The position numbers and the translations under genes were made by a program. The notes under the pieces were generated by a model, which searched no databases, was not told where the DNA came from, and worked only from the letters and a program-made list of their open reading frames with translations. Of a stretch of 64,000 bases of DNA, positions 1-64,000 are shown piece after piece. How positions within the stretch are numbered: position 1 is the stretch's first letter; every line of letters begins with the position of its first letter. Source of the stretch: Hemiscyllium ocellatum (Eukaryota); assembly GCF_020745735.1 (NCBI RefSeq), contig NC_083435.1, positions 37,907,090-37,971,089 on the forward strand, written 5' to 3'.

Positions 1-700
1 AAATGCAAAACTTGCGCCCACACCTCCCCCCTTACCTCTCTCCAAGGCCCCAAGGGATCCTTCCATATCCACCACAAATTCATCTGCACTTCCACACACA
101 TCATCTATTTCATCCGCTGCACCCGATGTGGCCTCCTCTATATTGGGGAGACGGGCCGCCTACTTGCAGAACGCTTCAGGGAACACCTCTGGGACGCCCG
201 GACAAACCAACCCAACCACCCCATGGCTCAACACTTTAACTCTCCCTCCCACTCCACCGAGGACATGCAGGTCCTTGGATTCCTCCATCGCCAGACCATA
301 ACAACACGACGATTGGAGGAAGAGTGCCTCATCTTCCACCTGGGAACCCTCCAACCACAAGGGATGAACTCAGATTTCGCCAGTTTCCTCATTTCCCCTC
401 CCCCCACCTTGTCTCAGTCGATTCCCTTGAACTCAGCACCGCCCTCCTAACCTGCAATCTCCTTCCTGACCTCTCCGCCCCCACCCCACTCCAGCCAATC
501 ACCCTCACCTTGACCTCCTTCCACCTATCACATCTCCATCGCCCCTCCCCCAAGTCCCTCCTCCCTACCTTTTATCTGAGCCTGCCTGGCACCCTCTCCT
601 CATTCCTGATGAAGGGCTCTGGCCCGAAACGTCGAATCTCCTGTTCCTTGGATGCTGCCTGACCTGCTGTGCTTTAACCAGCAACACATTTTCAGCTCGG
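1..700 (+). mobile_element. 3' part of a Penelope-like retroelement (Neptune-type): decayed GIY-YIG region plus hammerhead-bearing tail
   Basis: Frameshifted LYIGETGRLLAERFREHL motif near 135-190, paralogous to the minus-strand copy at 53720-55420; same tail (cctgatgaagggc...gaaacgtc...gatgctgcctgacctgctgtg). Confidence 0.85.
602..637 (+). ncRNA. Minimal type I hammerhead ribozyme motif (Penelope-associated, GUC triplet)
   Basis: ATTC-CTGATGA-A-GGGC(TCTG)GCCC-GAA-ACGT-C-GAAT: stem I ATTC/GAAT, core CUGAUGA and GAAA, stem II GGGC/GCCC, palindromic ACGU in place of stem III. Confidence 0.75.
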
Positions 701-766
701 TTCTTTAATATGTAAATCCTGGAACTTATGTTAAGATAAAATTAAAAATCATACAACACCAGAGAG

Positions 767-1045
767 CCTAGGTTTAGGGTGAGACGGGAAAGATATAAAA
801 AGGACCTAAGGGACAACTTTTTCACTCAGAAGGAAGTGCATGTATGGCCTGAGCTGCTAGAGGAAGTGGTGGAAGCTGGTACAATTACAGTATTTAAAAG
901 GCATCTGGATGGGTGTATGAATAGCAAGGGTTTAGAGGGAAATGGGCCAAGTGCTGGCAAACGGGACTAGACTAGGTTAGGATATCTTGGAATGGATGAG
1001 TTGTACTGAAGAGTCTGTTTCCGTGATGTACATCTCTCTGACTCC
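767..1045 (+). mobile_element. CR1-type LINE 3' fragment
   Basis: FFTQKEVHVWPELLEEVVEAGTITVFKRHLD C-terminal motif plus the tail shared with the copies at 22.3, 47.3 and 48 kb. Confidence 0.85.
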
Positions 1046-1292
1046 ATGGGCAATAAGTGCTGCTCCAGCCAGCAATGTCCTTGTTGCATAAATTAATAAA
1101 TAGAGCAGTCACAGTCATCAGATAGAACACTTTGATAAAGCACAATTACCATAAGGGAATCCTCTGATAAAGCACTTGAATATGTGACCCCCCTAATAAG
1201 GCACAGTCACCATTAGGGCACCGTGATAAAATACTATCACTGCAGCCAGAGTAAGGTTCTGCCTGCTGCAGCACTTGTAAGTGACCCCCTTT

Positions 1293-1787
1293 TACAGGAC
1301 AGTTAGGGGGACTCCGTGCTCCACGGCCTGTTCCCCGGGACGCACACCGAGACGAACATCAACTGCGCCTGGAGTATCATCAACTCGGTGAAGGACACTC
1401 TCTGGGTGGTCCGAAACCTGTTGATCTTCCAGCTGAAGGAGTTGACCCCGACTGAGTGTTGCTGACTGGCACATTCCAAGGTCCAGGACTACGTGTTGAG
1501 GGACGCGCTGAAGCTTGGGGCAGCTGCCGCCAAGGCGCGGTGGGGAAAGACCACCGTTTAACATCTGCCTGCCTAAAGAAGAACGGGGGCCCGTGCAGTC
1601 ATTTGGGCTCTGCTGACGCCTCAGCTCAATATATGGGCATATGATTGAAAAGTGTACAGACCTGTATATAAATACAATAAATTCTGATCTCTATATGTAA
1701 ATGTTTACATATGTAGGGCATGACCAACTGTACAGACCATCAAATTATTTTATGAATAAAGTATATTTTTGAAATTAAAAAAAAAGT
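1293..1787 (+). mobile_element. 5'-truncated Tx1-type non-LTR retrotransposon (ORF2 C-terminus, 3' UTR, poly(A))
   Basis: Reads LHGLFPGTHTETNINCAWSIINSVKDTLW...C*LAHSKVQDYVLRDALKLGAAAAKARWGKTTV*, then AATAAA and an A-tail at ~1777-1787. One internal stop. Confidence 0.7.
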
Positions 1788-4427
1788 TAGGACACAGGTA
1801 TAAACAACACTGGCTGCAGAGCGCTGTAACTGCAGAGAAATATCTTTTTCAGCATTTTCATTGTAACATACCCCTGTTACAGGGATTCACTAGTACAGCA
1901 CTGTTTTTAGGTAACATCCACCCCCCCCTGCAGAAAAGCCAGTGTGAAAATACTCACTATTGCACTGTCAGTGCACAGGAGGCACTGTTATAATACTGTT
2001 TCTACAAGACATCCACTGTTACTGCATTCAATGTAAGGGACCTCCATTACAGTACTGTCATTGTAAGAGATCACCTGCTACAACCCCTCAATGTATGCAA
2101 TCTTCTGCTACACAAATATTAGTGTAACAGGGCTCCTCTTACAAAAGAGCACAGTATACAGTACACCATGTTATGATCCCAGCTGATGGGAAAATTTCGA
2201 CAAATCAGATCCCAGAGTTAAACATGGCTTCATACACCGTATGCTTAAGCTTGGAAGTTGGTTACCATGGTGCTTTCTCACAAACATGTTTAAATGAGGT
2301 TGCAGATGTCCTTTAACAACAGAAGCAAAGTTTATTACACAAAAAAATAAAGAACATTACAAAGATATTAACACTTACAGCAAACACTATCATTTCACAG
2401 AGATTCCAGTTCAGAGAAAAGAAAGATTGCCTCTATCACAACTGTTTAATCTTTTACCTGACCAGCTCTTCAGTGTCTTTTTCTGGGACATTGAGACAGT
2501 TTTATGAGTCTGTTGACATGAACATTCTAATGGCCTATACATTAGCTGAAACACTTCTATACATGCTCTCAACGTGGAAACTCCATAGATTAAAAACCAC
2601 TTCTGTTAGAATGCAGGATTCCCCTGAAATAAACTCCTGATTTGTCTACACTGAAGCCAAAAGTTAAAACAATAGTGTCTGGTCTGTTGTTAAACTCAGC
2701 AGCATAAACATTATATCCATTACCACCCTAGGTGTCTGCCAGGCACTGAATTGCAGGCACATACTTTCTTGGCAATTTTGCACTTAGGCCACTGTTCCAA
2801 ATGACTTTTTGACTTTTCTTCAAAAAAAGATACTTTTACAGTACTAACCCAAATATATCTGCCTCTACATCAAAACCCAAATCTCAAATGACAAGCTGGA
2901 GTTTGTGAGGAGCAGATTGCTCCCCATTACTATTATGAAAGGAAGGAACTCCACATTCCTGAGAGGTGATTTCAAGAAATGCCAAGCCACACTTCATTAT
3001 GACAGTTCTGTCACAGCATGGAGCTATCAGGGAAAGAAAACTCCATCCCCTTTCCACAACAGTCAGCTGCCACCTTCTGAAATGTAAAGGTGTTTACAGA
3101 TGCTGTATCTAAGCACATAAGGTAAGTGTCATGTTAGATGCTGGGAGGGTTGATGCTAGATAATAGGAGACCTAGGGTTTGAGATATGTAGGGTGCTAGG
3201 AATAGGATGACTGGTGAGTGGGGAATAGGTTGTCAGGTGAGGACAAAGCAAGGTGCCAGGGTGAAGGTGGCAAGTTGGCCAGGTAAGCACTGCAGTGTTT
3301 ATGGTAGGTCTGGGTCGATGGGAGAAATCGGGGAGGGTGGGTTTTAGGTCTGAGGATTTCTGGTTCATGGTTGGGGGGGTGCTGGGCCAAGACTCAAGTC
3401 ATGTCTGGCAGTAGTGGTGAGTCTGGTCTGAGGATGTTGGGAATCTAGCAGTGGAGGAATGAGAGAGAATAGGAAGTATGCCAGGAAGGGTGTCAGATCA
3501 TGTCTGGTGACAGATATAGAAGGGTCTAAGTCGTCTGGGTGGTGTAGTTCAGAATGTCAGTGTGAAGTATGGGGGGAAGTTTAAGAGTTACTCAGGAGTT
3601 AAACAATACATATATGATAGTCTAACATTTCCTCTGTAACTATTTTATGTAATTTAATTGTAACCCTCTAAATTGAGTGGTTTAAATGGAGACTTTCAGA
3701 GGTTCTAGGTAAAGAGGAAAATGTCCAGTGAAATCTTAATTTCCCAGGCAATTCCTGTGGAGTCAGCTACAGTGAGGTTTCCTTCATACACAACTCCCAA
3801 CTAATCTGAAATAACGACCGTCTGGTCGGTAGAAAATCTGGACTGATATATATATATATATAGTATACACCTTTTATCACAACACAGACACCCAGTAATT
3901 CACTTTGTTTTCATTTAAGGGATCAGAAAAACATTAAGGGAGATTTTAATAGAGAATGAAGCAACAGCCAGAGATAAAAGACACAGCAATACTGAAGGGA
4001 CAACAGCCAGAAAGCAGAAAGAAATTCAAACAACAAAGCAAGTAAGTCAAATGTGAAAAGTAGTTGTAGAGACCCAGAAATTAGAAAAAGTTTCAGAAGG
4101 ATTGCAGTTGGTAGAAGGAATCAGACGCTTGGAAGATCAAGAAAGAAAATGGTGGACAAAGTGAAGGCCCGTGAATGAAGGGGATTCCTTCTGGTGAACA
4201 GGGACTGTTGGCCTGTAAATCCCCTCAGCGTTCTCCCTGCTCACATTAGCATGACTCATTCACATCAGCACTCTTTCACTTTCAGTTGGCGGTGGAAGAT
4301 GTTTGAAGACATTGCTACCATTCACTCGAGGCAGACACTCCGATACATTCCAGAGGATATACACAGTTATGTTTTTCAGTCAATCCTCAATGATTCCCCA
4401 GCAGGCTCATCATCTTATTCCTATCCT

Positions 4428-4732
4428 GGGTGGCATGCTGGCTCAGTGGTTAGCAGTGCTGCCTCATAGCACCAGGGATCTGGGTTCAATTCCAGCCTCA
4501 GGTGACTGTGTGGAGTTTGCACGTTCTCTCCATGGCTGCATGGGTTTCCTCCCACAGCCCAAAGATGTGTAGGTCAGGTGAATGGGCCATGTTAAATTGC
4601 CCAAGGAGTCAAGTGCATTAGTCAGAGAGAAATGTAGGGGAATGGGTAGGGTGGGTTACTCTTTGGAGGGTCAGTGTGGACTTGTTAGGCCAAAGGGCCT
4701 GTTTCCATACTGTAGGAGTTCTAATCTATCTA
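4428..4732 (+). mobile_element. tRNA-derived SINE (HE1/V-SINE-like)
   Basis: A box (tggctcagtgg), B box (ggttcaattcc), V-domain gtggagtttgcacgttctc, CR1-like tail gggcctgtttcc; multiple paralogs in the window. Confidence 0.85.
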
Positions 4733-4959
4733 TTATTTTAGCCTCAGGACAATATGATTTGCAGGATTATAGGTTAGATCAAGACTCCTCTGTTCCTACT
4801 GCAAATCCTGAATGGGAATCTGGACAGATTTTAAACAACTAGGCTATATCAATCAAATTACACCACCTGATTCCACTGATAGCTCCCAACACAACTCCAA
4901 TCACACAGACAGTTCCCATGAGTGAGCTGGAGAGAGTAAGGAAGCCAGTGGTTAGGAGG

Positions 4960-5640
4960 GGATACCAGAGAGATATGGGCTGGGAGGAAGGAAAGGATAT
5001 TGCGTGGAGGAGTGGGTGTGTGCAGGGACGGAAGGGTGTGGGGGAAATCAAGGGGTCTGGAGTGCAGCAGCAGAGGGAGAAAGAGGAGTCAGTGCACATC
5101 AGGGGAGAGAGGGAAGGTAGATGTGGGGCGAGGAAAGAGTAAATGTGTGCAGGTAGAGAGAAAGGGTGAGGTGGGAGGGCGAAGCTGGGGTATGTGGAAG
5201 TAGAAGCTGGAGGTAGGTACAAGACAAGAGGAATTGGGGTGGGGGAGGGAGGAGGTGGAGGCAGGGTGGGTAGTAGATGGGAGATAAGGAGTCAGAGGAG
5301 CAGGAGGTAGTGGGTGGGGAGAAAGGAGGAGTCTGGCATTGGGTGGTGGGTAGAGGAAGGGGGGGGGCGTGGTTGAGAAAAGAGGAGGAGGCCAGGTGGA
5401 TATGTGGTGGGAGGAAGCGTGTTTGGGGAAATTAGATAGTGATGGGTAGGGAAAGGAGGGGCCGGGGGGGGAGGGGGGAATGGTGCTGCATGAGATGGTG
5501 GGGGAAAGGTTAAGGTGGGGGAAGAGGGGGATGGAAAGGTGCAGGACAGGGAGGAGGGAAGCTGGGGAGGAGGATAAGGACAGAAAGGAGGAGGGTAGGT
5601 GGGAGAGGAGGAGGACGGGGGAAGCGGTAATTGACACAAG
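4960..5640 (+). repeat. Purine/G-rich low-complexity tract
   Basis: Strongly G/A-biased + strand; the overlapping Pro/Ser-rich ORFs are compositional artefacts. Confidence 0.7.
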
Positions 5641-5723
5641 GTGGATTGCATCCGCAGACTGCTATACCTGTTTCAACCCTTTTGAAATTGTTTTATAAAA
5701 ATGTTAACAAGTGACAATGTTAT

Positions 5724-6029
5724 GGGCGGCACGGTGACTCAGTGGTTAGCACTGCTGCCTCACAGCACCAGGGACCTGGGTTCAATTGCAGCCACAGGCG
5801 ACTGTCTATGTGGAGTTTGCACATTCTCCCCTTGTGTATGTGGGTTTTCTCTGGGTTCCTCCCACAGTCCAAAGATGTGCAGGCGAGGTGAATTGGCCAT
5901 GTTAAATTGCCCATAGTGTTAGGTGCATTAGTCAGAGGGAAATGGGTTGGGGTGGGTTACTCTTCGGAGGGTAAGGGTGGACTGGTTGGACCGAAGGACT
6001 TGTTTCCACACTCTAGGGAATCTAATCTT
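5724..6029 (+). mobile_element. tRNA-derived SINE (HE1/V-SINE-like)
   Basis: Starts gggcggcacggtgactcagtggttagc; same body and tail as the other copies. Confidence 0.88.
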
Positions 6030-7177
6030 AACATTACGTACCCATTTTGCATATTTTCTTGTGCTTTAATTCTTCTCTGGATTAATTACACCACCTTAAT
6101 TTAACTACAGCCTCAAAAATTTGATTTGGATTCAGAAATAGGAATGCAATTTGAGTTGTATAAATGGGGATGACCAGTCTTCCGTCACAGACCACATACC
6201 CATCATTTGAGAATCTAAGTAATGACCTTTCCACGCTCTTTTATAGACAGCTTATAATCAATGTCACTTGTTCACGCAGGTAGTCATGAATTTACTAAGT
6301 AATACCTTGGTTGAAGGATTCTTGGAAATCCAAACATAATTGCCGGAACTTTGATGTAAGTCCTGAAGCCATCACTGACTACACTGTCAGTTTTGTGTTG
6401 TTGCGGTAGGAACTTCCTCTTTTTATTAGCTATGGCAGAGCCAACAGTAAGGACAAATGGTGAGGTTTTTCATTGCAGTCCATTACTAGTGAGACCACAC
6501 CCTCCAATGCCGTGACCACGCCCCTTTAGCTCCATGACAAGTGTATTGTTATTCTAAATGTTCCAAAACAGTGGTTTTCAAACTAATACATTCTTTTGAG
6601 GATACTTTTGTGACAGAGGGTGAAAGGTAGAAATACAGTCAGATGGAGGGAGGAGAGACAAATGCAGAGAGAGAGATAGAAATGGAGACAAGAGAGGCCA
6701 GAACTGAAACAGAGTTCCCATGAACTCGGAGACCAGATACTGAAAGAAGGAGATATAGTGAAAATGAGTGTTGAATCTTACTATATTTTGGAAAATGGTT
6801 GTTTTTGTGAAGTTTCATTGAGGCTGTCTCTTCACAAAGTCCACCAAGTATCCTTATGTTTTTCTCCTCCTCTAGCCTCATTACCCAGAGGGGGAAAAAT
6901 CAGGAATACTCTACTTGGGAATGAATGTGCTGGAATGATTACACTGTTCTGTCGGATACAAATGTGTGTCATTTGCACATTTTACTGCTTTTTCTTTCCG
7001 GCTAACTTCCTGTCGCACCTTGTCTGATTCTAGATAGATTTTCCCAATTGCCATTGCTGACATTCCGTGAGATTCCCAGGATTGCTGGCTCCAGTGCCAC
7101 CTTTAAAAAGCCCTTGTGGACCTGGACAAGCACCATCAGACCGCCATCTTACACAGTTCATGAAGTTTGCTCTGAAA

Positions 7178-7313
7178 ATGGAGGAGAAATTGGCACCCCG
7201 TTTTGTAGATATGGATTTGAAGATCCCAGTGGATAGGGTGGTTCAGAGAAGGCCAGACCCTGCCAGCCTGGTCTGAGGTTGTCACCTGGGTCCACGTTGT
7301 CTCAGCTGTCTCA
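7178..7313 (+). pseudogene. Decayed PIF/Harbinger Myb/SANT-like ORF fragment
   Basis: MEEKLAPRFVDMDLKIPVDRVVQRR, then after a frameshift QTLPAWSEVVTWVHVVSAVS; resembles the N-terminus of the Harbinger/NAIF1-type SANT domain. Related fragment at 57430-57650. Confidence 0.55.
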
Positions 7314-7328
7314 GATAACGTTTTTTTA

Positions 7329-7620
7329 AAGATTACTTACAGTGTGGAAACAGGCCCTTCGGCCCAACAAGTCCACACCAACCCTCCAAAGAGCAACCCA
7401 CCGAGACCCATTCCCCTGAACCTAACACTACAGGCAATTTAGCATGGCCAATTCACCTAATCTGCACAATTTTGGACTGTGGGAGGAAACCAGAGCACCC
7501 AGAGGGAACCCACAGAGACATGGGGAGAAAGTGCAAACTCCATACAGTCAGTCACCTGAGGTGGGAATTGAACCCAGGTCTCTAGCACTATGTGGCAGCA
7601 GTGCTAACCACTGTGCCACC
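7329..7620 (-). mobile_element. tRNA-derived SINE (HE1/V-SINE-like)
   Basis: Reverse complement of the SINE copies at 4428 and 5724. Confidence 0.85.
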
Positions 7621-7849
7621 AGAATTACTTTAATGGCTGAATATGAGCAATACCTAATCATGCGAATAAAACAAAACAGCAACATACAATTGCAATTGTA
7701 ATTACAACATACAAATTACAATTAAGTAATGTTCAGTATTTAATTAATAAAGTTCACACAAAATAAATATTGTGTTTTTAAACTATTTTGTGAAAATGTT
7801 ATATTATGTTCTCACGAGGCTTATTGAAACCTCACATGCAACCTCACAA

Positions 7850-9390
7850 AATCTGACAATGCAAGAAACACTGAACATCTAGACTCCATTTGACATCCAG
7901 AGTTGATCGAAATGAAAAGTTGATGTTGCTATGCCAAATCCAGCTTACATAAGTATACAAGCTGGCTGGAGGAGCCATTGCACAATGCGTGTTCCATCCT
8001 GACCACTAGTCTTCATACGCAACCAGAATCCTGACAGAAAAATTCTAGATTTTTTTTCTCCCCCCACAAAATGATCACCTAACATTTTTAAAAACTGTTC
8101 AACTTCAACCATGAACTGGTCAGGGCCAGCAATGAATAGAGTTTAGGGCCCAGATGAACAGTGTATATCCTTTTCCCCCTGATTTGGAAATGGCAAAAAT
8201 GTGACTTCAGACAGCTGAGGTGGGTCATTCATCACATGAGAGGGACACTTTGAATTCATTGTCATGCAAAAACTTGTACATTTCAACACATTATTATTTC
8301 AAGTGGACTCAGTTGAAGAATATTTGAAGATTCAGTTTGTTTAGTTTCCCAAGTCTGTGACATTAAAATTCAGACTCATTTGAGTTTAGTCAGAGAAAAA
8401 TTAATGAATTATTTTACTTCTGTTTGCATTCCTTTGCAAATGAAAGCAGGTGAACCCTCCATTCGGGAGACCCTTACAATACCTATTCCTATTAGCAGCC
8501 AGCGGAGCTCAGTGTGATACAACATGTCATGAACAGACCACATGTCTTCACAGAGTTCCTTACCTACAAGGTCAGTTTGATAATGTATGTGACCCACTGC
8601 AACACTTCACCCAGCTCTGTACATAATTCTTCAGTTGTTGACTGTTCCCTGTGAAACATTCAACAAGTACAGACAACAAACAGAGCAAATCCTTTCACAA
8701 AGCACGCCATATAGCCAGAGCAATGCCAGCACAGTGCAATCTCAGGGAATATTGTCCTCCATCCATTCCTCAACCCCACCTCCATAAAATTTGAATATTT
8801 ATGGTGCAGTTTTATGCACAGGAAATGTAAGACAGAACAGAATGTCTCTGGCAATAATATTCACCCATATGTGGATCACAAAAAGCCACTAAGTGCACAT
8901 CACACCTCTTGGTGCTCACATCAGTTTGAAAACCAAAAGCAGGTGTTCATTTCAGGCACCCCACTGATGTGGTTTCCTGGTCCCATGCAAACACCTCAAC
9001 TCTTTCCTGCAAATCTACTTGCATCTGCTACTCCCAAACATTATTTTAACTGCGTCTTCATTGCCTGTGCAATCCAAGAATTCATTCCCTCTTTGAGCTT
9101 GTTAAGGCCAGGTAAGACCCTCTGAAACTGAACTTGTGGCTGTGAAAGCACCTCTCTCCAACATTGAACAAATTGTCAGTTTCCCAGGGAATTCTTTCTG
9201 AACTATCTTCAAGTTTCAATCTTAAGTTTATTCAGTTTCATGCTTTTGTTAAACAGCAATGAGAAATAATTGAGACATTTTGTTCTTCTTTGGGCTCAGC
9301 AAAAGCCCATACTCAAGGAAAGCCCCTTCATATTTGCATACAGATTTCTTGGTTGTCATTTGCAGTAGAGGCAAAAATCTTGCTGCTGAC
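7850..9390 (-). mobile_element. Decayed hAT (Buster/Charlie-like) transposase
   Basis: Ordered minus-strand motifs in broken frames: FHRE (HCxxHRE), ELCEDM...LYHTELRWL (HTEVRWL), LGKLNKLNLQ, YLC[E]AGF and RSTLDV (dimerization region). Many stops and frameshifts. Confidence 0.75.
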
Positions 9391-9409
9391 CCACTGATGG
9401 AGACAGAGA

Positions 9410-9720
9410 TCATAGAATCTCTACAACTTGGAAACCAGCCATTTGGCCTATCAGGTCCAAACCAACCCTCTGAAGAACATTCCACCCAGACTTACCTCCT
9501 ACCCCAAGGCTAATCCACCTAGCCTACACATCCCTGGACTCTATGGGCAACTTAGCACAGCCAGTCTCCTTAATCTGCACACCTCAGGACTGTGGGAGGA
9601 AACTGGAGTACCTGAAAGAAACCCACACGGATCCAGGGAGAATGTGCAAATTCCACACAGACAACCATCCAAGGGTGGAATTGAACCATGGTCCCTGGCG
9701 CTGTGAGGCAGTGCCACCAT
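9410..9720 (-). mobile_element. tRNA-derived SINE (HE1/V-SINE-like), diverged
   Basis: Reverse complement of the SINE body and tail. Confidence 0.8.
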
Positions 9721-10299
9721 TGATGTGACCTTGACACCCACTGAATCGCAGCCAGAAATACTGCCCACCCCCCAATTTCCTTAATGCTTTCAATTGTACT
9801 CCAGAATCTTCCTCCCTCATACCAACCAACCCTTCATGGTCCCTTTGAAAGATTTGCATCTTCCAGTTGCACAAACTTGCCTTGGATAAGTCTACCTATA
9901 GATTTCATAGAGTGCACTTGCAAACTGTGCAACACGAGGAGCCTACTGGCATACAGTGCTATTAACAGTTCACAAGATCGCTACAGGCGTGTGTGTGAGG
10001 GTCTCATTTTCTAATTCAGAGCTATATATATATAGACACTGATATTTACCATTTCACTTTCTTGCAATCAGAGAAAGCTGTTCATTTAATCTATTGCTTT
10101 TTTGCAGGAAAATATATAGATTCGGTGTATTTTTAATAATTCATGAGCACACAAGAATGAAGATTAAAACATCAAATGTGAAATAGTTTGTATTAACTAT
10201 TTTGAGGTTTATGATATCTAAGATACACCATCACTGGTTCTCCTGGCCTTCCACTGTTATAGGGGGTATAGTGTCACAGCAATATTCCAGGCTCAGTCG

Positions 10300-11315
10300 T
10301 CTAGAGACTCAGGGAGTAAACATTCAAGTTCCATCATAGCGGCTATTAGAATATAAAATTAAAAGGAAAATTGGAATTAAAAGCTCATTTGAGTGATAGC
10401 TGTGACAATTATAATATCATAGTCGATAGTATGGTGCTGGAAAAGCACAGTGGGTCAGGCAGTATTGTTTTTCCAGCACCACATTCTCAGCTTTGCTCTC
10501 CAGCATCTGCAGACCTCACTTTCTCCAAATTGAATTCAAACTCACTGCGAAGCCTCTTCCAAGGATGCCTACCTTGAAGAGATTAGATTAGACTTACAGT
10601 GTGGAAACAGGCCCTTCGGCCCAACAAGTCCACACCGACCTGCCGAAGCGCAACCCACCCATTCCCCTACAATTACCCATTTATCTAACACTATGGACAA
10701 TTTAGCATGGCCAATTCACCTGACCTGCACATCTTTGGACTGTGGGAGGAAACCGGAGCACCCGGAGGAAACCCACACAGACCCGGGGAGAATGTGCAAA
10801 CTCCACTCAGTCAGTCACCTGAGTTGGGAATTGAACCAGGGTCTCTGGCGCTGTGAGGCAGCAGTGCTAACCACTGTGCCACCATGCTGCCCACTACCAC
10901 CGTGGTGCCCACATTGCTTTCTTCTCCTACTTTCTCTACAAGGATCTTTCTCTCATTACACCCCTCCCAGGTCATCTCTTCTCCCTGAAGCTCTTCAGCT
11001 ACGTCCTGAAGCAGACTTGCTACCACAGCCATGATGCTGCCTGACCTGCTGTGCTTTTCCAGCACCACACCCTCGACTCTGATCTCCAGTGTCTGCAGGC
11101 CTCGCTTCCTCCTCCATTAAAATATCATTGATTGTTGTAAAAAAAACCACCTCGCTTTCTCATGCTGTTTTGGGAGGAAATCTGCTGTCCTTACTTGGTC
11201 TGGCCTACAGATGGCTGCATCAATGTGATTCACTCTTCACTGTCCCTCTTGCCATCCCTAGCCACTCAGTTCAAGGGCAATTAGGGATGGGCAAATGGTG
11301 GACTTGCCAGTGATG
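10300..11315. mobile_element. Nested cluster: second SINE-like family interrupted by a Penelope-derived insert (10421-11120) that contains an HE1-like SINE (10580-10892, minus)
   Basis: The outer repeat continues across the insert; aatatcat is duplicated at 10413-10420 and 11121-11128; Penelope tail sequence lies at both ends of the insert in opposite orientations. Confidence 0.6.
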
Positions 11316-11739
11316 GTCCGTAAATGTTTGCAGGTAAAATTTAAAAAAACCCGAGAGGGGAAGAAAAAGAAAGCTGAGATTCTGAGTTTTTCCAAAATCT
11401 CACCAAGATCAGAGAAGGGTAACCCCTCACAGATTTTTAAGTTCTGTACTCCTAATTTAAACTTTGGGCATGTTTAGGGTAGGCAGACAAGCCTCATGGA
11501 CAATTACTGTGAAGCTCAGGGTGCAGGGTCTAAGCCTTTTGTTTAATGGCTCCTTCTCCCATTCACTAGCTCCCCTCACCAGTCTCCCCCCACCCCCCCC
11601 ACCTCACTCCCCACCTTCCCTTTCCTGCACAACCCCCACCACATGGGCACCACCATCACCTCCCTCCCATCCCTGCTACAAAAACAGGCCCAGCCTAACG
11701 CTGTGTGAGTGTGGATTCTAATCTCATCACTAAAACTGG

Positions 11740-12135
11740 TGGAATTTAAATTCAAATTCAATGAATTGAAAGAAGGTCTGGCACACAGTAACGGCGACTG
11801 TGAGATAATTCTATTAAAAGCCCAACTGATTCACTAATGACTTTTAGGAAAGGAAGTCTGCCCTCCTCACCAGGTCTGGCCTACATGTATCTCCAGACCC
11901 ACAGCAATGTGGTTGACTCTTGACTGCTGTCTGACATGGTGTAATGGGCCATTCAGTTGAAAGACAGTTAGGGGTGGGCTGAAATGCTGGACTTGAAAAT
12001 GTGTTGCTGGTTAAAGCACAGCAGGTCAGGCAGCATCCAAGGAACAGGAAATTCGACGTTTCAGGCCAGAGTCCTTCATCTGGGCTGGATGCTGGACTTG
12101 CCAACTTTGCCCACACCCCATGAAAGAATAAATAG
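11740..12135 (+). mobile_element. Second SINE-like family copy interrupted by a 93-bp Penelope tail insert (11996-12088, minus)
   Basis: ggtctggcctacatgt..ccagacccacagcaatgtggttgactctt recurs in the window; the insert is flanked by atgctggacttg at 11984-11995 and 12089-12100. Confidence 0.65.
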
Positions 12136-12512
12136 CAAGGAAAAAAATGTGCTCACAGCCACTGGGAAAGCAAAATCTATGTCATGATGCCAACTCATGA
12201 TCCTACTTACTCTTTCTGTTACTGCTTGTGTAAAATTAGGTAAATTGAAATCAATTCAACTATTCTTAGTAATATTTTCCGTTTCTCAATATTTTGAGCA
12301 CAGATAGGTTTACATTATCTATCATTAAAATAAACCCAACTGATATATAATGACCTGAACTTGTTCAATCTCTGTAACATACTTTAATATGCACAAGTAC
12401 AATCCATCTCACATACTATCCATCTGCTGCTGCCCTCCATGTGTTTGTCACATACCCCCCTCCCCCCTCCCACCTTTACTTGGTCATTCATACATCTATA
12501 GAATAGCATTTT

Positions 12513-14692
12513 AAAGTTTGTGTGAAGATTTGTAGCTCGGGTGCTCGTTGTTGTGGTTCTGTTCGCCGAGCTGGAAGTTTTTGTTGCAAACGGTTCGTCC
12601 CCAGGCTAGGGGACATCATCAGTGCTGCAGAGCCTCCTGTGAAGCGCTTCTTTGATGTTTCTTCCGGTATTTATAGTGGTTTGTTCTTGCCGCTTCCGGG
12701 TGTCAGTTTCAGCTGTCCTCTGTAGTGGTTTGTATATGGGGTCCAGGTCGATGTGTCTGTTGATGGAGTTTGTGGATGAATGCCATGCTTCTAGGAATTC
12801 CCTGGCTGTTCTCTGTCTAGCTTGCCCTATGATACTAGTGTTTTCCCAGTCGAATTCATGTTGCTTGTTGTCTGAGTGTGTGGCTACTAGGGATAGTTGG
12901 TCGTGTCGTTTTGTGGCTAGCTGATGTTCATGGATGCGGATTGTTAGCTGTCTTCCTGTTTGTCCTATATAGAGTTTTGTGCAGTCCTTGCATGGTATTT
13001 TGTAAACTACGTTAGTTTGGCTCATATTGGGTATAGGGTCCTTTGTTCTAGTAAGTTGTTGTCTGAGCGTGGCTGTTGGTTTGTGTGCCGTTATGAGTCC
13101 TAAGGGTCGCAGTAGTCTGGCTGTCAGTTCTGAGACGCTCCTGACATATGGTAGTGTGGCTAGTCCTTTTGGTTGTGGCATGTCCTCGTTCCGTGGTCTA
13201 TCTCTTAGGCATCTGGTGATGAAGTTGCACGGGTATCCGTTTTTGGCAAATAACTTGTATAGGTGTTCCTCTTCCTCTTTTCGCAGTTCTGGTGTACTGC
13301 AGTGTGTTGTGGCTCTTTTGAATAGTGTCCTGATGCAGCTTCGTTTGTGTGTGTTGGGGTGGTTACTTTCATAGTTTAGGACTTGGTCTGTGTGTGTTGG
13401 TTTCCTGTGTACCCTTGTGGTGAATTCTCCATTAGGTGTTCTCTCTACTAACACGTCTAGGAATGGGAGTTGGCTATCCTTTTCCTCTTCTCTCGTGAAT
13501 CGGATTCCTGTGAGTGTGGCGTTGATGATTCGGTGTGTTTTTTTCTATTTCTGTGTTTTTGATGATTACAAACGTGTCATCGACGTATCTGATCCAGAGT
13601 TTGGGTTGGATTTGTGGTATGGCTGTATGTTCTAACCTTTGCATAACTGCCTCTGCTATGAGTCCCGAGATTGGTGATCCCATGGGTGTTCCGTTGATTT
13701 GTTCGTATATCTGATTGTTGAATGTAAAGTGTGTAGTGAGGCACAGGTCCAGTAGTTTAAGTATACCGTCCTTGTTGATAGGTTCGGCCTCCTGTGTTCT
13801 GTTATGTATGTCCAGTAGGTTGGCTATTGTTTCTCTGGCTAGGGTTTTGTCAATCGAAGTGAACAGTGCCGTCACGTCGAATGATACCATGGTTTCTTCT
13901 TTGTCTATGTGTGTATTCTTGATGATGTCCAAGAATTCCTGTGTTGATTGTATGGAGTGTTTGGATCCGCTGACCAGGTGTTTCAGTTTTTGTTGTAGTT
14001 CTTTGGCCAGTTTGTATGCTGGTGTCCCTGGTAGTGATACTATGGGTCTGAGTGGGATGTCTGGTTTGTGTACTTTGGGTAGTCCATAGAATCTGGGGGT
14101 GTTGTTGCTTTCCGGTTTCATTCTTTGTAGGTCCGCTTTGGTTATCTGTCCGTTTTTTTGTAGATTCCTTAGTGTGTTATTTATTCTATTGGTGAGTTGT
14201 GGTGTGGGGTCGGAATCCTTCATTTGGTAGGTGTTGGTGTCTGCGAGTAGTTGTTGTGCTTTATTGATGTAGTCTGATTTATCTAGGATGACCGTCATTC
14301 TGCCTTTATCTGCCGGTAGTATGATTATGTTCTTGTCATTTTTCAGTGCTTTCAGTGCTTCCCTCTCCTTGGTGTTTGTCGTTTTCTTATCATCATGGGT
14401 ACGACCGTTTGTCTCACTGTTTGTTGTGTCTCTTCTGTCAGTCCATTGTTCCTGAGTGTGCTTTCTAGTGCTGCTAGGAAGTCTGCTGTGTTGGCATCCC
14501 TGTAGTTGTATTTGAGTCCCTTGGCCAGTATAGTTCTTTCCATGTCTGTGAGCTGTCTGTGGGGGAGGTTTTTAACCCAGGTGTGTGTTGTAGTGTCCTC
14601 CTTTTTGTGTGTTAGTTTGGCCATTTTTTCTTTTAGTGCCGTTTTTTTGCGGAGTGTTGTCCTGTTCTGTCCTATAGTGGCAGCCTGTTCAA
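12513..14692 (-). mobile_element. 5'-truncated Penelope-like retroelement (Poseidon-like): RT plus GIY-YIG endonuclease
   Basis: ORF 13474-14298: PRFYGLPKVHK, LRPIVS, GTPMGSPIS, RYVDD. ORF 12606-13454: CKDC..LYIGQTGR...HEH. Frameshift in an A-run at ~13538-13544. Flanked by an 11-bp direct repeat, aatagcatttt (12502-12512, 14693-14703). Confidence 0.93.
12586..12625 (-). ncRNA. Minimal hammerhead motif in the Poseidon-like 3' end, core mutated
   Basis: GCA-CTGATGA-T-GTCCCC(TAGCCT)GGGGAC-GAAC-CGTT-TGC; GAAA has become GAAC. Confidence 0.6.
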
Positions 14693-15299
14693 AATAGCAT
14701 TTTTTTAATCCTAATAATTTTATTGCAGTTTCCCTTTGCTAGTTTTATTTATTTTCCAACATAAATAAACCCATAAACATAAATAAAGCCTTTTGTGAAG
14801 ATTTAGTTTTACTCATATCCCTATGTTCTGCCACAGTGCCCATTACGGGCTAAAATAAATACAGAAAGTGCTGGAAAAACTCAGCCAGTCAGGCATCTGA
14901 GGAGAGAGAGAGAGGGAGACACAAAGGGAAAGTTTTTAATCCAATGACTTTTCTTTTGAACGCCCATACAGACCTGCTAGGGGACTCGAACTGCTAAATC
15001 TGCGTTTCTGTCTCCACAGATCTTGCCCAGTTTCCCCAGCACCCTCTGTTTCTATTTAAAGTGTCCAGCATCCACAGTATTTTGCTTCCGTCACTGGCTC
15101 ATTTGTTTTGCTTTCTGGTGAACATTATTTCCCCTTTAAAAATCACAATTTTTGACGAATTTTCCACCGCTGTGCTATATCTTTGGTGGTCTGCAGCTTA
15201 TTCACCTGCATCAAGCTTTTTTCTAAAAAAACATCTATGTCTTCCCAATCACTGTTCACATTTCCTTAGTCAATGTTGACAGTATCCATGTTTGTTTTG

Positions 15300-15900
15300 T
15301 ACGTGTTTCCTCCCCTATTTCTAGGGGCATGATGCCTGTATTTAGGGTACAACGGCACAATTTGAAAGAAGGGTGGTGGTGAACTTGCCGACTGGTGGAA
15401 TGGACAGAAATATGGCAGTTAAAGTTCAATGCCGAAAAGTGAAAAGTTGTACAGTTTGGGAGGAAGAATGAGGTCAGACCTTAGAAAAAGGAAACAAATC
15501 TAAAGGAGGTATAGAAGCAGAAGAAAAATCCTGGAGATTTCTGTGCATCGCTCATTCAGAGTGACAGCTTAGGTAGAGAAACTGCCAAATAAAGCATAGG
15601 GGATTTTTTTTTACATAGAGGTCTAAAGTACAAAAATAGCAGGAAGTTATGATAAATCTGTAAAAGAGTTGTTCCGGCCTCATTGTGTTAAGCCGGCATA
15701 TCATACTTTAGCAAGGTTATGAAGGCATTTGGAGGAGTGAAAATATTTATTAGATGAATTCTGGGGATGAGTAATTTCAATTACAAGGTTAGATCGGCAA
15801 AGTGGGATCATCATCTCCAAAAGGTTAAGAGGAAGTTCAGTTGAGATTTTCAATAACGTGAGAGGCCTGGGGAAGAGTAAATACAGCGAAGCTGTTCCCT
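15300..15900 (+). mobile_element. Highly decayed CR1-type LINE fragment
   Basis: Residual similarity to CR1 ORF2 C-terminal sequence (e.g. gttcaatgccgaaaagtgaaaagttgtacagtttgggagg). Confidence 0.5.
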
Positions 15901-16328
15901 TTGATCGAAAACCAGAGGGCGTTGACTGGCAGAAGAAGTAATTACCAGGCGAAGAAAATAAAACTTATATTTTATTCCCTCGCAGCCAATAGTTTGGATC
16001 AGGAATGGGCTGACTGGGGATGGGGGGGCCGGATTGAACCGTGTCTTTCAAAGGGAAAACAGCTAACTTTCTGGGGACGCAGAAAATTGCGGGGCAAAGA
16101 GTAAACGGGTGGGGGGCCAGACTGATCTGTTTCTGCAGACAGCCAGCCCTGAGACAATGGGCCGAGCGGCCTGTTTCTGTGCACTCGTTTATTAGGTGGC
16201 TGTATGGTTCTATCTGTGTGTCTCTGTGTTTCTTTTTTTAATGACCTGCTTCCCAGATTGCTGAACGCAATTCCCCTAAATCTGATGATGAGGTACATGG
16301 GAGCCAGCCATTTGCAGGGTGGATATGG

Positions 16329-16340
16329 AGTTTCACTTTC
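16329..16340 (+). promoter_or_regulatory. ISRE (IRF site) of the B2M promoter
   Basis: AGTTTCACTTTC matches the ISRE consensus; ~290 bp upstream of the B2M ATG. Confidence 0.8.
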
Positions 16341-16379
16341 GCCCGTGTTGTCTCCCCGCCCGGCACATTGCCCGTTTCA

Positions 16380-16447
16380 CAAACTGTACAGACATCCTCT
16401 ACCCGGAGACCGATGACGCACAAAGGGGGGAATATTGCGACTGGCTG
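16380..16447 (+). promoter_or_regulatory. S-X1-X2-Y module (MHC enhanceosome) of the B2M promoter
   Basis: CAAACTG (S) -15 nt- CCCGGAGACCGA (X1) TGACG (X2, 16414-16418) -19 nt- CGACTGGCTG (Y-like). Motif order and spacings match the human B2M promoter as I recall it. Confidence 0.72.
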
Positions 16448-16460
16448 TCCCGGGCTGTGT

Positions 16461-16544
16461 GGGCGGGGTCAGAGGGGCCGGGCCTTTTTCCTATTGGTGC
16501 AGGGCGGCGGGTCTGCTGCAGATTAACCGGGAGCCCAGGAAGTG
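16461..16544 (+). promoter_or_regulatory. Proximal promoter: GC box, second ATTGG, ETS site
   Basis: GGGCGGGG 16461-16468; ATTGG 16493-16497; CAGGAAGTG 16536-16544; CpG-rich; no canonical TATA box. Confidence 0.55.
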
Positions 16545-16625
16545 AAGGGCATACAGTGGGAGAGGAGGTTTCTGAGCGGACGGTGAACAGGAGAGACCCT
16601 AGAGTTGGACATTGACTTAGCCTCA

Positions 16626-16677
16626 ATGATGCTGAAGCTGACCATTCTGGCCGTGATGGTGGCCCTGTGCTACGGCG
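16626..16677 (+). CDS. B2M: Beta-2-microglobulin exon 1 (signal peptide)
   Basis: MMLKLTILAVMVALCYG+G followed by donor GTGAGT (phase 1). The second ATG (16629) has A at -3 and is the likelier start. Confidence 0.93.
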
Positions 16678-17020
16678 GTGAGTAGTGGGCTTACTGTTTG
16701 GGTAGATCCTGAGGTCCCCCTTAAAGCTGCCAAAATCATTTCAACTTCAGAGGTGGCTATTCGGCCCCTCTGACCTGAACTGTCTCCCTCCTCTCAGCCC
16801 GCCCCGTCCCAGTTCTTTAATTATACCTCGGGGGGACTGACCCTTGTCCAGGAGCTGTAAGTGAAAAGGCTTCCAGTTCACAAACATGACTCGGAAGCCC
16901 ATTAATTTCAGAAGGGGCAGACCTCAGGAGGTAAGAGTCTTGAACTCTGTTTCAGGGTCTTCTGTTGTCTTACCCCTCGATAATGTAGGCAGCTGACGTC
17001 CTCATGAGACTTTTCCTCTG

Positions 17021-17385
17021 GGTGGCTCAGTGATTAGCACTGCCCTGCCTCACAGCACCAGGGAGTCGAGCCTCGGGTGACTGTCTGCGTAGAGCTTGCA
17101 CATTCCCCCCCGTGTCTGCGTGGGTTTCCCCCGGGTGATCCACAGTCCAAAGATGTGCAGGTTAGTTGAATTGGCCATGCTAAATTGCCCATAGTATTTA
17201 CCCCCTGACTAATGCACCTAATCCACACATCCCTGAACACTATGGGATATGTAGGTTATGTGCATTAGTCAGGGATAAATGTAGGATAGAAGGGGAATGG
17301 GTCTGGCTGGGCTACACTTTGGAGGGTCGGTGTGGACTTGTTGAGCCAAAGGGCCTGTCTCCACACTGTAGGGAGTCTGTGATCC
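17021..17385 (+). mobile_element. tRNA-derived SINE (HE1/V-SINE-like) in B2M intron 1
   Basis: gggtggctcagtgattagcactg start, V-domain, gggcctgtctccacactg tail. Confidence 0.85.
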
Positions 17386-18288
17386 GATCAGGATGTCAGT
17401 GGGTTTGTGAAATTAAGTGAGTTTGACTAGGAAAGTCATGGCTGAGGGATTGGGTTTCTAACTCTATGACTGAGAGTGATCAGAAGTACCAAAACATTGT
17501 GCACTTGGTTTATCAGAACTCAACTTCTACAAACCTACAGATTTTCCCCATGAAATACCAGAAATACTCAACAGCCTGACCATATCTGTGAAGAGAGAGG
17601 CACAGTTACTATTTCAGATCAATGACCATTTGTCAAAAACAAAGAAATACTAACTTTCTTGGATCATCTCTATCATTTTCTCTTGCTATTCTAAATGTGT
17701 AGCAACTGCGACATTTTTATCTTCCCCAGATACTAGGTTAAACCTTTACTTTCATTTTCCATTCCCCCCCCCCTGCTGTTTATTCTGTTTTCAGTATCTT
17801 GTATTTCTTGTCATTCTTCTCTGACTTTTCAACAATCCCTCTCCTGCTTCAGTTTCATTTTAATGTTTTTTGTTTGTTTAAATATCTGTTGTGTTCATTC
17901 CTGGCATTCAGAATTCCCAGTTAGCGGACAGAAATCTCCTGGAGACTGTGACCTGGAGATCTCCATCCAATCTCTCAAAGTGAGGCCAAAAGTTCAGTCT
18001 TTTACATAAATGTTTCACAGAGGCTGAGATTGGGCAATTTCCGTTAGTGTATGGATATATCCCAAAGTCTGAAGATGAGAGATCTCAGTCAGTGCTTGGA
18101 TATCTCCCAGAGCTTGAGATTGAGTGATCTTGTTTGTTCCAGAAGCTGGGACCAAGCAATTACAATCATTATGTCGCAATCTCCCAGCTTCTGGTACATC
18201 GAAGTGACCCCACTCCGTGTTGGCGATGGGTTTGAATACAAGTGCTCTTGACTTGTATTGACTCTGAACTTTTTTGCTCTGTCCCTAG

Positions 18289-18564
18289 GTTCTTCTCCGA
18301 ATGTACAGGTGTATACCTACAAACTGATAAAGGAGGGCGAACCCAACGTGCTGCTCTGTCATGCCAAAGATTTCAGCCCCCCCAACATCAAGATGGAGCT
18401 GCTGGAAAATGGAGTAGTCATTCCCAATGCCAATCAGTCTGACCTGTCCTTTGAGTCAGATTGGAGTTTCAAGCTCACTCTTCATGCGGCCTTCACCCCC
18501 AAGAGTGGAAACAAGTACTCCTGTAGGGTGAACCACAATGACCAGCCAAAAGTGATTCAGCTTG
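18289..18564 (+). CDS. B2M: Beta-2-microglobulin exon 2 (IgC1 domain)
   Basis: SSPNVQVYTYKLIKEGEPNVLLCHAKDFSPPNIKMELLENG...QSDLSFESDWSFKLT...FTP...YSCRVNH: B2M signatures SDLSF, DWSF and two Cys. Pyrimidine tract plus AG acceptor, GTAAGT donor, phase 1 at both ends. Confidence 0.98.
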
Positions 18565-19469
18565 GTAAGTAATCTGTGTACTCGCATGTCTAATGCACAT
18601 TCTCCCATAATTGTTATCTCCTTTATTTGGTACCTGTTCATCAATGGCAAATGATGACACACAGAATTTCTCATTCACTGATAAATTGACATCAATACTT
18701 GATTAGATTCCATACTGTCATTCACTCCTTAATCTGGGCATAATCCATCTGATCCCCCTTGTAAAATTATGTGTACTTATACTCCGGTGTGAAGAATGCG
18801 CACCTTTTTTTGGCTATTGCAATCAGCAGTTCAAATCAAGACGTTTTAACCAACCGGTTATGACTAAGCTCACCAGATGCAGTATTCATGCCTGGGGAGC
18901 TGGGTGTGGGATTGGGTTAAACCTGCCATCTCAGGAAACCGATTGGAGGCAGTCATGAAAATGGTCGAGTGCTGAAGTGACCTCTCTAAAGGGCCTCTCT
19001 ATTCCACAGAACGTTGTACTAGGTGCCTGTCACAATTTCACCCACTCACTTCCCATGGCCCTTTAACTCAGTGTGCACTGAGCCAGTAAGCTGTATAACA
19101 GCAGCAAACGTTGAAATGCTGATGGGAAAGAAGATGAGCTTTCACAATCCTAAAGAAGTGTTAGCCACATGATATTAATAAGAGAAACTTCTCTTGATAT
19201 TTTGTAGTCTTGTCTGAATAAATTCAGACATTGACAAATGATATTAAAGAAGGAATAATTTATTTAAAGTCCTCAAACAAACAACAGAACTACTGCAGTT
19301 CCATCTGATAATGCAGACTGTTGCTGAAGTAATCAAATTGTGAGCCTTGGAACTCAGCCAAGCATTCCTATAAGGCCACAAGGGAACTGTATCAGCAGAA
19401 ACAGGTGATCTTACGATGGTTCCTTGGGCCTATGGTTCTCAAAATTCTCCAAACCTGGCAGTTACCACC

Positions 19470-19494
19470 TGTGTGTGTGTGTGTGTGTGTGTGT
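19470..19494 (+). repeat. (TG)n microsatellite in B2M intron 2
   Basis: About 12 perfect TG units. Confidence 0.95.
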
Positions 19495-19539
19495 TGTTTT
19501 AGATATTGATTAGTTAACAATTCCTCTTTTATATTCATT

Positions 19540-19730
19540 TATGGGATGTGGGTGGTGCTGGCTAGTTATTGTCCATCCCCCAATTTACCAGAGGGCAGCT
19601 ACAAGACAACCACATTGGTTCTGGAGTCACTTATAAACCAGACCAAGTCAGGAAGACAGGTTTCCTTCCCTGACGGACATTAATGAACCAGATTGCATTT
19701 TTATAACAATTGACAATAATTGTCTTAACA
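19540..19730 (-). mobile_element. Second SINE-like family fragment in B2M intron 2
   Basis: Reverse complement resembles the repeats at 11120-11315 and 11740-11975. Confidence 0.55.
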
Positions 19731-19983
19731 TCAGCTTGATTCAAATTTTTCATGGAGAGATTCAAACCATTAGCCAGGGTTTCTGGATCACATGTTACCA
19801 TCACACCAACACCTCCCTATCGGTTTATCAGACTGTCATGATAGGGGAGAGCAGAGTAAACGGAATTCTGGGAATTCAAACCAGTTATTCCATTTTCCTA
19901 CGTGTGTATTTAAGCCTGGGTGACAGCTGGGCAGCTGGAAGTTTTGGTTACAGACTAATGTTTTTCTCTGTTTTCACCCACAG

Positions 19984-19994
19984 ATACCTACTAG
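19984..19994 (+). CDS. B2M: Beta-2-microglobulin exon 3 coding part (D-T-Y-stop); full exon 19984-20009
   Basis: ttttctctgttttcacccacag acceptor; G+AT ACC TAC TAG completes ...IQLDTY*; donor GTAAGC at 20010. Total CDS 339 nt (112 aa). Confidence 0.88.
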
Positions 19995-20108
19995 CTTGTC
20001 ACCACAGAGGTAAGCAGTGACGCAGATGAACAGCCAAGTTAACAGAGGAGACATTTTCCAGCACAGAATGCAAATCGACATACTGTGTTTTTCTTCTTTT
20101 TTTTTCAG

Positions 20109-21075
20109 TCACTGAACAATATGGTGAGACTACTCAAGGAATCCACCAGTTCTGAGGGATGATATTGATTTCTTTCAAACGATCTTCAAGTGTAAAATCA
20201 CTGATTTTAATAAGTCATCTTAAACTAATTTACGTGATGGGGAGTATGTTTGCTTTTGGCTCTGCAATTTTTGTAATTTTGCACCTTTTGATATTTTGTG
20301 TATTTCTGAGATGGTTTTAACTTTTACCTGTACTTGCTAATGAATTTATGTAGTTTTGACTTGGTTGTTCCAAAATAGCTGTTCCAACAATGTCAGATAT
20401 ACTGAAAAATGAAAAAAAAATGATGAATGAAAGAAAAGGGCCAGTTCAAATCTAATCTGCACAATTAGATGGTGTAGAGACCTCAATAGCTGAGCAGGAG
20501 GCTAGGCAAAGCCAGGGCTATTCAAGCTCAACCACTTGAAGAATTGACAGTTATTTAGTTGAGATTTGGAACTTCAGCTACCTTGTACTAAAGAGCAGAC
20601 ACACACCTTATGCCCAACTCTGTTAACTGTGTATCCCAAATAACAAAACACACAGCAAATTCTCGTCCTCAACCCTGAGTCCATGTGGAACGCCACAAGT
20701 CAGAACTCAACCTCTTTCCCAACTTGCTTTCCATTCCATCTTCCTGATTTATCCTGGAAAATCTTGCAATTGGTGAAGTTATCTTGACCTCGAGATGTTG
20801 GAATATCACAATTTTAACATTTGGACTCAGCGTAATACAGAGATTAGCGCCGCCACATAGATTCATTTTTGTAGAGGGCCTCTTCTGCAAGCCATATATT
20901 TCAACATGTTAGTAAGAATTTTTGCAAGTGGGAGTTTTGGGATTTGAAGTAGATAGTGCTGTTAAGGATAATGACATTCAATATAACTTTAATTTCATGT
21001 GATACATGCACTGTCTTTTACTATTCTGTAAATGCTTATTGGTGTGAATAAAATTTCCCTCCTTAACTCTTTGTT
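20109..21075 (+). other. B2M: B2M exon 4 (non-coding 3' UTR) with poly(A) signal
   Basis: Strong T-tract plus CAG acceptor ending at 20108 (99-nt intron); AATAAA at 21047-21052 with U/GU-rich sequence downstream. The 3' end is approximate. Confidence 0.7.
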
Positions 21076-21239
21076 GCCTCAATTATAAAGCCTATTCAAT
21101 CCTGGAAACAAAACACTGACCCATTTACTCTCACATTATTTGCCATATACTTGCATATCCAATTCAAGGTAATAGATTAGGAAGAGCTGGGTGATGATTC
21201 ATTGTGTCTTCATTCAGTAAGTGTTTGTATCTCTCTCTG

Positions 21240-21535
21240 TAATTAGCACTGCTGCCTCATAGCGCCAGGGGCTTGGCATCAATTCCAGTCTCGGGTGACT
21301 GTGGAATTTGCACATTCTCCCAATGTCTGCGTGGCTTTCCTCCTCCTGTCTAAAGATGGGTAGGAAAGGGTGGATTGGCCATGCTAAACTGTCCACCGTG
21401 TTCAGGGATGTGTAGGTTGGGTGCATTAGTCAGGTTTTAAATGGAGGGGAATGGGTCTGGTTGGGTTACTCTTGGGAGGGTTGGTGTGGACTTGTTGGGC
21501 CAAAAGGCTTGTTTCCACACTGTCGGGCTTCAATG
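21240..21535 (+). mobile_element. tRNA-derived SINE (HE1/V-SINE-like)
   Basis: tagcactgctgcctcatagcgcc..., V-domain and tail. Confidence 0.82.
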
Positions 21536-22299
21536 AAACTTAGTAGGCAATACTCAAACCCAGTTATTTCCTGTTGTTTTATTCTGACCATTGATAGGGA
21601 GAAGAGATATTACCAGTAAAGGGTGGGGCAAGACAGCTATCCATCTTGAGACGTTTTCAATACGGAGCCGAGCTGCTCCAAGCTGTATGATTAATACCTG
21701 AATAACAGCTTATTGGCAAGAATAGTCCCTCAGGCCTGACAGACAGCATCACAACAACAGTATCGGTTGCCTATAAAACACCCTAAGCAATTCACAAACG
21801 TATTGAACAAATGTAATCGTCCAAGCCTCGGGAGGAGAGATGAGAGTGCTTGTTCAAATGCTGGGACCAAATAGAATGGTCGACAGGGAATCAAGAGAGG
21901 ACTGGGAGCAAATTCCGTACCTTAGAGCCTTGGAAGTTGAAGGCATCTCTCCTAATGATATGCTGCTTAAATTGGAAATGTGTAGAATATCATGGTTTGG
22001 AAAATATAGATATTTCTAAAGTTATAAGGCACAAAAAGTTTATACATGACAGAACAGACTAAGTCCAGAGGCCTCAGCCTCCGAGTGAAGGAACAACCCC
22101 TGAGAACTGAGATGAGGAATTTCTTCAACCAGGGACTGGTTAAACGACAGAACTCATTGCCACAGATGGCTGGAGAGGCCAAGTCATTGAGAACATTTTT
22201 ATAGATACACAGATTATTGATTGGAAAGGGGATCATAGGTTGCAGCAGAAGGCAGGAGTCAGGGGTTGAGAAACAAATCATCCAGGAGGATTTCAGCTT

Positions 22300-22658
22300 T
22301 AGGGAGAGGCAGAACAGGCTGGGGATGTTTTCCCCAGAGCACAGAGGCTGAGGGGTGACCTTACAGAGGTTTATAAAATCATCAGAGGCATGGATAGGGC
22401 AAATAGACAAGGTCTTTTTCATGGAGTGGGGGAGTCCAGAACTAGAGAGCATAGGTTCAGGATGAGGGGCAAAAGATATTCAGGGGACATAAGGGACAAC
22501 GTATTCACGCAGAGGGTGGTGCATGTATGGAATGAGCTGCCACAGGAAGTGGTGGAGACTGGTACAATGACAGCATTTAAAAGACATTTGGATATGGGCC
22601 AAGTGTGAGCAAGTGGGACTAGATTAGGATGGGGCATCTGGTCAGCATGCTGTACATC
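22300..22658 (+). mobile_element. CR1-type LINE 3' fragment abutting the satellite
   Basis: ORF 22390-22608 (VFTQRVVHVWNELPQEVVE...FKRHLD); the tail gctgtacatc runs directly into the first repeat unit. Confidence 0.85.
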
Positions 22659-25600
22659 AGTGTCAATGATCACACATTACCGAGAGAGACGGGACAGTGA
22701 GGATCAGTGTCAGTGATCACACATTACCGGGAGAGAGGGGACAGTGACGATCATGTCAGTGATCACACGTTACCGAGAGAGACGTGACAGTGACGATCAG
22801 AGTCAGCGAACACACATTACCGGGAGAGAGGGGACAGCGACGATCAGTGTCAGTGATCACACATTACCGGGAGGGAGGGGACAGTGACGATCAGTGTCAG
22901 TGATCACACATTACCAGGAGAGAGGGGACAGTGACGATCCGTGTCAGCGAACACACATTACCGCGAGAGAGGGGACAGTGACGATCAGTGTCAGTGATCA
23001 CACATTACCGGCAGAGAGGGGACAGTGACGGTCAGTGTCAGTGATCACACATTAGCGGGAGTGACGGGATAGTGACGATCAGTGTCAGTGATCACACATT
23101 AACGGCAGAGAGGGGACAGTGACGGTCAGTGTCAGTGATCACACATTAGCGGGAGCGACGGGACAGTGACGGTCAGTGTCAGTGATCACACATTACCGGG
23201 AGAGAGGGGACAGTGACGATCAGTGTCAGTGATCACACATTACCGGGAGAGACGGGACAGTGACGGTCAGTGTCAGTGATCACACATTACCGGGAGAGAG
23301 GGGACAGTGACGGTCAGTGTCAGTGATCACACATTACTGGGAGAGAGGGGACAGTGACGGTCAGTGTCAGTGATCACACATTACCGGGAGAGAGGGGACA
23401 GTGACGGTCAGTGTCAGTGATCACACATTACCGGGAGGGTGGGGACAGTGACGGTCAGTGTCAGTGATCACACATTACCGGGATAGAGGGGACAGTGACG
23501 ATCAGTGTCAGTGATCACACAATACCGGGAGAGACGGGACAGTGACGGTCAGTGTCAGTGATCACACATTACCGGGAGAGAGGGGACAGTGACGGTCAGT
23601 GTCAGTGATCACACATTACTGGGAGAGAGGGGACAGTGACGGTCAGTGTCAGTGATCACACATTACCGGGAGAGAGGGGACAGTGACGGTCAGTGTCAGT
23701 GATCACACATTACCGGGAGAGAGGGGTCAGTGACGATCAGTGTCAGTGATCACACATTACCGGGAGAGAGGGGACAGTGACGATCAGTGTCAGTGATCAC
23801 ACATTACCGGGAGAGAGGGGACAGTGACGATCAGTGTCAGTGATCACACATTACCGGGAGAGAGGGGACAGTGACGGTCAGTGTCAGTGATCACACATTA
23901 CCGGGAGGGGCGGGACAGTGACGATCAGTGTCAGTGATCGCACATTACCGGGAGAGAGGGGACAGTGACGATCAGTGTCAGTGATCACACATTACCGGGA
24001 GAGAGGGGACAGTGACGGTCAGTGTCAGTGGTCACACATTACCGGGAGAGAGGGGACAGTGACGATCAGTGTCAGTGATCACACATTACCGGGAGAGACG
24101 GGACAGTGACGGTCAGTGTCAGTGATCACACATTACCGGGAGAGAGGGGACAGTGACGATCAGTGTCAGTGATCACACATTACCGGGAGAGAGGGGACAG
24201 TGTCGATCAGTGTCAGTGATCACACATTATCAGGAGAGACGGGACAGTGAGGATCAGTGTCAGTGATCACACATTACCGGGAGAGAGGGGACAGTGATGA
24301 TCAGTGTCAGTGATCGCACATTACCGGGAGAGAGGGGACAGTGACGGTCAGTGTCAGTGATCACACATTACCGGGAGAGAGGGGACAGTGACGACCCGTG
24401 TCAGTGATCACACATTACCGGGAGAGAGGGGACAGTGACGATCAGTGTCAGTGATCACACATTACCGGGAGAGAGGGGTCAGTGAGGATCAGTGTCAGTG
24501 ATCACACATTACCGGGAGAGAGGGGACAGTGACGGTCAGTGTCAGTGATCACACATTAACGGGAGAGACGGGACAGTGACGGTCAGTGTCAGTGATCACA
24601 CATTACCGGGAGAGAGGGGTCAGTGAGGATCAGTGTCAGTGATCACACATTACCGGGAGAGAGGGGACAGTGACGATCAGTGTCAGTGATCACACATTAC
24701 CGGGAGAGAGGGGTCAGTGAGGATCAGTGTCAGTGATCACACATTACAGGGAGAGACGGGACAGTGACGGTCAGTGTCAGTGATCACACATTACCGGGAG
24801 GGATGGGACAGTGAGGATCAGTGTCAGTGATCACACATTACCGGGATAGAGGCGACAGTGACAGTCAGTGTCAGTGATCACACATTACCGGGAGAGACGG
24901 GACAGTGACGGTCAGTGTCAGTGATCACACATTACCGGGAGAGAGGGGACAGTGACGGTCAGTGTCAGTGATCACACATTACCGGGAGAGAGGGGACAGT
25001 GACGATCAGTGTCAGTGATCACACATTACCGGGAGAGAGGGGACAGTGACGATCAGTGTCAGTGATCACACATTACAGGGAGAGACGGGACAGTGACGGT
25101 CAGTGTCAGTGATCACACATTACAGGGAGAGAGGGGACAGTGACGGTCAGTGTCAGTGATCACACATTACCGGGAGAGAGGGGACAGTGACGGTCAGTGT
25201 CAGTGATCACACATTACCGGGAGAGAGGGGACAGTGACGGTCAGTGTCAGTGATCACACATGACCGTGAGAGAGGACAGTGACGATCAGTGTCAGTGATC
25301 ACACATTACCGGGAGAGAGGGGACAGTGACGATCAGTGTCAGTGATCACACATTACCGGGAGAGACGGGACAGTGACGATCAGTGTCAGTAATCACACAT
25401 TACCGGGAGAGAGGGGACAGTGACGGTCAGTGTCAGTAATCACACATTACCGGGAGAGAGGGGACAGTGACGATCAGTGTCAGTGATCACACATTACCGG
25501 GAGAGAGGGGACAGTGACGGTCAGTGTCAGTGATCACACATTACCGGGAGAGAGGGGACAGTGACGGTCAGTGTCAGTGATCACACATTACCGGGAGTGA

Positions 25601-28600
25601 CGGGACAGTGACGGTCAGTGTCAGTAATAACACATTACCGGGAGTGACGGGACAGTGACGGTCAGTGTCAGTGATCACACATTACCGGGAGAGAGGGGAC
25701 AGTGACGATCAGTGTCAGTGATCACACATTACCGGGAGAGAGGGGACAGTGACGATCAGTGTCAGTGATCACACATTACCGGGAGAGACGGGACAGTGAC
25801 GATCAGTGTCAGTGATCACACATTACCGGGAGGGATGGGACAGTGACGGTCAGTGTCAGTGATCACACTTTACCGGGAGAGAGGGGACAGTGACGATCAG
25901 TGCCAGTGATCACACATTACCGGGAGAGAGGGGACAGTGACGGTCAGTGTCAGTGATCACACATTACCGGGAGAGAGGGGACAGTGACGGTCAGTGTCTG
26001 TGATCACACATTACCGGGAGTGAGGGTCAGTGACGGTCAGTGTCAGTGATCACACATTACCGGGAGAGAGGGGACAGTGACGGTCAGTGTCTGTGATCAC
26101 ACATTACCGGGAGAGAGGGGACAGTGACGATCAGTGTCAGTGATCACACATTACCGGGAGAGAGGGGACAGTGACGATCAGTGTCAGTGATCACACATTA
26201 CCGGGAGAGAGGGGACAGTGACGACCCGTGTCAGTGATCACACATTACCGGGAGAGAGGGGGCAGTGACGGTCAGTGTCAGTGATCACACATTACCGGGA
26301 GAGAGGGGACAGTGACGTTCAGTGTCAGTGATCACACATTACCGGGAGAGAGGGGTCAGTGAGGATCAGTGTCAGTGATCACACATTACCGGGAGAGAGG
26401 GGACAGTGACGTTCAGTGTCAGTGATCACACATTACCGGGAGGGATGGGACAGTGAAGATCAGTGTCAGTGATCACACATTACTGGGATAGAGGGGACAG
26501 TGACGGTCAGTGTCAGTGATCACACATTACCGGGAGAGAGGGGACAGTGACGATCAGTGTCAGTGATCACACATTATCAGGAGAGATGGGACAGTGACAA
26601 TCCGTGTCAGTGATCACACATTACCGGGAGAGAGGGGTCAGTGACGGTCAGTGTCTGTGATCACACATTACCGGGAGAGAGGGGACAGTGACGATCAGTG
26701 TCAGTGATCACACATTACCGGGAGAGAGGGGACAGTGACGATCAGTGTCAGTGATCACACATTACCGGGAGAGAGGGGACAGTGACGACCCGTGTCAGTG
26801 ATCACACATTACCGGGAGAGAGGGGGCAGTGACGGTCAGTGTCAGTGATCACACATTACCGGGATAGAGGGGACAGTGACGTTCAGTGTCAGTGATCACA
26901 CATTACCGGGAGAGAGGGGTCAGTGAGGATCAGTGTCAGTGATCACACATTACCGGGAGAGAGGGGACAGTGACGTTCAGTGTCAGTGATCACACATTAC
27001 CGGGAGGGATGGGACAGTGAGGATCAGTGTCAGTGATCACACATTACTGGGATAGAGGGGACAGTGACGGTCAGTGTCAGTGATCACACATTACCGGGAG
27101 AGAGGGGACAGTGACGATCAGTGTCAGTGATCACACATTATCAGGAGAGATGGGACAGTGACAATCCGTGTCAGTGATCACACATTACCGGGAGAGAGGG
27201 GTCAGTGACGATCAGTGTCAGTGATCACACATTACCGGGAGAGAGGGGACAGTGACGATCAGTGTCAGTGATCACACATTACCGGGAGAGAGGGGACAGT
27301 GACGATCAGTGTCAGTGACCACACATTACCGGGAGAGAGGGGACAGTGACGGTCAGTGTGTGATCACACATTACCGGGAGAGACGGGACAGTTACGATCT
27401 GTGTCAGTGGTCACACATTACCGGGAGTGACGGGACAGTGACGATCAGTGTCAGTGATCACACATTACCGGGAGAGAGGGGACAGTGACGGTCAGTGTCA
27501 GTGATCACACATTACCGGGAGAGAGGGGACAGTGACGGTCAGGGTCAGTGATCACACATTACCGGGAGAGAGGGGACAGTGACGGTCAGGGTCAGTGATC
27601 ACACATTACCGGGAGAGACGGGACAGTGACGGTCAGTGTCAGTGATCACACATTACCGGGAGCGAGGGGACAGTGACGATCAGTGTCAGTGATCACACAT
27701 TACCGGCAGAGAGGGGACAGTGACGCTCAGTGTCAGTGATCACACATTACCGGGATAGAGGGGACAGTGACAGTCAGTGTCTGTGATAACACATTACCGG
27801 GAGAGAGGGGACAGTGACGATCAGTGTCAGTGATCACACATTACCGGGAGAGAGGGGACAGTGACGGTGAGTGTCAGTGATCACACATTACCGGGAGAGA
27901 GGCGACAGTGACGGTCAGTGTCAGTGATCACACATTACCGGGAGAGAGGGGTCAGTGACGATCAGTGTCAGTGATCACACATTACCGGGAGAGACGGGAC
28001 AGTGACGGTCAGTGTCAGTGATCAGACATTACCGGGAGAGAGGGGACAGTGACGGTCAGTGTCAGTGATCACACATTACCGGGAGGGAGGGGACAGTGAC
28101 GATCAGGGTCAGTGATCACACATTACCGGGAGAGAGGGGACAGTGACGGTCAGTGTCAGTGATCACACATTACCGGGAGAGAGGGGACAGTGACGATCAG
28201 TGTCAGTGATCACACATTACCGGGAGAGAGGGGACAGTGACGATCAGTGTCAGTGATCACACATTACCGGGAGAGAGGGGACAGTGACGGTCAGGGTCAG
28301 TGATCACACATTACCGGGAGAGAGGGGACAGTGACGGTCAGGGTCAGTGATCACACATTACCGGGAGAGACGGGACAGTGACGATCCGTGTCAGTGATCA
28401 CACATTACCGGGAGAGAGGGGACAGTGACGATCAGTGTCAGTGATCACACATTACCGGGAGTGACGGGACAGTGACGGTCAGTGTCAGTGATCACACATT
28501 ACCGGGAGAGAGGGGACAGTGACGGTCAGTGTCAGTGATCACACATTACCGGGAGAGAGGGGACAGTGACGTTCAGTGTCAGTGATCACACATTACCGGG

Positions 28601-31600
28601 AGAGAGGGGACAGTTACGATCTGTGTCAGTGGTCACACATTACCGGGAGAGACGGGACAGTGACGGTCAGTGTCAGTGATCACACATTACCGGGAGAGAG
28701 GGGACAGTGACGGTCAGTGTCAGTGATCACACATTAGCGGGAGGGAGGGGACAGTGACGAACAGGGTCAGTGATCACACATTACCGGGAGAGAGGGGACA
28801 GTGACGGTCAGTGTCAGTGATCACACATTACCGGGAGGGAGGGGACAGTGACGATCAGTGTCAGTGATCACACATTACCGGGAGAGAGGGGACAGTGAGG
28901 ATCAGTGTCAGTGATCACACATTACCGGGATAGAGGGGACAGTGACGATCAGTGTCAGTGATCACACATTACCGGGAGAGAGGGGACAGTGACGGTCAGT
29001 GTCAGTGATCACACATTACCGGGAGAGAGGGGACAGTGACGGTCAGTGTCAGTGATCAGACATTACCGGGGGAGAGGGGACAGTGACGGTCAGTGTCAGT
29101 GATCAGACATTACCGGGAGAGACGGGATAATGAGGATCAGTGTCAGTGAGCACACATTACCGGGAAAAACAGTACAGTGACAGTCAGTGTCAGTGATCAC
29201 ACATTACCGGGAGAGAGGGGTCAGTGACGGTCAGTGTCAGTGATCACACATTACCGGGAGAGACGGGACAGTGACGGTCAGTGTCAGTGATCACACATTA
29301 CCGGGAGAGACGGGACAGTGACGATCCGTGTCAGTGATCACACATTACCGGGAGAGAGGGGACAGTGACGATCAGTGCCAGTGATCAAACATTACCGGGA
29401 GAGAGGGGTCAGTGATGATCTGTGTCAGTCGTCACACATTACCGGGAGAGACGGGACAGTTACGATCAGTGTCAGTCGTCACACATTACCGGGAGTGACG
29501 GGACAGTGACGATCCGTGTCAGTGATCACACATTACCGGGAGTGAGGGGACAGTGACGGTCAGTGTCAGTGATCACACATTACCGGGAGAGAGGGGACAG
29601 TGACGGTCAGTGTCAGTGATCACACATTACCGGGAGTGACGGGACAGTGACGGTCAGTGTCAGTGATCACACATTACCGGGAGAGAGGGGACAGTGACGA
29701 TCAGTGTCAGTGATCACACATTACCGGGAGAGAGGGGACAGTGACGATCAGTGTCAGTGATCACACATTACCGGGAGAGAGGGGACAGTGACGGTCAGTG
29801 TCAGTGATCACACATTACCGGGAGTGACGGGACAGTGACGGTCAGTGTCAGTGATCACACATTACCGGGAGTGAGGGGACAGTGACGATCAGTGTCAGTG
29901 ATCACACATTACCGGGAGAGAGGGGACAGTGACGGTCAGTGTCAGTGATCACACATTACCGGGAGAGAGGGGACAGTGACGATCAGTGTCAGTGATCACA
30001 CATTACCGGGAGTGACGGGACAGTGACGGTCAGTGTCAGTGATCACACATTACCGGGAGAGACGGGACAGTGACGATCAGTGTCAGTGATCACACATTAC
30101 CGGGAGAGACGGGACAGTGACGATCAGTGTCAGTGATCACACATTACCGGGAGAGAGGGGACAGTGAGGATCAGTGTCAGTGATCACATATTACCAGGAG
30201 AGACGGGACAGTGACGATCAGTGTCAGTGATCACACATTACCGGGAGAGAGGGGACAGTGAGGATCAGTGTCAGTGATCACATATTACCGGGAGAGAGGG
30301 GACAGTGACGATCAGTGTCAGTGATCACACATTACCGGGAGAGAGGGGACAGTGACGATCAGTGTCAGTGATCCCACATTACCGGGAGAGAGGGGACAGT
30401 GACGATCAGTGTCAGTGATCACACATTACCGGGAGAGAGGGGACAGTGAGGATCAGTGTCAGTGATCACACATTACCGGGAGAGAGGGGACAGTGACGGT
30501 CAGTGTCAGTGATCACACATTACCGGGAGAGACGGGACAGTGACGGTCAGTGTCAGTGATCACACATTACCGGGAGAGAGGGGACAGTGACGATCAGTGT
30601 CAGTGATCACACATTACCGGGAGGGGCGGGACAGTGACGGTCAGTGTCAGTGATCACACATTACCGGGAGAGAGGGGCCAGTGACGGTCAGTGTCAGTGA
30701 TCACACATTACCGGGAGTGACGGGACAGTGACGATCAGTGTCAGTGATCACACATTACCGGGAGAGACGGGACAGTGACGATCAGTGTCAGTGATCATAC
30801 ATTACCGGGAGAGAGGGGTCAGTGAGGATCATTGTCAGTGATCACACATTACCGGGAGAGAGGGGACAGTGACGGTCAGTGTCAGTGATCACACATTACC
30901 GGGAGTGACGGGACAGTGACGATCAGTGTCAGTGATCGCACATTACCGGGAGAGACGGGACAGTGACGGTCAGTGTCAGTGATCATACATTACCGGGAGA
31001 GAGGGGTCAGTGAGGATCATTGTCAGTGATCACACATTACCGGGAGAGACGGGACAGTGACGATCAGTGTCAGTGATCACACATTACCGGGAGGGACGGG
31101 ACAGTGACGATCAGTGTCAGTGATCGCACATTACCGGGAGAGAGGGGACAGTGACCGTCAGTGTCAGTGATCACACATTACCGGGAGAGACGGGACAGTG
31201 ACGGTCAGTGTCAGTGATCAGACATTACCGGGAGAGAGGGGACAGTGACGGTCAGTGTCAGTGATCACACATTACCGGGAGGGAGGGGACAGTGACGATC
31301 AGTGTCAGTGATCACACATTACCGGGAGAGAGGGGAAAGTGACGGTCAGTGTCAGTGATCACACATTACCGGGATAGAGGGGACAGTGACGATCCGTGTC
31401 AGTGATCACACATTACCGGGAGAGAGGGGACAGTGACGATCAGTGTCAGTGATCACACATTACCGGGAGAGAGGCGACAGTGACGGTCAGTGTCAGTGAT
31501 CACACAATACCGGGAGGGATGGGACAGTGAGGATCAGTGTCAGTGATCACACATTACCGGGATAGAGGGGACAGTGACGATCAGTGTCAGTGATCACACA

Positions 31601-34600
31601 TTACCGGGAGAGAGGGGACAGTGTCGATCAGTGTCAGTGATCACACATTATCAGGAGAGACGGGACAGTGAGGATCAGTGTCAGTGATCACACATGACCG
31701 TGAGAGAGGACAGTGACAGTCAGTGTCAGTGATCAGACATTACCGGGAGAGAGGGGACAGTGACGGTCAGTGTCAGTGATCACACATTACCGGGAGAGAG
31801 GGGACAGTGACGATCAGTGTCAGTGATCACACATTACCGGGAGAGACGGGACAGTTACGATCAGTGTCAGTCGTCACACATTACCGGGAGTGACGGGACA
31901 GTGACGGTCAGTGTCAGTGATCACACATTACCGGGAGAGACGGGACAGTGACGATCAGTGTCAGTGATCACACATTACCGGGAGAGAGGGGTCAGTGACG
32001 GTCAGTGTCAGTGATCACACATTACCGGGAGAGAGGGGACAGTGACGATCAGTGTCAGTGATCACACATTACCGGGAGTGACGGGACAGTGACGATCAGT
32101 GTCAGTGATCACACATTACCGGGAAAAACAGTACAGTGACAGTCAGTGTCAGTGATCACACATTACCGGCAGAGAGGGGTCAGTGACGGTCAGTGTCAGT
32201 GATCACACATTACCGGGAGAGACGGGACAGTGACGGTCAGTGTCAGTGATCACACATTACCGGGAGAGACGGGACAGTGACGATCCGTGTCAGTGATCAC
32301 ACATTACCGGGAGAGAGGGGACAGTGACGATCAGTGCCAGTGATCAAACATTACCGGGAGAGAGGGGTCAGTGATGATCTGTGTCAGTCGTCACACATTA
32401 CCGGGAGAGACGGGACAGTTACGATCAGTGTCAGTCGTCACACATTACCGGGAGTGACGGGACAGTGACGATCCGTGTCAGTGATCACACATTACCGGGA
32501 GTGAGGGGACAGTGACGGTCAGTGTCAGTGATCACACATTACCGGGAGAGAGGGGACAGTGACGGTCAGTGTCAGTGATCACACATTACCGGGAGTGACG
32601 GGAAAGTGACGGTCAGTGTCAGTGATCACACATTACCGGGAGTGAGGGGACAGTGACGATCAGTGTCAGTGATCACACATTACCGGGAGAGAGGGGACAG
32701 TGAGGATCAGTGTCAGTGATCACACATTACCGGGAGTGACGGGACAGTGACGGTCAGTGTCAGTGATCACACATTACCGGGAGTGAGGGGACAGTGACGA
32801 TCAGTGTCAGTGATCACACATTACCGGGAGAGAGGGGACAGTGACGGTCAGTGTCAGTGATCACACATTACCGGGAGAGAGGGGACAGTGACGGTCAGTG
32901 TCAGTGATCACACATTACCGGGAGAGAGGGGACAGTGACGATCAGTGTCAGTGATCACACATTACCGGGAGTGACGGGACAGTGACGGTCAGTGTCAGTG
33001 GTCACACATTACCGGGAGAGAGGGGACAGTGAGGATCAGTGTCAGTGATCACATATTACCGGGAGAGAGGGGACAGTGACGATCAGTGTCAGTGATCACA
33101 CATTACCGGGAGAGAGGGGACAGTGACGATCAGTGTCAGTGATCACATATTACCGGCAGCGAGGGGTCAGTGACGATCAGTGTCAGTGATCCCACATTAC
33201 CGGGAGAGAGGGGACAGTGACGATCAGTGTCAGTGATCACACATTACCGGGAGAGAGGGGACAGTGACGATCAGTGTCAGTGATCACACATTACCGGGAG
33301 GGGCGGGACAGTGACGGTCAGTGTCAGTGATCACACATTACCGGGAGAGAGGGGCCAGTGACGATCAGTGTCAGTGATCACACATTACCGGGAGTGACGG
33401 GACAGTGACGATCAGTGTCAGTGATCACACATTACCGGGAGAGACGGGACAGTGACGATCAGTGTCAGTGATCATACATTACCGGGAGAGAGGGGTCAGT
33501 GAGGATCATTGTCAGTGATCACACATTACCGGGAGAGAGGGGACAGTGACGGTCAGTGTCAGTGATCACACATTACCGGGAGTGACGGGACAGTGACGAT
33601 CAGTGTCAGTGATCGCACATTACCGGGAGAGACGGGACAGTGACGATCAGTGTCAGTGATCATACATTACCGGGAGAAAGGGGTCAGTGAGGATCATTGT
33701 CAGTGATCACACATTACCGGGAGAGACGGGACAGTGACGATCAGTGTCAGTGATCACACATTACCGGGAGGGACGGGACAGTGACGATCAGTGTCAGTGA
33801 TCGCACATTACCGGGAGAGAGGGGACAGTGACCGTCAGTGTCAGTGATCACACATTACCGGGAGAGACGGGACAGTGACGGTCAGTGTCAGTGATCAGAC
33901 ATTACCGGGAGAGAGGGGACAGTGACGGTCAGTGTCAGTGATCACACATTACCGGGAGGGAGGGGACAGTGACGATCAGTGTCAGTGATCACACATTACC
34001 GGGAGAGAGGGGACAGTGACGGTCAGTGTCAGTGATCACACATTACCTGGAGGGATGGGACAGTGAGGATCAGTGTCAGTGATCACACATTACCGGGATA
34101 GAGGGGACAGTGACGATCAGTGTCAGTGATCACACATTACCGGGAGAGAGGCGACAGTGACGGTCAGTGTCAGTGATCACACATTACCGGGAGGGATGGG
34201 ACAGTGAGGATCAGTGTCAGTGATCACACATTACCGGGATAGAGGGGACAGTGACGATCAGTGTCAGTGATCACACATTACCGGGAGAGAGGGGACAGTG
34301 TCGATCAGTGTCAGTGATCACACATTATCAGGAGAGACGGGACAGTGAGGATCAGTGTCAGTGATCACACATGACCGTGAGAGAGGACAGTGACAGTCAG
34401 TGTCAGTGATCACACATTACCGGGAGAGAGGGGACAGTGACGATCAGTGTCAGTGATCACACATTACCGGGAGAGACGGGACAGTGACGATCCGTGTCAG
34501 TGATCACACATTACCGGGAGAGAGGGGACAGTGACGATCAGTGTCAGTGATCACACATTACCGGGAGAGAGGGGACAGTGACGGTCAGTGTCAGTGATCA

Positions 34601-37600
34601 CACATTACCGGGAGAGAGGGGACAGTGACGTTCAGTGTCAGTGATCACACATTACCGGGAGAGAGGGGACAGTGACGTTCAGTGTCAGTGATCACACATT
34701 ACCGGGAGAGAGGGGACAGTGTCGATCAGTGTCAGTGATCACACATTATCAGGAGAGACGGGACAGTGAGGATCAGTGTCAGTGATCACACATTACCGGG
34801 AGAGAGGGGACAGTGACGGTCAGTGTCAGTGATCACACATTACCGGGAGAGAGGGGACAGTGACGATCAGTGTCAGTGATCACACATTACCGGGAGTGAC
34901 GGGACAGTGACGGTCAGTGTCAGTGATCACACATTACCGGGAGAGAGGGGACAGTGACGATCAGTGTCAGTGATCACCCATTACCGGGAGAGAGGGGACA
35001 GTGACGGTCAGTGTCAGTCGTCACACATTACCGGGAGAGAGGGGACAGTGAGGATCAGTGTCAGTGATCACACATTACCGGGAGAGACGGGACAGTGACG
35101 GTCAGTGTCAGTGATCACACATTACCGGGAGAGAGGGGACAGTGACGATCAGTGTCAGTGATCACACATTACCGGGAGTGACGGGACAGTGACGGTCAGT
35201 GTCAGTGATCAGACATTACCGGCAGCGAGGGGTCAGTGACGATCAGTGTCAGTGATCACACATTACCGGGAGAGAGGGGACAGTGACGATCAGTGTCAGT
35301 GATCACACATTACCGGGAGAGACGGGACAGTGACGGTCAGTGTCAGTGATCACACATTACCGGGAGAGAGGGGACAGTGACGGTCAGTGTCAGTGATCAC
35401 ACATTACCGGGAGAGAGGGGACAGTGACGGTCAGTGTCAGTGATCACACATTACCGGGAGAGAGGGGACAGTGAGGATCAGTGTCAGTGATCACACATTA
35501 CCGGGAGTGACGGGACAGTGACGGTCAGTGTCAGTGATCACACATTACCGGGAGTGACGGGACAGTGACGGTCAGTGTCAGTGATCACACATTACCGGGA
35601 GAGAGGGGACAGTGAGGATCAGTGTCAGTGATCACCCATTACCGGGAGAGAGGGGACAGTGACGGTCAGTGTCGGTGATCACACATTACCGGGAGAGACG
35701 GGACAGTGACGATCAGTGTCAGTGATCATACATTACCGGGAGAGAGGGGTCAGTGAGGATCAGTGTCAGTGATCACACATTTCCGGGAGAGAGGGGTCAG
35801 TGACGGTCAGTGTCAGTGATCACGCATTTCCGGGAGAGAGGGGTCAGTGACGGTCAGTGTCAGTGATCACACATTACCGGGAGAGAGGGGACAGTGACGA
35901 TCAGTGCCAGTGATCACACATTACCGGGAGAGACGGGACAGTGACGGTCAGGGTCAGTGATCACACATTACCGGGAGAGAGGGGACAGTGACGATCAGGG
36001 TCAGTGATCACACATTACCGGGAGAGAGGGGACAGTGACGATCAGGGTCAGTGATCACACATTACAGGGAGAGACGGGACAGTGACAATCCGTGTCAGTG
36101 ATCACACATTACCGGGAGAGAGGGGACAGTGACGATCAGTGTCAGTGATCACACATTACCGGGAGAGAGGGGACAGTGACGATCAGTGTCAGTGATCACA
36201 CATTACCGGGAGTGACGGGACAGTGACGGTCAGTGTCAGTGATCACACATTACCGGGAGAGAGGGGACAGTGACGATCAGTGTCAGTGATCACACATTAC
36301 CGGGAGAGAGGGGACAGTGACGGTCAGTGTCAGTGATCACACATTACCGGGAGAGAGGGGACAGTGACGATCAGTGTCAGTGATCACACATTACCGGGAG
36401 AGAGGGGACAGTGACGATCAGTGTCAGTGATCACACATTACCGGGAGTGAGGGGACAGTGACGATCAGTGTCAGTGATCACACATTACCGGGAGAGAGGG
36501 GACAGTGACGGTCAGTGTCAGTGATCACACATTACCGGGAGTGAGGGGACAGTGACGATCAGTGTCAGTGATCACACATTACCGGGAGAGACGGGACAGT
36601 GACGGTCAGTGTCAGTGATCACACATTAACGGGAGAGACGGGACAGTGACGGTCAGTGTCAGTGATCACACATTACCGGGAGAGAGGGGACAGTGACGAT
36701 CAGTGTCAGTGATCACACATTACCGGGAGGGAGGGGACAGTGACAGTCAGTGTCAGTGATCATACATTACCGGGAGAGAGGGGACAGTGACGATCAGTGT
36801 CAGTGATCACACATTACCGGGAGAGACGGGACAGTGACGGTCAGTGTCAGTGATCACATATTACCGGGAGAGAGGGGACAGTGACGATCAGTGTCAGTGA
36901 TCACACATTACCGGGAGGGAGGGGACAGTGACGATCAGTGTCAGTGATCACACATTACCGGGAGAGAGGGGACAGTGACGATCAGTGTCAGTGATCACAC
37001 ATTATCAGGAGAGAGGGGACAGTGACGATCAGTGTCAGTGATCACACATTACCGGGAGAGACGGGACAGTGACGGTCAGTGTCAGTGATCAGACATTACC
37101 GGGAGAGAGGGGACAGTGACGATCAGTGTCAGTGATCACACATTACCGGGAGAGAGGGGACAGTGACGGTCAGTGTCAGTGATCACACGTTACCGGGAGA
37201 GAGGGGACAGTGACGGTCAGTGTCAGTGATCACACATTACCGGGAGAGACGGGACAGTGACGGTCAGTGTCAGTGATCACACATTACCGGGAGGGAGGGG
37301 ACAGTGACGGTCAGTGTCAGTGATCACACATTACCGGGAGAGACGGGACAGTGACGATCAGTGTCAGTGATCACACATTACCGGGAGAGAGGGGACAGTG
37401 ACGATCAGTGTCAGTGATCACACATTACCAGGAGTGACGGGACAGTGACGGTCAGTGTCAGTGATCACACATTACCGGGAGAGACGGGACAGTGACGATC
37501 CGTGTCGGTGATCACACATTACCGGGAGAGATGGGACAGTGACGGTCAGTGTCAGTGATCACACATTACCGGGAGAGAGGGGACAGTGACGGTCAGTGTC

Positions 37601-40600
37601 AGTGATCACACATTACCGGGAGAGAGGGGACAGTGACGGTCAGTGTCAGTGATCACACATTACCGGGAGAGAGGGGACAGTGACGATCAGTGTCAGTGAT
37701 CACACATTACCGGGAGTGACGGGACAGTGACGGTCAGTGTCAGTGGTCACACATTACCGGGAGAGAGGGGACAGTGAGGATCAGTGTCAGTGATCACATA
37801 TTACCGGGAGAGAGGGGACAGTGACGATCAGTGTCAGTGATCACACATTACCGGGAGAGAGGGGACAGTGACGATCAGTGTCAGTGATCACATATTACCG
37901 GCAGCGAGGGGTCAGTGACGATCAGTGTCAGTGATCCCACATTACCGGGAGAGAGGGGACAGTGACGATCAGTGTCAGTGATCACACATTACCGGGAGAG
38001 AGGGGACAGTGACGATCAGTGTCAGTGATCACACATTACCGGGAGGGGCGGGACAGTGACGGTCAGTGTCAGTGATCACACATTACCGGGAGAGAGGGGC
38101 CAGTGACGATCAGTGTCAGTGATCACACATTACCGGGAGTGACGGGACAGTGACGATCAGTGTCAGTGATCACACATTACCGGGAGAGACGGGACAGTGA
38201 CGATCAGTGTCAGTGATCATACATTACCGGGAGAGAGGGGTCAGTGAGGATCATTGTCAGTGATCACACATTACCGGGAGAGAGGGGACAGTGACGGTCA
38301 GTGTCAGTGATCACACATTACCGGGAGTGACGGGACAGTGACGATCAGTGTCAGTGATCGCACATTACCGGGAGAGACGGGACAGTGACGATCAGTGTCA
38401 GTGATCATACATTACCGGGAGAAAGGGGTCAGTGAGGATCATTGTCAGTGATCACACATTACCGGGAGAGACGGGACAGTGACGATCAGTGTCAGTGATC
38501 ACACATTACCGGGAGGGACGGGACAGTGACGATCAGTGTCAGTGATCGCACATTACCGGGAGAGAGGGGACAGTGACCGTCAGTGTCAGTGATCACACAT
38601 TACCGGGAGAGACGGGACAGTGACGGTCAGTGTCAGTGATCAGACATTACCGGGAGAGAGGGGACAGTGACGGTCAGTGTCAGTGATCACACATTACCGG
38701 GAGGGAGGGGACAGTGACGATCAGTGTCAGTGATCACACATTACCGGGAGAGAGGGGACAGTGACGGTCAGTGTCAGTGATCACACATTACCTGGAGGGA
38801 TGGGACAGTGAGGATCAGTGTCAGTGATCACACATTACCGGGATAGAGGGGACAGTGACGATCAGTGTCAGTGATCACACATTACCGGGAGAGAGGCGAC
38901 AGTGACGGTCAGTGTCAGTGATCACACATTACCGGGAGGGATGGGACAGTGAGGATCAGTGTCAGTGATCACACATTACCGGGATAGAGGGGACAGTGAC
39001 GATCAGTGTCAGTGATCACACATTACCGGGAGAGAGGGGACAGTGTCGATCAGTGTCAGTGATCACACATTATCAGGAGAGACGGGACAGTGAGGATCAG
39101 TGTCAGTGATCACACATGACCGTGAGAGAGGACAGTGACAGTCAGTGTCAGTGATCACACATTACCGGGAGAGAGGGGACAGTGACGATCAGTGTCAGTG
39201 ATCACACATTACCGGGAGAGACGGGACAGTGACGATCCGTGTCAGTGATCACACATTACCGGGAGAGAGGGGACAGTGACGATCAGTGTCAGTGATCACA
39301 CATTACCGGGAGAGAGGGGACAGTGACGGTCAGTGTCAGTGATCACACATTACCGGGAGAGAGGGGACAGTGACGTTCAGTGTCAGTGATCACACATTAC
39401 CGGGAGAGAGGGGACAGTGACGTTCAGTGTCAGTGATCACACATTACCGGGAGAGAGGGGACAGTGTCGATCAGTGTCAGTGATCACACATTATCAGGAG
39501 AGACGGGACAGTGAGGATCAGTGTCAGTGATCACACATTACCGGGAGAGAGGGGACAGTGACGGTCAGTGTCAGTGATCACACATTACCGGGAGAGAGGG
39601 GACAGTGACGATCAGTGTCAGTGATCACACATTACCGGGAGTGACGGGACAGTGACGGTCAGTGTCAGTGATCACACATTACCGGGAGAGAGGGGACAGT
39701 GACGATCAGTGTCAGTGATCACCCATTACCGGGAGAGAGGGGACAGTGACGGTCAGTGTCAGTCGTCACACATTACCGGGAGAGAGGGGACAGTGAGGAT
39801 CAGTGTCAGTGATCACACATTACCGGGAGAGACGGGACAGTGACGGTCAGTGTCAGTGATCACACATTACCGGGAGAGAGGGGACAGTGACGATCAGTGT
39901 CAGTGATCACACATTACCGGGAGTGACGGGACAGTGACGGTCAGTGTCAGTGATCAGACATTACCGGCAGCGAGGGGTCAGTGACGATCAGTGTCAGTGA
40001 TCACACATTACCGGGAGAGAGGGGACAGTGACGATCAGTGTCAGTGATCACACATTACCGGGAGAGACGGGACAGTGACGGTCAGTGTCAGTGATCACAC
40101 ATTACCGGGAGAGAGGGGACAGTGACGGTCAGTGTCAGTGATCACACATTACCGGGAGAGAGGGGACAGTGACGGTCAGTGTCAGTGATCACACATTACC
40201 GGGAGAGAGGGGACAGTGAGGATCAGTGTCAGTGATCACACATTACCGGGAGTGACGGGACAGTGACGGTCAGTGTCAGTGATCACACATTACCGGGAGT
40301 GACGGGACAGTGACGGTCAGTGTCAGTGATCACACATTACCGGGAGAGAGGGGACAGTGAGGATCAGTGTCAGTGATCACCCATTACCGGGAGAGAGGGG
40401 ACAGTGACGGTCAGTGTCGGTGATCACACATTACCGGGAGAGACGGGACAGTGACGATCAGTGTCAGTGATCATACATTACCGGGAGAGAGGGGTCAGTG
40501 AGGATCAGTGTCAGTGATCACACATTTCCGGGAGAGAGGGGTCAGTGACGGTCAGTGTCAGTGATCACGCATTTCCGGGAGAGAGGGGTCAGTGACGGTC

Positions 40601-43600
40601 AGTGTCAGTGATCACACATTACCGGGAGAGAGGGGACAGTGACGATCAGTGCCAGTGATCACACATTACCGGGAGAGACGGGACAGTGACGGTCAGGGTC
40701 AGTGATCACACATTACCGGGAGAGAGGGGACAGTGACGATCAGGGTCAGTGATCACACATTACCGGGAGAGAGGGGACAGTGACGATCAGGGTCAGTGAT
40801 CACACATTACAGGGAGAGACGGGACAGTGACAATCCGTGTCAGTGATCACACATTACCGGGAGAGAGGGGACAGTGACGATCAGTGTCAGTGATCACACA
40901 TTACCGGGAGAGAGGGGACAGTGACGATCAGTGTCAGTGATCACACATTACCGGGAGTGACGGGACAGTGACGGTCAGTGTCAGTGATCACACATTACCG
41001 GGAGAGAGGGGACAGTGACGATCAGTGTCAGTGATCACACATTACCGGGAGAGAGGGGACAGTGACGGTCAGTGTCAGTGATCACACATTACCGGGAGAG
41101 AGGGGACAGTGACGATCAGTGTCAGTGATCACACATTACCGGGAGAGAGGGGACAGTGACGATCAGTGTCAGTGATCACACATTACCGGGAGAGAGGGGA
41201 CAGTGACGGTCAGTGTCAGTGATCACACATTACCGGGAGAGAGGGGACAGTGACGATCAGTGTCAGTGATCACACATTACCGGGAGAGAGGGGACAGTGA
41301 CGATCAGTGTCAGTGATCACACATTACCGGGAGTGAGGGGACAGTGACGATCAGTGTCAGTGATCACACATTACCGGGAGAGAGGGGACAGTGACGGTCA
41401 GTGTCAGTGATCACACATTACCGGGAGTGAGGGGACAGTGACGATCAGTGTCAGTGATCACACATTACCGGGAGAGACGGGACAGTGACGGTCAGTGTCA
41501 GTGATCACACATTAACGGGAGAGACGGGACAGTGACGGTCAGTGTCAGTGATCACACATTACCGGGAGAGAGGGGACAGTGACGATCAGTGTCAGTGATC
41601 ACACATTACCGGGAGGGAGGGGACAGTGACAGTCAGTGTCAGTGATCATACATTACCGGGAGAGAGGGGACAGTGACGATCAGTGTCAGTGATCACACAT
41701 TACCGGGAGAGACGGGACAGTGACGGTCAGTGTCAGTGATCACATATTACCGGGAGAGAGGGGACAGTGACGATCAGTGTCAGTGATCACACATTACCGG
41801 GAGGGAGGGGACAGTGACGATCAGTGTCAGTGATCACACATTACCGGGAGAGAGGGGACAGTGACGATCAGTGTCAGTGATCACACATTATCAGGAGAGA
41901 GGGGACAGTGACGATCAGTGTCAGTGATCACACATTACCGGGAGAGACGGGACAGTGACGGTCAGTGTCAGTGATCAGACATTACCGGGAGAGAGGGGAC
42001 AGTGACGATCAGTGTCAGTGATCACACATTACCGGGAGAGAGGGGACAGTGACGGTCAGTGTCAGTGATCACACGTTACCGGGAGAGAGGGGACAGTGAC
42101 GGTCAGTGTCAGTGATCACACATTACCGGGAGAGACGGGACAGTGACGGTCAGTGTCAGTGATCACACATTACCGGGAGGGAGGGGACAGTGACGGTCAG
42201 TGTCAGTGATCACACATTACCGGGAGAGACGGGACAGTGACGATCAGTGTCAGTGATCACACATTACCGGGAGAGAGGGGACAGTGACGATCAGTGTCAG
42301 TGATCACACATTACCAGGAGTGACGGGACAGTGACGGTCAGTGTCAGTGATCACACATTACCGGGAGAGACGGGACAGTGACGATCCGTGTCGGTGATCA
42401 CACATTACCGGGAGAGATGGGACAGTGACGGTCAGTGTCAGTGATCACACATTACCGGGAGAGAGGGGACAGTGAGGATCAGTGTCAGTGATCACACATT
42501 ACCGGGAGAGACGGGACAGTGACGATCCGTGTCGGTGATCACACATTACCGGGAGAGAGGGGACAGTGACGGTCAGTGTCAGTGATCACACATTACCGGG
42601 AGAGAGGGGACAGTGACAGTCAGTGTCAGTGATCACACATTACCGGAAGGATGGGACAGTGAGGATCAGTGTCAGTGATCACACATTACCGGGAGAGAGG
42701 GGACAGTGACGGTCAGTGTCAGTGATCACACATTACCGGGAGAGAGGGGACAGTGACGATCAGTGTCAGTGATCACACATTACCGGGAGAGAGGGGACAG
42801 TGACGATCCGTGTCAGTGATCACACATTACCGGGATAGAGGGGACAGTGACGATCAGTGTCAGTGATCACACATTACCGGGAGAGAGGGGACAGTGACGA
42901 TCAGTGTCAGTGATCACACATTACCGGGAGAGAGGGGACAGTGACGAACAGGGTCAGTGATCACACATTACCGGGAGAGAGGGGACAGTGACGATCAGTG
43001 TCAGTGATCACACATTACCGGGAGAGATGGGACAGTGAGGATCAGTGTCAGTGATCACACATTACCGGGAGAGAGGGGTCAGTGACGATCAGTGTCAGTG
43101 ATCACACATTACCGGGATAGAGGGGACAGTGACGGTCAGTGTCAGTGATCACACATTACCGGGAGAGAGGGGACAGTGACGGTCAGTGTCAGTGATCACA
43201 CATTACCGGGAGAGAGGGGTCAGTGACGATCAGTGTCTGTGATAACACATTACCGGGAGAGATGGGACAGTGACGGTCAGTGTCAGTGATCAGACATTAC
43301 CGGCAGCGAGGGGACAGTGACGATCCGTGTCAGTGATCACACATTACCGGGAGAGAGGGGACAGTTACGATCAGTGTCAGTGATCACACATTACCGGGAG
43401 AGAGGGGACAGTGACGATCAGTGTCTGTGATCACACATTACCGCGAGAGAGGGGATAATGAGGATCAGTGTCAGTGAGCACACATTACCGGGAAAAACAG
43501 TACAGTGACGGTCAGTGTCAGTGATCACACATTACCGGGAGAGATGGGTCAGTGACGGTCAGTGTCAGTGATCACACATTACCGGGAGAGAGGGGTCAGT

Positions 43601-45023
43601 GACGATCAGTGTCAGTGATCACACATTACCGGGAGAGAGGGGTCAGTGACGATCAGTGTCAGTGATCACACATTACCGGGATAGAGGGGACAGTGACGGT
43701 CAGTGTCAGTGATCACACATTACCGGGAGTGACGGGACAGTGACGATCAGTGTCAGTGATCACACATTACCGGGAGAGAGGGGACAGTGACAGTCAGTGT
43801 CAGTGATCACACCTTACCGGGATAGAGGGGACAGTGACGGTCAGTGTCAGTGATCACACATTACCGGGATAGAGGGGACAGTGACGATCCGTGTCAGTGA
43901 TCACACATTACCGGGATAGAGGGCACAGTGACGATCAGTGTCAGTGATCACACATTACCGGGAGAGAGGGGACAGTGACGATCCGTGTCAGTGATCACAC
44001 ATTACCGGGAGAGAGGGGACAGTGACGATCAGTGTCAGTGATCACACATTACCGGGAGGGAGGGGACAGTGACGGTCAGTGTCAGTGATCACACATTACC
44101 GGGAGAGAGGGGACAGTGACGATCAGTGTCAGTGATCACACATTATCAGGAGAGACGGGACAGTGACGGTCAGTGTCAGTGATCACACATTACCGGGAGA
44201 GAGGGGACAGTGACGGTCAGTGTCAGTGATCACACATTACCGGGAGAGAGGGGACAGTGACGGTCAGTGTCAGTGATCACACATTACCGGGAGAGAGGGG
44301 ACAGTGACGATCAGTGTCAGTGATCACACATTACCGGGAGTGAGGGGACAGTGAGGATCAGTGTCAGTGATCACACATTACCGGGAGTGAGGGGACAGTG
44401 ACGATCAGTGTCAGTGATCACACATTACCGGGAGAGAGGGGACAGTGACGATCAGTGTCAGTGATCACACATTACCGGGAGAGAGGGGACAGTGACGATC
44501 AGTGTCAGTGATCACACATTACCGGGAGTGACGGGACAGTGACGATCAGTGTCAGTGATCACACATTACCGGGAGTGACGGGACAGTGACGATCAGTGTC
44601 AGTGATCACACATTACCGGGAGAGAGGGGACAGTGACGATCAGTGTCAGTGATCACACATTACCGGGAGAGAGGGGACAGTGACGATCCGTGTCAGTGAT
44701 CACACATTACCGGGAGAGAGGGGACAGTGAGGATCAGTGTCAGTGATCACACTTTACCGGGAGAGAGGACACAGTGACGATCAGTGTCAGTGATCACACT
44801 TTACCGGGAGAGAGGACACAGTGACGATCAGTGTCAGTGATCACACATTACCGGGAGAGAGGACACAGTGACGGTCAGTGTCAGTGATCACACATTACCG
44901 GGAGAGAGGGGACAGTGACGATCAGTGTCAGTGATCACACATTACCGGGAGAGAGGACACAGTGACGATCAGTGTCAGTGATCACACATTACCGGGAGAG
45001 AGGGGACAGTGACGCTCAGTGAT
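22658..45023 (+). repeat. Giant 47-bp minisatellite array, ~475 units, ~22.4 kb
   Basis: Consensus GATCACACATTACCGGGAGAGAGGGGACAGTGACG(A/G)TCAGTGTCAGT; period 47 (e.g. 23231 to 23278). Stops occur in all frames on both strands and the ORF track is empty here. Confidence 0.99.
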
Positions 45024-45459
45024 AGTCATTGCCTCGTGTTTGCACAGTGAGATTGTTACTTGGTCCCGTCACCGTGAGCCTGAATATTGGCCAGATTTTG
45101 TTTCATTTAAACATGGACTGCTTCTGTATGTGAGGAGTTGCCAATCCTGCTGAACATTGTGTAATCATCGGTGAACATCCCCACCCTGACCTTCTCATGA
45201 AGGGAATGTCCTTGATGAAGCAGCTGAGGATGGGTGGGCCTAGGACAGAGATGTCCTGGAGCTGAGATGTCTGCCCTGCAACAGCCATGACTATCTTCCT
45301 AAATTCCCTGTTTCACTCCAACCAGCAGTGGGTTTGCCCCTCATCCTCATTGATTCCTGTTTTACTGCGGCTCCTTGATGCCACATTTAGTCGGGTGATA
45401 AATACATCACCATTTCTTCACTGTCACTGGGTCACAATCCTGGAATACCCTCCCTTAGG

Positions 45460-45830
45460 GCATGGTGGATCAACCCACAGCAGTTCAAGATGGCACCTCA
45501 CCACCACCACCTCCTCAAGGGCAACGGGTGGTGCCTGGCACATTGTCTGTAAGTTATGGTTCTTTGGGCATGGTTATATCAGGCTGTTGCTTTGACTCGT
45601 CTGTGAGGCAACAGCTGAGTCAGTTGCTGAGCCAACTCAGAGTCAAGCACATTGCTGTGGGTCAGAGTTATATACAGACCAGAACAGGTAAGGATGGCAT
45701 TTTCCTTCCCCGAAGGACAACTAGTGAGCCACTCATTTTTTTGTCCCCCCCCCTCCAGTAATGATTAGATTCTCACGTTCAGATATTTCACCATCTGCTG
45801 TGGCAGGATTCAAAGCTGGGTCCTCAGAAC
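45460..45830 (-). mobile_element. Second SINE-like family copy, diverged
   Basis: Reverse-complement similarity to 11740-11975 (cagaccagaacaggtaaggatggcatttttccttccc). Confidence 0.55.
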
Positions 45831-46077
45831 ATTGGCTTCGTTTCTGGATTAATAGTTTAGCAACAATCCCTCTCGGCCATCACCTTCCCTGTATACCTCT
45901 GGTCTAAGCAGGAAGATTTACAGGTTGAACAGTGCACACTCTCACTCCAGTCTGGGGGAGCCATAATTCTAATGTAGCTCATCAGAATAGGAAGCGCTCT
46001 GCTATCTCCAAGCCATGGATTTGTTCTAAGTGATAGTCCCCAGAAATGATGGCCGGATCGAAGACTTTAAACTTGGT

Positions 46078-46239
46078 TTTTCAATGTATAATTTCAGTTG
46101 CATCACACTGTAAATTTTTGCTGTAAATTCTGTTAGGACTGAGCCCTCCACAATCACCTGATGAAGGAGCGTCGCTCCGAAAGCTAGTGCTTCCAATTAA
46201 ACCTGTTGGACTATAACCTGGTGTTGGGGGTGATTTGTA
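46078..46239 (+). mobile_element. Short Penelope-derived insert carrying a hammerhead (46155-46189, CUA triplet)
   Basis: CAC-CTGATGA-A-GGAGC(GTC)GCTCC-GAA-AGCT-A-GTG; flanked by actttaaacttggt at 46064-46077 and 46240-46253. Confidence 0.75.
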
Positions 46240-46447
46240 ACTTTAAACTTGGTGACTGTGTTGTGGGCTGTCCATTCTGGCAGGGAGTGTGATCTCTTGT
46301 GGACAGGATGAGTGTTGTGCATTGTGCAGTTGTTGCTTCTGTCTGAAGCAGTGCCTCCTCCCTCCCCCCCTGCCGCCTCACTGACACTGAGCTGAAGTCC
46401 TTTCGCTTTGTTGTTGTTGCTGTCTGCAGTCCCTGCGGCAGAGTCCC

Positions 46448-46803
46448 GGGGACTTTCCACAGCCTGGCCGTGAAGGAGGTTGCTGCATTGTGCAAGGGAG
46501 GGAGGGAGGGCTGGTGCTGGCTGCTTCTGGGAATCCCCCAGAGCCGGGGAACTGCTCCCTTCTCCAGTTCCTCAGGCAGCTTCCCCCACCCCCACAGTGG
46601 GCAGTTAGCTCAGTCATGAAAAACAACTCTGACCTCCTCTCCCAAAATCAGACCACGCTGCAGCGTCAGGGCAGACACCTCCTGTGTTCGCACTCAGTAG
46701 CTCCATGTTTGAATTACTGCCACTAGCTGTGCCTACTTTCTGCAGGGCAGAGCTAGAAACTAAACAACTGACGCCTTCCTCTGGGAATGTAGGGAATTAT
46801 CCC
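46448..46803 (+). promoter_or_regulatory. Cluster of NF-kB motifs in a GC-rich, apparently unique segment
   Basis: GGGGACTTTCC 46448-46458, GGGAATCCCC 46529-46538, and kB-like GGGAATTATCCC 46792-46803. Confidence 0.45.
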
Positions 46804-46984
46804 GCGGATTCTTCAGGAGGTGTCTGCAACCTTTCACACCATTACCTCAGGCTGGGAATCTGGGGCTGTACTTCCCTGGAGTTGCAGGATACTGAGGAAG
46901 GCTACCGTCATCCTTGCCTTTATTGGTCAGTGCATTGAGTGTAGGAGTCAGCGGGGTCATGCTGCGGCTGGACAGGACATTGAA

Positions 46985-47300
46985 TTAGAATCCCTACTGT
47001 GTGGGAACAGGCCCTTCGGCCCAACAAGTCCAGACCGACCCTCCGAAGAGCAATCCAACCAGACCCACTCCCTGACCCCCACCTTTACCCTGACTACTGC
47101 AGCTAACCCACACATATGTGCGCAATTCAGTATGGTCATTTCACCTAAGCTGCACATCTTTAGATTGTGGGAGGACCCCTGGGTCACTTGGAGGCACAGG
47201 GGAAATGTGCAAACTTCACACAGACAGTCATCCAAGGCTGGAATCGAACCCATGTCCCTGGTGCTGTGAGGCAGCAGTGCTAACCACTGAGCTGCTGTCC
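46985..47300 (-). mobile_element. tRNA-derived SINE (HE1/V-SINE-like)
   Basis: Reverse complement of the SINE consensus seen elsewhere in the window. Confidence 0.82.
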
Positions 47301-47309
47301 CATTGGTTA

Positions 47310-49005
47310 GCCCACTGTTGAAATACTGCATTCATTTCTGGTCTCCTATGGGGAGACCTTGCTGTACATCTTTTCTATGGAAAAGATGTTGTGAAACTTG
47401 AAAGAGTTCAGAAAAGATTTACAAGGATGTTGCCAGAAGATTTGAGCTATAGGGAGAGGCTGAACAGGCTGGGGCTGTTTTTCCTGGAGCATCGGAGGCT
47501 GAGGGATGACCGTATAGAAGTTTATAAAATCATGAGGGGCATGGATAGGGTAAATAGCCGAGGCATTTTTTTCCAGGAAGGGATTCCAAAACTAGATGGC
47601 ATGGTTTTAAGGTGAGAGGGGAAAGATATAAAAAGGACCCTCCCCAGGTTGGGAGAGCCCAGAACTAGAGGGCATAGGCTTAGGGTGAGAGGGGAAAGAT
47701 ATAAAAGGGGCCTAAGGGGCAACGTTTTCAGACAGAGGGTGGTACGTGTATGGAATGAGCTGCCAGAGGATGTGGTGGAGGCTGGTACAATTGCAACATT
47801 TAAAAGGCATCTGGATGGGTATATGAATAGGAAGGGTTTGGAGGGATATGGGCCAGGGGATGGCAGGGGGAACTAGATTGGGTTGGGTTATCCAGTTGGC
47901 CTGAAGGGCCTGTTTCCGTGCTGTACATCTCTGTGGAACTAACCATTTGGATATAGAAGATAGAAGACAGATGGCGGTGCTGGAGGGTTGCTTTTCAGAC
48001 TGGAGGCCTGTGACCACACAGATCAGTGCTGGGTCCACTGCTTTTCATCAGTTATAGAAATGATCTGGATGTGAACATAGGAGGTATAGGTAGTAAGTTT
48101 GCAGATTTCACCAAAATTTGAGGTATAGTGGACAGTGAAGAAGGTTACCTCATAGTAAAACGGGATCTTGATCAGATGGGCCAATGAGCCAAGGAATGGC
48201 AGATGGAGTTTAATTTAGATAAATGTGAGGTGCTGTATTTTGGAAAGGCACATCAGGGCAAGACTTATACACTTAATGGTAAGGTCCTGGGGAGTGTTGC
48301 TGAACAAAGAGACCTTGGAGTGCAGGTTCATAGCTCCTTGAAAGTGGAGTCACAGGTAGATAGGATAGTGAAGACGGAGTTTATTATGCTTTCCTTTATT
48401 GGTCAGAGCATTGAGTATAGACGTTAGGAGGTCATGTTGTGGCTGTGCAGGACATTGGTTAGGCCACTTCTGAAAATTGCGTGCAATTCTGGTCTCTCTC
48501 CTGTCGGAAGGATGTTGTAAAACTTGAAAGGGTTCAGAAAAGATTTACAAGGATGTTGCCAGGGTTGGAGGATTTGAACTACAGGGAGAGGCTGAACAGG
48601 CTGGGGCTGTTTTACCTGGAGCGCCAGATGCTGAGGGTTGACCTTATAGAGGTTTATAAAATCATGAGGGGCATGGATAGGATAAATAGACAAAGTCTTT
48701 TCCCTGGGGTGGGGGAGTCCAGAACTAGAGGGCATAGGTTTAGGGTGAGAGGGCATAGGTTTAGGGGCAACATTTTCACACAGAGGGTGGTACATGTATG
48801 GAATGAGCTGCCAGAAGATGTGGTGGAGGCTGGTACAATTGCAACATTTAAGAGGCATTTGGATGGGTATATGAATAGGAAGGGTTTGGAGGGATATGGG
48901 CCGGGCGCTGGCAGGTGGGACTAGATTGGGTTGGGATATCTGGTCAGCATGGACGAAATAGACCGAAGGGTTTGTTTCCATGCTGTACATCTCTGTGACT
49001 CGATG
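47310..49005 (+). mobile_element. Two tandem CR1-type LINE 3' fragments (~47310-47935 and ~47960-49005)
   Basis: ORFs 47391, 47649, 48203 and 48481 (MEFNLDKCEVLYFG; KLERVQKRFTRMLPG; LIEVYKIMRG; FKRHLD), with small internal duplications. Confidence 0.9.
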
Positions 49006-49499
49006 ACAGTTGACTCACTGGGATTGAGGGTCTGAGTCTTTCCCGCCTTAAAGTGTCCAAAGAATGCCATGTTTGTAGAGAACAATTATTTGTCACAAAT
49101 ATTTGTCATATTCTTCAATACCACAAAATCCATGCCCAGTGGATGTTAAGGAGGTAACAACAGCTTTACCACATCAGGAAAAACAAAGCACTGGCGGTAA
49201 ACTCATTGCAGTGGTCATCTCTGAAATACTCCACTTTTTGATGGTAGATATTTATAAAACTGATCGAAGATCAATGGGGCAACAGATTTAGATAACAAAG
49301 GATTCCGAGTAGGGGAGAATTTCTTATCGTTCAGGAGCATCAGTTTCTATGAAAACAGAGCTGTAAAGACATTTGTATCAGGCATTAACCCCCAAAGAAA
49401 CATTATTTCTGTATTAATTAGAATGTGAGTTATTTCATAATAACATAAACATTTTAAGATTTGACATCTTGAAAAGGAAACAATAAAGACAATGCACTT

Positions 49500-49645
49500 T
49501 CAGAACACTGTGAACAATTCTGGGTCGCCCTTCTATAAGAGGGATGTTATTACACATGGGAGGATGCAGGAAAGATGTACAAAGATGTTTCTGGGAATGG
49601 AGGGTTTGAGCTATAAAGAGAGGCTAAACAGGCTGGGGCTGAGAG
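49500..49645 (+). mobile_element. CR1-type LINE fragment
   Basis: RMQERCTKMFLGMEGLSYKERLNRLGL. Confidence 0.7.
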
Positions 49646-49657
49646 AAGGCCATTCCT

Positions 49658-50013
49658 GGCTGAGAGATCACCACACCGAGCTGAGAGATCACCACACCGG
49701 GCTGAGAGATCACCACACCGGGCTGAGAGATCACCACACCGGGCTGAGAGATCATCACACCAGGCTGGGAGATCACCACACCGGGCTGAGAGATCACCAC
49801 CCCGGGCTGATAGATCACCACACCGGGCTGAGAGATCACCACACCGGGCTGGGAGATCACCACACTGGGCTGAGAGATCACCACACCGGGCTGAGAGATC
49901 ACCACACCGGGCTGGGAGATCACCACCCCGGGCTGGGAGATCACCACACCGGGCTGAGAGATCACCACACCGGGCTGAGAGATCACCACACCGGGCTGAG
50001 AGATCACCATACC
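49658..50013 (+). repeat. 21-bp minisatellite, ~17 units
   Basis: Consensus GGGCTGAGAGATCACCACACC. Confidence 0.97.
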
Positions 50014-50034
50014 GGCGTTGCACACAGTGTGGTT

Positions 50035-50535
50035 TTCTCTACATCAGGGAGACTGGACGCCTTCTTGCTGATGGTTTCAGAGAACATCTCGGTCACACCC
50101 GCACCTACCAACCCCACCGCCTCGTGGTTGAACACTTCAACTCCCCCTCCCACTCTGTGAAGGACATGCAGGTCCTGGGTCGCCTCCACTGCCAAACCGC
50201 TACCACTGACACCTGGAGGGGGAATGCCTCGTATTCCGCCTTGGGACCTTGCAAAAACACAGGATAAATGTGGATTTTAACAGCTTGCTCATTTCCCCCC
50301 CACCCCTCCACATTATCCCAGTCCCAAGCCTCCAACTCAGCACCGCTCTCTGGACCTGTCCATCACTCCCCCCCTCTAACCTATCACCTTCTCCCTCACT
50401 TTTATCCACCTTCCCAGCTATCTCCCCCAACCCCACCCCCTCCCATTTATCTCTCAGCCCAGACCCACAAGCCTCATTCCTGATGAAGGGCTTATACCTA
50501 GAACGTCCATTCTCCTGCTCCTCGGATGCTGCCTG
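50035..50535 (+). mobile_element. Neptune-type Penelope 3' fragment with decayed hammerhead (~50476-50512)
   Basis: Paralogous to 1-700 and 53720-54400. Confidence 0.8.
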
Positions 50536-50554
50536 CCCAACATCACATTCTCCA

Positions 50555-50980
50555 CAAAGATAATTATCCAGAGGTGGTCTGACACTATTAAAGAGGTACC
50601 TGAGAAGATTTATTCATTTTGTCTGTACACAAACCAACGTGGGATTATCAATGGACACATTTTTAGGGGCAAAAATATCCCAATGCCAAAGGCATTATTG
50701 CCAAGGTATCATGCCCTCATTCAAACAGGGCCATATAGGAATTAAACACACTAGACAACTAGGTAAAAACAACGACTGCAGATGCTGGAAACCAGATTCT
50801 GGATTAGTGGTGCTGGAAGATTTTATTCCTGATGAAGGGCTTTTGCCCGAAACGTCGATTTCGCTGCTCCTTGGATGCTGCCTGAACTGCTGTGCTCTTC
50901 CAGCACCACTAATCCAGACACTAGACAACTAGCCGAGGAGCCTATGTGCTGGCCAGGGATGAATCAGGATATTCAATGGC
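50555..50980 (+). mobile_element. Gypsy LTR-retrotransposon pol remnant (integrase Zn-finger region), split by a Penelope insert
   Basis: GIINGHIFRGKN...GHIGIKHTRQL | AEEPMCWPGMNQDI resembles GH.GI.KT..LAR..VYWPGM..DI; continuous once 50763-50932 is removed. Confidence 0.65.
50763..50917. mobile_element. Penelope-derived foldback insert with hammerhead (50825-50860) and 15-bp TSD
   Basis: acactagacaactag at 50748-50762 and 50918-50932; 23-bp inverted arms tctggattagtggtgctggaaga / tcttccagcaccactaatccaga. Confidence 0.85.
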
Positions 50981-51059
50981 TGGTGAATGTGAGTGAAAGG
51001 TTATGTGTGTGAGTGTACGAGTGAATATGGGTGTCTTCATGAGAGGTTGTGTATTTGTG

Positions 51060-51210
51060 TGGGAGTTGAAAATGTGTCGCTGGAAAAGCGCAGCAGGTCA
51101 GGCAGCATCCAAGGAGCAGGAGAATCGACGTTTCGGGCATGAGGCCTTCTTCAGGAATGAGGAAAGTGTGTCCAGCAGGCTAAGATAAAAGGTAGGGAGG
51201 AGGGACTATT
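51060..51210 (-). mobile_element. Penelope tail with hammerhead motif (51123-51158)
   Basis: Minus strand attc-CTGAAGA-aggcctcatgccc-GAAACGTC-gatt. Confidence 0.7.
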
Positions 51211-51658
51211 TGTGTGGGAGTGCATGTCAGAACAAGTGTGGGTTTGTGTGACTGTGAGTGCGTGTAGGAGTGAGGGGGAGGGCCACTAATTATTTTGTGA
51301 GAATTAACATGTGTGCATTGATGTCCAACACTCTTCAGTTGTTACTCAAATAAGAGGAGGTTCTGACTCCACGCTAAAGTTGCCACCTGATACCTGATTT
51401 CAGGGAGCTATTTTTGGGAAGTCATGTGATAGAAAGTCCCTAAGTCTGGGAGATCGGCAGCTTTCAGTTTTAACATAAACAGCTCAGAGCATGGCGCCAC
51501 CTCTCAGAGAGCAATCAACCAATAGTAAACAAGCAGTCCCAGCATCACTGGTTAATGGGTAAACCTGGTGCCTTGCCCTATATTGCTGTTCGCTGGCCCA
51601 GTCACCTCCAACCCTCACTACCCAAGCTCAATAACGGCAGCATGGCAATGTTAAGCTA

Positions 51659-51835
51659 CAAATCACACAACACCAGGTTATAGTCCAACAGGTTTAATTG
51701 GAAGCACACTAACTTTCAGGTGACTACCAGCTGATGAAGGAGCGTCGCTCCGAAAGCTAGTGTGCTTCCAATTAAACCTGTTGGACTATAACCTGGTGTT
51801 GTTTGACTTTTAGCTTTGTACACTCCAGTCTAAAT
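51659..51835. mobile_element. Penelope-derived foldback insert (CUA-type hammerhead 51728-51762) with 12-bp TSD
   Basis: aatgttaagcta at 51647-51658 and 51836-51847; ~60-bp inverted arms. Confidence 0.82.
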
Positions 51836-51849
51836 AATGTTAAGCTATG

Positions 51850-52270
51850 ACTGCTTACTGTCTCTCACTTGCTTTCTCTTACATTTTCTCACCTATCTCT
51901 CTTTCTCTCTCTTCCACTCACTCCTCCCTCTCTCCATCACTTGCTCCATCTTACCCTTCTCTCTCACTTTCCCTTCCTCTCACTTCTTCATTCTTGCTGC
52001 CACCCCTGCATTCCCTCTTTCCTTCTGCCTCCACTCGCAAGCGTCATTTTTTTTAAACCATCTTTTGCTCATTGTCCCCTCTCCCTCCCTCTGATCTTTC
52101 TCCTTCACTTCATAGGTGTCCTATTTGCTTTTATTCTGCTTCTTTACACTTTGGTTCATCCCCTCCTTCTCACTTTCCATCGCCCCGACCTATTCTCTCT
52201 TGCCTCCTCACACTCAACCCCCTCACCCTCTTTCTTTCTTCCTCTCTCGTCGTCCCCTCCACTTGGAGAG
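51850..52270 (+). repeat. Pyrimidine (CT)-rich low-complexity tract
   Basis: C/T-dominated + strand; the overlapping Leu/Ser/Pro ORFs are artefacts. Confidence 0.75.
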
Positions 52271-53319
52271 ACACTCCTGAAAAGCCGAGCTCCAAATCTA
52301 TGTTTTTGGACATTTACCAGGCTCAGTGTCAAACATTATGTTACTGAACTCCTGTTAACTGTCTGCAGAGACTATATTTATAGTAGTTCAGTCACTGGAT
52401 ATGTGTGCGTTATATTTCTGCAGTTCAGAGACTGGATTCTCGCTGATGAGTGTCATATTTAGTGTGGTTTCAGAACAGGATCCTCACTGTTGTGTAATAA
52501 AAGCAGAAAATGCTGCTCTAGCCAGACCGAGAGAGATAGAGTTAAAAAGTTCAGATCGATAACCTGTCTTCTTTTATTTTGAGTGAAAATCAAGTCAAAT
52601 CCTCTTTATTAGCTGAGTTTAATTGATTCGTCCACTTACTTCCTGGGAATGTGCAACATTACATCAAGCCCAAAGATTAGGAATGTGGGCCTGAAATGTG
52701 ACCACAAACATGACAAAAGGTTTTTCAAAAGACTAAAAAATGGAATGACAATTCCCACAACCGATATGTACATGATCCACAGAGCCCACAGGACTGCAAA
52801 CTAAACAGGTGGGCTGGGGGTCAGTGAAGCTCTGCAATCTGTGGTTATACGGGACTGTACCGTGCACCACCCTCCACCCCAGGTCCCACTGGAAGTTACC
52901 TTTTTATAAATACCTGGAAGTGCTCTTCTACACAACTGAACATTTCTCTCCCCCCTTCACCACCTCATTCATATGGGCAATGCAGACGGTCAAAGGTGAG
53001 GATGGGGAGGTGAATGGAAGAGGGCTAAATTAAATGGGGTTAGTAATTTCCTTTTATTTTATTAAACAGCACAAAATACACGGTTAACAATAAACAGAAA
53101 GCAGCAGACGAAAGAGCAGCAAATCCCAACCCCAAGGCCCACCAGTTTTCAGGGAGGTGAGGACAAATCTCAAGTCCCACTTCCAATCATCACAAAGTTA
53201 ATGGTAACAAACACAAGTAAGACAGTGCAATCGAATGAGAAACAGCGCAAAGAACACAGACTCAATATAGCTATTAAAAAGATACCTGACACCTGTCCAC
53301 ACCTCACACACACTGGGAG

Positions 53320-53511
53320 AAAGTGAGGACAGCAGATGCTGGACTACCCGGAGTTGAAAAATGTGGTGCTGGAAAAACACAGCAGGCCAGGCAGCTTCTG
53401 AGGAGCAGGAGAATCGACGTTTCAGGAAGGGCTTATGCCCGAAACGTCGATTCTCCTGCTCCTCGGATGCTGCCTGGCCTGCTGTGTTTTTCCAGCACCA
53501 CATTTTTCAAC
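53320..53511. mobile_element. Penelope-tail foldback: 71-bp inverted repeat with 17-nt loop
   Basis: Arms 53353-53423 and 53441-53511, 69/71 complementary. Confidence 0.88.
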
Positions 53512-53719
53512 CCACACCACACGCTGATCAGACTGTCCTTGGCTAGCCTTCCTACAGGACAGTCATCAGCCTTCTGGTGTCTGCCTGCCCTACATACTGA
53601 CTGACCCTCCCCAGGCCCGCTTTCCCCCAGGTCGGGCATCGCCCACCCAGCTCCCAGTCGCCCCACGTACTGACTGACCCTCCCCAGGCTGGCTTTCCTC
53701 CGGGCTGATCATTAACATG

Positions 53720-55420
53720 GTAAAAACAATGACTGCAGATGCTGGAAACCAGATTCTGGATTAGAGTGGTGCTGGAAGAGCACAGCAGTTCAGGCAGCAT
53801 CTGAGGAGCAGGAAAATTGACATTTCGGACAAAAGCCCTTCATCAGGAATAAAGGCAGAGAGCCTGAAGGGTGGAGAGATAAATGAGAGGAGGGTGGGGG
53901 TGGGGAGAAAGTAGCATAGAGTACAATAGGTGAGTGGGGGAGGGGATGAAGGTGATAGGTCGGGGGCAGGGGGAGGGTGGAATGGATAGGTGGAAAAGGA
54001 GCTAGGCAGGTAGGACAAGTCATGGGGACAGTGCTGAGCTGGAAGTTTGGAACTGGGGTGAGGTGGGGGAAGGGGAAATGAGGAAACTGTTGAAGTCCAC
54101 ATTGATGCCCTGGGGTTGAAGTGTTCCGAGGTGGAAGATGAGGCGTTCTGTCTCCAGGCGTCTGGTGGTGAGGGAGCAGCAGCGGCAGTGAAGGAGGCCC
54201 AGGACCTCCATGTCCCTGGCAGAGTGGGAGGGGAAGTTGAAATGTTGGGCCACGGGGCGGTGTGGTTGATTGGTGTGGGTGTCCCGGAGATGTTCCCTAA
54301 AGCGCTCTGCTAGGAGGCACCCAGTCTCCCCAATGTAGAGGAGACCGCATCGGGAGCAACGGATACAATAAATGATATTGGTGGATGTGCAGATAAAACT
54401 TTGATGGATGTGGAAGGCTCCTTTAGGGCCTTGGATAGAGGTGAGGGAGGAGGTGTGGGCGCAGGTTTTACAGTTCCTACGGTGGCAGGGGAAGGTGCCA
54501 GGATGGGAGGGTAGGTTGTTGGGGGGCATGAACCTGACCAAGTAGTCACGGAGGGAACGGTCTTTGCGGAAGGCGGAAAGGGGTGGGGAGGGAAATATAT
54601 CCCTGGTGGTGGGGTCTGTTTGGAGGTGGCGGAAATGTCGGCGGATGATGTGGTTTATGCAAAGGTTGGTAGGGTGGAAGGTGAGCACCAGGGGCATTCT
54701 GTCCTTGTTACGGTTGGAGGGGTGGGGTCTGAGGGCGGAGGTGCAGGACGTGGACGAGATGCGTTGGAAGGCATCTTTAACCACATGGGAAGGGAAATTG
54801 CGGTCTCTAAAGAAGGAGGCCATCTGGTGTGTTCTGTGGTGGAACTGGTCCTCCTGGGAGCAGATACGGCAGAGGCGGAGGAACTAGGAATATAGGATGG
54901 CATTTTTGCAGGAGGTAGGGTGGGAAGAGGTGTAATCCAGGTAGCTGTGGGAGTCGGTAGGTTTGTTAAAAAAAATGAAGGTTGTCATTAATGGAGATGG
55001 AGAGGTCCAGGAAGGGGAGGGAGGTGTCAGAGATGGTCCAGGTAAATTTACGGTCAGGGTGGAATGTGTTGGTGAAGTTGATGAATTGCTCAACCTCCTC
55101 GCGGGAGCACGAGGTGGCGCCAATGCAGTCATCAATGTAGCGGAGGAAGAGGTGGGGAGTGGTGCCGGTGTAATTACGGAAGATCAACTGTTCTACGTAG
55201 CCAAGAAAGAGACAGGCATAGCTGGGCCCATCGTGTGCCCATGGCTACCCCTTTGGTCTGGGGGAAGTGGGAGGATTCAAAGGAGAAATTGTTAAGGGTG
55301 AGGACCAGTTCGGCCAATCGAAAGAGTGTTGGTGGAAGGGTCCTGTTGGGGACATCGGGAGAGGAACAAACGGATGTCTTGGAGGCCCTGGTCACCCAAC
55401 TCCCAGTCACCCTGCGTACT
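53720..55420 (-). mobile_element. 5'-truncated Penelope-like retroelement (Neptune-type): RT C-terminal part, Cys-rich linker, GIY-YIG
   Basis: AMGT and RYIDD in broken frames at 54966-55461; ORF 54020-54823 has CHRRNCKTC...CSRCGLLYIGETG...RFREH; decayed hammerhead at 53814-53850. Confidence 0.9.
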
Positions 55421-55791
55421 GACTGACCCTTCCCAGGCCTGCTTTCCTCCGGGCTGGTCATTAACCACCCAGCTCCCAGTTACCCTGCATACTAACCGGA
55501 TTACCCCGGGTGTAATTTCCTTTTATATCTAATTAATTAATGAATTAAACACAATCCCTGCTTAATTATGTGCTCGGTTAACAGATCCCACCCCAAAGTT
55601 CTAATCTTTGAAAACACAATATGACATTTAATGACAAAGCAGTCCAACAAAAGTTGAATTTTTGATGTTCTTATAGCTGCTCCTACCATGAGGCATATCT
55701 CTGAGGATTTCCAAAGATCCTTGAGGTGAACACCTTCGGTTTGATTAAACAACCTTCCCATCAGTGACTTGAGTCAACCCATGTTATTTTA

Positions 55792-56002
55792 TGGTTTGGA
55801 GATGCCGGTGTTGGACTGGGGTGTATAAAGTTAAAAATCACACAACACCAGGTTATAGTCCACCAGGTTTAATTGGAAGCACACTAGCTTTCGGAGCGAC
55901 GCTCCTTCACCTGACAATCACCTGAGGAAGGAGTGATGCTCCGAAAGCTAGCGCTTCCAATTAAACCAGTTGGACTATAACCTGGTGTTGTGTGATTTTA
56001 AA
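55792..56002. mobile_element. Penelope-derived foldback insert (CUA-type hammerhead 55918-55953) with 12-bp TSD
   Basis: catgtta(t/g)ttta at 55780-55791 and 56003-56014; inverted aatcacacaacaccaggttatagtcc arms. Confidence 0.8.
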
Positions 56003-56249
56003 CATGTTAGTTTAGAAATCTTGTTTCTTTTTAACATTTCCTTTAAGTGAGCAAGGGCAAATCTCAATGTTTTCTCAGCAAACACCCTTTGTCAAATAAA
56101 CAAAGAGAAAGATTGTCCACATAATATTCAACGGGCAAACATTTTGCAGATTTATCCTTGTATAGGATTTCCTTCAGAATATTTGATTAATAACCCCCTA
56201 TATTTATACCTTCTACTAACACTGAAAGCTCAGCAGCTAAGGTACTTTT

Positions 56250-57420
56250 AACTACCATTATTATTTCTTAGAATCCCAAGCGAATGGAATACACTTATTA
56301 ATCTTTCCCACCAGGAATGTGATAAATCTTGTTGTACATGTCTGGCCAGCCAGAAGATTAGCTTGTGAGGCATCTCCAGAAAAGACTACTCCATCTCTTC
56401 CGGATCACCCAAGTTTGGATCACCAAGATGTTTGTGAATTGAGTTTGGTTCCTGTTTAATTTTGTGCACAGTAGCATGTTCCATCATGGTGCACAGGTCC
56501 AGTACTGCACGAGTGCAAAAGCAGGTATTGGTCCAGTCAGACTTCTCTGTTTCTTCTTTGGATGTCAAAGAGTGTGGTGCTGGAAAAAACACACCTGGTC
56601 AGGCAGCATCCATGGAGCAGGAGAATCAATGTTTCAAGCAGCCTGAAATGTGTCATTCCTGATGAAGGGCTTATACCTGAAACGTCAATCCTCCTGCTCC
56701 TCGGATGCTGCCTGACCTGCTGTGCTTTTCCAGCAGCACACTCTTCGACTCTGATCTGCAGCATCTGTAGTCCTCACTTTCTGCATGTTTCTTCCTTCGA
56801 TGTAAAAATCATCTCTCTGTGAGGACCTAGGCCAATTTGCCAGGGTGTGATTAACATATTCGAAATAAGACTGTTGATCAAAAGTCACTCCTGAATTATT
56901 CTGCTTAATGTCTAACCCTAGATATATTAAGCTTCTTAAAGCCTAGCGTTCTTTCTTAAATTCTACTTTCATTTTACATGTTGCTCAAATTCTAAGACCA
57001 TCAATATGCATCATAAAGACGCCTGTCAGTTTCTCCTTGTGATACCAGGAGATCTTTACTGGGTTTGGTTTAAGCTGAATACAAATACGTTCAGCAAGAC
57101 AGAGTTGACTGAAAAATTCCATATCCTTAACTGCATCATTTAAATCAGAAACTTATTTGTCTACTTTTTGCAGATTTTAGAATAAACTCAGTGGACAGCG
57201 ACTGCAAGTAGCCCATATCACAGGCATCCAATACATATCAATCTCATTGTATCCTCATGATGCATCTCTGATTCAATTGTAAAACAGTCCTGCAATTTAT
57301 TGCTGTACTTTGGGGCACACTGACACCTTTCCTTTCAACGCTACTGCAAGGAGACTTTGTGCATTGGGACTGGCACCCAGCTCGTGGATTTGATCATGGT
57401 CACTATCCTTTTGTGGGATT
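56250..57420 (-). mobile_element. Decayed Ty1/Copia-like pol (RT to RNase H), interrupted by a Penelope foldback at 56566-56785
   Basis: DLNDA...CIQLKPNP..ISWYHKEKLTGVFMMHIDG (HVDD region), VLDLCTMMEHATV, GDPEEM, DASQANL...FITFLVG (RNase H start), in the expected order. Confidence 0.6.
56566..56785. mobile_element. Penelope-derived foldback insert with decayed hammerhead and ~18-bp TSD
   Basis: tgtttcttctttggatgt (56548-56565) vs tgtttcttccttcgatgt (56786-56803), 2 mismatches. Confidence 0.72.
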
Positions 57421-57429
57421 GCTAGTCTC

Positions 57430-57650
57430 TAGACTGTGGCTATAGCATTGATCCTGATGACAACCTCAGAACAGGCTGGCAGCATCTGGTGTTGTGGTCT
57501 CCTCTGCCTGTCCTGGAGAAGATGATGGTCCTCCTCTGCACTGCCCCATCCACCAGGACCTGCCTGCAAAGCAAGAGCCAGTTCCCCTTTGTCGGACATG
57601 CCTGGGGCCATTGACAGTAACACCAGCCTGACAGCACTTGATTCAGTGCA
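57430..57650 (-). pseudogene. Decayed PIF/Harbinger Myb/SANT-like ORF fragment
   Basis: VLVDGAVQRRTIIFS...QMLPACSEVVIRINAIATV; homologous to 7178-7313. Confidence 0.5.
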
Positions 57651-58596
57651 CAAGTGGCGCAGGCATCAGGAGTCCTGGGATGTCCACCAAGAGTTACTGG
57701 GGAATATGACAAGTGGGATATCTTAGGGGCTGGTGCATAGGTAATGACAGCCTGTGAAAACTCTTACGTCTCACAGAGAAAAGCCCTCCAGGGAATTTGC
57801 CAGAATTGACTGAGTTTATTTTGGGTAATTTCTCCCATTTCCTACCTGCTGTATTTTGATTTGATTTAGTTTATTATTGTCACATGTACCTAGTTACAGT
57901 GAAAAGTTTCGTTTTGTGCGCAGATCATAACGTACAAAAATTATAGGGTGATGAAAAGAGCGAGGAGAACAATGTTACGGTTACACAGAAGGTGCACAGA
58001 GAGCCAGATCAACATTAAATTTAAAATTTGAGAGGTCCATTCAGAAATCTAATAATAGTAGGGAAGAAGCTGCTCTTGAACCTGTTTGTATGTGTTTAAG
58101 CTTTGTATCTTCTGCCTGTCAGAGGCGGTTGGAAGCGATTAGAACTGGGATGGGAAGTTGGCTGCCTTTCTGAGGCAATGAGAAACGTAGATGGAGTCAA
58201 TGGATGGAAGGTCGGTTTGTGTGATGGACTGGGCCATGTTCACAACTTGCTTTAGTTTCTGATGGTCCTGGGCAGAACAGTTTAGCAAGATAATCACTGC
58301 TGTGTGATATTCACTTGGTGTAGCACATGCATTGTCATTTGTGGACTTTGTAATCACTGCTGTGTTACATTCACTGTAATTTAGTGACTAGATACTAACT
58401 AGTGTGTTAATTTTACTGTGGCTTATTGACCAGATAATCACTGGGATGATATGTGCACTGTAGGTTAACTATCTAATCATGAGTGTGTTATCATCACTGG
58501 AGTGTTGCACCTCATTGAGTAGTGCACTAGAAATCAAACCATGCTGTTACCAGAATTATCATAAATGTGAAAGATTTTATTGCTGCCCCTCATGTC

Positions 58597-58740
58597 CAGG
58601 GATGTGCAAGCTAGGTAGATTAGCCATGGGAAATGCAGGGTTACTGGGAAAGGGCAGGGCATGAGTCTAGGTGGAATCCTCTTCAGAGGGTTGGTGTGGA
58701 CTTGATAGGCTGAAAGGCCTGGTTCCACACTCCAGGGATG
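58597..58740 (+). mobile_element. 5'-truncated HE1-like SINE
   Basis: gatgtgcaagctaggtagattagccatg... to gttccacact tail. Confidence 0.65.
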
Positions 58741-58744
58741 AGAC

Positions 58745-59862
58745 CACAGGAGCAGAAATTAGGCCATTGGGCCCATCGGGTCTGCCCCACCATTCAATCA
58801 TGGCAGATAGGCTTTACAATCCCCCATTTCTCCCCATAACCTTTGATCCCTTTGGCAAGCAAGAACTCATCTACCTCTGTTTAAATATACTCAATGACCT
58901 GGCTTCCACAGCCTTCTGTGGCACCACTCTCTGGCTGAAGATGTTTCTCCTTATCTCCGTTCTAAAAGCTCTTCCCTTTACTCTAAGGCTGTGCCCTCAG
59001 GTCCTGGTCTCTCCTACCAATGGAAACATCTTCTCAACATCCACTCTGTCCAGGCCATTCAGTATTCTGTATGTTTCAATCAGATTCCACCCCCCCCCCA
59101 GCCTCATTCATCTAACCTCCATCAAGTACAAACCCAGAGTCCTCAAACATTCCTCATATGTTAAGCTGTTCATTCCTGGGACCGTTCTCATGAACCTCCT
59201 CTGAACACGCTCCAGTGCCAGTACATCCTTCCTGAGATACAGGGCCCAAAACTGCTCACAATACTCCAAATGTGACCTGACCACAGCCTTATAGAGCCTC
59301 AGCGGTACATCCCTGCTTTTATATTCTAGTCCTCTCGGGATGAATAAAAACATTGAGTCGGTAGTTAGGGAGGCAAAAAACAATCTGCAAGTTTACCTCA
59401 AGAGACTCCCACAAACTCCCAAGTCTCTTGGCACTTCAGATTTCTGAATTTTCTCCCCATTTACAGTCCATGCCTCTATACTTACTACCAAAGTGCACTT
59501 CCCCATGTTGTACTCCATCAGCCACTTCTTTGCCCACTCTCCTAACCTGTCCAAATCCTTCCGCAGCCTCCCTGCCTCCTCAATGCTACCTGTCCCTTGA
59601 CCTATCTTTGTGTTGTCTGCAAACTTAGCCAGAATGCCCTCAGTTCCTTCATCTAGATCACTAATGTATAAAGTGAAAAGCTATGATCCTAGCTCTGAGC
59701 CTTGCAGAACACCACTGCCATCCTGAGAAGGACCCTTTTATCCCCACTCTCTGCTGTCTGCCAGACAGCCAAGTTTCTATCCATGTTGGCACCTTGCCTC
59801 TAACACCATGGGCCCTTATCTTACTGTGTAGCCTCCTGTGTGGTACCTTCTCAAAGGCCTTC
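58745..59862 (-). mobile_element. CR1-type LINE RT/C-terminal fragment, host of the Tx1 insertion
   Basis: KAFEKVPHRRLHSKIRAHGVRGKVPTWIETWLSGRQQRVGI; LRLYKAVVRSHLEYCEQFWALYLRKDVLALERVQRRF. Confidence 0.9.
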
Positions 59863-62800
59863 TTTTTTTTCTTCTCTTTTTCTTTCTGTGCAGGTGAGAG
59901 ACACAAAATGCACAGATCTTTATTCAATTTCCACGACCAGGAAGATAAGAAAACACCCGGGTGGCCAGTGAAGGGCAATGCTGTGTGATCAAACAGTGAA
60001 GGGGAGAGCAGGGATTAAATCAAAATAGAGTTGGAGGGGAAAATGATGCACTCCACTCCCTGCGGCGCCCACCTCTCCCTGAAAAACTCCAGGGTGTTGG
60101 TGGACACCGCGTGCTCCTTCTCCAAGGACACCTGGGCCCTAACGTAACCGCGGAAGAGGGGCAGGCAGTTGGCCCGCATGACCCCCTCCACGGCCCGCTG
60201 CCTGGACCTGTTTATGGCCAGTTTGGCCAGGCCCAGCAGCAGACCCACGAGGAGGTCTTCAGACCTGCCCTCCCTCCTCCGCACCGGGTGCCCGAAGATC
60301 AGGAGCGTGGGGCTGAAGTGCAACCAAAAACAGAGGAGAAGGTTTTTCAGAAAATCAAAAAGGGAGTGCAAACGCCCACACCCAACATACACATGGTCCA
60401 CGGACTCCACAGCGCCACAGAACAAGCAGTTGGGCTGGGAGTCCGTGAACCACCGCAATCTGCGGTTGCAGGGGACTGCTGCGTGCAGCACCCTCCACCC
60501 CAGATCCCCGAGAGAAAGGGGGAGGACTCCAGCATAGAGGGCCCTCCACTGGGGATCCCCACCGCCCGGTGGCAAATGGGCATGCCAGGGCGTGTCCGGG
60601 TGGTGGATGAGGGAGAAGAGGTGGACGGTGTGCAGCAGCAGTCTGTACAGGACCCGCCTTTTAACGTCCTTGAATGGGACAAAATTAAAATTTCGGAGGT
60701 GGCTCAGGTTGTGGGGCACAGGCTCCCGCGGGAAGTACGGGACCTTGGGGCCAATGTGAAATTCCGTCCAGGCAGGGGTGAGCGCGGACGGGATCCCACC
60801 GCACACCTGAGCGTCCTCCAACTGGTGCACTACGTCGGGTCCGAGCACCGCCATTTTAAGGCGTCGGATGGCGGTGGCCACATACCGGACGTCTACCACT
60901 GCCCTGCTCGCTATGTCTTGCGGCAACGTCCAGCCCAGGCCCCCGGCACCCAGCACGTCCCCAACCCTGGTCACCCTCGCCGCCACGGCCCTCCCCTCCG
61001 ACAGCCACTCGAACCCGCGAGCACGGAGGTGTGGATTCCTGAGCAACGGCTCCCTGACGACAGCCGCTACTCCTGCCGGAGGGTAGGCGCGACGCAATTC
61101 GACCATGTTCCAGACAGTGATCAGGTCCTGGTAAAAGACAGGCAGCACCTTGAGGGCGACCTCCAAACCGTCACGGTCGACGAACAGGAGCTGCATGTCG
61201 TAGTTGAGGTTACGCACCTGGCGGGAAAAATACGTCGCCAGGGCGCACCACCTAGGAGGAGGCTCGACGTAAAGGTATCGCTGCAAGGTCTGAAGGCGGA
61301 AGGTCGCGACCTGGGTGCGGACGCACACCAGTGCCTGACTGCCCTCCACAATAGGGAGACTCAGAACCTGCGCAGCGACCCAGTGCATCTTTTTGTCCCA
61401 GAAGAAGTCGACTAACGTTCTCTGGATGTCAGCGACAAAGCCAGGAGGAGGGACCAAAGTGACCAGCCGGTACCACAGCATGGCGGCCACCAGCTGGTTT
61501 ATGACCAGCACTCGGCTCCTGTAAGATAGCACTCGGAACAGTCCTGTCCAGCGGCCTAGGCGAGCCGAGACTTTGGCCTCCAGCTCCTGCCAGTTGGCCG
61601 GCCAGGATTCCTCGGTCGGGCTGAGGTAGACCCCCAGGTAGAGGAGATGGGTGGTACTCCAGCTGAACCCCCGAAACTCCTCCGGCAGGGAGTCCACCCG
61701 CCACGGACCCACCAGTAGCCCGGAACATTTGGCCCAGTTGATCCTGGCGGAAGACGCTGCTGAGTACACGGCGTGGCACTCGCGCATCCTCCCCAGGTCA
61801 GCCGGGTCGGTGAAAGTGAGGAGCACGTCATCCGCGTAGGCCGAGAGGACCACCCCCGTGCCCGCGCCGCGCAGAACCAGCCCCGACAACCTCCTCCACA
61901 AGAGGCGCAGGAAAGGCTCCACGCACAGGGAATACAGCTGGCCGGACAGGGGGCAGCCTTGACGCACTCCTCTCCCGAAGCGAAGGGGCGCCGTCAGGGA
62001 CCCGTTAACTTTAACCAGACACTCTGCGGCGGCGTACAAAAGTCGGATCCGGGCGACGAACTGCGTCCCGAACCCGAACGCCCGCAGAGTCCCGAGCAGG
62101 TACTCGTGATCGACCCTGTCGAACGCCTTCTCCTGGTCGAGAGACAGGAAGGCGCTTGGCAGACCAGCCCGTCGACAGAAATGGATCAGGTCCCAGACCA
62201 GATGGACATTGTCGTGTATCCTCCGGCCCGGGACCATGTAGGACTGGTCCGGGTGAATCATGTGGGCCAGCACGGAAGCCAGGCGAGAAGACAACACCCT
62301 GGCAAAGATTTTGTAGTCCGTGCTGAGGAGGGAGACCGGACGCCAGTTCTTCAAGGAACGAAGGTCCCCCTTCTTTGGCAGCAGGACGATGACCGCCCTG
62401 CGCCAAGAAAGGGGCAGCTCTCCGGCATTTAGACACTCCCCCAGGACCTGTGCGTAGTCGCTCCCCAGGACGTCCCAGAACGCCCTGAAGAACTCCACAG
62501 TCAGCCCGTCCAGCCCCGGGGATTTGCCCCTCGAGAGCCGGTCGAGGGCGCCGGTCAGCTCCTCTAAGGTGACGGGAGCGTCGAGCCTTCCGGCGTCCTC
62601 CGGGCTGAGCTGCAGCAGGTCCTCCCACAGAACTCTGCGAGCATCCTCGCTGGACGGATCCGGAGAGAACAGGGCCGTGTAATAGGATCGGACGTGGGCC
62701 CTGATACCCTCCGGATCCGAGACGAGGGACCCGTCGTCGGCCAGCAGCACAAGGAGCTGCTGACGGGTGCCGCGCCTTTTTTCCAGCGAGTAGAAGAAGG

Positions 62801-64000
62801 GGGAGCCGCGGTCCAGGTCCTGGAGGAGCTGGAGCCGCGACCTCACGTACGTGCCCCGAGCCCCGACGAGCTGCAGGTCCCGGAGCGCGGCCTTCTTCTC
62901 TTCGTACACCCCGCGCAGGGCCGGGTCCGCGTCGGGCTGACCGAGGCGTGACTCCAGGTCGAGCATCTCCCTCTCCCTCTCCAACTCCCCGATCCTGGAT
63001 TTCCGCCTCTTTGTCGACCCCCTCGCGTACTCCTGACAGAAGACGCGGACGTGAGCCTTGCCCACGTCCCACCATAGCCTCAGGGAGGGGAAGCTTCCCC
63101 GCTTCATTCTCCAGCCGACCCAGAAACGACGAAACGAGTCCCGGAACCGCACGTCCTCCAGCAGCAGGTTGTTAAAGTGCCAGTACGCGGAGCCCAACCT
63201 GGCGCCGAACGGAAGGAGTTCCGCCCACACCAGGTGATGGTCCGTGCACGACACCTGCCGCGTGGAGGCCTTCGGAAAACAGGAGGCGTACGCCCGCGAA
63301 ACGTACAGGCGGTCGATTCTGGACGCTCCGACCCCAGGCCTCACGAAGGTGAAGGCGATGGAGTCAGGATGGAGATTCCGCCAGACGTCCACCAGGTCCA
63401 AGGACTTGATCAGGTCCCCCAACCTCCTCCCCGACACCGAACTCGTGCGGGCACCGCCGTGGTCCCTGTCCTCGAGGACGCAGTTAAAATCTCCCCCGAG
63501 GACGACACACTGGTTCTCGTCGATGGAAGCGAGATGAGCGGACACTTCTTCGAAGAAGCTCGCTTGCCTCGGCCCGGCCAGGGGAGCGTAGACGTTCACC
63601 AAGTGAAGCACCGCGCCCCCCAGCCGAACCGTCAGGTGAAGCAAACGGCCTGGCACTGGCTCCCTGACCCCCAAGATCTCCGGCTGAAAATGCGGGGCCA
63701 ACAGGATAGCCACCCCGCCAGATCTGCGGGTGAGGTGACTCATGTAGACCCCCCCTCGCCACTCCAGGAGCCAGGTAGCTTCGTCTCCCGGGGTAATGTG
63801 GGTTTCTTGCAGGAAGCACACCGCGTACCTCCCGTCCCGAAGGACCGAGAGGGTCTGGAATCTGCGCTGTGACTCCCTGCTGCCGTTGATGTTGAGGCTG
63901 GCTATAGTTGTCTCCATGTTGGAAGTATAGTGCAACCACCACCAGTAAACAGTTATCAAAAACTATGTACATATTTACTGGGAGGACGAGAGAGGGGCAC
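59863..64000 (-). mobile_element. Tx1-clade non-LTR retrotransposon (3' portion; continues past the window end)
   Basis: Intact ORF2; 3' UTR with AATAAA (59919-59924, minus) and an A/G-rich tail joined to CR1 sequence. A frame ending VPLSRPPSKYVHSF* at 63956 may be the end of ORF1. Confidence 0.92.
60015..63917 (-). CDS. Tx1-type ORF2: APE endonuclease, reverse transcriptase, C-terminal Zn knuckle (1300 aa from METTIASL)
   Basis: SLNING, FLQETH, GDFNC, RID, TDH (APE); DQEKAFDRV, RQGCPLS, YADD (RT); CLFC...H...C. No stops. Confidence 0.96.
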   Translation of the reverse strand: METTIASLNINGSRESQRRFQTLSVLRDGRYAVCFLQETHITPGDEATWLLEWRGGVYMSHLTRRSGGVAILLAPHFQPEILGVREPVPGRLLHLTVRLGGAVLHLVNVYAPLAGPRQASFFEEVSAHLASIDENQCVVLGGDFNCVLEDRDHGGARTSSVSGRRLGDLIKSLDLVDVWRNLHPDSIAFTFVRPGVGASRIDRLYVSRAYASCFPKASTRQVSCTDHHLVWAELLPFGARLGSAYWHFNNLLLEDVRFRDSFRRFWVGWRMKRGSFPSLRLWWDVGKAHVRVFCQEYARGSTKRRKSRIGELEREREMLDLESRLGQPDADPALRGVYEEKKAALRDLQLVGARGTYVRSRLQLLQDLDRGSPFFYSLEKRRGTRQQLLVLLADDGSLVSDPEGIRAHVRSYYTALFSPDPSSEDARRVLWEDLLQLSPEDAGRLDAPVTLEELTGALDRLSRGKSPGLDGLTVEFFRAFWDVLGSDYAQVLGECLNAGELPLSWRRAVIVLLPKKGDLRSLKNWRPVSLLSTDYKIFARVLSSRLASVLAHMIHPDQSYMVPGRRIHDNVHLVWDLIHFCRRAGLPSAFLSLDQEKAFDRVDHEYLLGTLRAFGFGTQFVARIRLLYAAAECLVKVNGSLTAPLRFGRGVRQGCPLSGQLYSLCVEPFLRLLWRRLSGLVLRGAGTGVVLSAYADDVLLTFTDPADLGRMRECHAVYSAASSARINWAKCSGLLVGPWRVDSLPEEFRGFSWSTTHLLYLGVYLSPTEESWPANWQELEAKVSARLGRWTGLFRVLSYRSRVLVINQLVAAMLWYRLVTLVPPPGFVADIQRTLVDFFWDKKMHWVAAQVLSLPIVEGSQALVCVRTQVATFRLQTLQRYLYVEPPPRWCALATYFSRQVRNLNYDMQLLFVDRDGLEVALKVLPVFYQDLITVWNMVELRRAYPPAGVAAVVREPLLRNPHLRARGFEWLSEGRAVAARVTRVGDVLGAGGLGWTLPQDIASRAVVDVRYVATAIRRLKMAVLGPDVVHQLEDAQVCGGIPSALTPAWTEFHIGPKVPYFPREPVPHNLSHLRNFNFVPFKDVKRRVLYRLLLHTVHLFSLIHHPDTPWHAHLPPGGGDPQWRALYAGVLPLSLGDLGWRVLHAAVPCNRRLRWFTDSQPNCLFCGAVESVDHVYVGCGRLHSLFDFLKNLLLCFWLHFSPTLLIFGHPVRRREGRSEDLLVGLLLGLAKLAINRSRQRAVEGVMRANCLPLFRGYVRAQVSLEKEHAVSTNTLEFFRERWAPQGVECIIFPSNSILI

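Follow-up and report, generated by a model that had tools for sequence, protein, structure and literature searches.

Downstream of B2M in the epaulette shark, Hemiscyllium ocellatum, a 47-bp unit is repeated head to tail 476 times in an unbroken array. We consider it likely that this array is a lineage-specific, non-coding, GC-rich minisatellite that was amplified from one old intergenic 47-bp stretch, which lies ~5.5 kb beyond B2M next to an antisense LINE reverse-transcriptase (RT) remnant and probably belongs to that remnant. The amplification appears to be lineage specific because the zebra shark and the whale shark have a single proto-unit, without an array, at the orthologous B2M locus. 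The window referred to throughout is the whole 64,000-nucleotide stretch of contig NC_083435.1 that was analyzed; the features that matter most are these.

18285..18569, + strand: B2M exon 2 (Ig C1-set domain), from protein and Pfam matches
21047..21052, + strand: AATAAA hexamer, a possible poly(A) signal of B2M; the array starts 1.6 kb further on
22285..22655, + strand: left flank, 5'-truncated LINE 3' end, common to Chiloscyllium punctatum
22656..45021, + strand: tandem array, 476 x 47 bp, from Tandem Repeats Finder (TRF), segmentation, and core matching
45015..45454, - strand: right flank, made up of a decayed partial unit and then an antisense LINE RT remnant, from orthology

The array and its setting

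The extent of the array (22656-45021, 22,366 bp) was recovered in several ways. TRF run on the window reported a period of 47, 476.1 copies, 93% matches, 0% indels, and a score of 38733. Unit-by-unit segmentation gave 476 contiguous units, 468 of them exactly 47 bp long and 8 with deletions of 1 to 2 bp, all on the + strand (476/476) and with no foreign sequence inserted anywhere in the 22.4 kb. Matching with a 41-nt unit core (up to 3 mismatches allowed) found 436 copies where 0 were expected. A preliminary description of this DNA, which spoke of about 22 kb in some 475 homogeneous 47-bp units, was therefore accurate. The + strand of the array is 62.6% purine, its GC content is 53.9%, and its 1046 CpGs give an observed/expected (o/e) ratio of 0.70. 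These values satisfy the formal definition of a CpG island (GC >50%, CpG o/e >0.6, length >200 bp), a prediction from composition that arises because the amplified unit carries two CpGs.

The gene upstream of the array is genuinely B2M. Its exon at 18285-18569 matches nurse-shark B2M (6LUO, E = 3e-46) and the Pfam C1-set domain (E = 1.7e-18), and it is identical at 92/92 residues to H. ocellatum XP_060706761.1. The preliminary description had put the array 1.6 kb past the B2M poly(A) signal; the gene and the distance to the AATAAA are as described, while the hexamer itself is a candidate signal. That description had also called the locus MHC linked, and this stands by way of B2M, which is MHC linked across all elasmobranchs surveyed (PMC10751288).

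No Rfam family was found within the window. A shark Y-chromosome satellite with a 46-bp unit (PMC11406177) has no sequence relationship to the array. The unit core had 0 matches in JGI metagenome contigs, junction ORFs of the array are not on record in public contigs, and a protein word search with the 46-aa array translation for satellite-bearing contigs returned no candidate; these blanks carry little weight.

Unit variants and block duplications

The units fall into 141 distinct types and depart from the consensus at a mean of ~3.8% per site. The two commonest types (69 and 66 copies) differ solely at position 1, which is A or G in 58 and 40% of units. Position 35 is G, C, or T (70, 26, and 4%), and non-consensus bases occur at positions 32 (19%), 46 (11%), and 39 (9%), with most of the remaining positions variant in fewer than 3% of units. 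The concentration of variation at a few positions and the MVR-style code that had been noted earlier are thus both apparent. A short higher-order period, for instance an alternation of A and G units, was dismissed, as autocorrelation is near 0. Taking a minisatellite to have head-to-tail units of 10 to 100 bp in an array of 0.5 to 30 kb, a kilobase-range length at a euchromatic, gene-adjacent locus, and interspersed unit variants giving an MVR-type map, we find a 47-bp period in 476 head-to-tail units, 22,366 bp near B2M, and 141 types whose variant sites lack short-range periodicity.

On a larger scale, runs of units recur as blocks, all on the + strand.

32847..37544, + strand: copy A of a block duplication, units 217-316, from unit identity
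37592..42430, + strand: copy B, units 318-420, an exact repeat of copy A in which units 290-292 are present twice
26083..27210, + strand: older 12-unit (564-bp) tandem block duplication, 2 differences
30593-31297 = 33270-33974 = 38015-38719, + strand: 15-unit block repeat, from unit comparison
29230-29605 = 32189-32564, + strand: 8-unit block repeat, from unit comparison

In copies A and B, units 217-292 are the same as 318-393 and units 290-316 the same as 394-420, with 0 differences over 4.8 kb (~100 units). The block duplications are nested and multi-unit, and the 4.8-kb duplication with zero differences is the youngest. An identity this long is also a structure that assemblers can create or collapse, and it is a ground for supposing that assembly error has shaped part of the length or internal structure of the array, for instance this exact 4.8-kb duplicate. 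We see only a small chance of this. The 141 unit types in non-periodic order give a unique map for most of the array, and the duplicate has a 3-unit offset and is accompanied by older, diverged block repeats, as expected from real unequal exchange. In addition, eight same-organism sequencing runs, taken from four samples, contain 34 to 47% of the sampled words (all runs used for word sharing were Logan contigs).

A single-copy ancestor in zebra and whale sharks

The zebra shark (L001) and whale shark (L003) loci align colinearly with the window in two stretches, one that starts upstream of B2M and ends at position 22290 and one from 44959 to ~46580, and TRF found no tandem array downstream of B2M in either locus. 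The unit core has one match in each. In the whale shark, the 47-bp proto-unit differs from the array consensus at 5 positions, and there is an additional, more diverged copy that is the product of a local duplication. Ancestral states persist in the array as minority variants (26% of units have C at position 35), and the A at position 1 is a state also present in the zebra and whale shark relatives. Being absent from both of these sharks, the array is not an ancient feature conserved at the B2M locus.

The whale shark proto-unit has the 8-bp sequence AGACTGGA on either side as a direct repeat, at L003 18479 and 18526; the two copies match in 8/8 positions and are spaced 47 bp apart. The zebra shark has 7/8 versions of it at 18991 and 19038, again 47 bp apart, as has the second whale shark copy at the same spacing. 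By a rough estimate, the chance of such a direct repeat at the proto-unit site is ~1e-3. The model of Haber and Louis calls for direct repeats of 5 to 10 bp on both sides of a single-copy progenitor, one unit length apart, and this is the arrangement found. With that model as a template (the model of Taylor and Breden is related), the first duplication was most likely an event between the two 8-bp repeats, either slippage during replication or an unequal exchange. Growth and homogenization would then have proceeded several units at a time, by gene conversion and by unequal exchange between sister chromatids or alleles; the block duplications of 8, 12, 15, and ~100 units are the presumed traces.

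What the proto-unit itself derives from is suggested by the right flank, whose orthologs are L001 19050-19535 in the zebra shark and L003 18930-19423 in the whale shark. A zebra shark ORF in this stretch, L001:19157-19315(-), matches RVT_1 (E = 6e-5) at profile positions 118-163 of 205; the match scores 23.2 bits, under the Pfam gathering score of 29.6, and its 53 codons cover the neighbor of the proto-unit and exclude the unit. Since the match occupies only profile positions 118-163, the rest of the domain would extend into the proto-unit. The proto-unit thus adjoins a putative antisense LINE RT remnant and, judging by position, is probably itself part of it.

The left edge has a different history. 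There a LINE tail runs into the first array unit at a deletion junction that shows ATC microhomology. In C. punctatum (L004), the same LINE fragment leads into 1.45 kb of sequence that aligns colinearly with the zebra and whale sharks and is missing from the window. Because C. punctatum has both the tail and the 1.45 kb that the epaulette shark lacks, the juxtaposition of tail and array is a deletion junction, specific to the Hemiscyllium lineage. The left-flank LINE tail was for the same reason ruled out as the seed of the array.

Several properties indicate that the array is young. It contains no foreign insertion in 22.4 kb, its CpG o/e of 0.70 is above that of the flanks (0.30 to 0.36), and the pairwise divergence of its units at non-hypervariable sites (3.7%) is below the flank divergence between the epaulette shark and C. 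punctatum (10 to 11%).

One locus or a dispersed family

The array could instead be one locus of a dispersed hemiscylliid satellite family with many arrays genome-wide. Low-coverage runs of two further organisms, B and C, contain 7 to 10% of the 31-mers sampled from 21700-25700, a share that equals the share of array words with a multiplicity of at least 10 to 20, and 0/926 flank words recur elsewhere in ~100 kb of shark sequence. Because the flank words do not recur and the shares match multiplicity, B and C probably carry amplified copies of the unit. A single array of 476 copies would nevertheless suffice for the observed word shares. A satellite family, moreover, sits poorly with a single-copy progenitor and its seeding direct repeat at exactly the B2M-downstream locus in two related species, and the other 41.6 kb of the window holds zero unit copies (in a sensitive local BLAST, the best match there was 13 nt, which is chance level). 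We therefore regard a dispersed family as unlikely and local amplification from the proto-unit as the better account.

Does the array act on B2M?

The preliminary description had suggested a hypervariable VNTR or a recombination or chromatin element, and had pointed to the half-CRE in the unit. In its fullest form, the array would be a functional, MHC-linked B2M element, that is, a hypervariable VNTR that influences B2M as a recombination hotspot, a chromatin boundary, or a transcription factor platform built on half-CRE and TGTCA sites. The motifs are certainly there: GTGATCAC occurs 418 times, and the half-CRE TGACG and TGTCA, said earlier to be present in nearly every unit, are found in 431 and 445 of the 476 units. 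The array also has the GC richness and strand asymmetry of human hypervariable minisatellites and the formal attributes of a CpG island (GC 54%, o/e 0.70), its G-rich strand forms stronger folds than shuffled sequences do (z = -4.2, with a diffuse ensemble), and the DNA on its far side from B2M can be aligned with that of other sharks.

We nonetheless judge such an element quite improbable. The zebra and whale sharks have a working B2M locus without the array, and the motifs are 5-mers present in the single-copy ancestor or one step away from it; the half-CRE site, for example, reads TGATG in both the zebra shark and the second whale shark copy. Because these 5-mers were inherited from single-copy LINE-adjacent sequence, a regulatory role drawn from them is unsupported. 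The full CRE, TGACGTCA, occurs 0 times in the array, which sets it apart from a CRE enhancer array, and canonical G4 motifs (four G-runs of at least 3, loops of 1 to 7 nt) number 0 on either strand, which sets it apart from a CEB1-like repeat. The alignable downstream DNA is ~73% conserved, no better than neutral flanks, and array words are nearly absent from two putative same-species RNA runs, although this last evidence is weak. With no full CRE or G4 and no counterpart array in the zebra or whale shark, a recombination, chromatin, or CRE-type role finds no backing here. An RSS-like reading of CAGTG was likewise dropped, as CACAGTG heptamers number only 5, all in end variants. Very unlikely, in our view, is the further proposal of a hypervariable MHC-linked minisatellite, common to hemiscylliid sharks, that modulates B2M through its length or its chromatin state, for instance by distancing downstream regulatory DNA or by serving as a boundary, prone to recombination, within the primordial MHC linkage group.

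By default, we take the array to be selectively neutral. It lies between genes and shows no evident interplay with gene structure. Its sole certain effect is the 22 kb that it adds between B2M and downstream DNA, a lengthening of the intergenic distance in one lineage, and no result points to the array altering how B2M works. Like other arrays of its kind, it is probably length polymorphic, and if so it would be a handy marker beside B2M in the shark MHC linkage group. Its wider interest is as a clean and datable case of minisatellite birth, with the progenitor, the 8-bp repeats, and the 476-copy product all found at one orthologous locus in three sharks.

Comparison with known minisatellites

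The closest parallels are the GC-rich hypervariable minisatellites of humans (Jeffreys-type VNTRs) such as MS32/D1S8, CEB1, and MS1. Like these, the shark array has a unit of tens of base pairs within an array of kilobases to tens of kilobases, and it shares with them GC richness, purine/pyrimidine strand asymmetry, an MVR-type variant map, and multi-unit gains. It differs in lacking the Jeffreys core and a canonical G4 motif; at 22 kb it stands at the upper end of the class, a length known here from one assembled sequence.

Transposable elements (TEs) offer a second parallel. At least 23% of human minisatellites and satellites are TE derived, and younger TEs are likelier to generate tandem repeats (Ahmed and Liang 2012, PMC3389668). 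The progenitor of the shark array sits beside a decayed LINE RT fragment, of which it is probably a part, and the unit was duplicated locally, much as in such cases; unlike them, its source copy is old and dead, and the TE origin of the unit is read from its position.

The likeness to the Haber and Louis model, read from the single-copy and 476-copy states, lies in the 8-bp direct repeat that brackets the progenitor at one-unit spacing and in the incomplete right terminal unit. In sum, the array downstream of epaulette shark B2M is a real but ordinary repeat that belongs to the known minisatellite class.

The array and its neighboring gene

The tandem array lies at 22656-45021, where Tandem Repeats Finder gives a period of 47, 476.1 copies, 93% matches, no indels, and a score of 38733. 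Because a fixed 47-bp register slips along the array, each unit was delimited in turn by comparison with the consensus, which yielded 476 contiguous units, all on the plus strand; 468 are exactly 47 bp long, 8 carry 1- to 2-bp deletions, and likeness to the unit is lost after unit 476. The units fall into 141 distinct types, the two commonest of which (69 and 66 copies) differ solely at position 1.

Positions of the 47-bp unit at which variation is concentrated
Position 1: A 58%, G 40%
Position 35: G 70%, C 26%, T 4%
Position 32: non-consensus in 19%
Position 46: non-consensus in 11%
Position 39: non-consensus in 9%

Most remaining sites vary in <3% of units (mean over sites, 3.8% per site). 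The large 47-bp array of the preliminary description, with its variation at a few positions, is thus borne out. Sensitive local BLAST of the other 41.6 kb of the window found no unit homologues past 13-nt chance matches. The array has a GC content of 54%, strong GC and AT skews, a purine share of 62.6% on the plus strand, and a CpG observed/expected ratio of 0.70 versus 0.30 to 0.36 in the flanks.

Features surrounding the array
12606-14298 (-): two neighboring ORFs (274 and 282 aa) that mark a retroelement lying between B2M and the start of the window
18258-18572: ORF containing the Ig C1-set exon of B2M (Pfam E=1.7e-18)
21047: AATAAA, candidate poly(A) signal, 1.6 kb upstream of the array
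22285-22655: left flank, 3' end of another LINE, with further copies at 47.4-49.0 kb
45103-45288 (-): LINE remnant in the right flank
49636-50015: another tandem repeat (21-bp unit, 18 copies) within a LINE ORF remnant
49492-50160 (+): ORF spanning the 21-bp repeat as a 7-residue repeat (GLRDHHT-like)
60015-63959 (-): uninterrupted 1314-aa ORF in a block of 62% GC

With exon 2 alone as the query, the best solved relative of the C1-set exon is nurse-shark beta-2-microglobulin (6LUO, E=3e-46), and the exon is the same as XP_060706761.1 ("beta-2-microglobulin-like [Hemiscyllium ocellatum]") at 92/92 residues, which identifies the window as epaulette shark DNA. Linkage of B2M to the MHC holds in every elasmobranch surveyed (PMC10751288), which agrees with the earlier placement of the array at an MHC-linked locus. 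An 867-bp scaffold from an ENA metagenome (L002) holds an intronless 123-aa B2M ORF with 92% identity to exon 2, presumably a transcript or eDNA of a closely related shark. The retroelement reading of 12606-14298 comes from a match of its first ORF to RVT_1 (E=1.9e-10). Judged by eye, the 1314-aa ORF resembles a LINE ORF2 with endonuclease and reverse transcriptase and, if it is one, is possibly a young LINE copy.

The same locus in other sharks

Shark B2M proteins were found by word search with exon 2, with species names taken from cluster look-up, and three loci were compared: those of zebra shark (L001), whale shark (L003), and Chiloscyllium punctatum (L004, from an older short-read assembly), the last on a scaffold that stops ~720 bp short of the proto-unit site described below. 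The zebra and whale shark loci are colinear with the window at 70 to 80% identity from far upstream of B2M to 22290, and colinearity picks up again from 44959 to ~46580, which shows orthology on each side of the array. In neither shark is B2M followed by a tandem array. The core of the unit instead has one match per locus (L001 19013; L003 18501), ~5.5 kb past B2M, precisely at the point where alignment with the right flank sets in again. This single copy, or proto-unit, is 47 bp long, has 5 differences from the array consensus in whale shark, and is followed by sequence common to the epaulette shark right flank (alignment A2).

Another proto-unit copy, more diverged than the first, lies ~400 bp farther along in whale shark and was produced by a local duplication of ~170 bp around an inserted element of ~230 bp. 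At L003 18479-19040 the proto-unit and ~120 bp of right flank occur twice with the element between them, a whale-shark-specific duplication at the very spot that turned into an array in epaulette shark. In C. plagiosum, a 330-aa gene without a match in a Pfam search is called 4.4 to 5.4 kb downstream of B2M, approximately at the expected site of the proto-unit or array, so the locus may be different there.

On its right, the array is flanked by an antisense LINE remnant. A zebra shark ORF, L001:19157-19315(-), retains a GVPQGSVLGP...F-DY box and matches RVT_1 (E=6e-5, profile positions 118 to 163 of 205, below the gathering threshold); in its epaulette shark homologue, 45103-45288(-), decay has gone further and a Pfam search found no match. 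The proto-unit lies ~59 to 75 codons past this box in the LINE sense, where the RT domain would be expected to end, a position suggesting that the array unit is probably LINE derived.

The left edge has a different history. C. punctatum matches the window at 89 to 90% as far as 22647 and so has the same LINE fragment, past which it runs on for 1.45 kb colinear with L001 16778-18235 and L003 16354-17799. This stretch is missing from epaulette shark (window 22647-22656 versus L004 15956-17453), so at least 1.45 kb, or ~2.4 kb if measured against zebra shark, was deleted from between a unit and the tail of the LINE in the Hemiscyllium lineage. ATC is common to both sides of the junction, and 31 bp are missing from within the epaulette shark LINE tail when it is compared with that of C. 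punctatum. Outgrowth of the array from the left-flank LINE tail was considered and rejected, as the junction is a deletion and 1.45 kb intervenes in C. punctatum.

Array words in other sequencing runs

Sampled 31-mers from 21700-25700 were found in three groups of runs, all of them Logan contigs of runs of 1.9 to 4.2 Gbases.

Holders of the sampled 31-mers
Organism A: 8 runs, 4 samples, 2 studies; 34-47%
Organism B: 9 holding runs, 4 studies; 7-10%
Organism C: 3 runs; 7%

No RNA runs were among the holders. Of the distinct query words, 43% come from the flank and 57% from the array; array words with a multiplicity of ≥10 account for 9.9% of the query, and those of ≥20 for 7.0%. Only 2.5% of query words are common to the orthologous C. 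punctatum flank, none occur in zebra or whale shark, and none of 926 flank words recur elsewhere in the shark DNA compared. These shares and multiplicities, with the rarity of flank words, make it fairly likely that organisms B and C are close relatives with many copies of the unit.

Function and significance

The motifs highlighted earlier are indeed abundant: GTGATCAC occurs 418 times in the array, and the TGACG half-CRE and TGTCA occur 431 and 445 times in 476 units, in keeping with their presence in nearly every copy. These "sites" are 5-mers passed on by a junk progenitor: zebra shark and whale shark copy 2 both have TGATG in place of TGACG. The full CRE, TGACGTCA, does not occur in the array, and scanning both strands found no canonical G4 motif. 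A palindrome of 8 bp, like that of the unit, is expected by chance in ~1 in 6 47-mers (our rough estimate). In folding, the G-rich strand outperforms its shuffled versions (z = -4.2), but its ensemble is diffuse; the opposite strand does not (z = +0.5). Downstream alignable DNA is conserved no more than neutral flanks in the zebra and whale shark comparison.

Given the inherited 5-mers, the missing CRE and G4 motifs, this neutral level of conservation, and the absence of the array from two related sharks, nothing favors a function. Of the preliminary description's reading, the minisatellite at an MHC-linked gene stands, while the recombination or chromatin role is unsupported. The sole certain consequence of the array is 22 kb of added spacing. 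Its value is as a neat illustration of minisatellite birth across three species and, possibly, as a marker.

Growth and age

No short higher-order period was found in the array, which does contain nested block repeats.

Block repeats within the array
12-unit tandem duplication: 2 differences
Blocks of 15 and of 8 units: recur at distances of 2.7-7.4 kb
32847-37544 and 37592-42430: duplication of ~100 units, zero differences, 3-unit offset

Such nesting is the expected trace of unequal exchange or replication-based multi-unit gains, by either of which the array would have grown. Pairwise divergence among units is 3.7% (42 non-hypervariable sites) versus 10 to 11% between epaulette shark and C. 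punctatum flanks; by this crude clock, coalescence of the units present today falls well after the split of the two species, through recent growth or ongoing homogenization. The 22.4-kb array contains no TE insertions, and CpG transitions are modestly raised (~3% G-to-A versus 0.6% at other sites), both of which fit an array that is young or still actively turning over.

Origin of the array

Whale shark has the octamer AGACTGGA at 18479 and again at 18526, a spacing of exactly 47 bp, with the two copies on either side of the proto-unit and in the same register as the array junction. Zebra shark and the second whale shark copy have 7/8 versions at the same 47-bp spacing; we roughly estimate the chance of such a repeat at the proto-unit site at ~1e-3. 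The array junction reads AGAGGGGA, and 26% of units have AGACGGGA, which is one step away from the ancestral octamer; C at position 35 is thus an ancestral state that persists as a variant, and so is A at position 1.

The initiating event was probably replication slippage between the octamers around the proto-unit, giving the first duplication. In the slippage model, flanking direct repeats of 5 to 10 bp allow the intervening segment to be duplicated (PMC3389668). The direct repeats of whale and zebra sharks are the substrate that this model needs, and the noncontiguous-repeat model, summarized in the same paper, is close to it.
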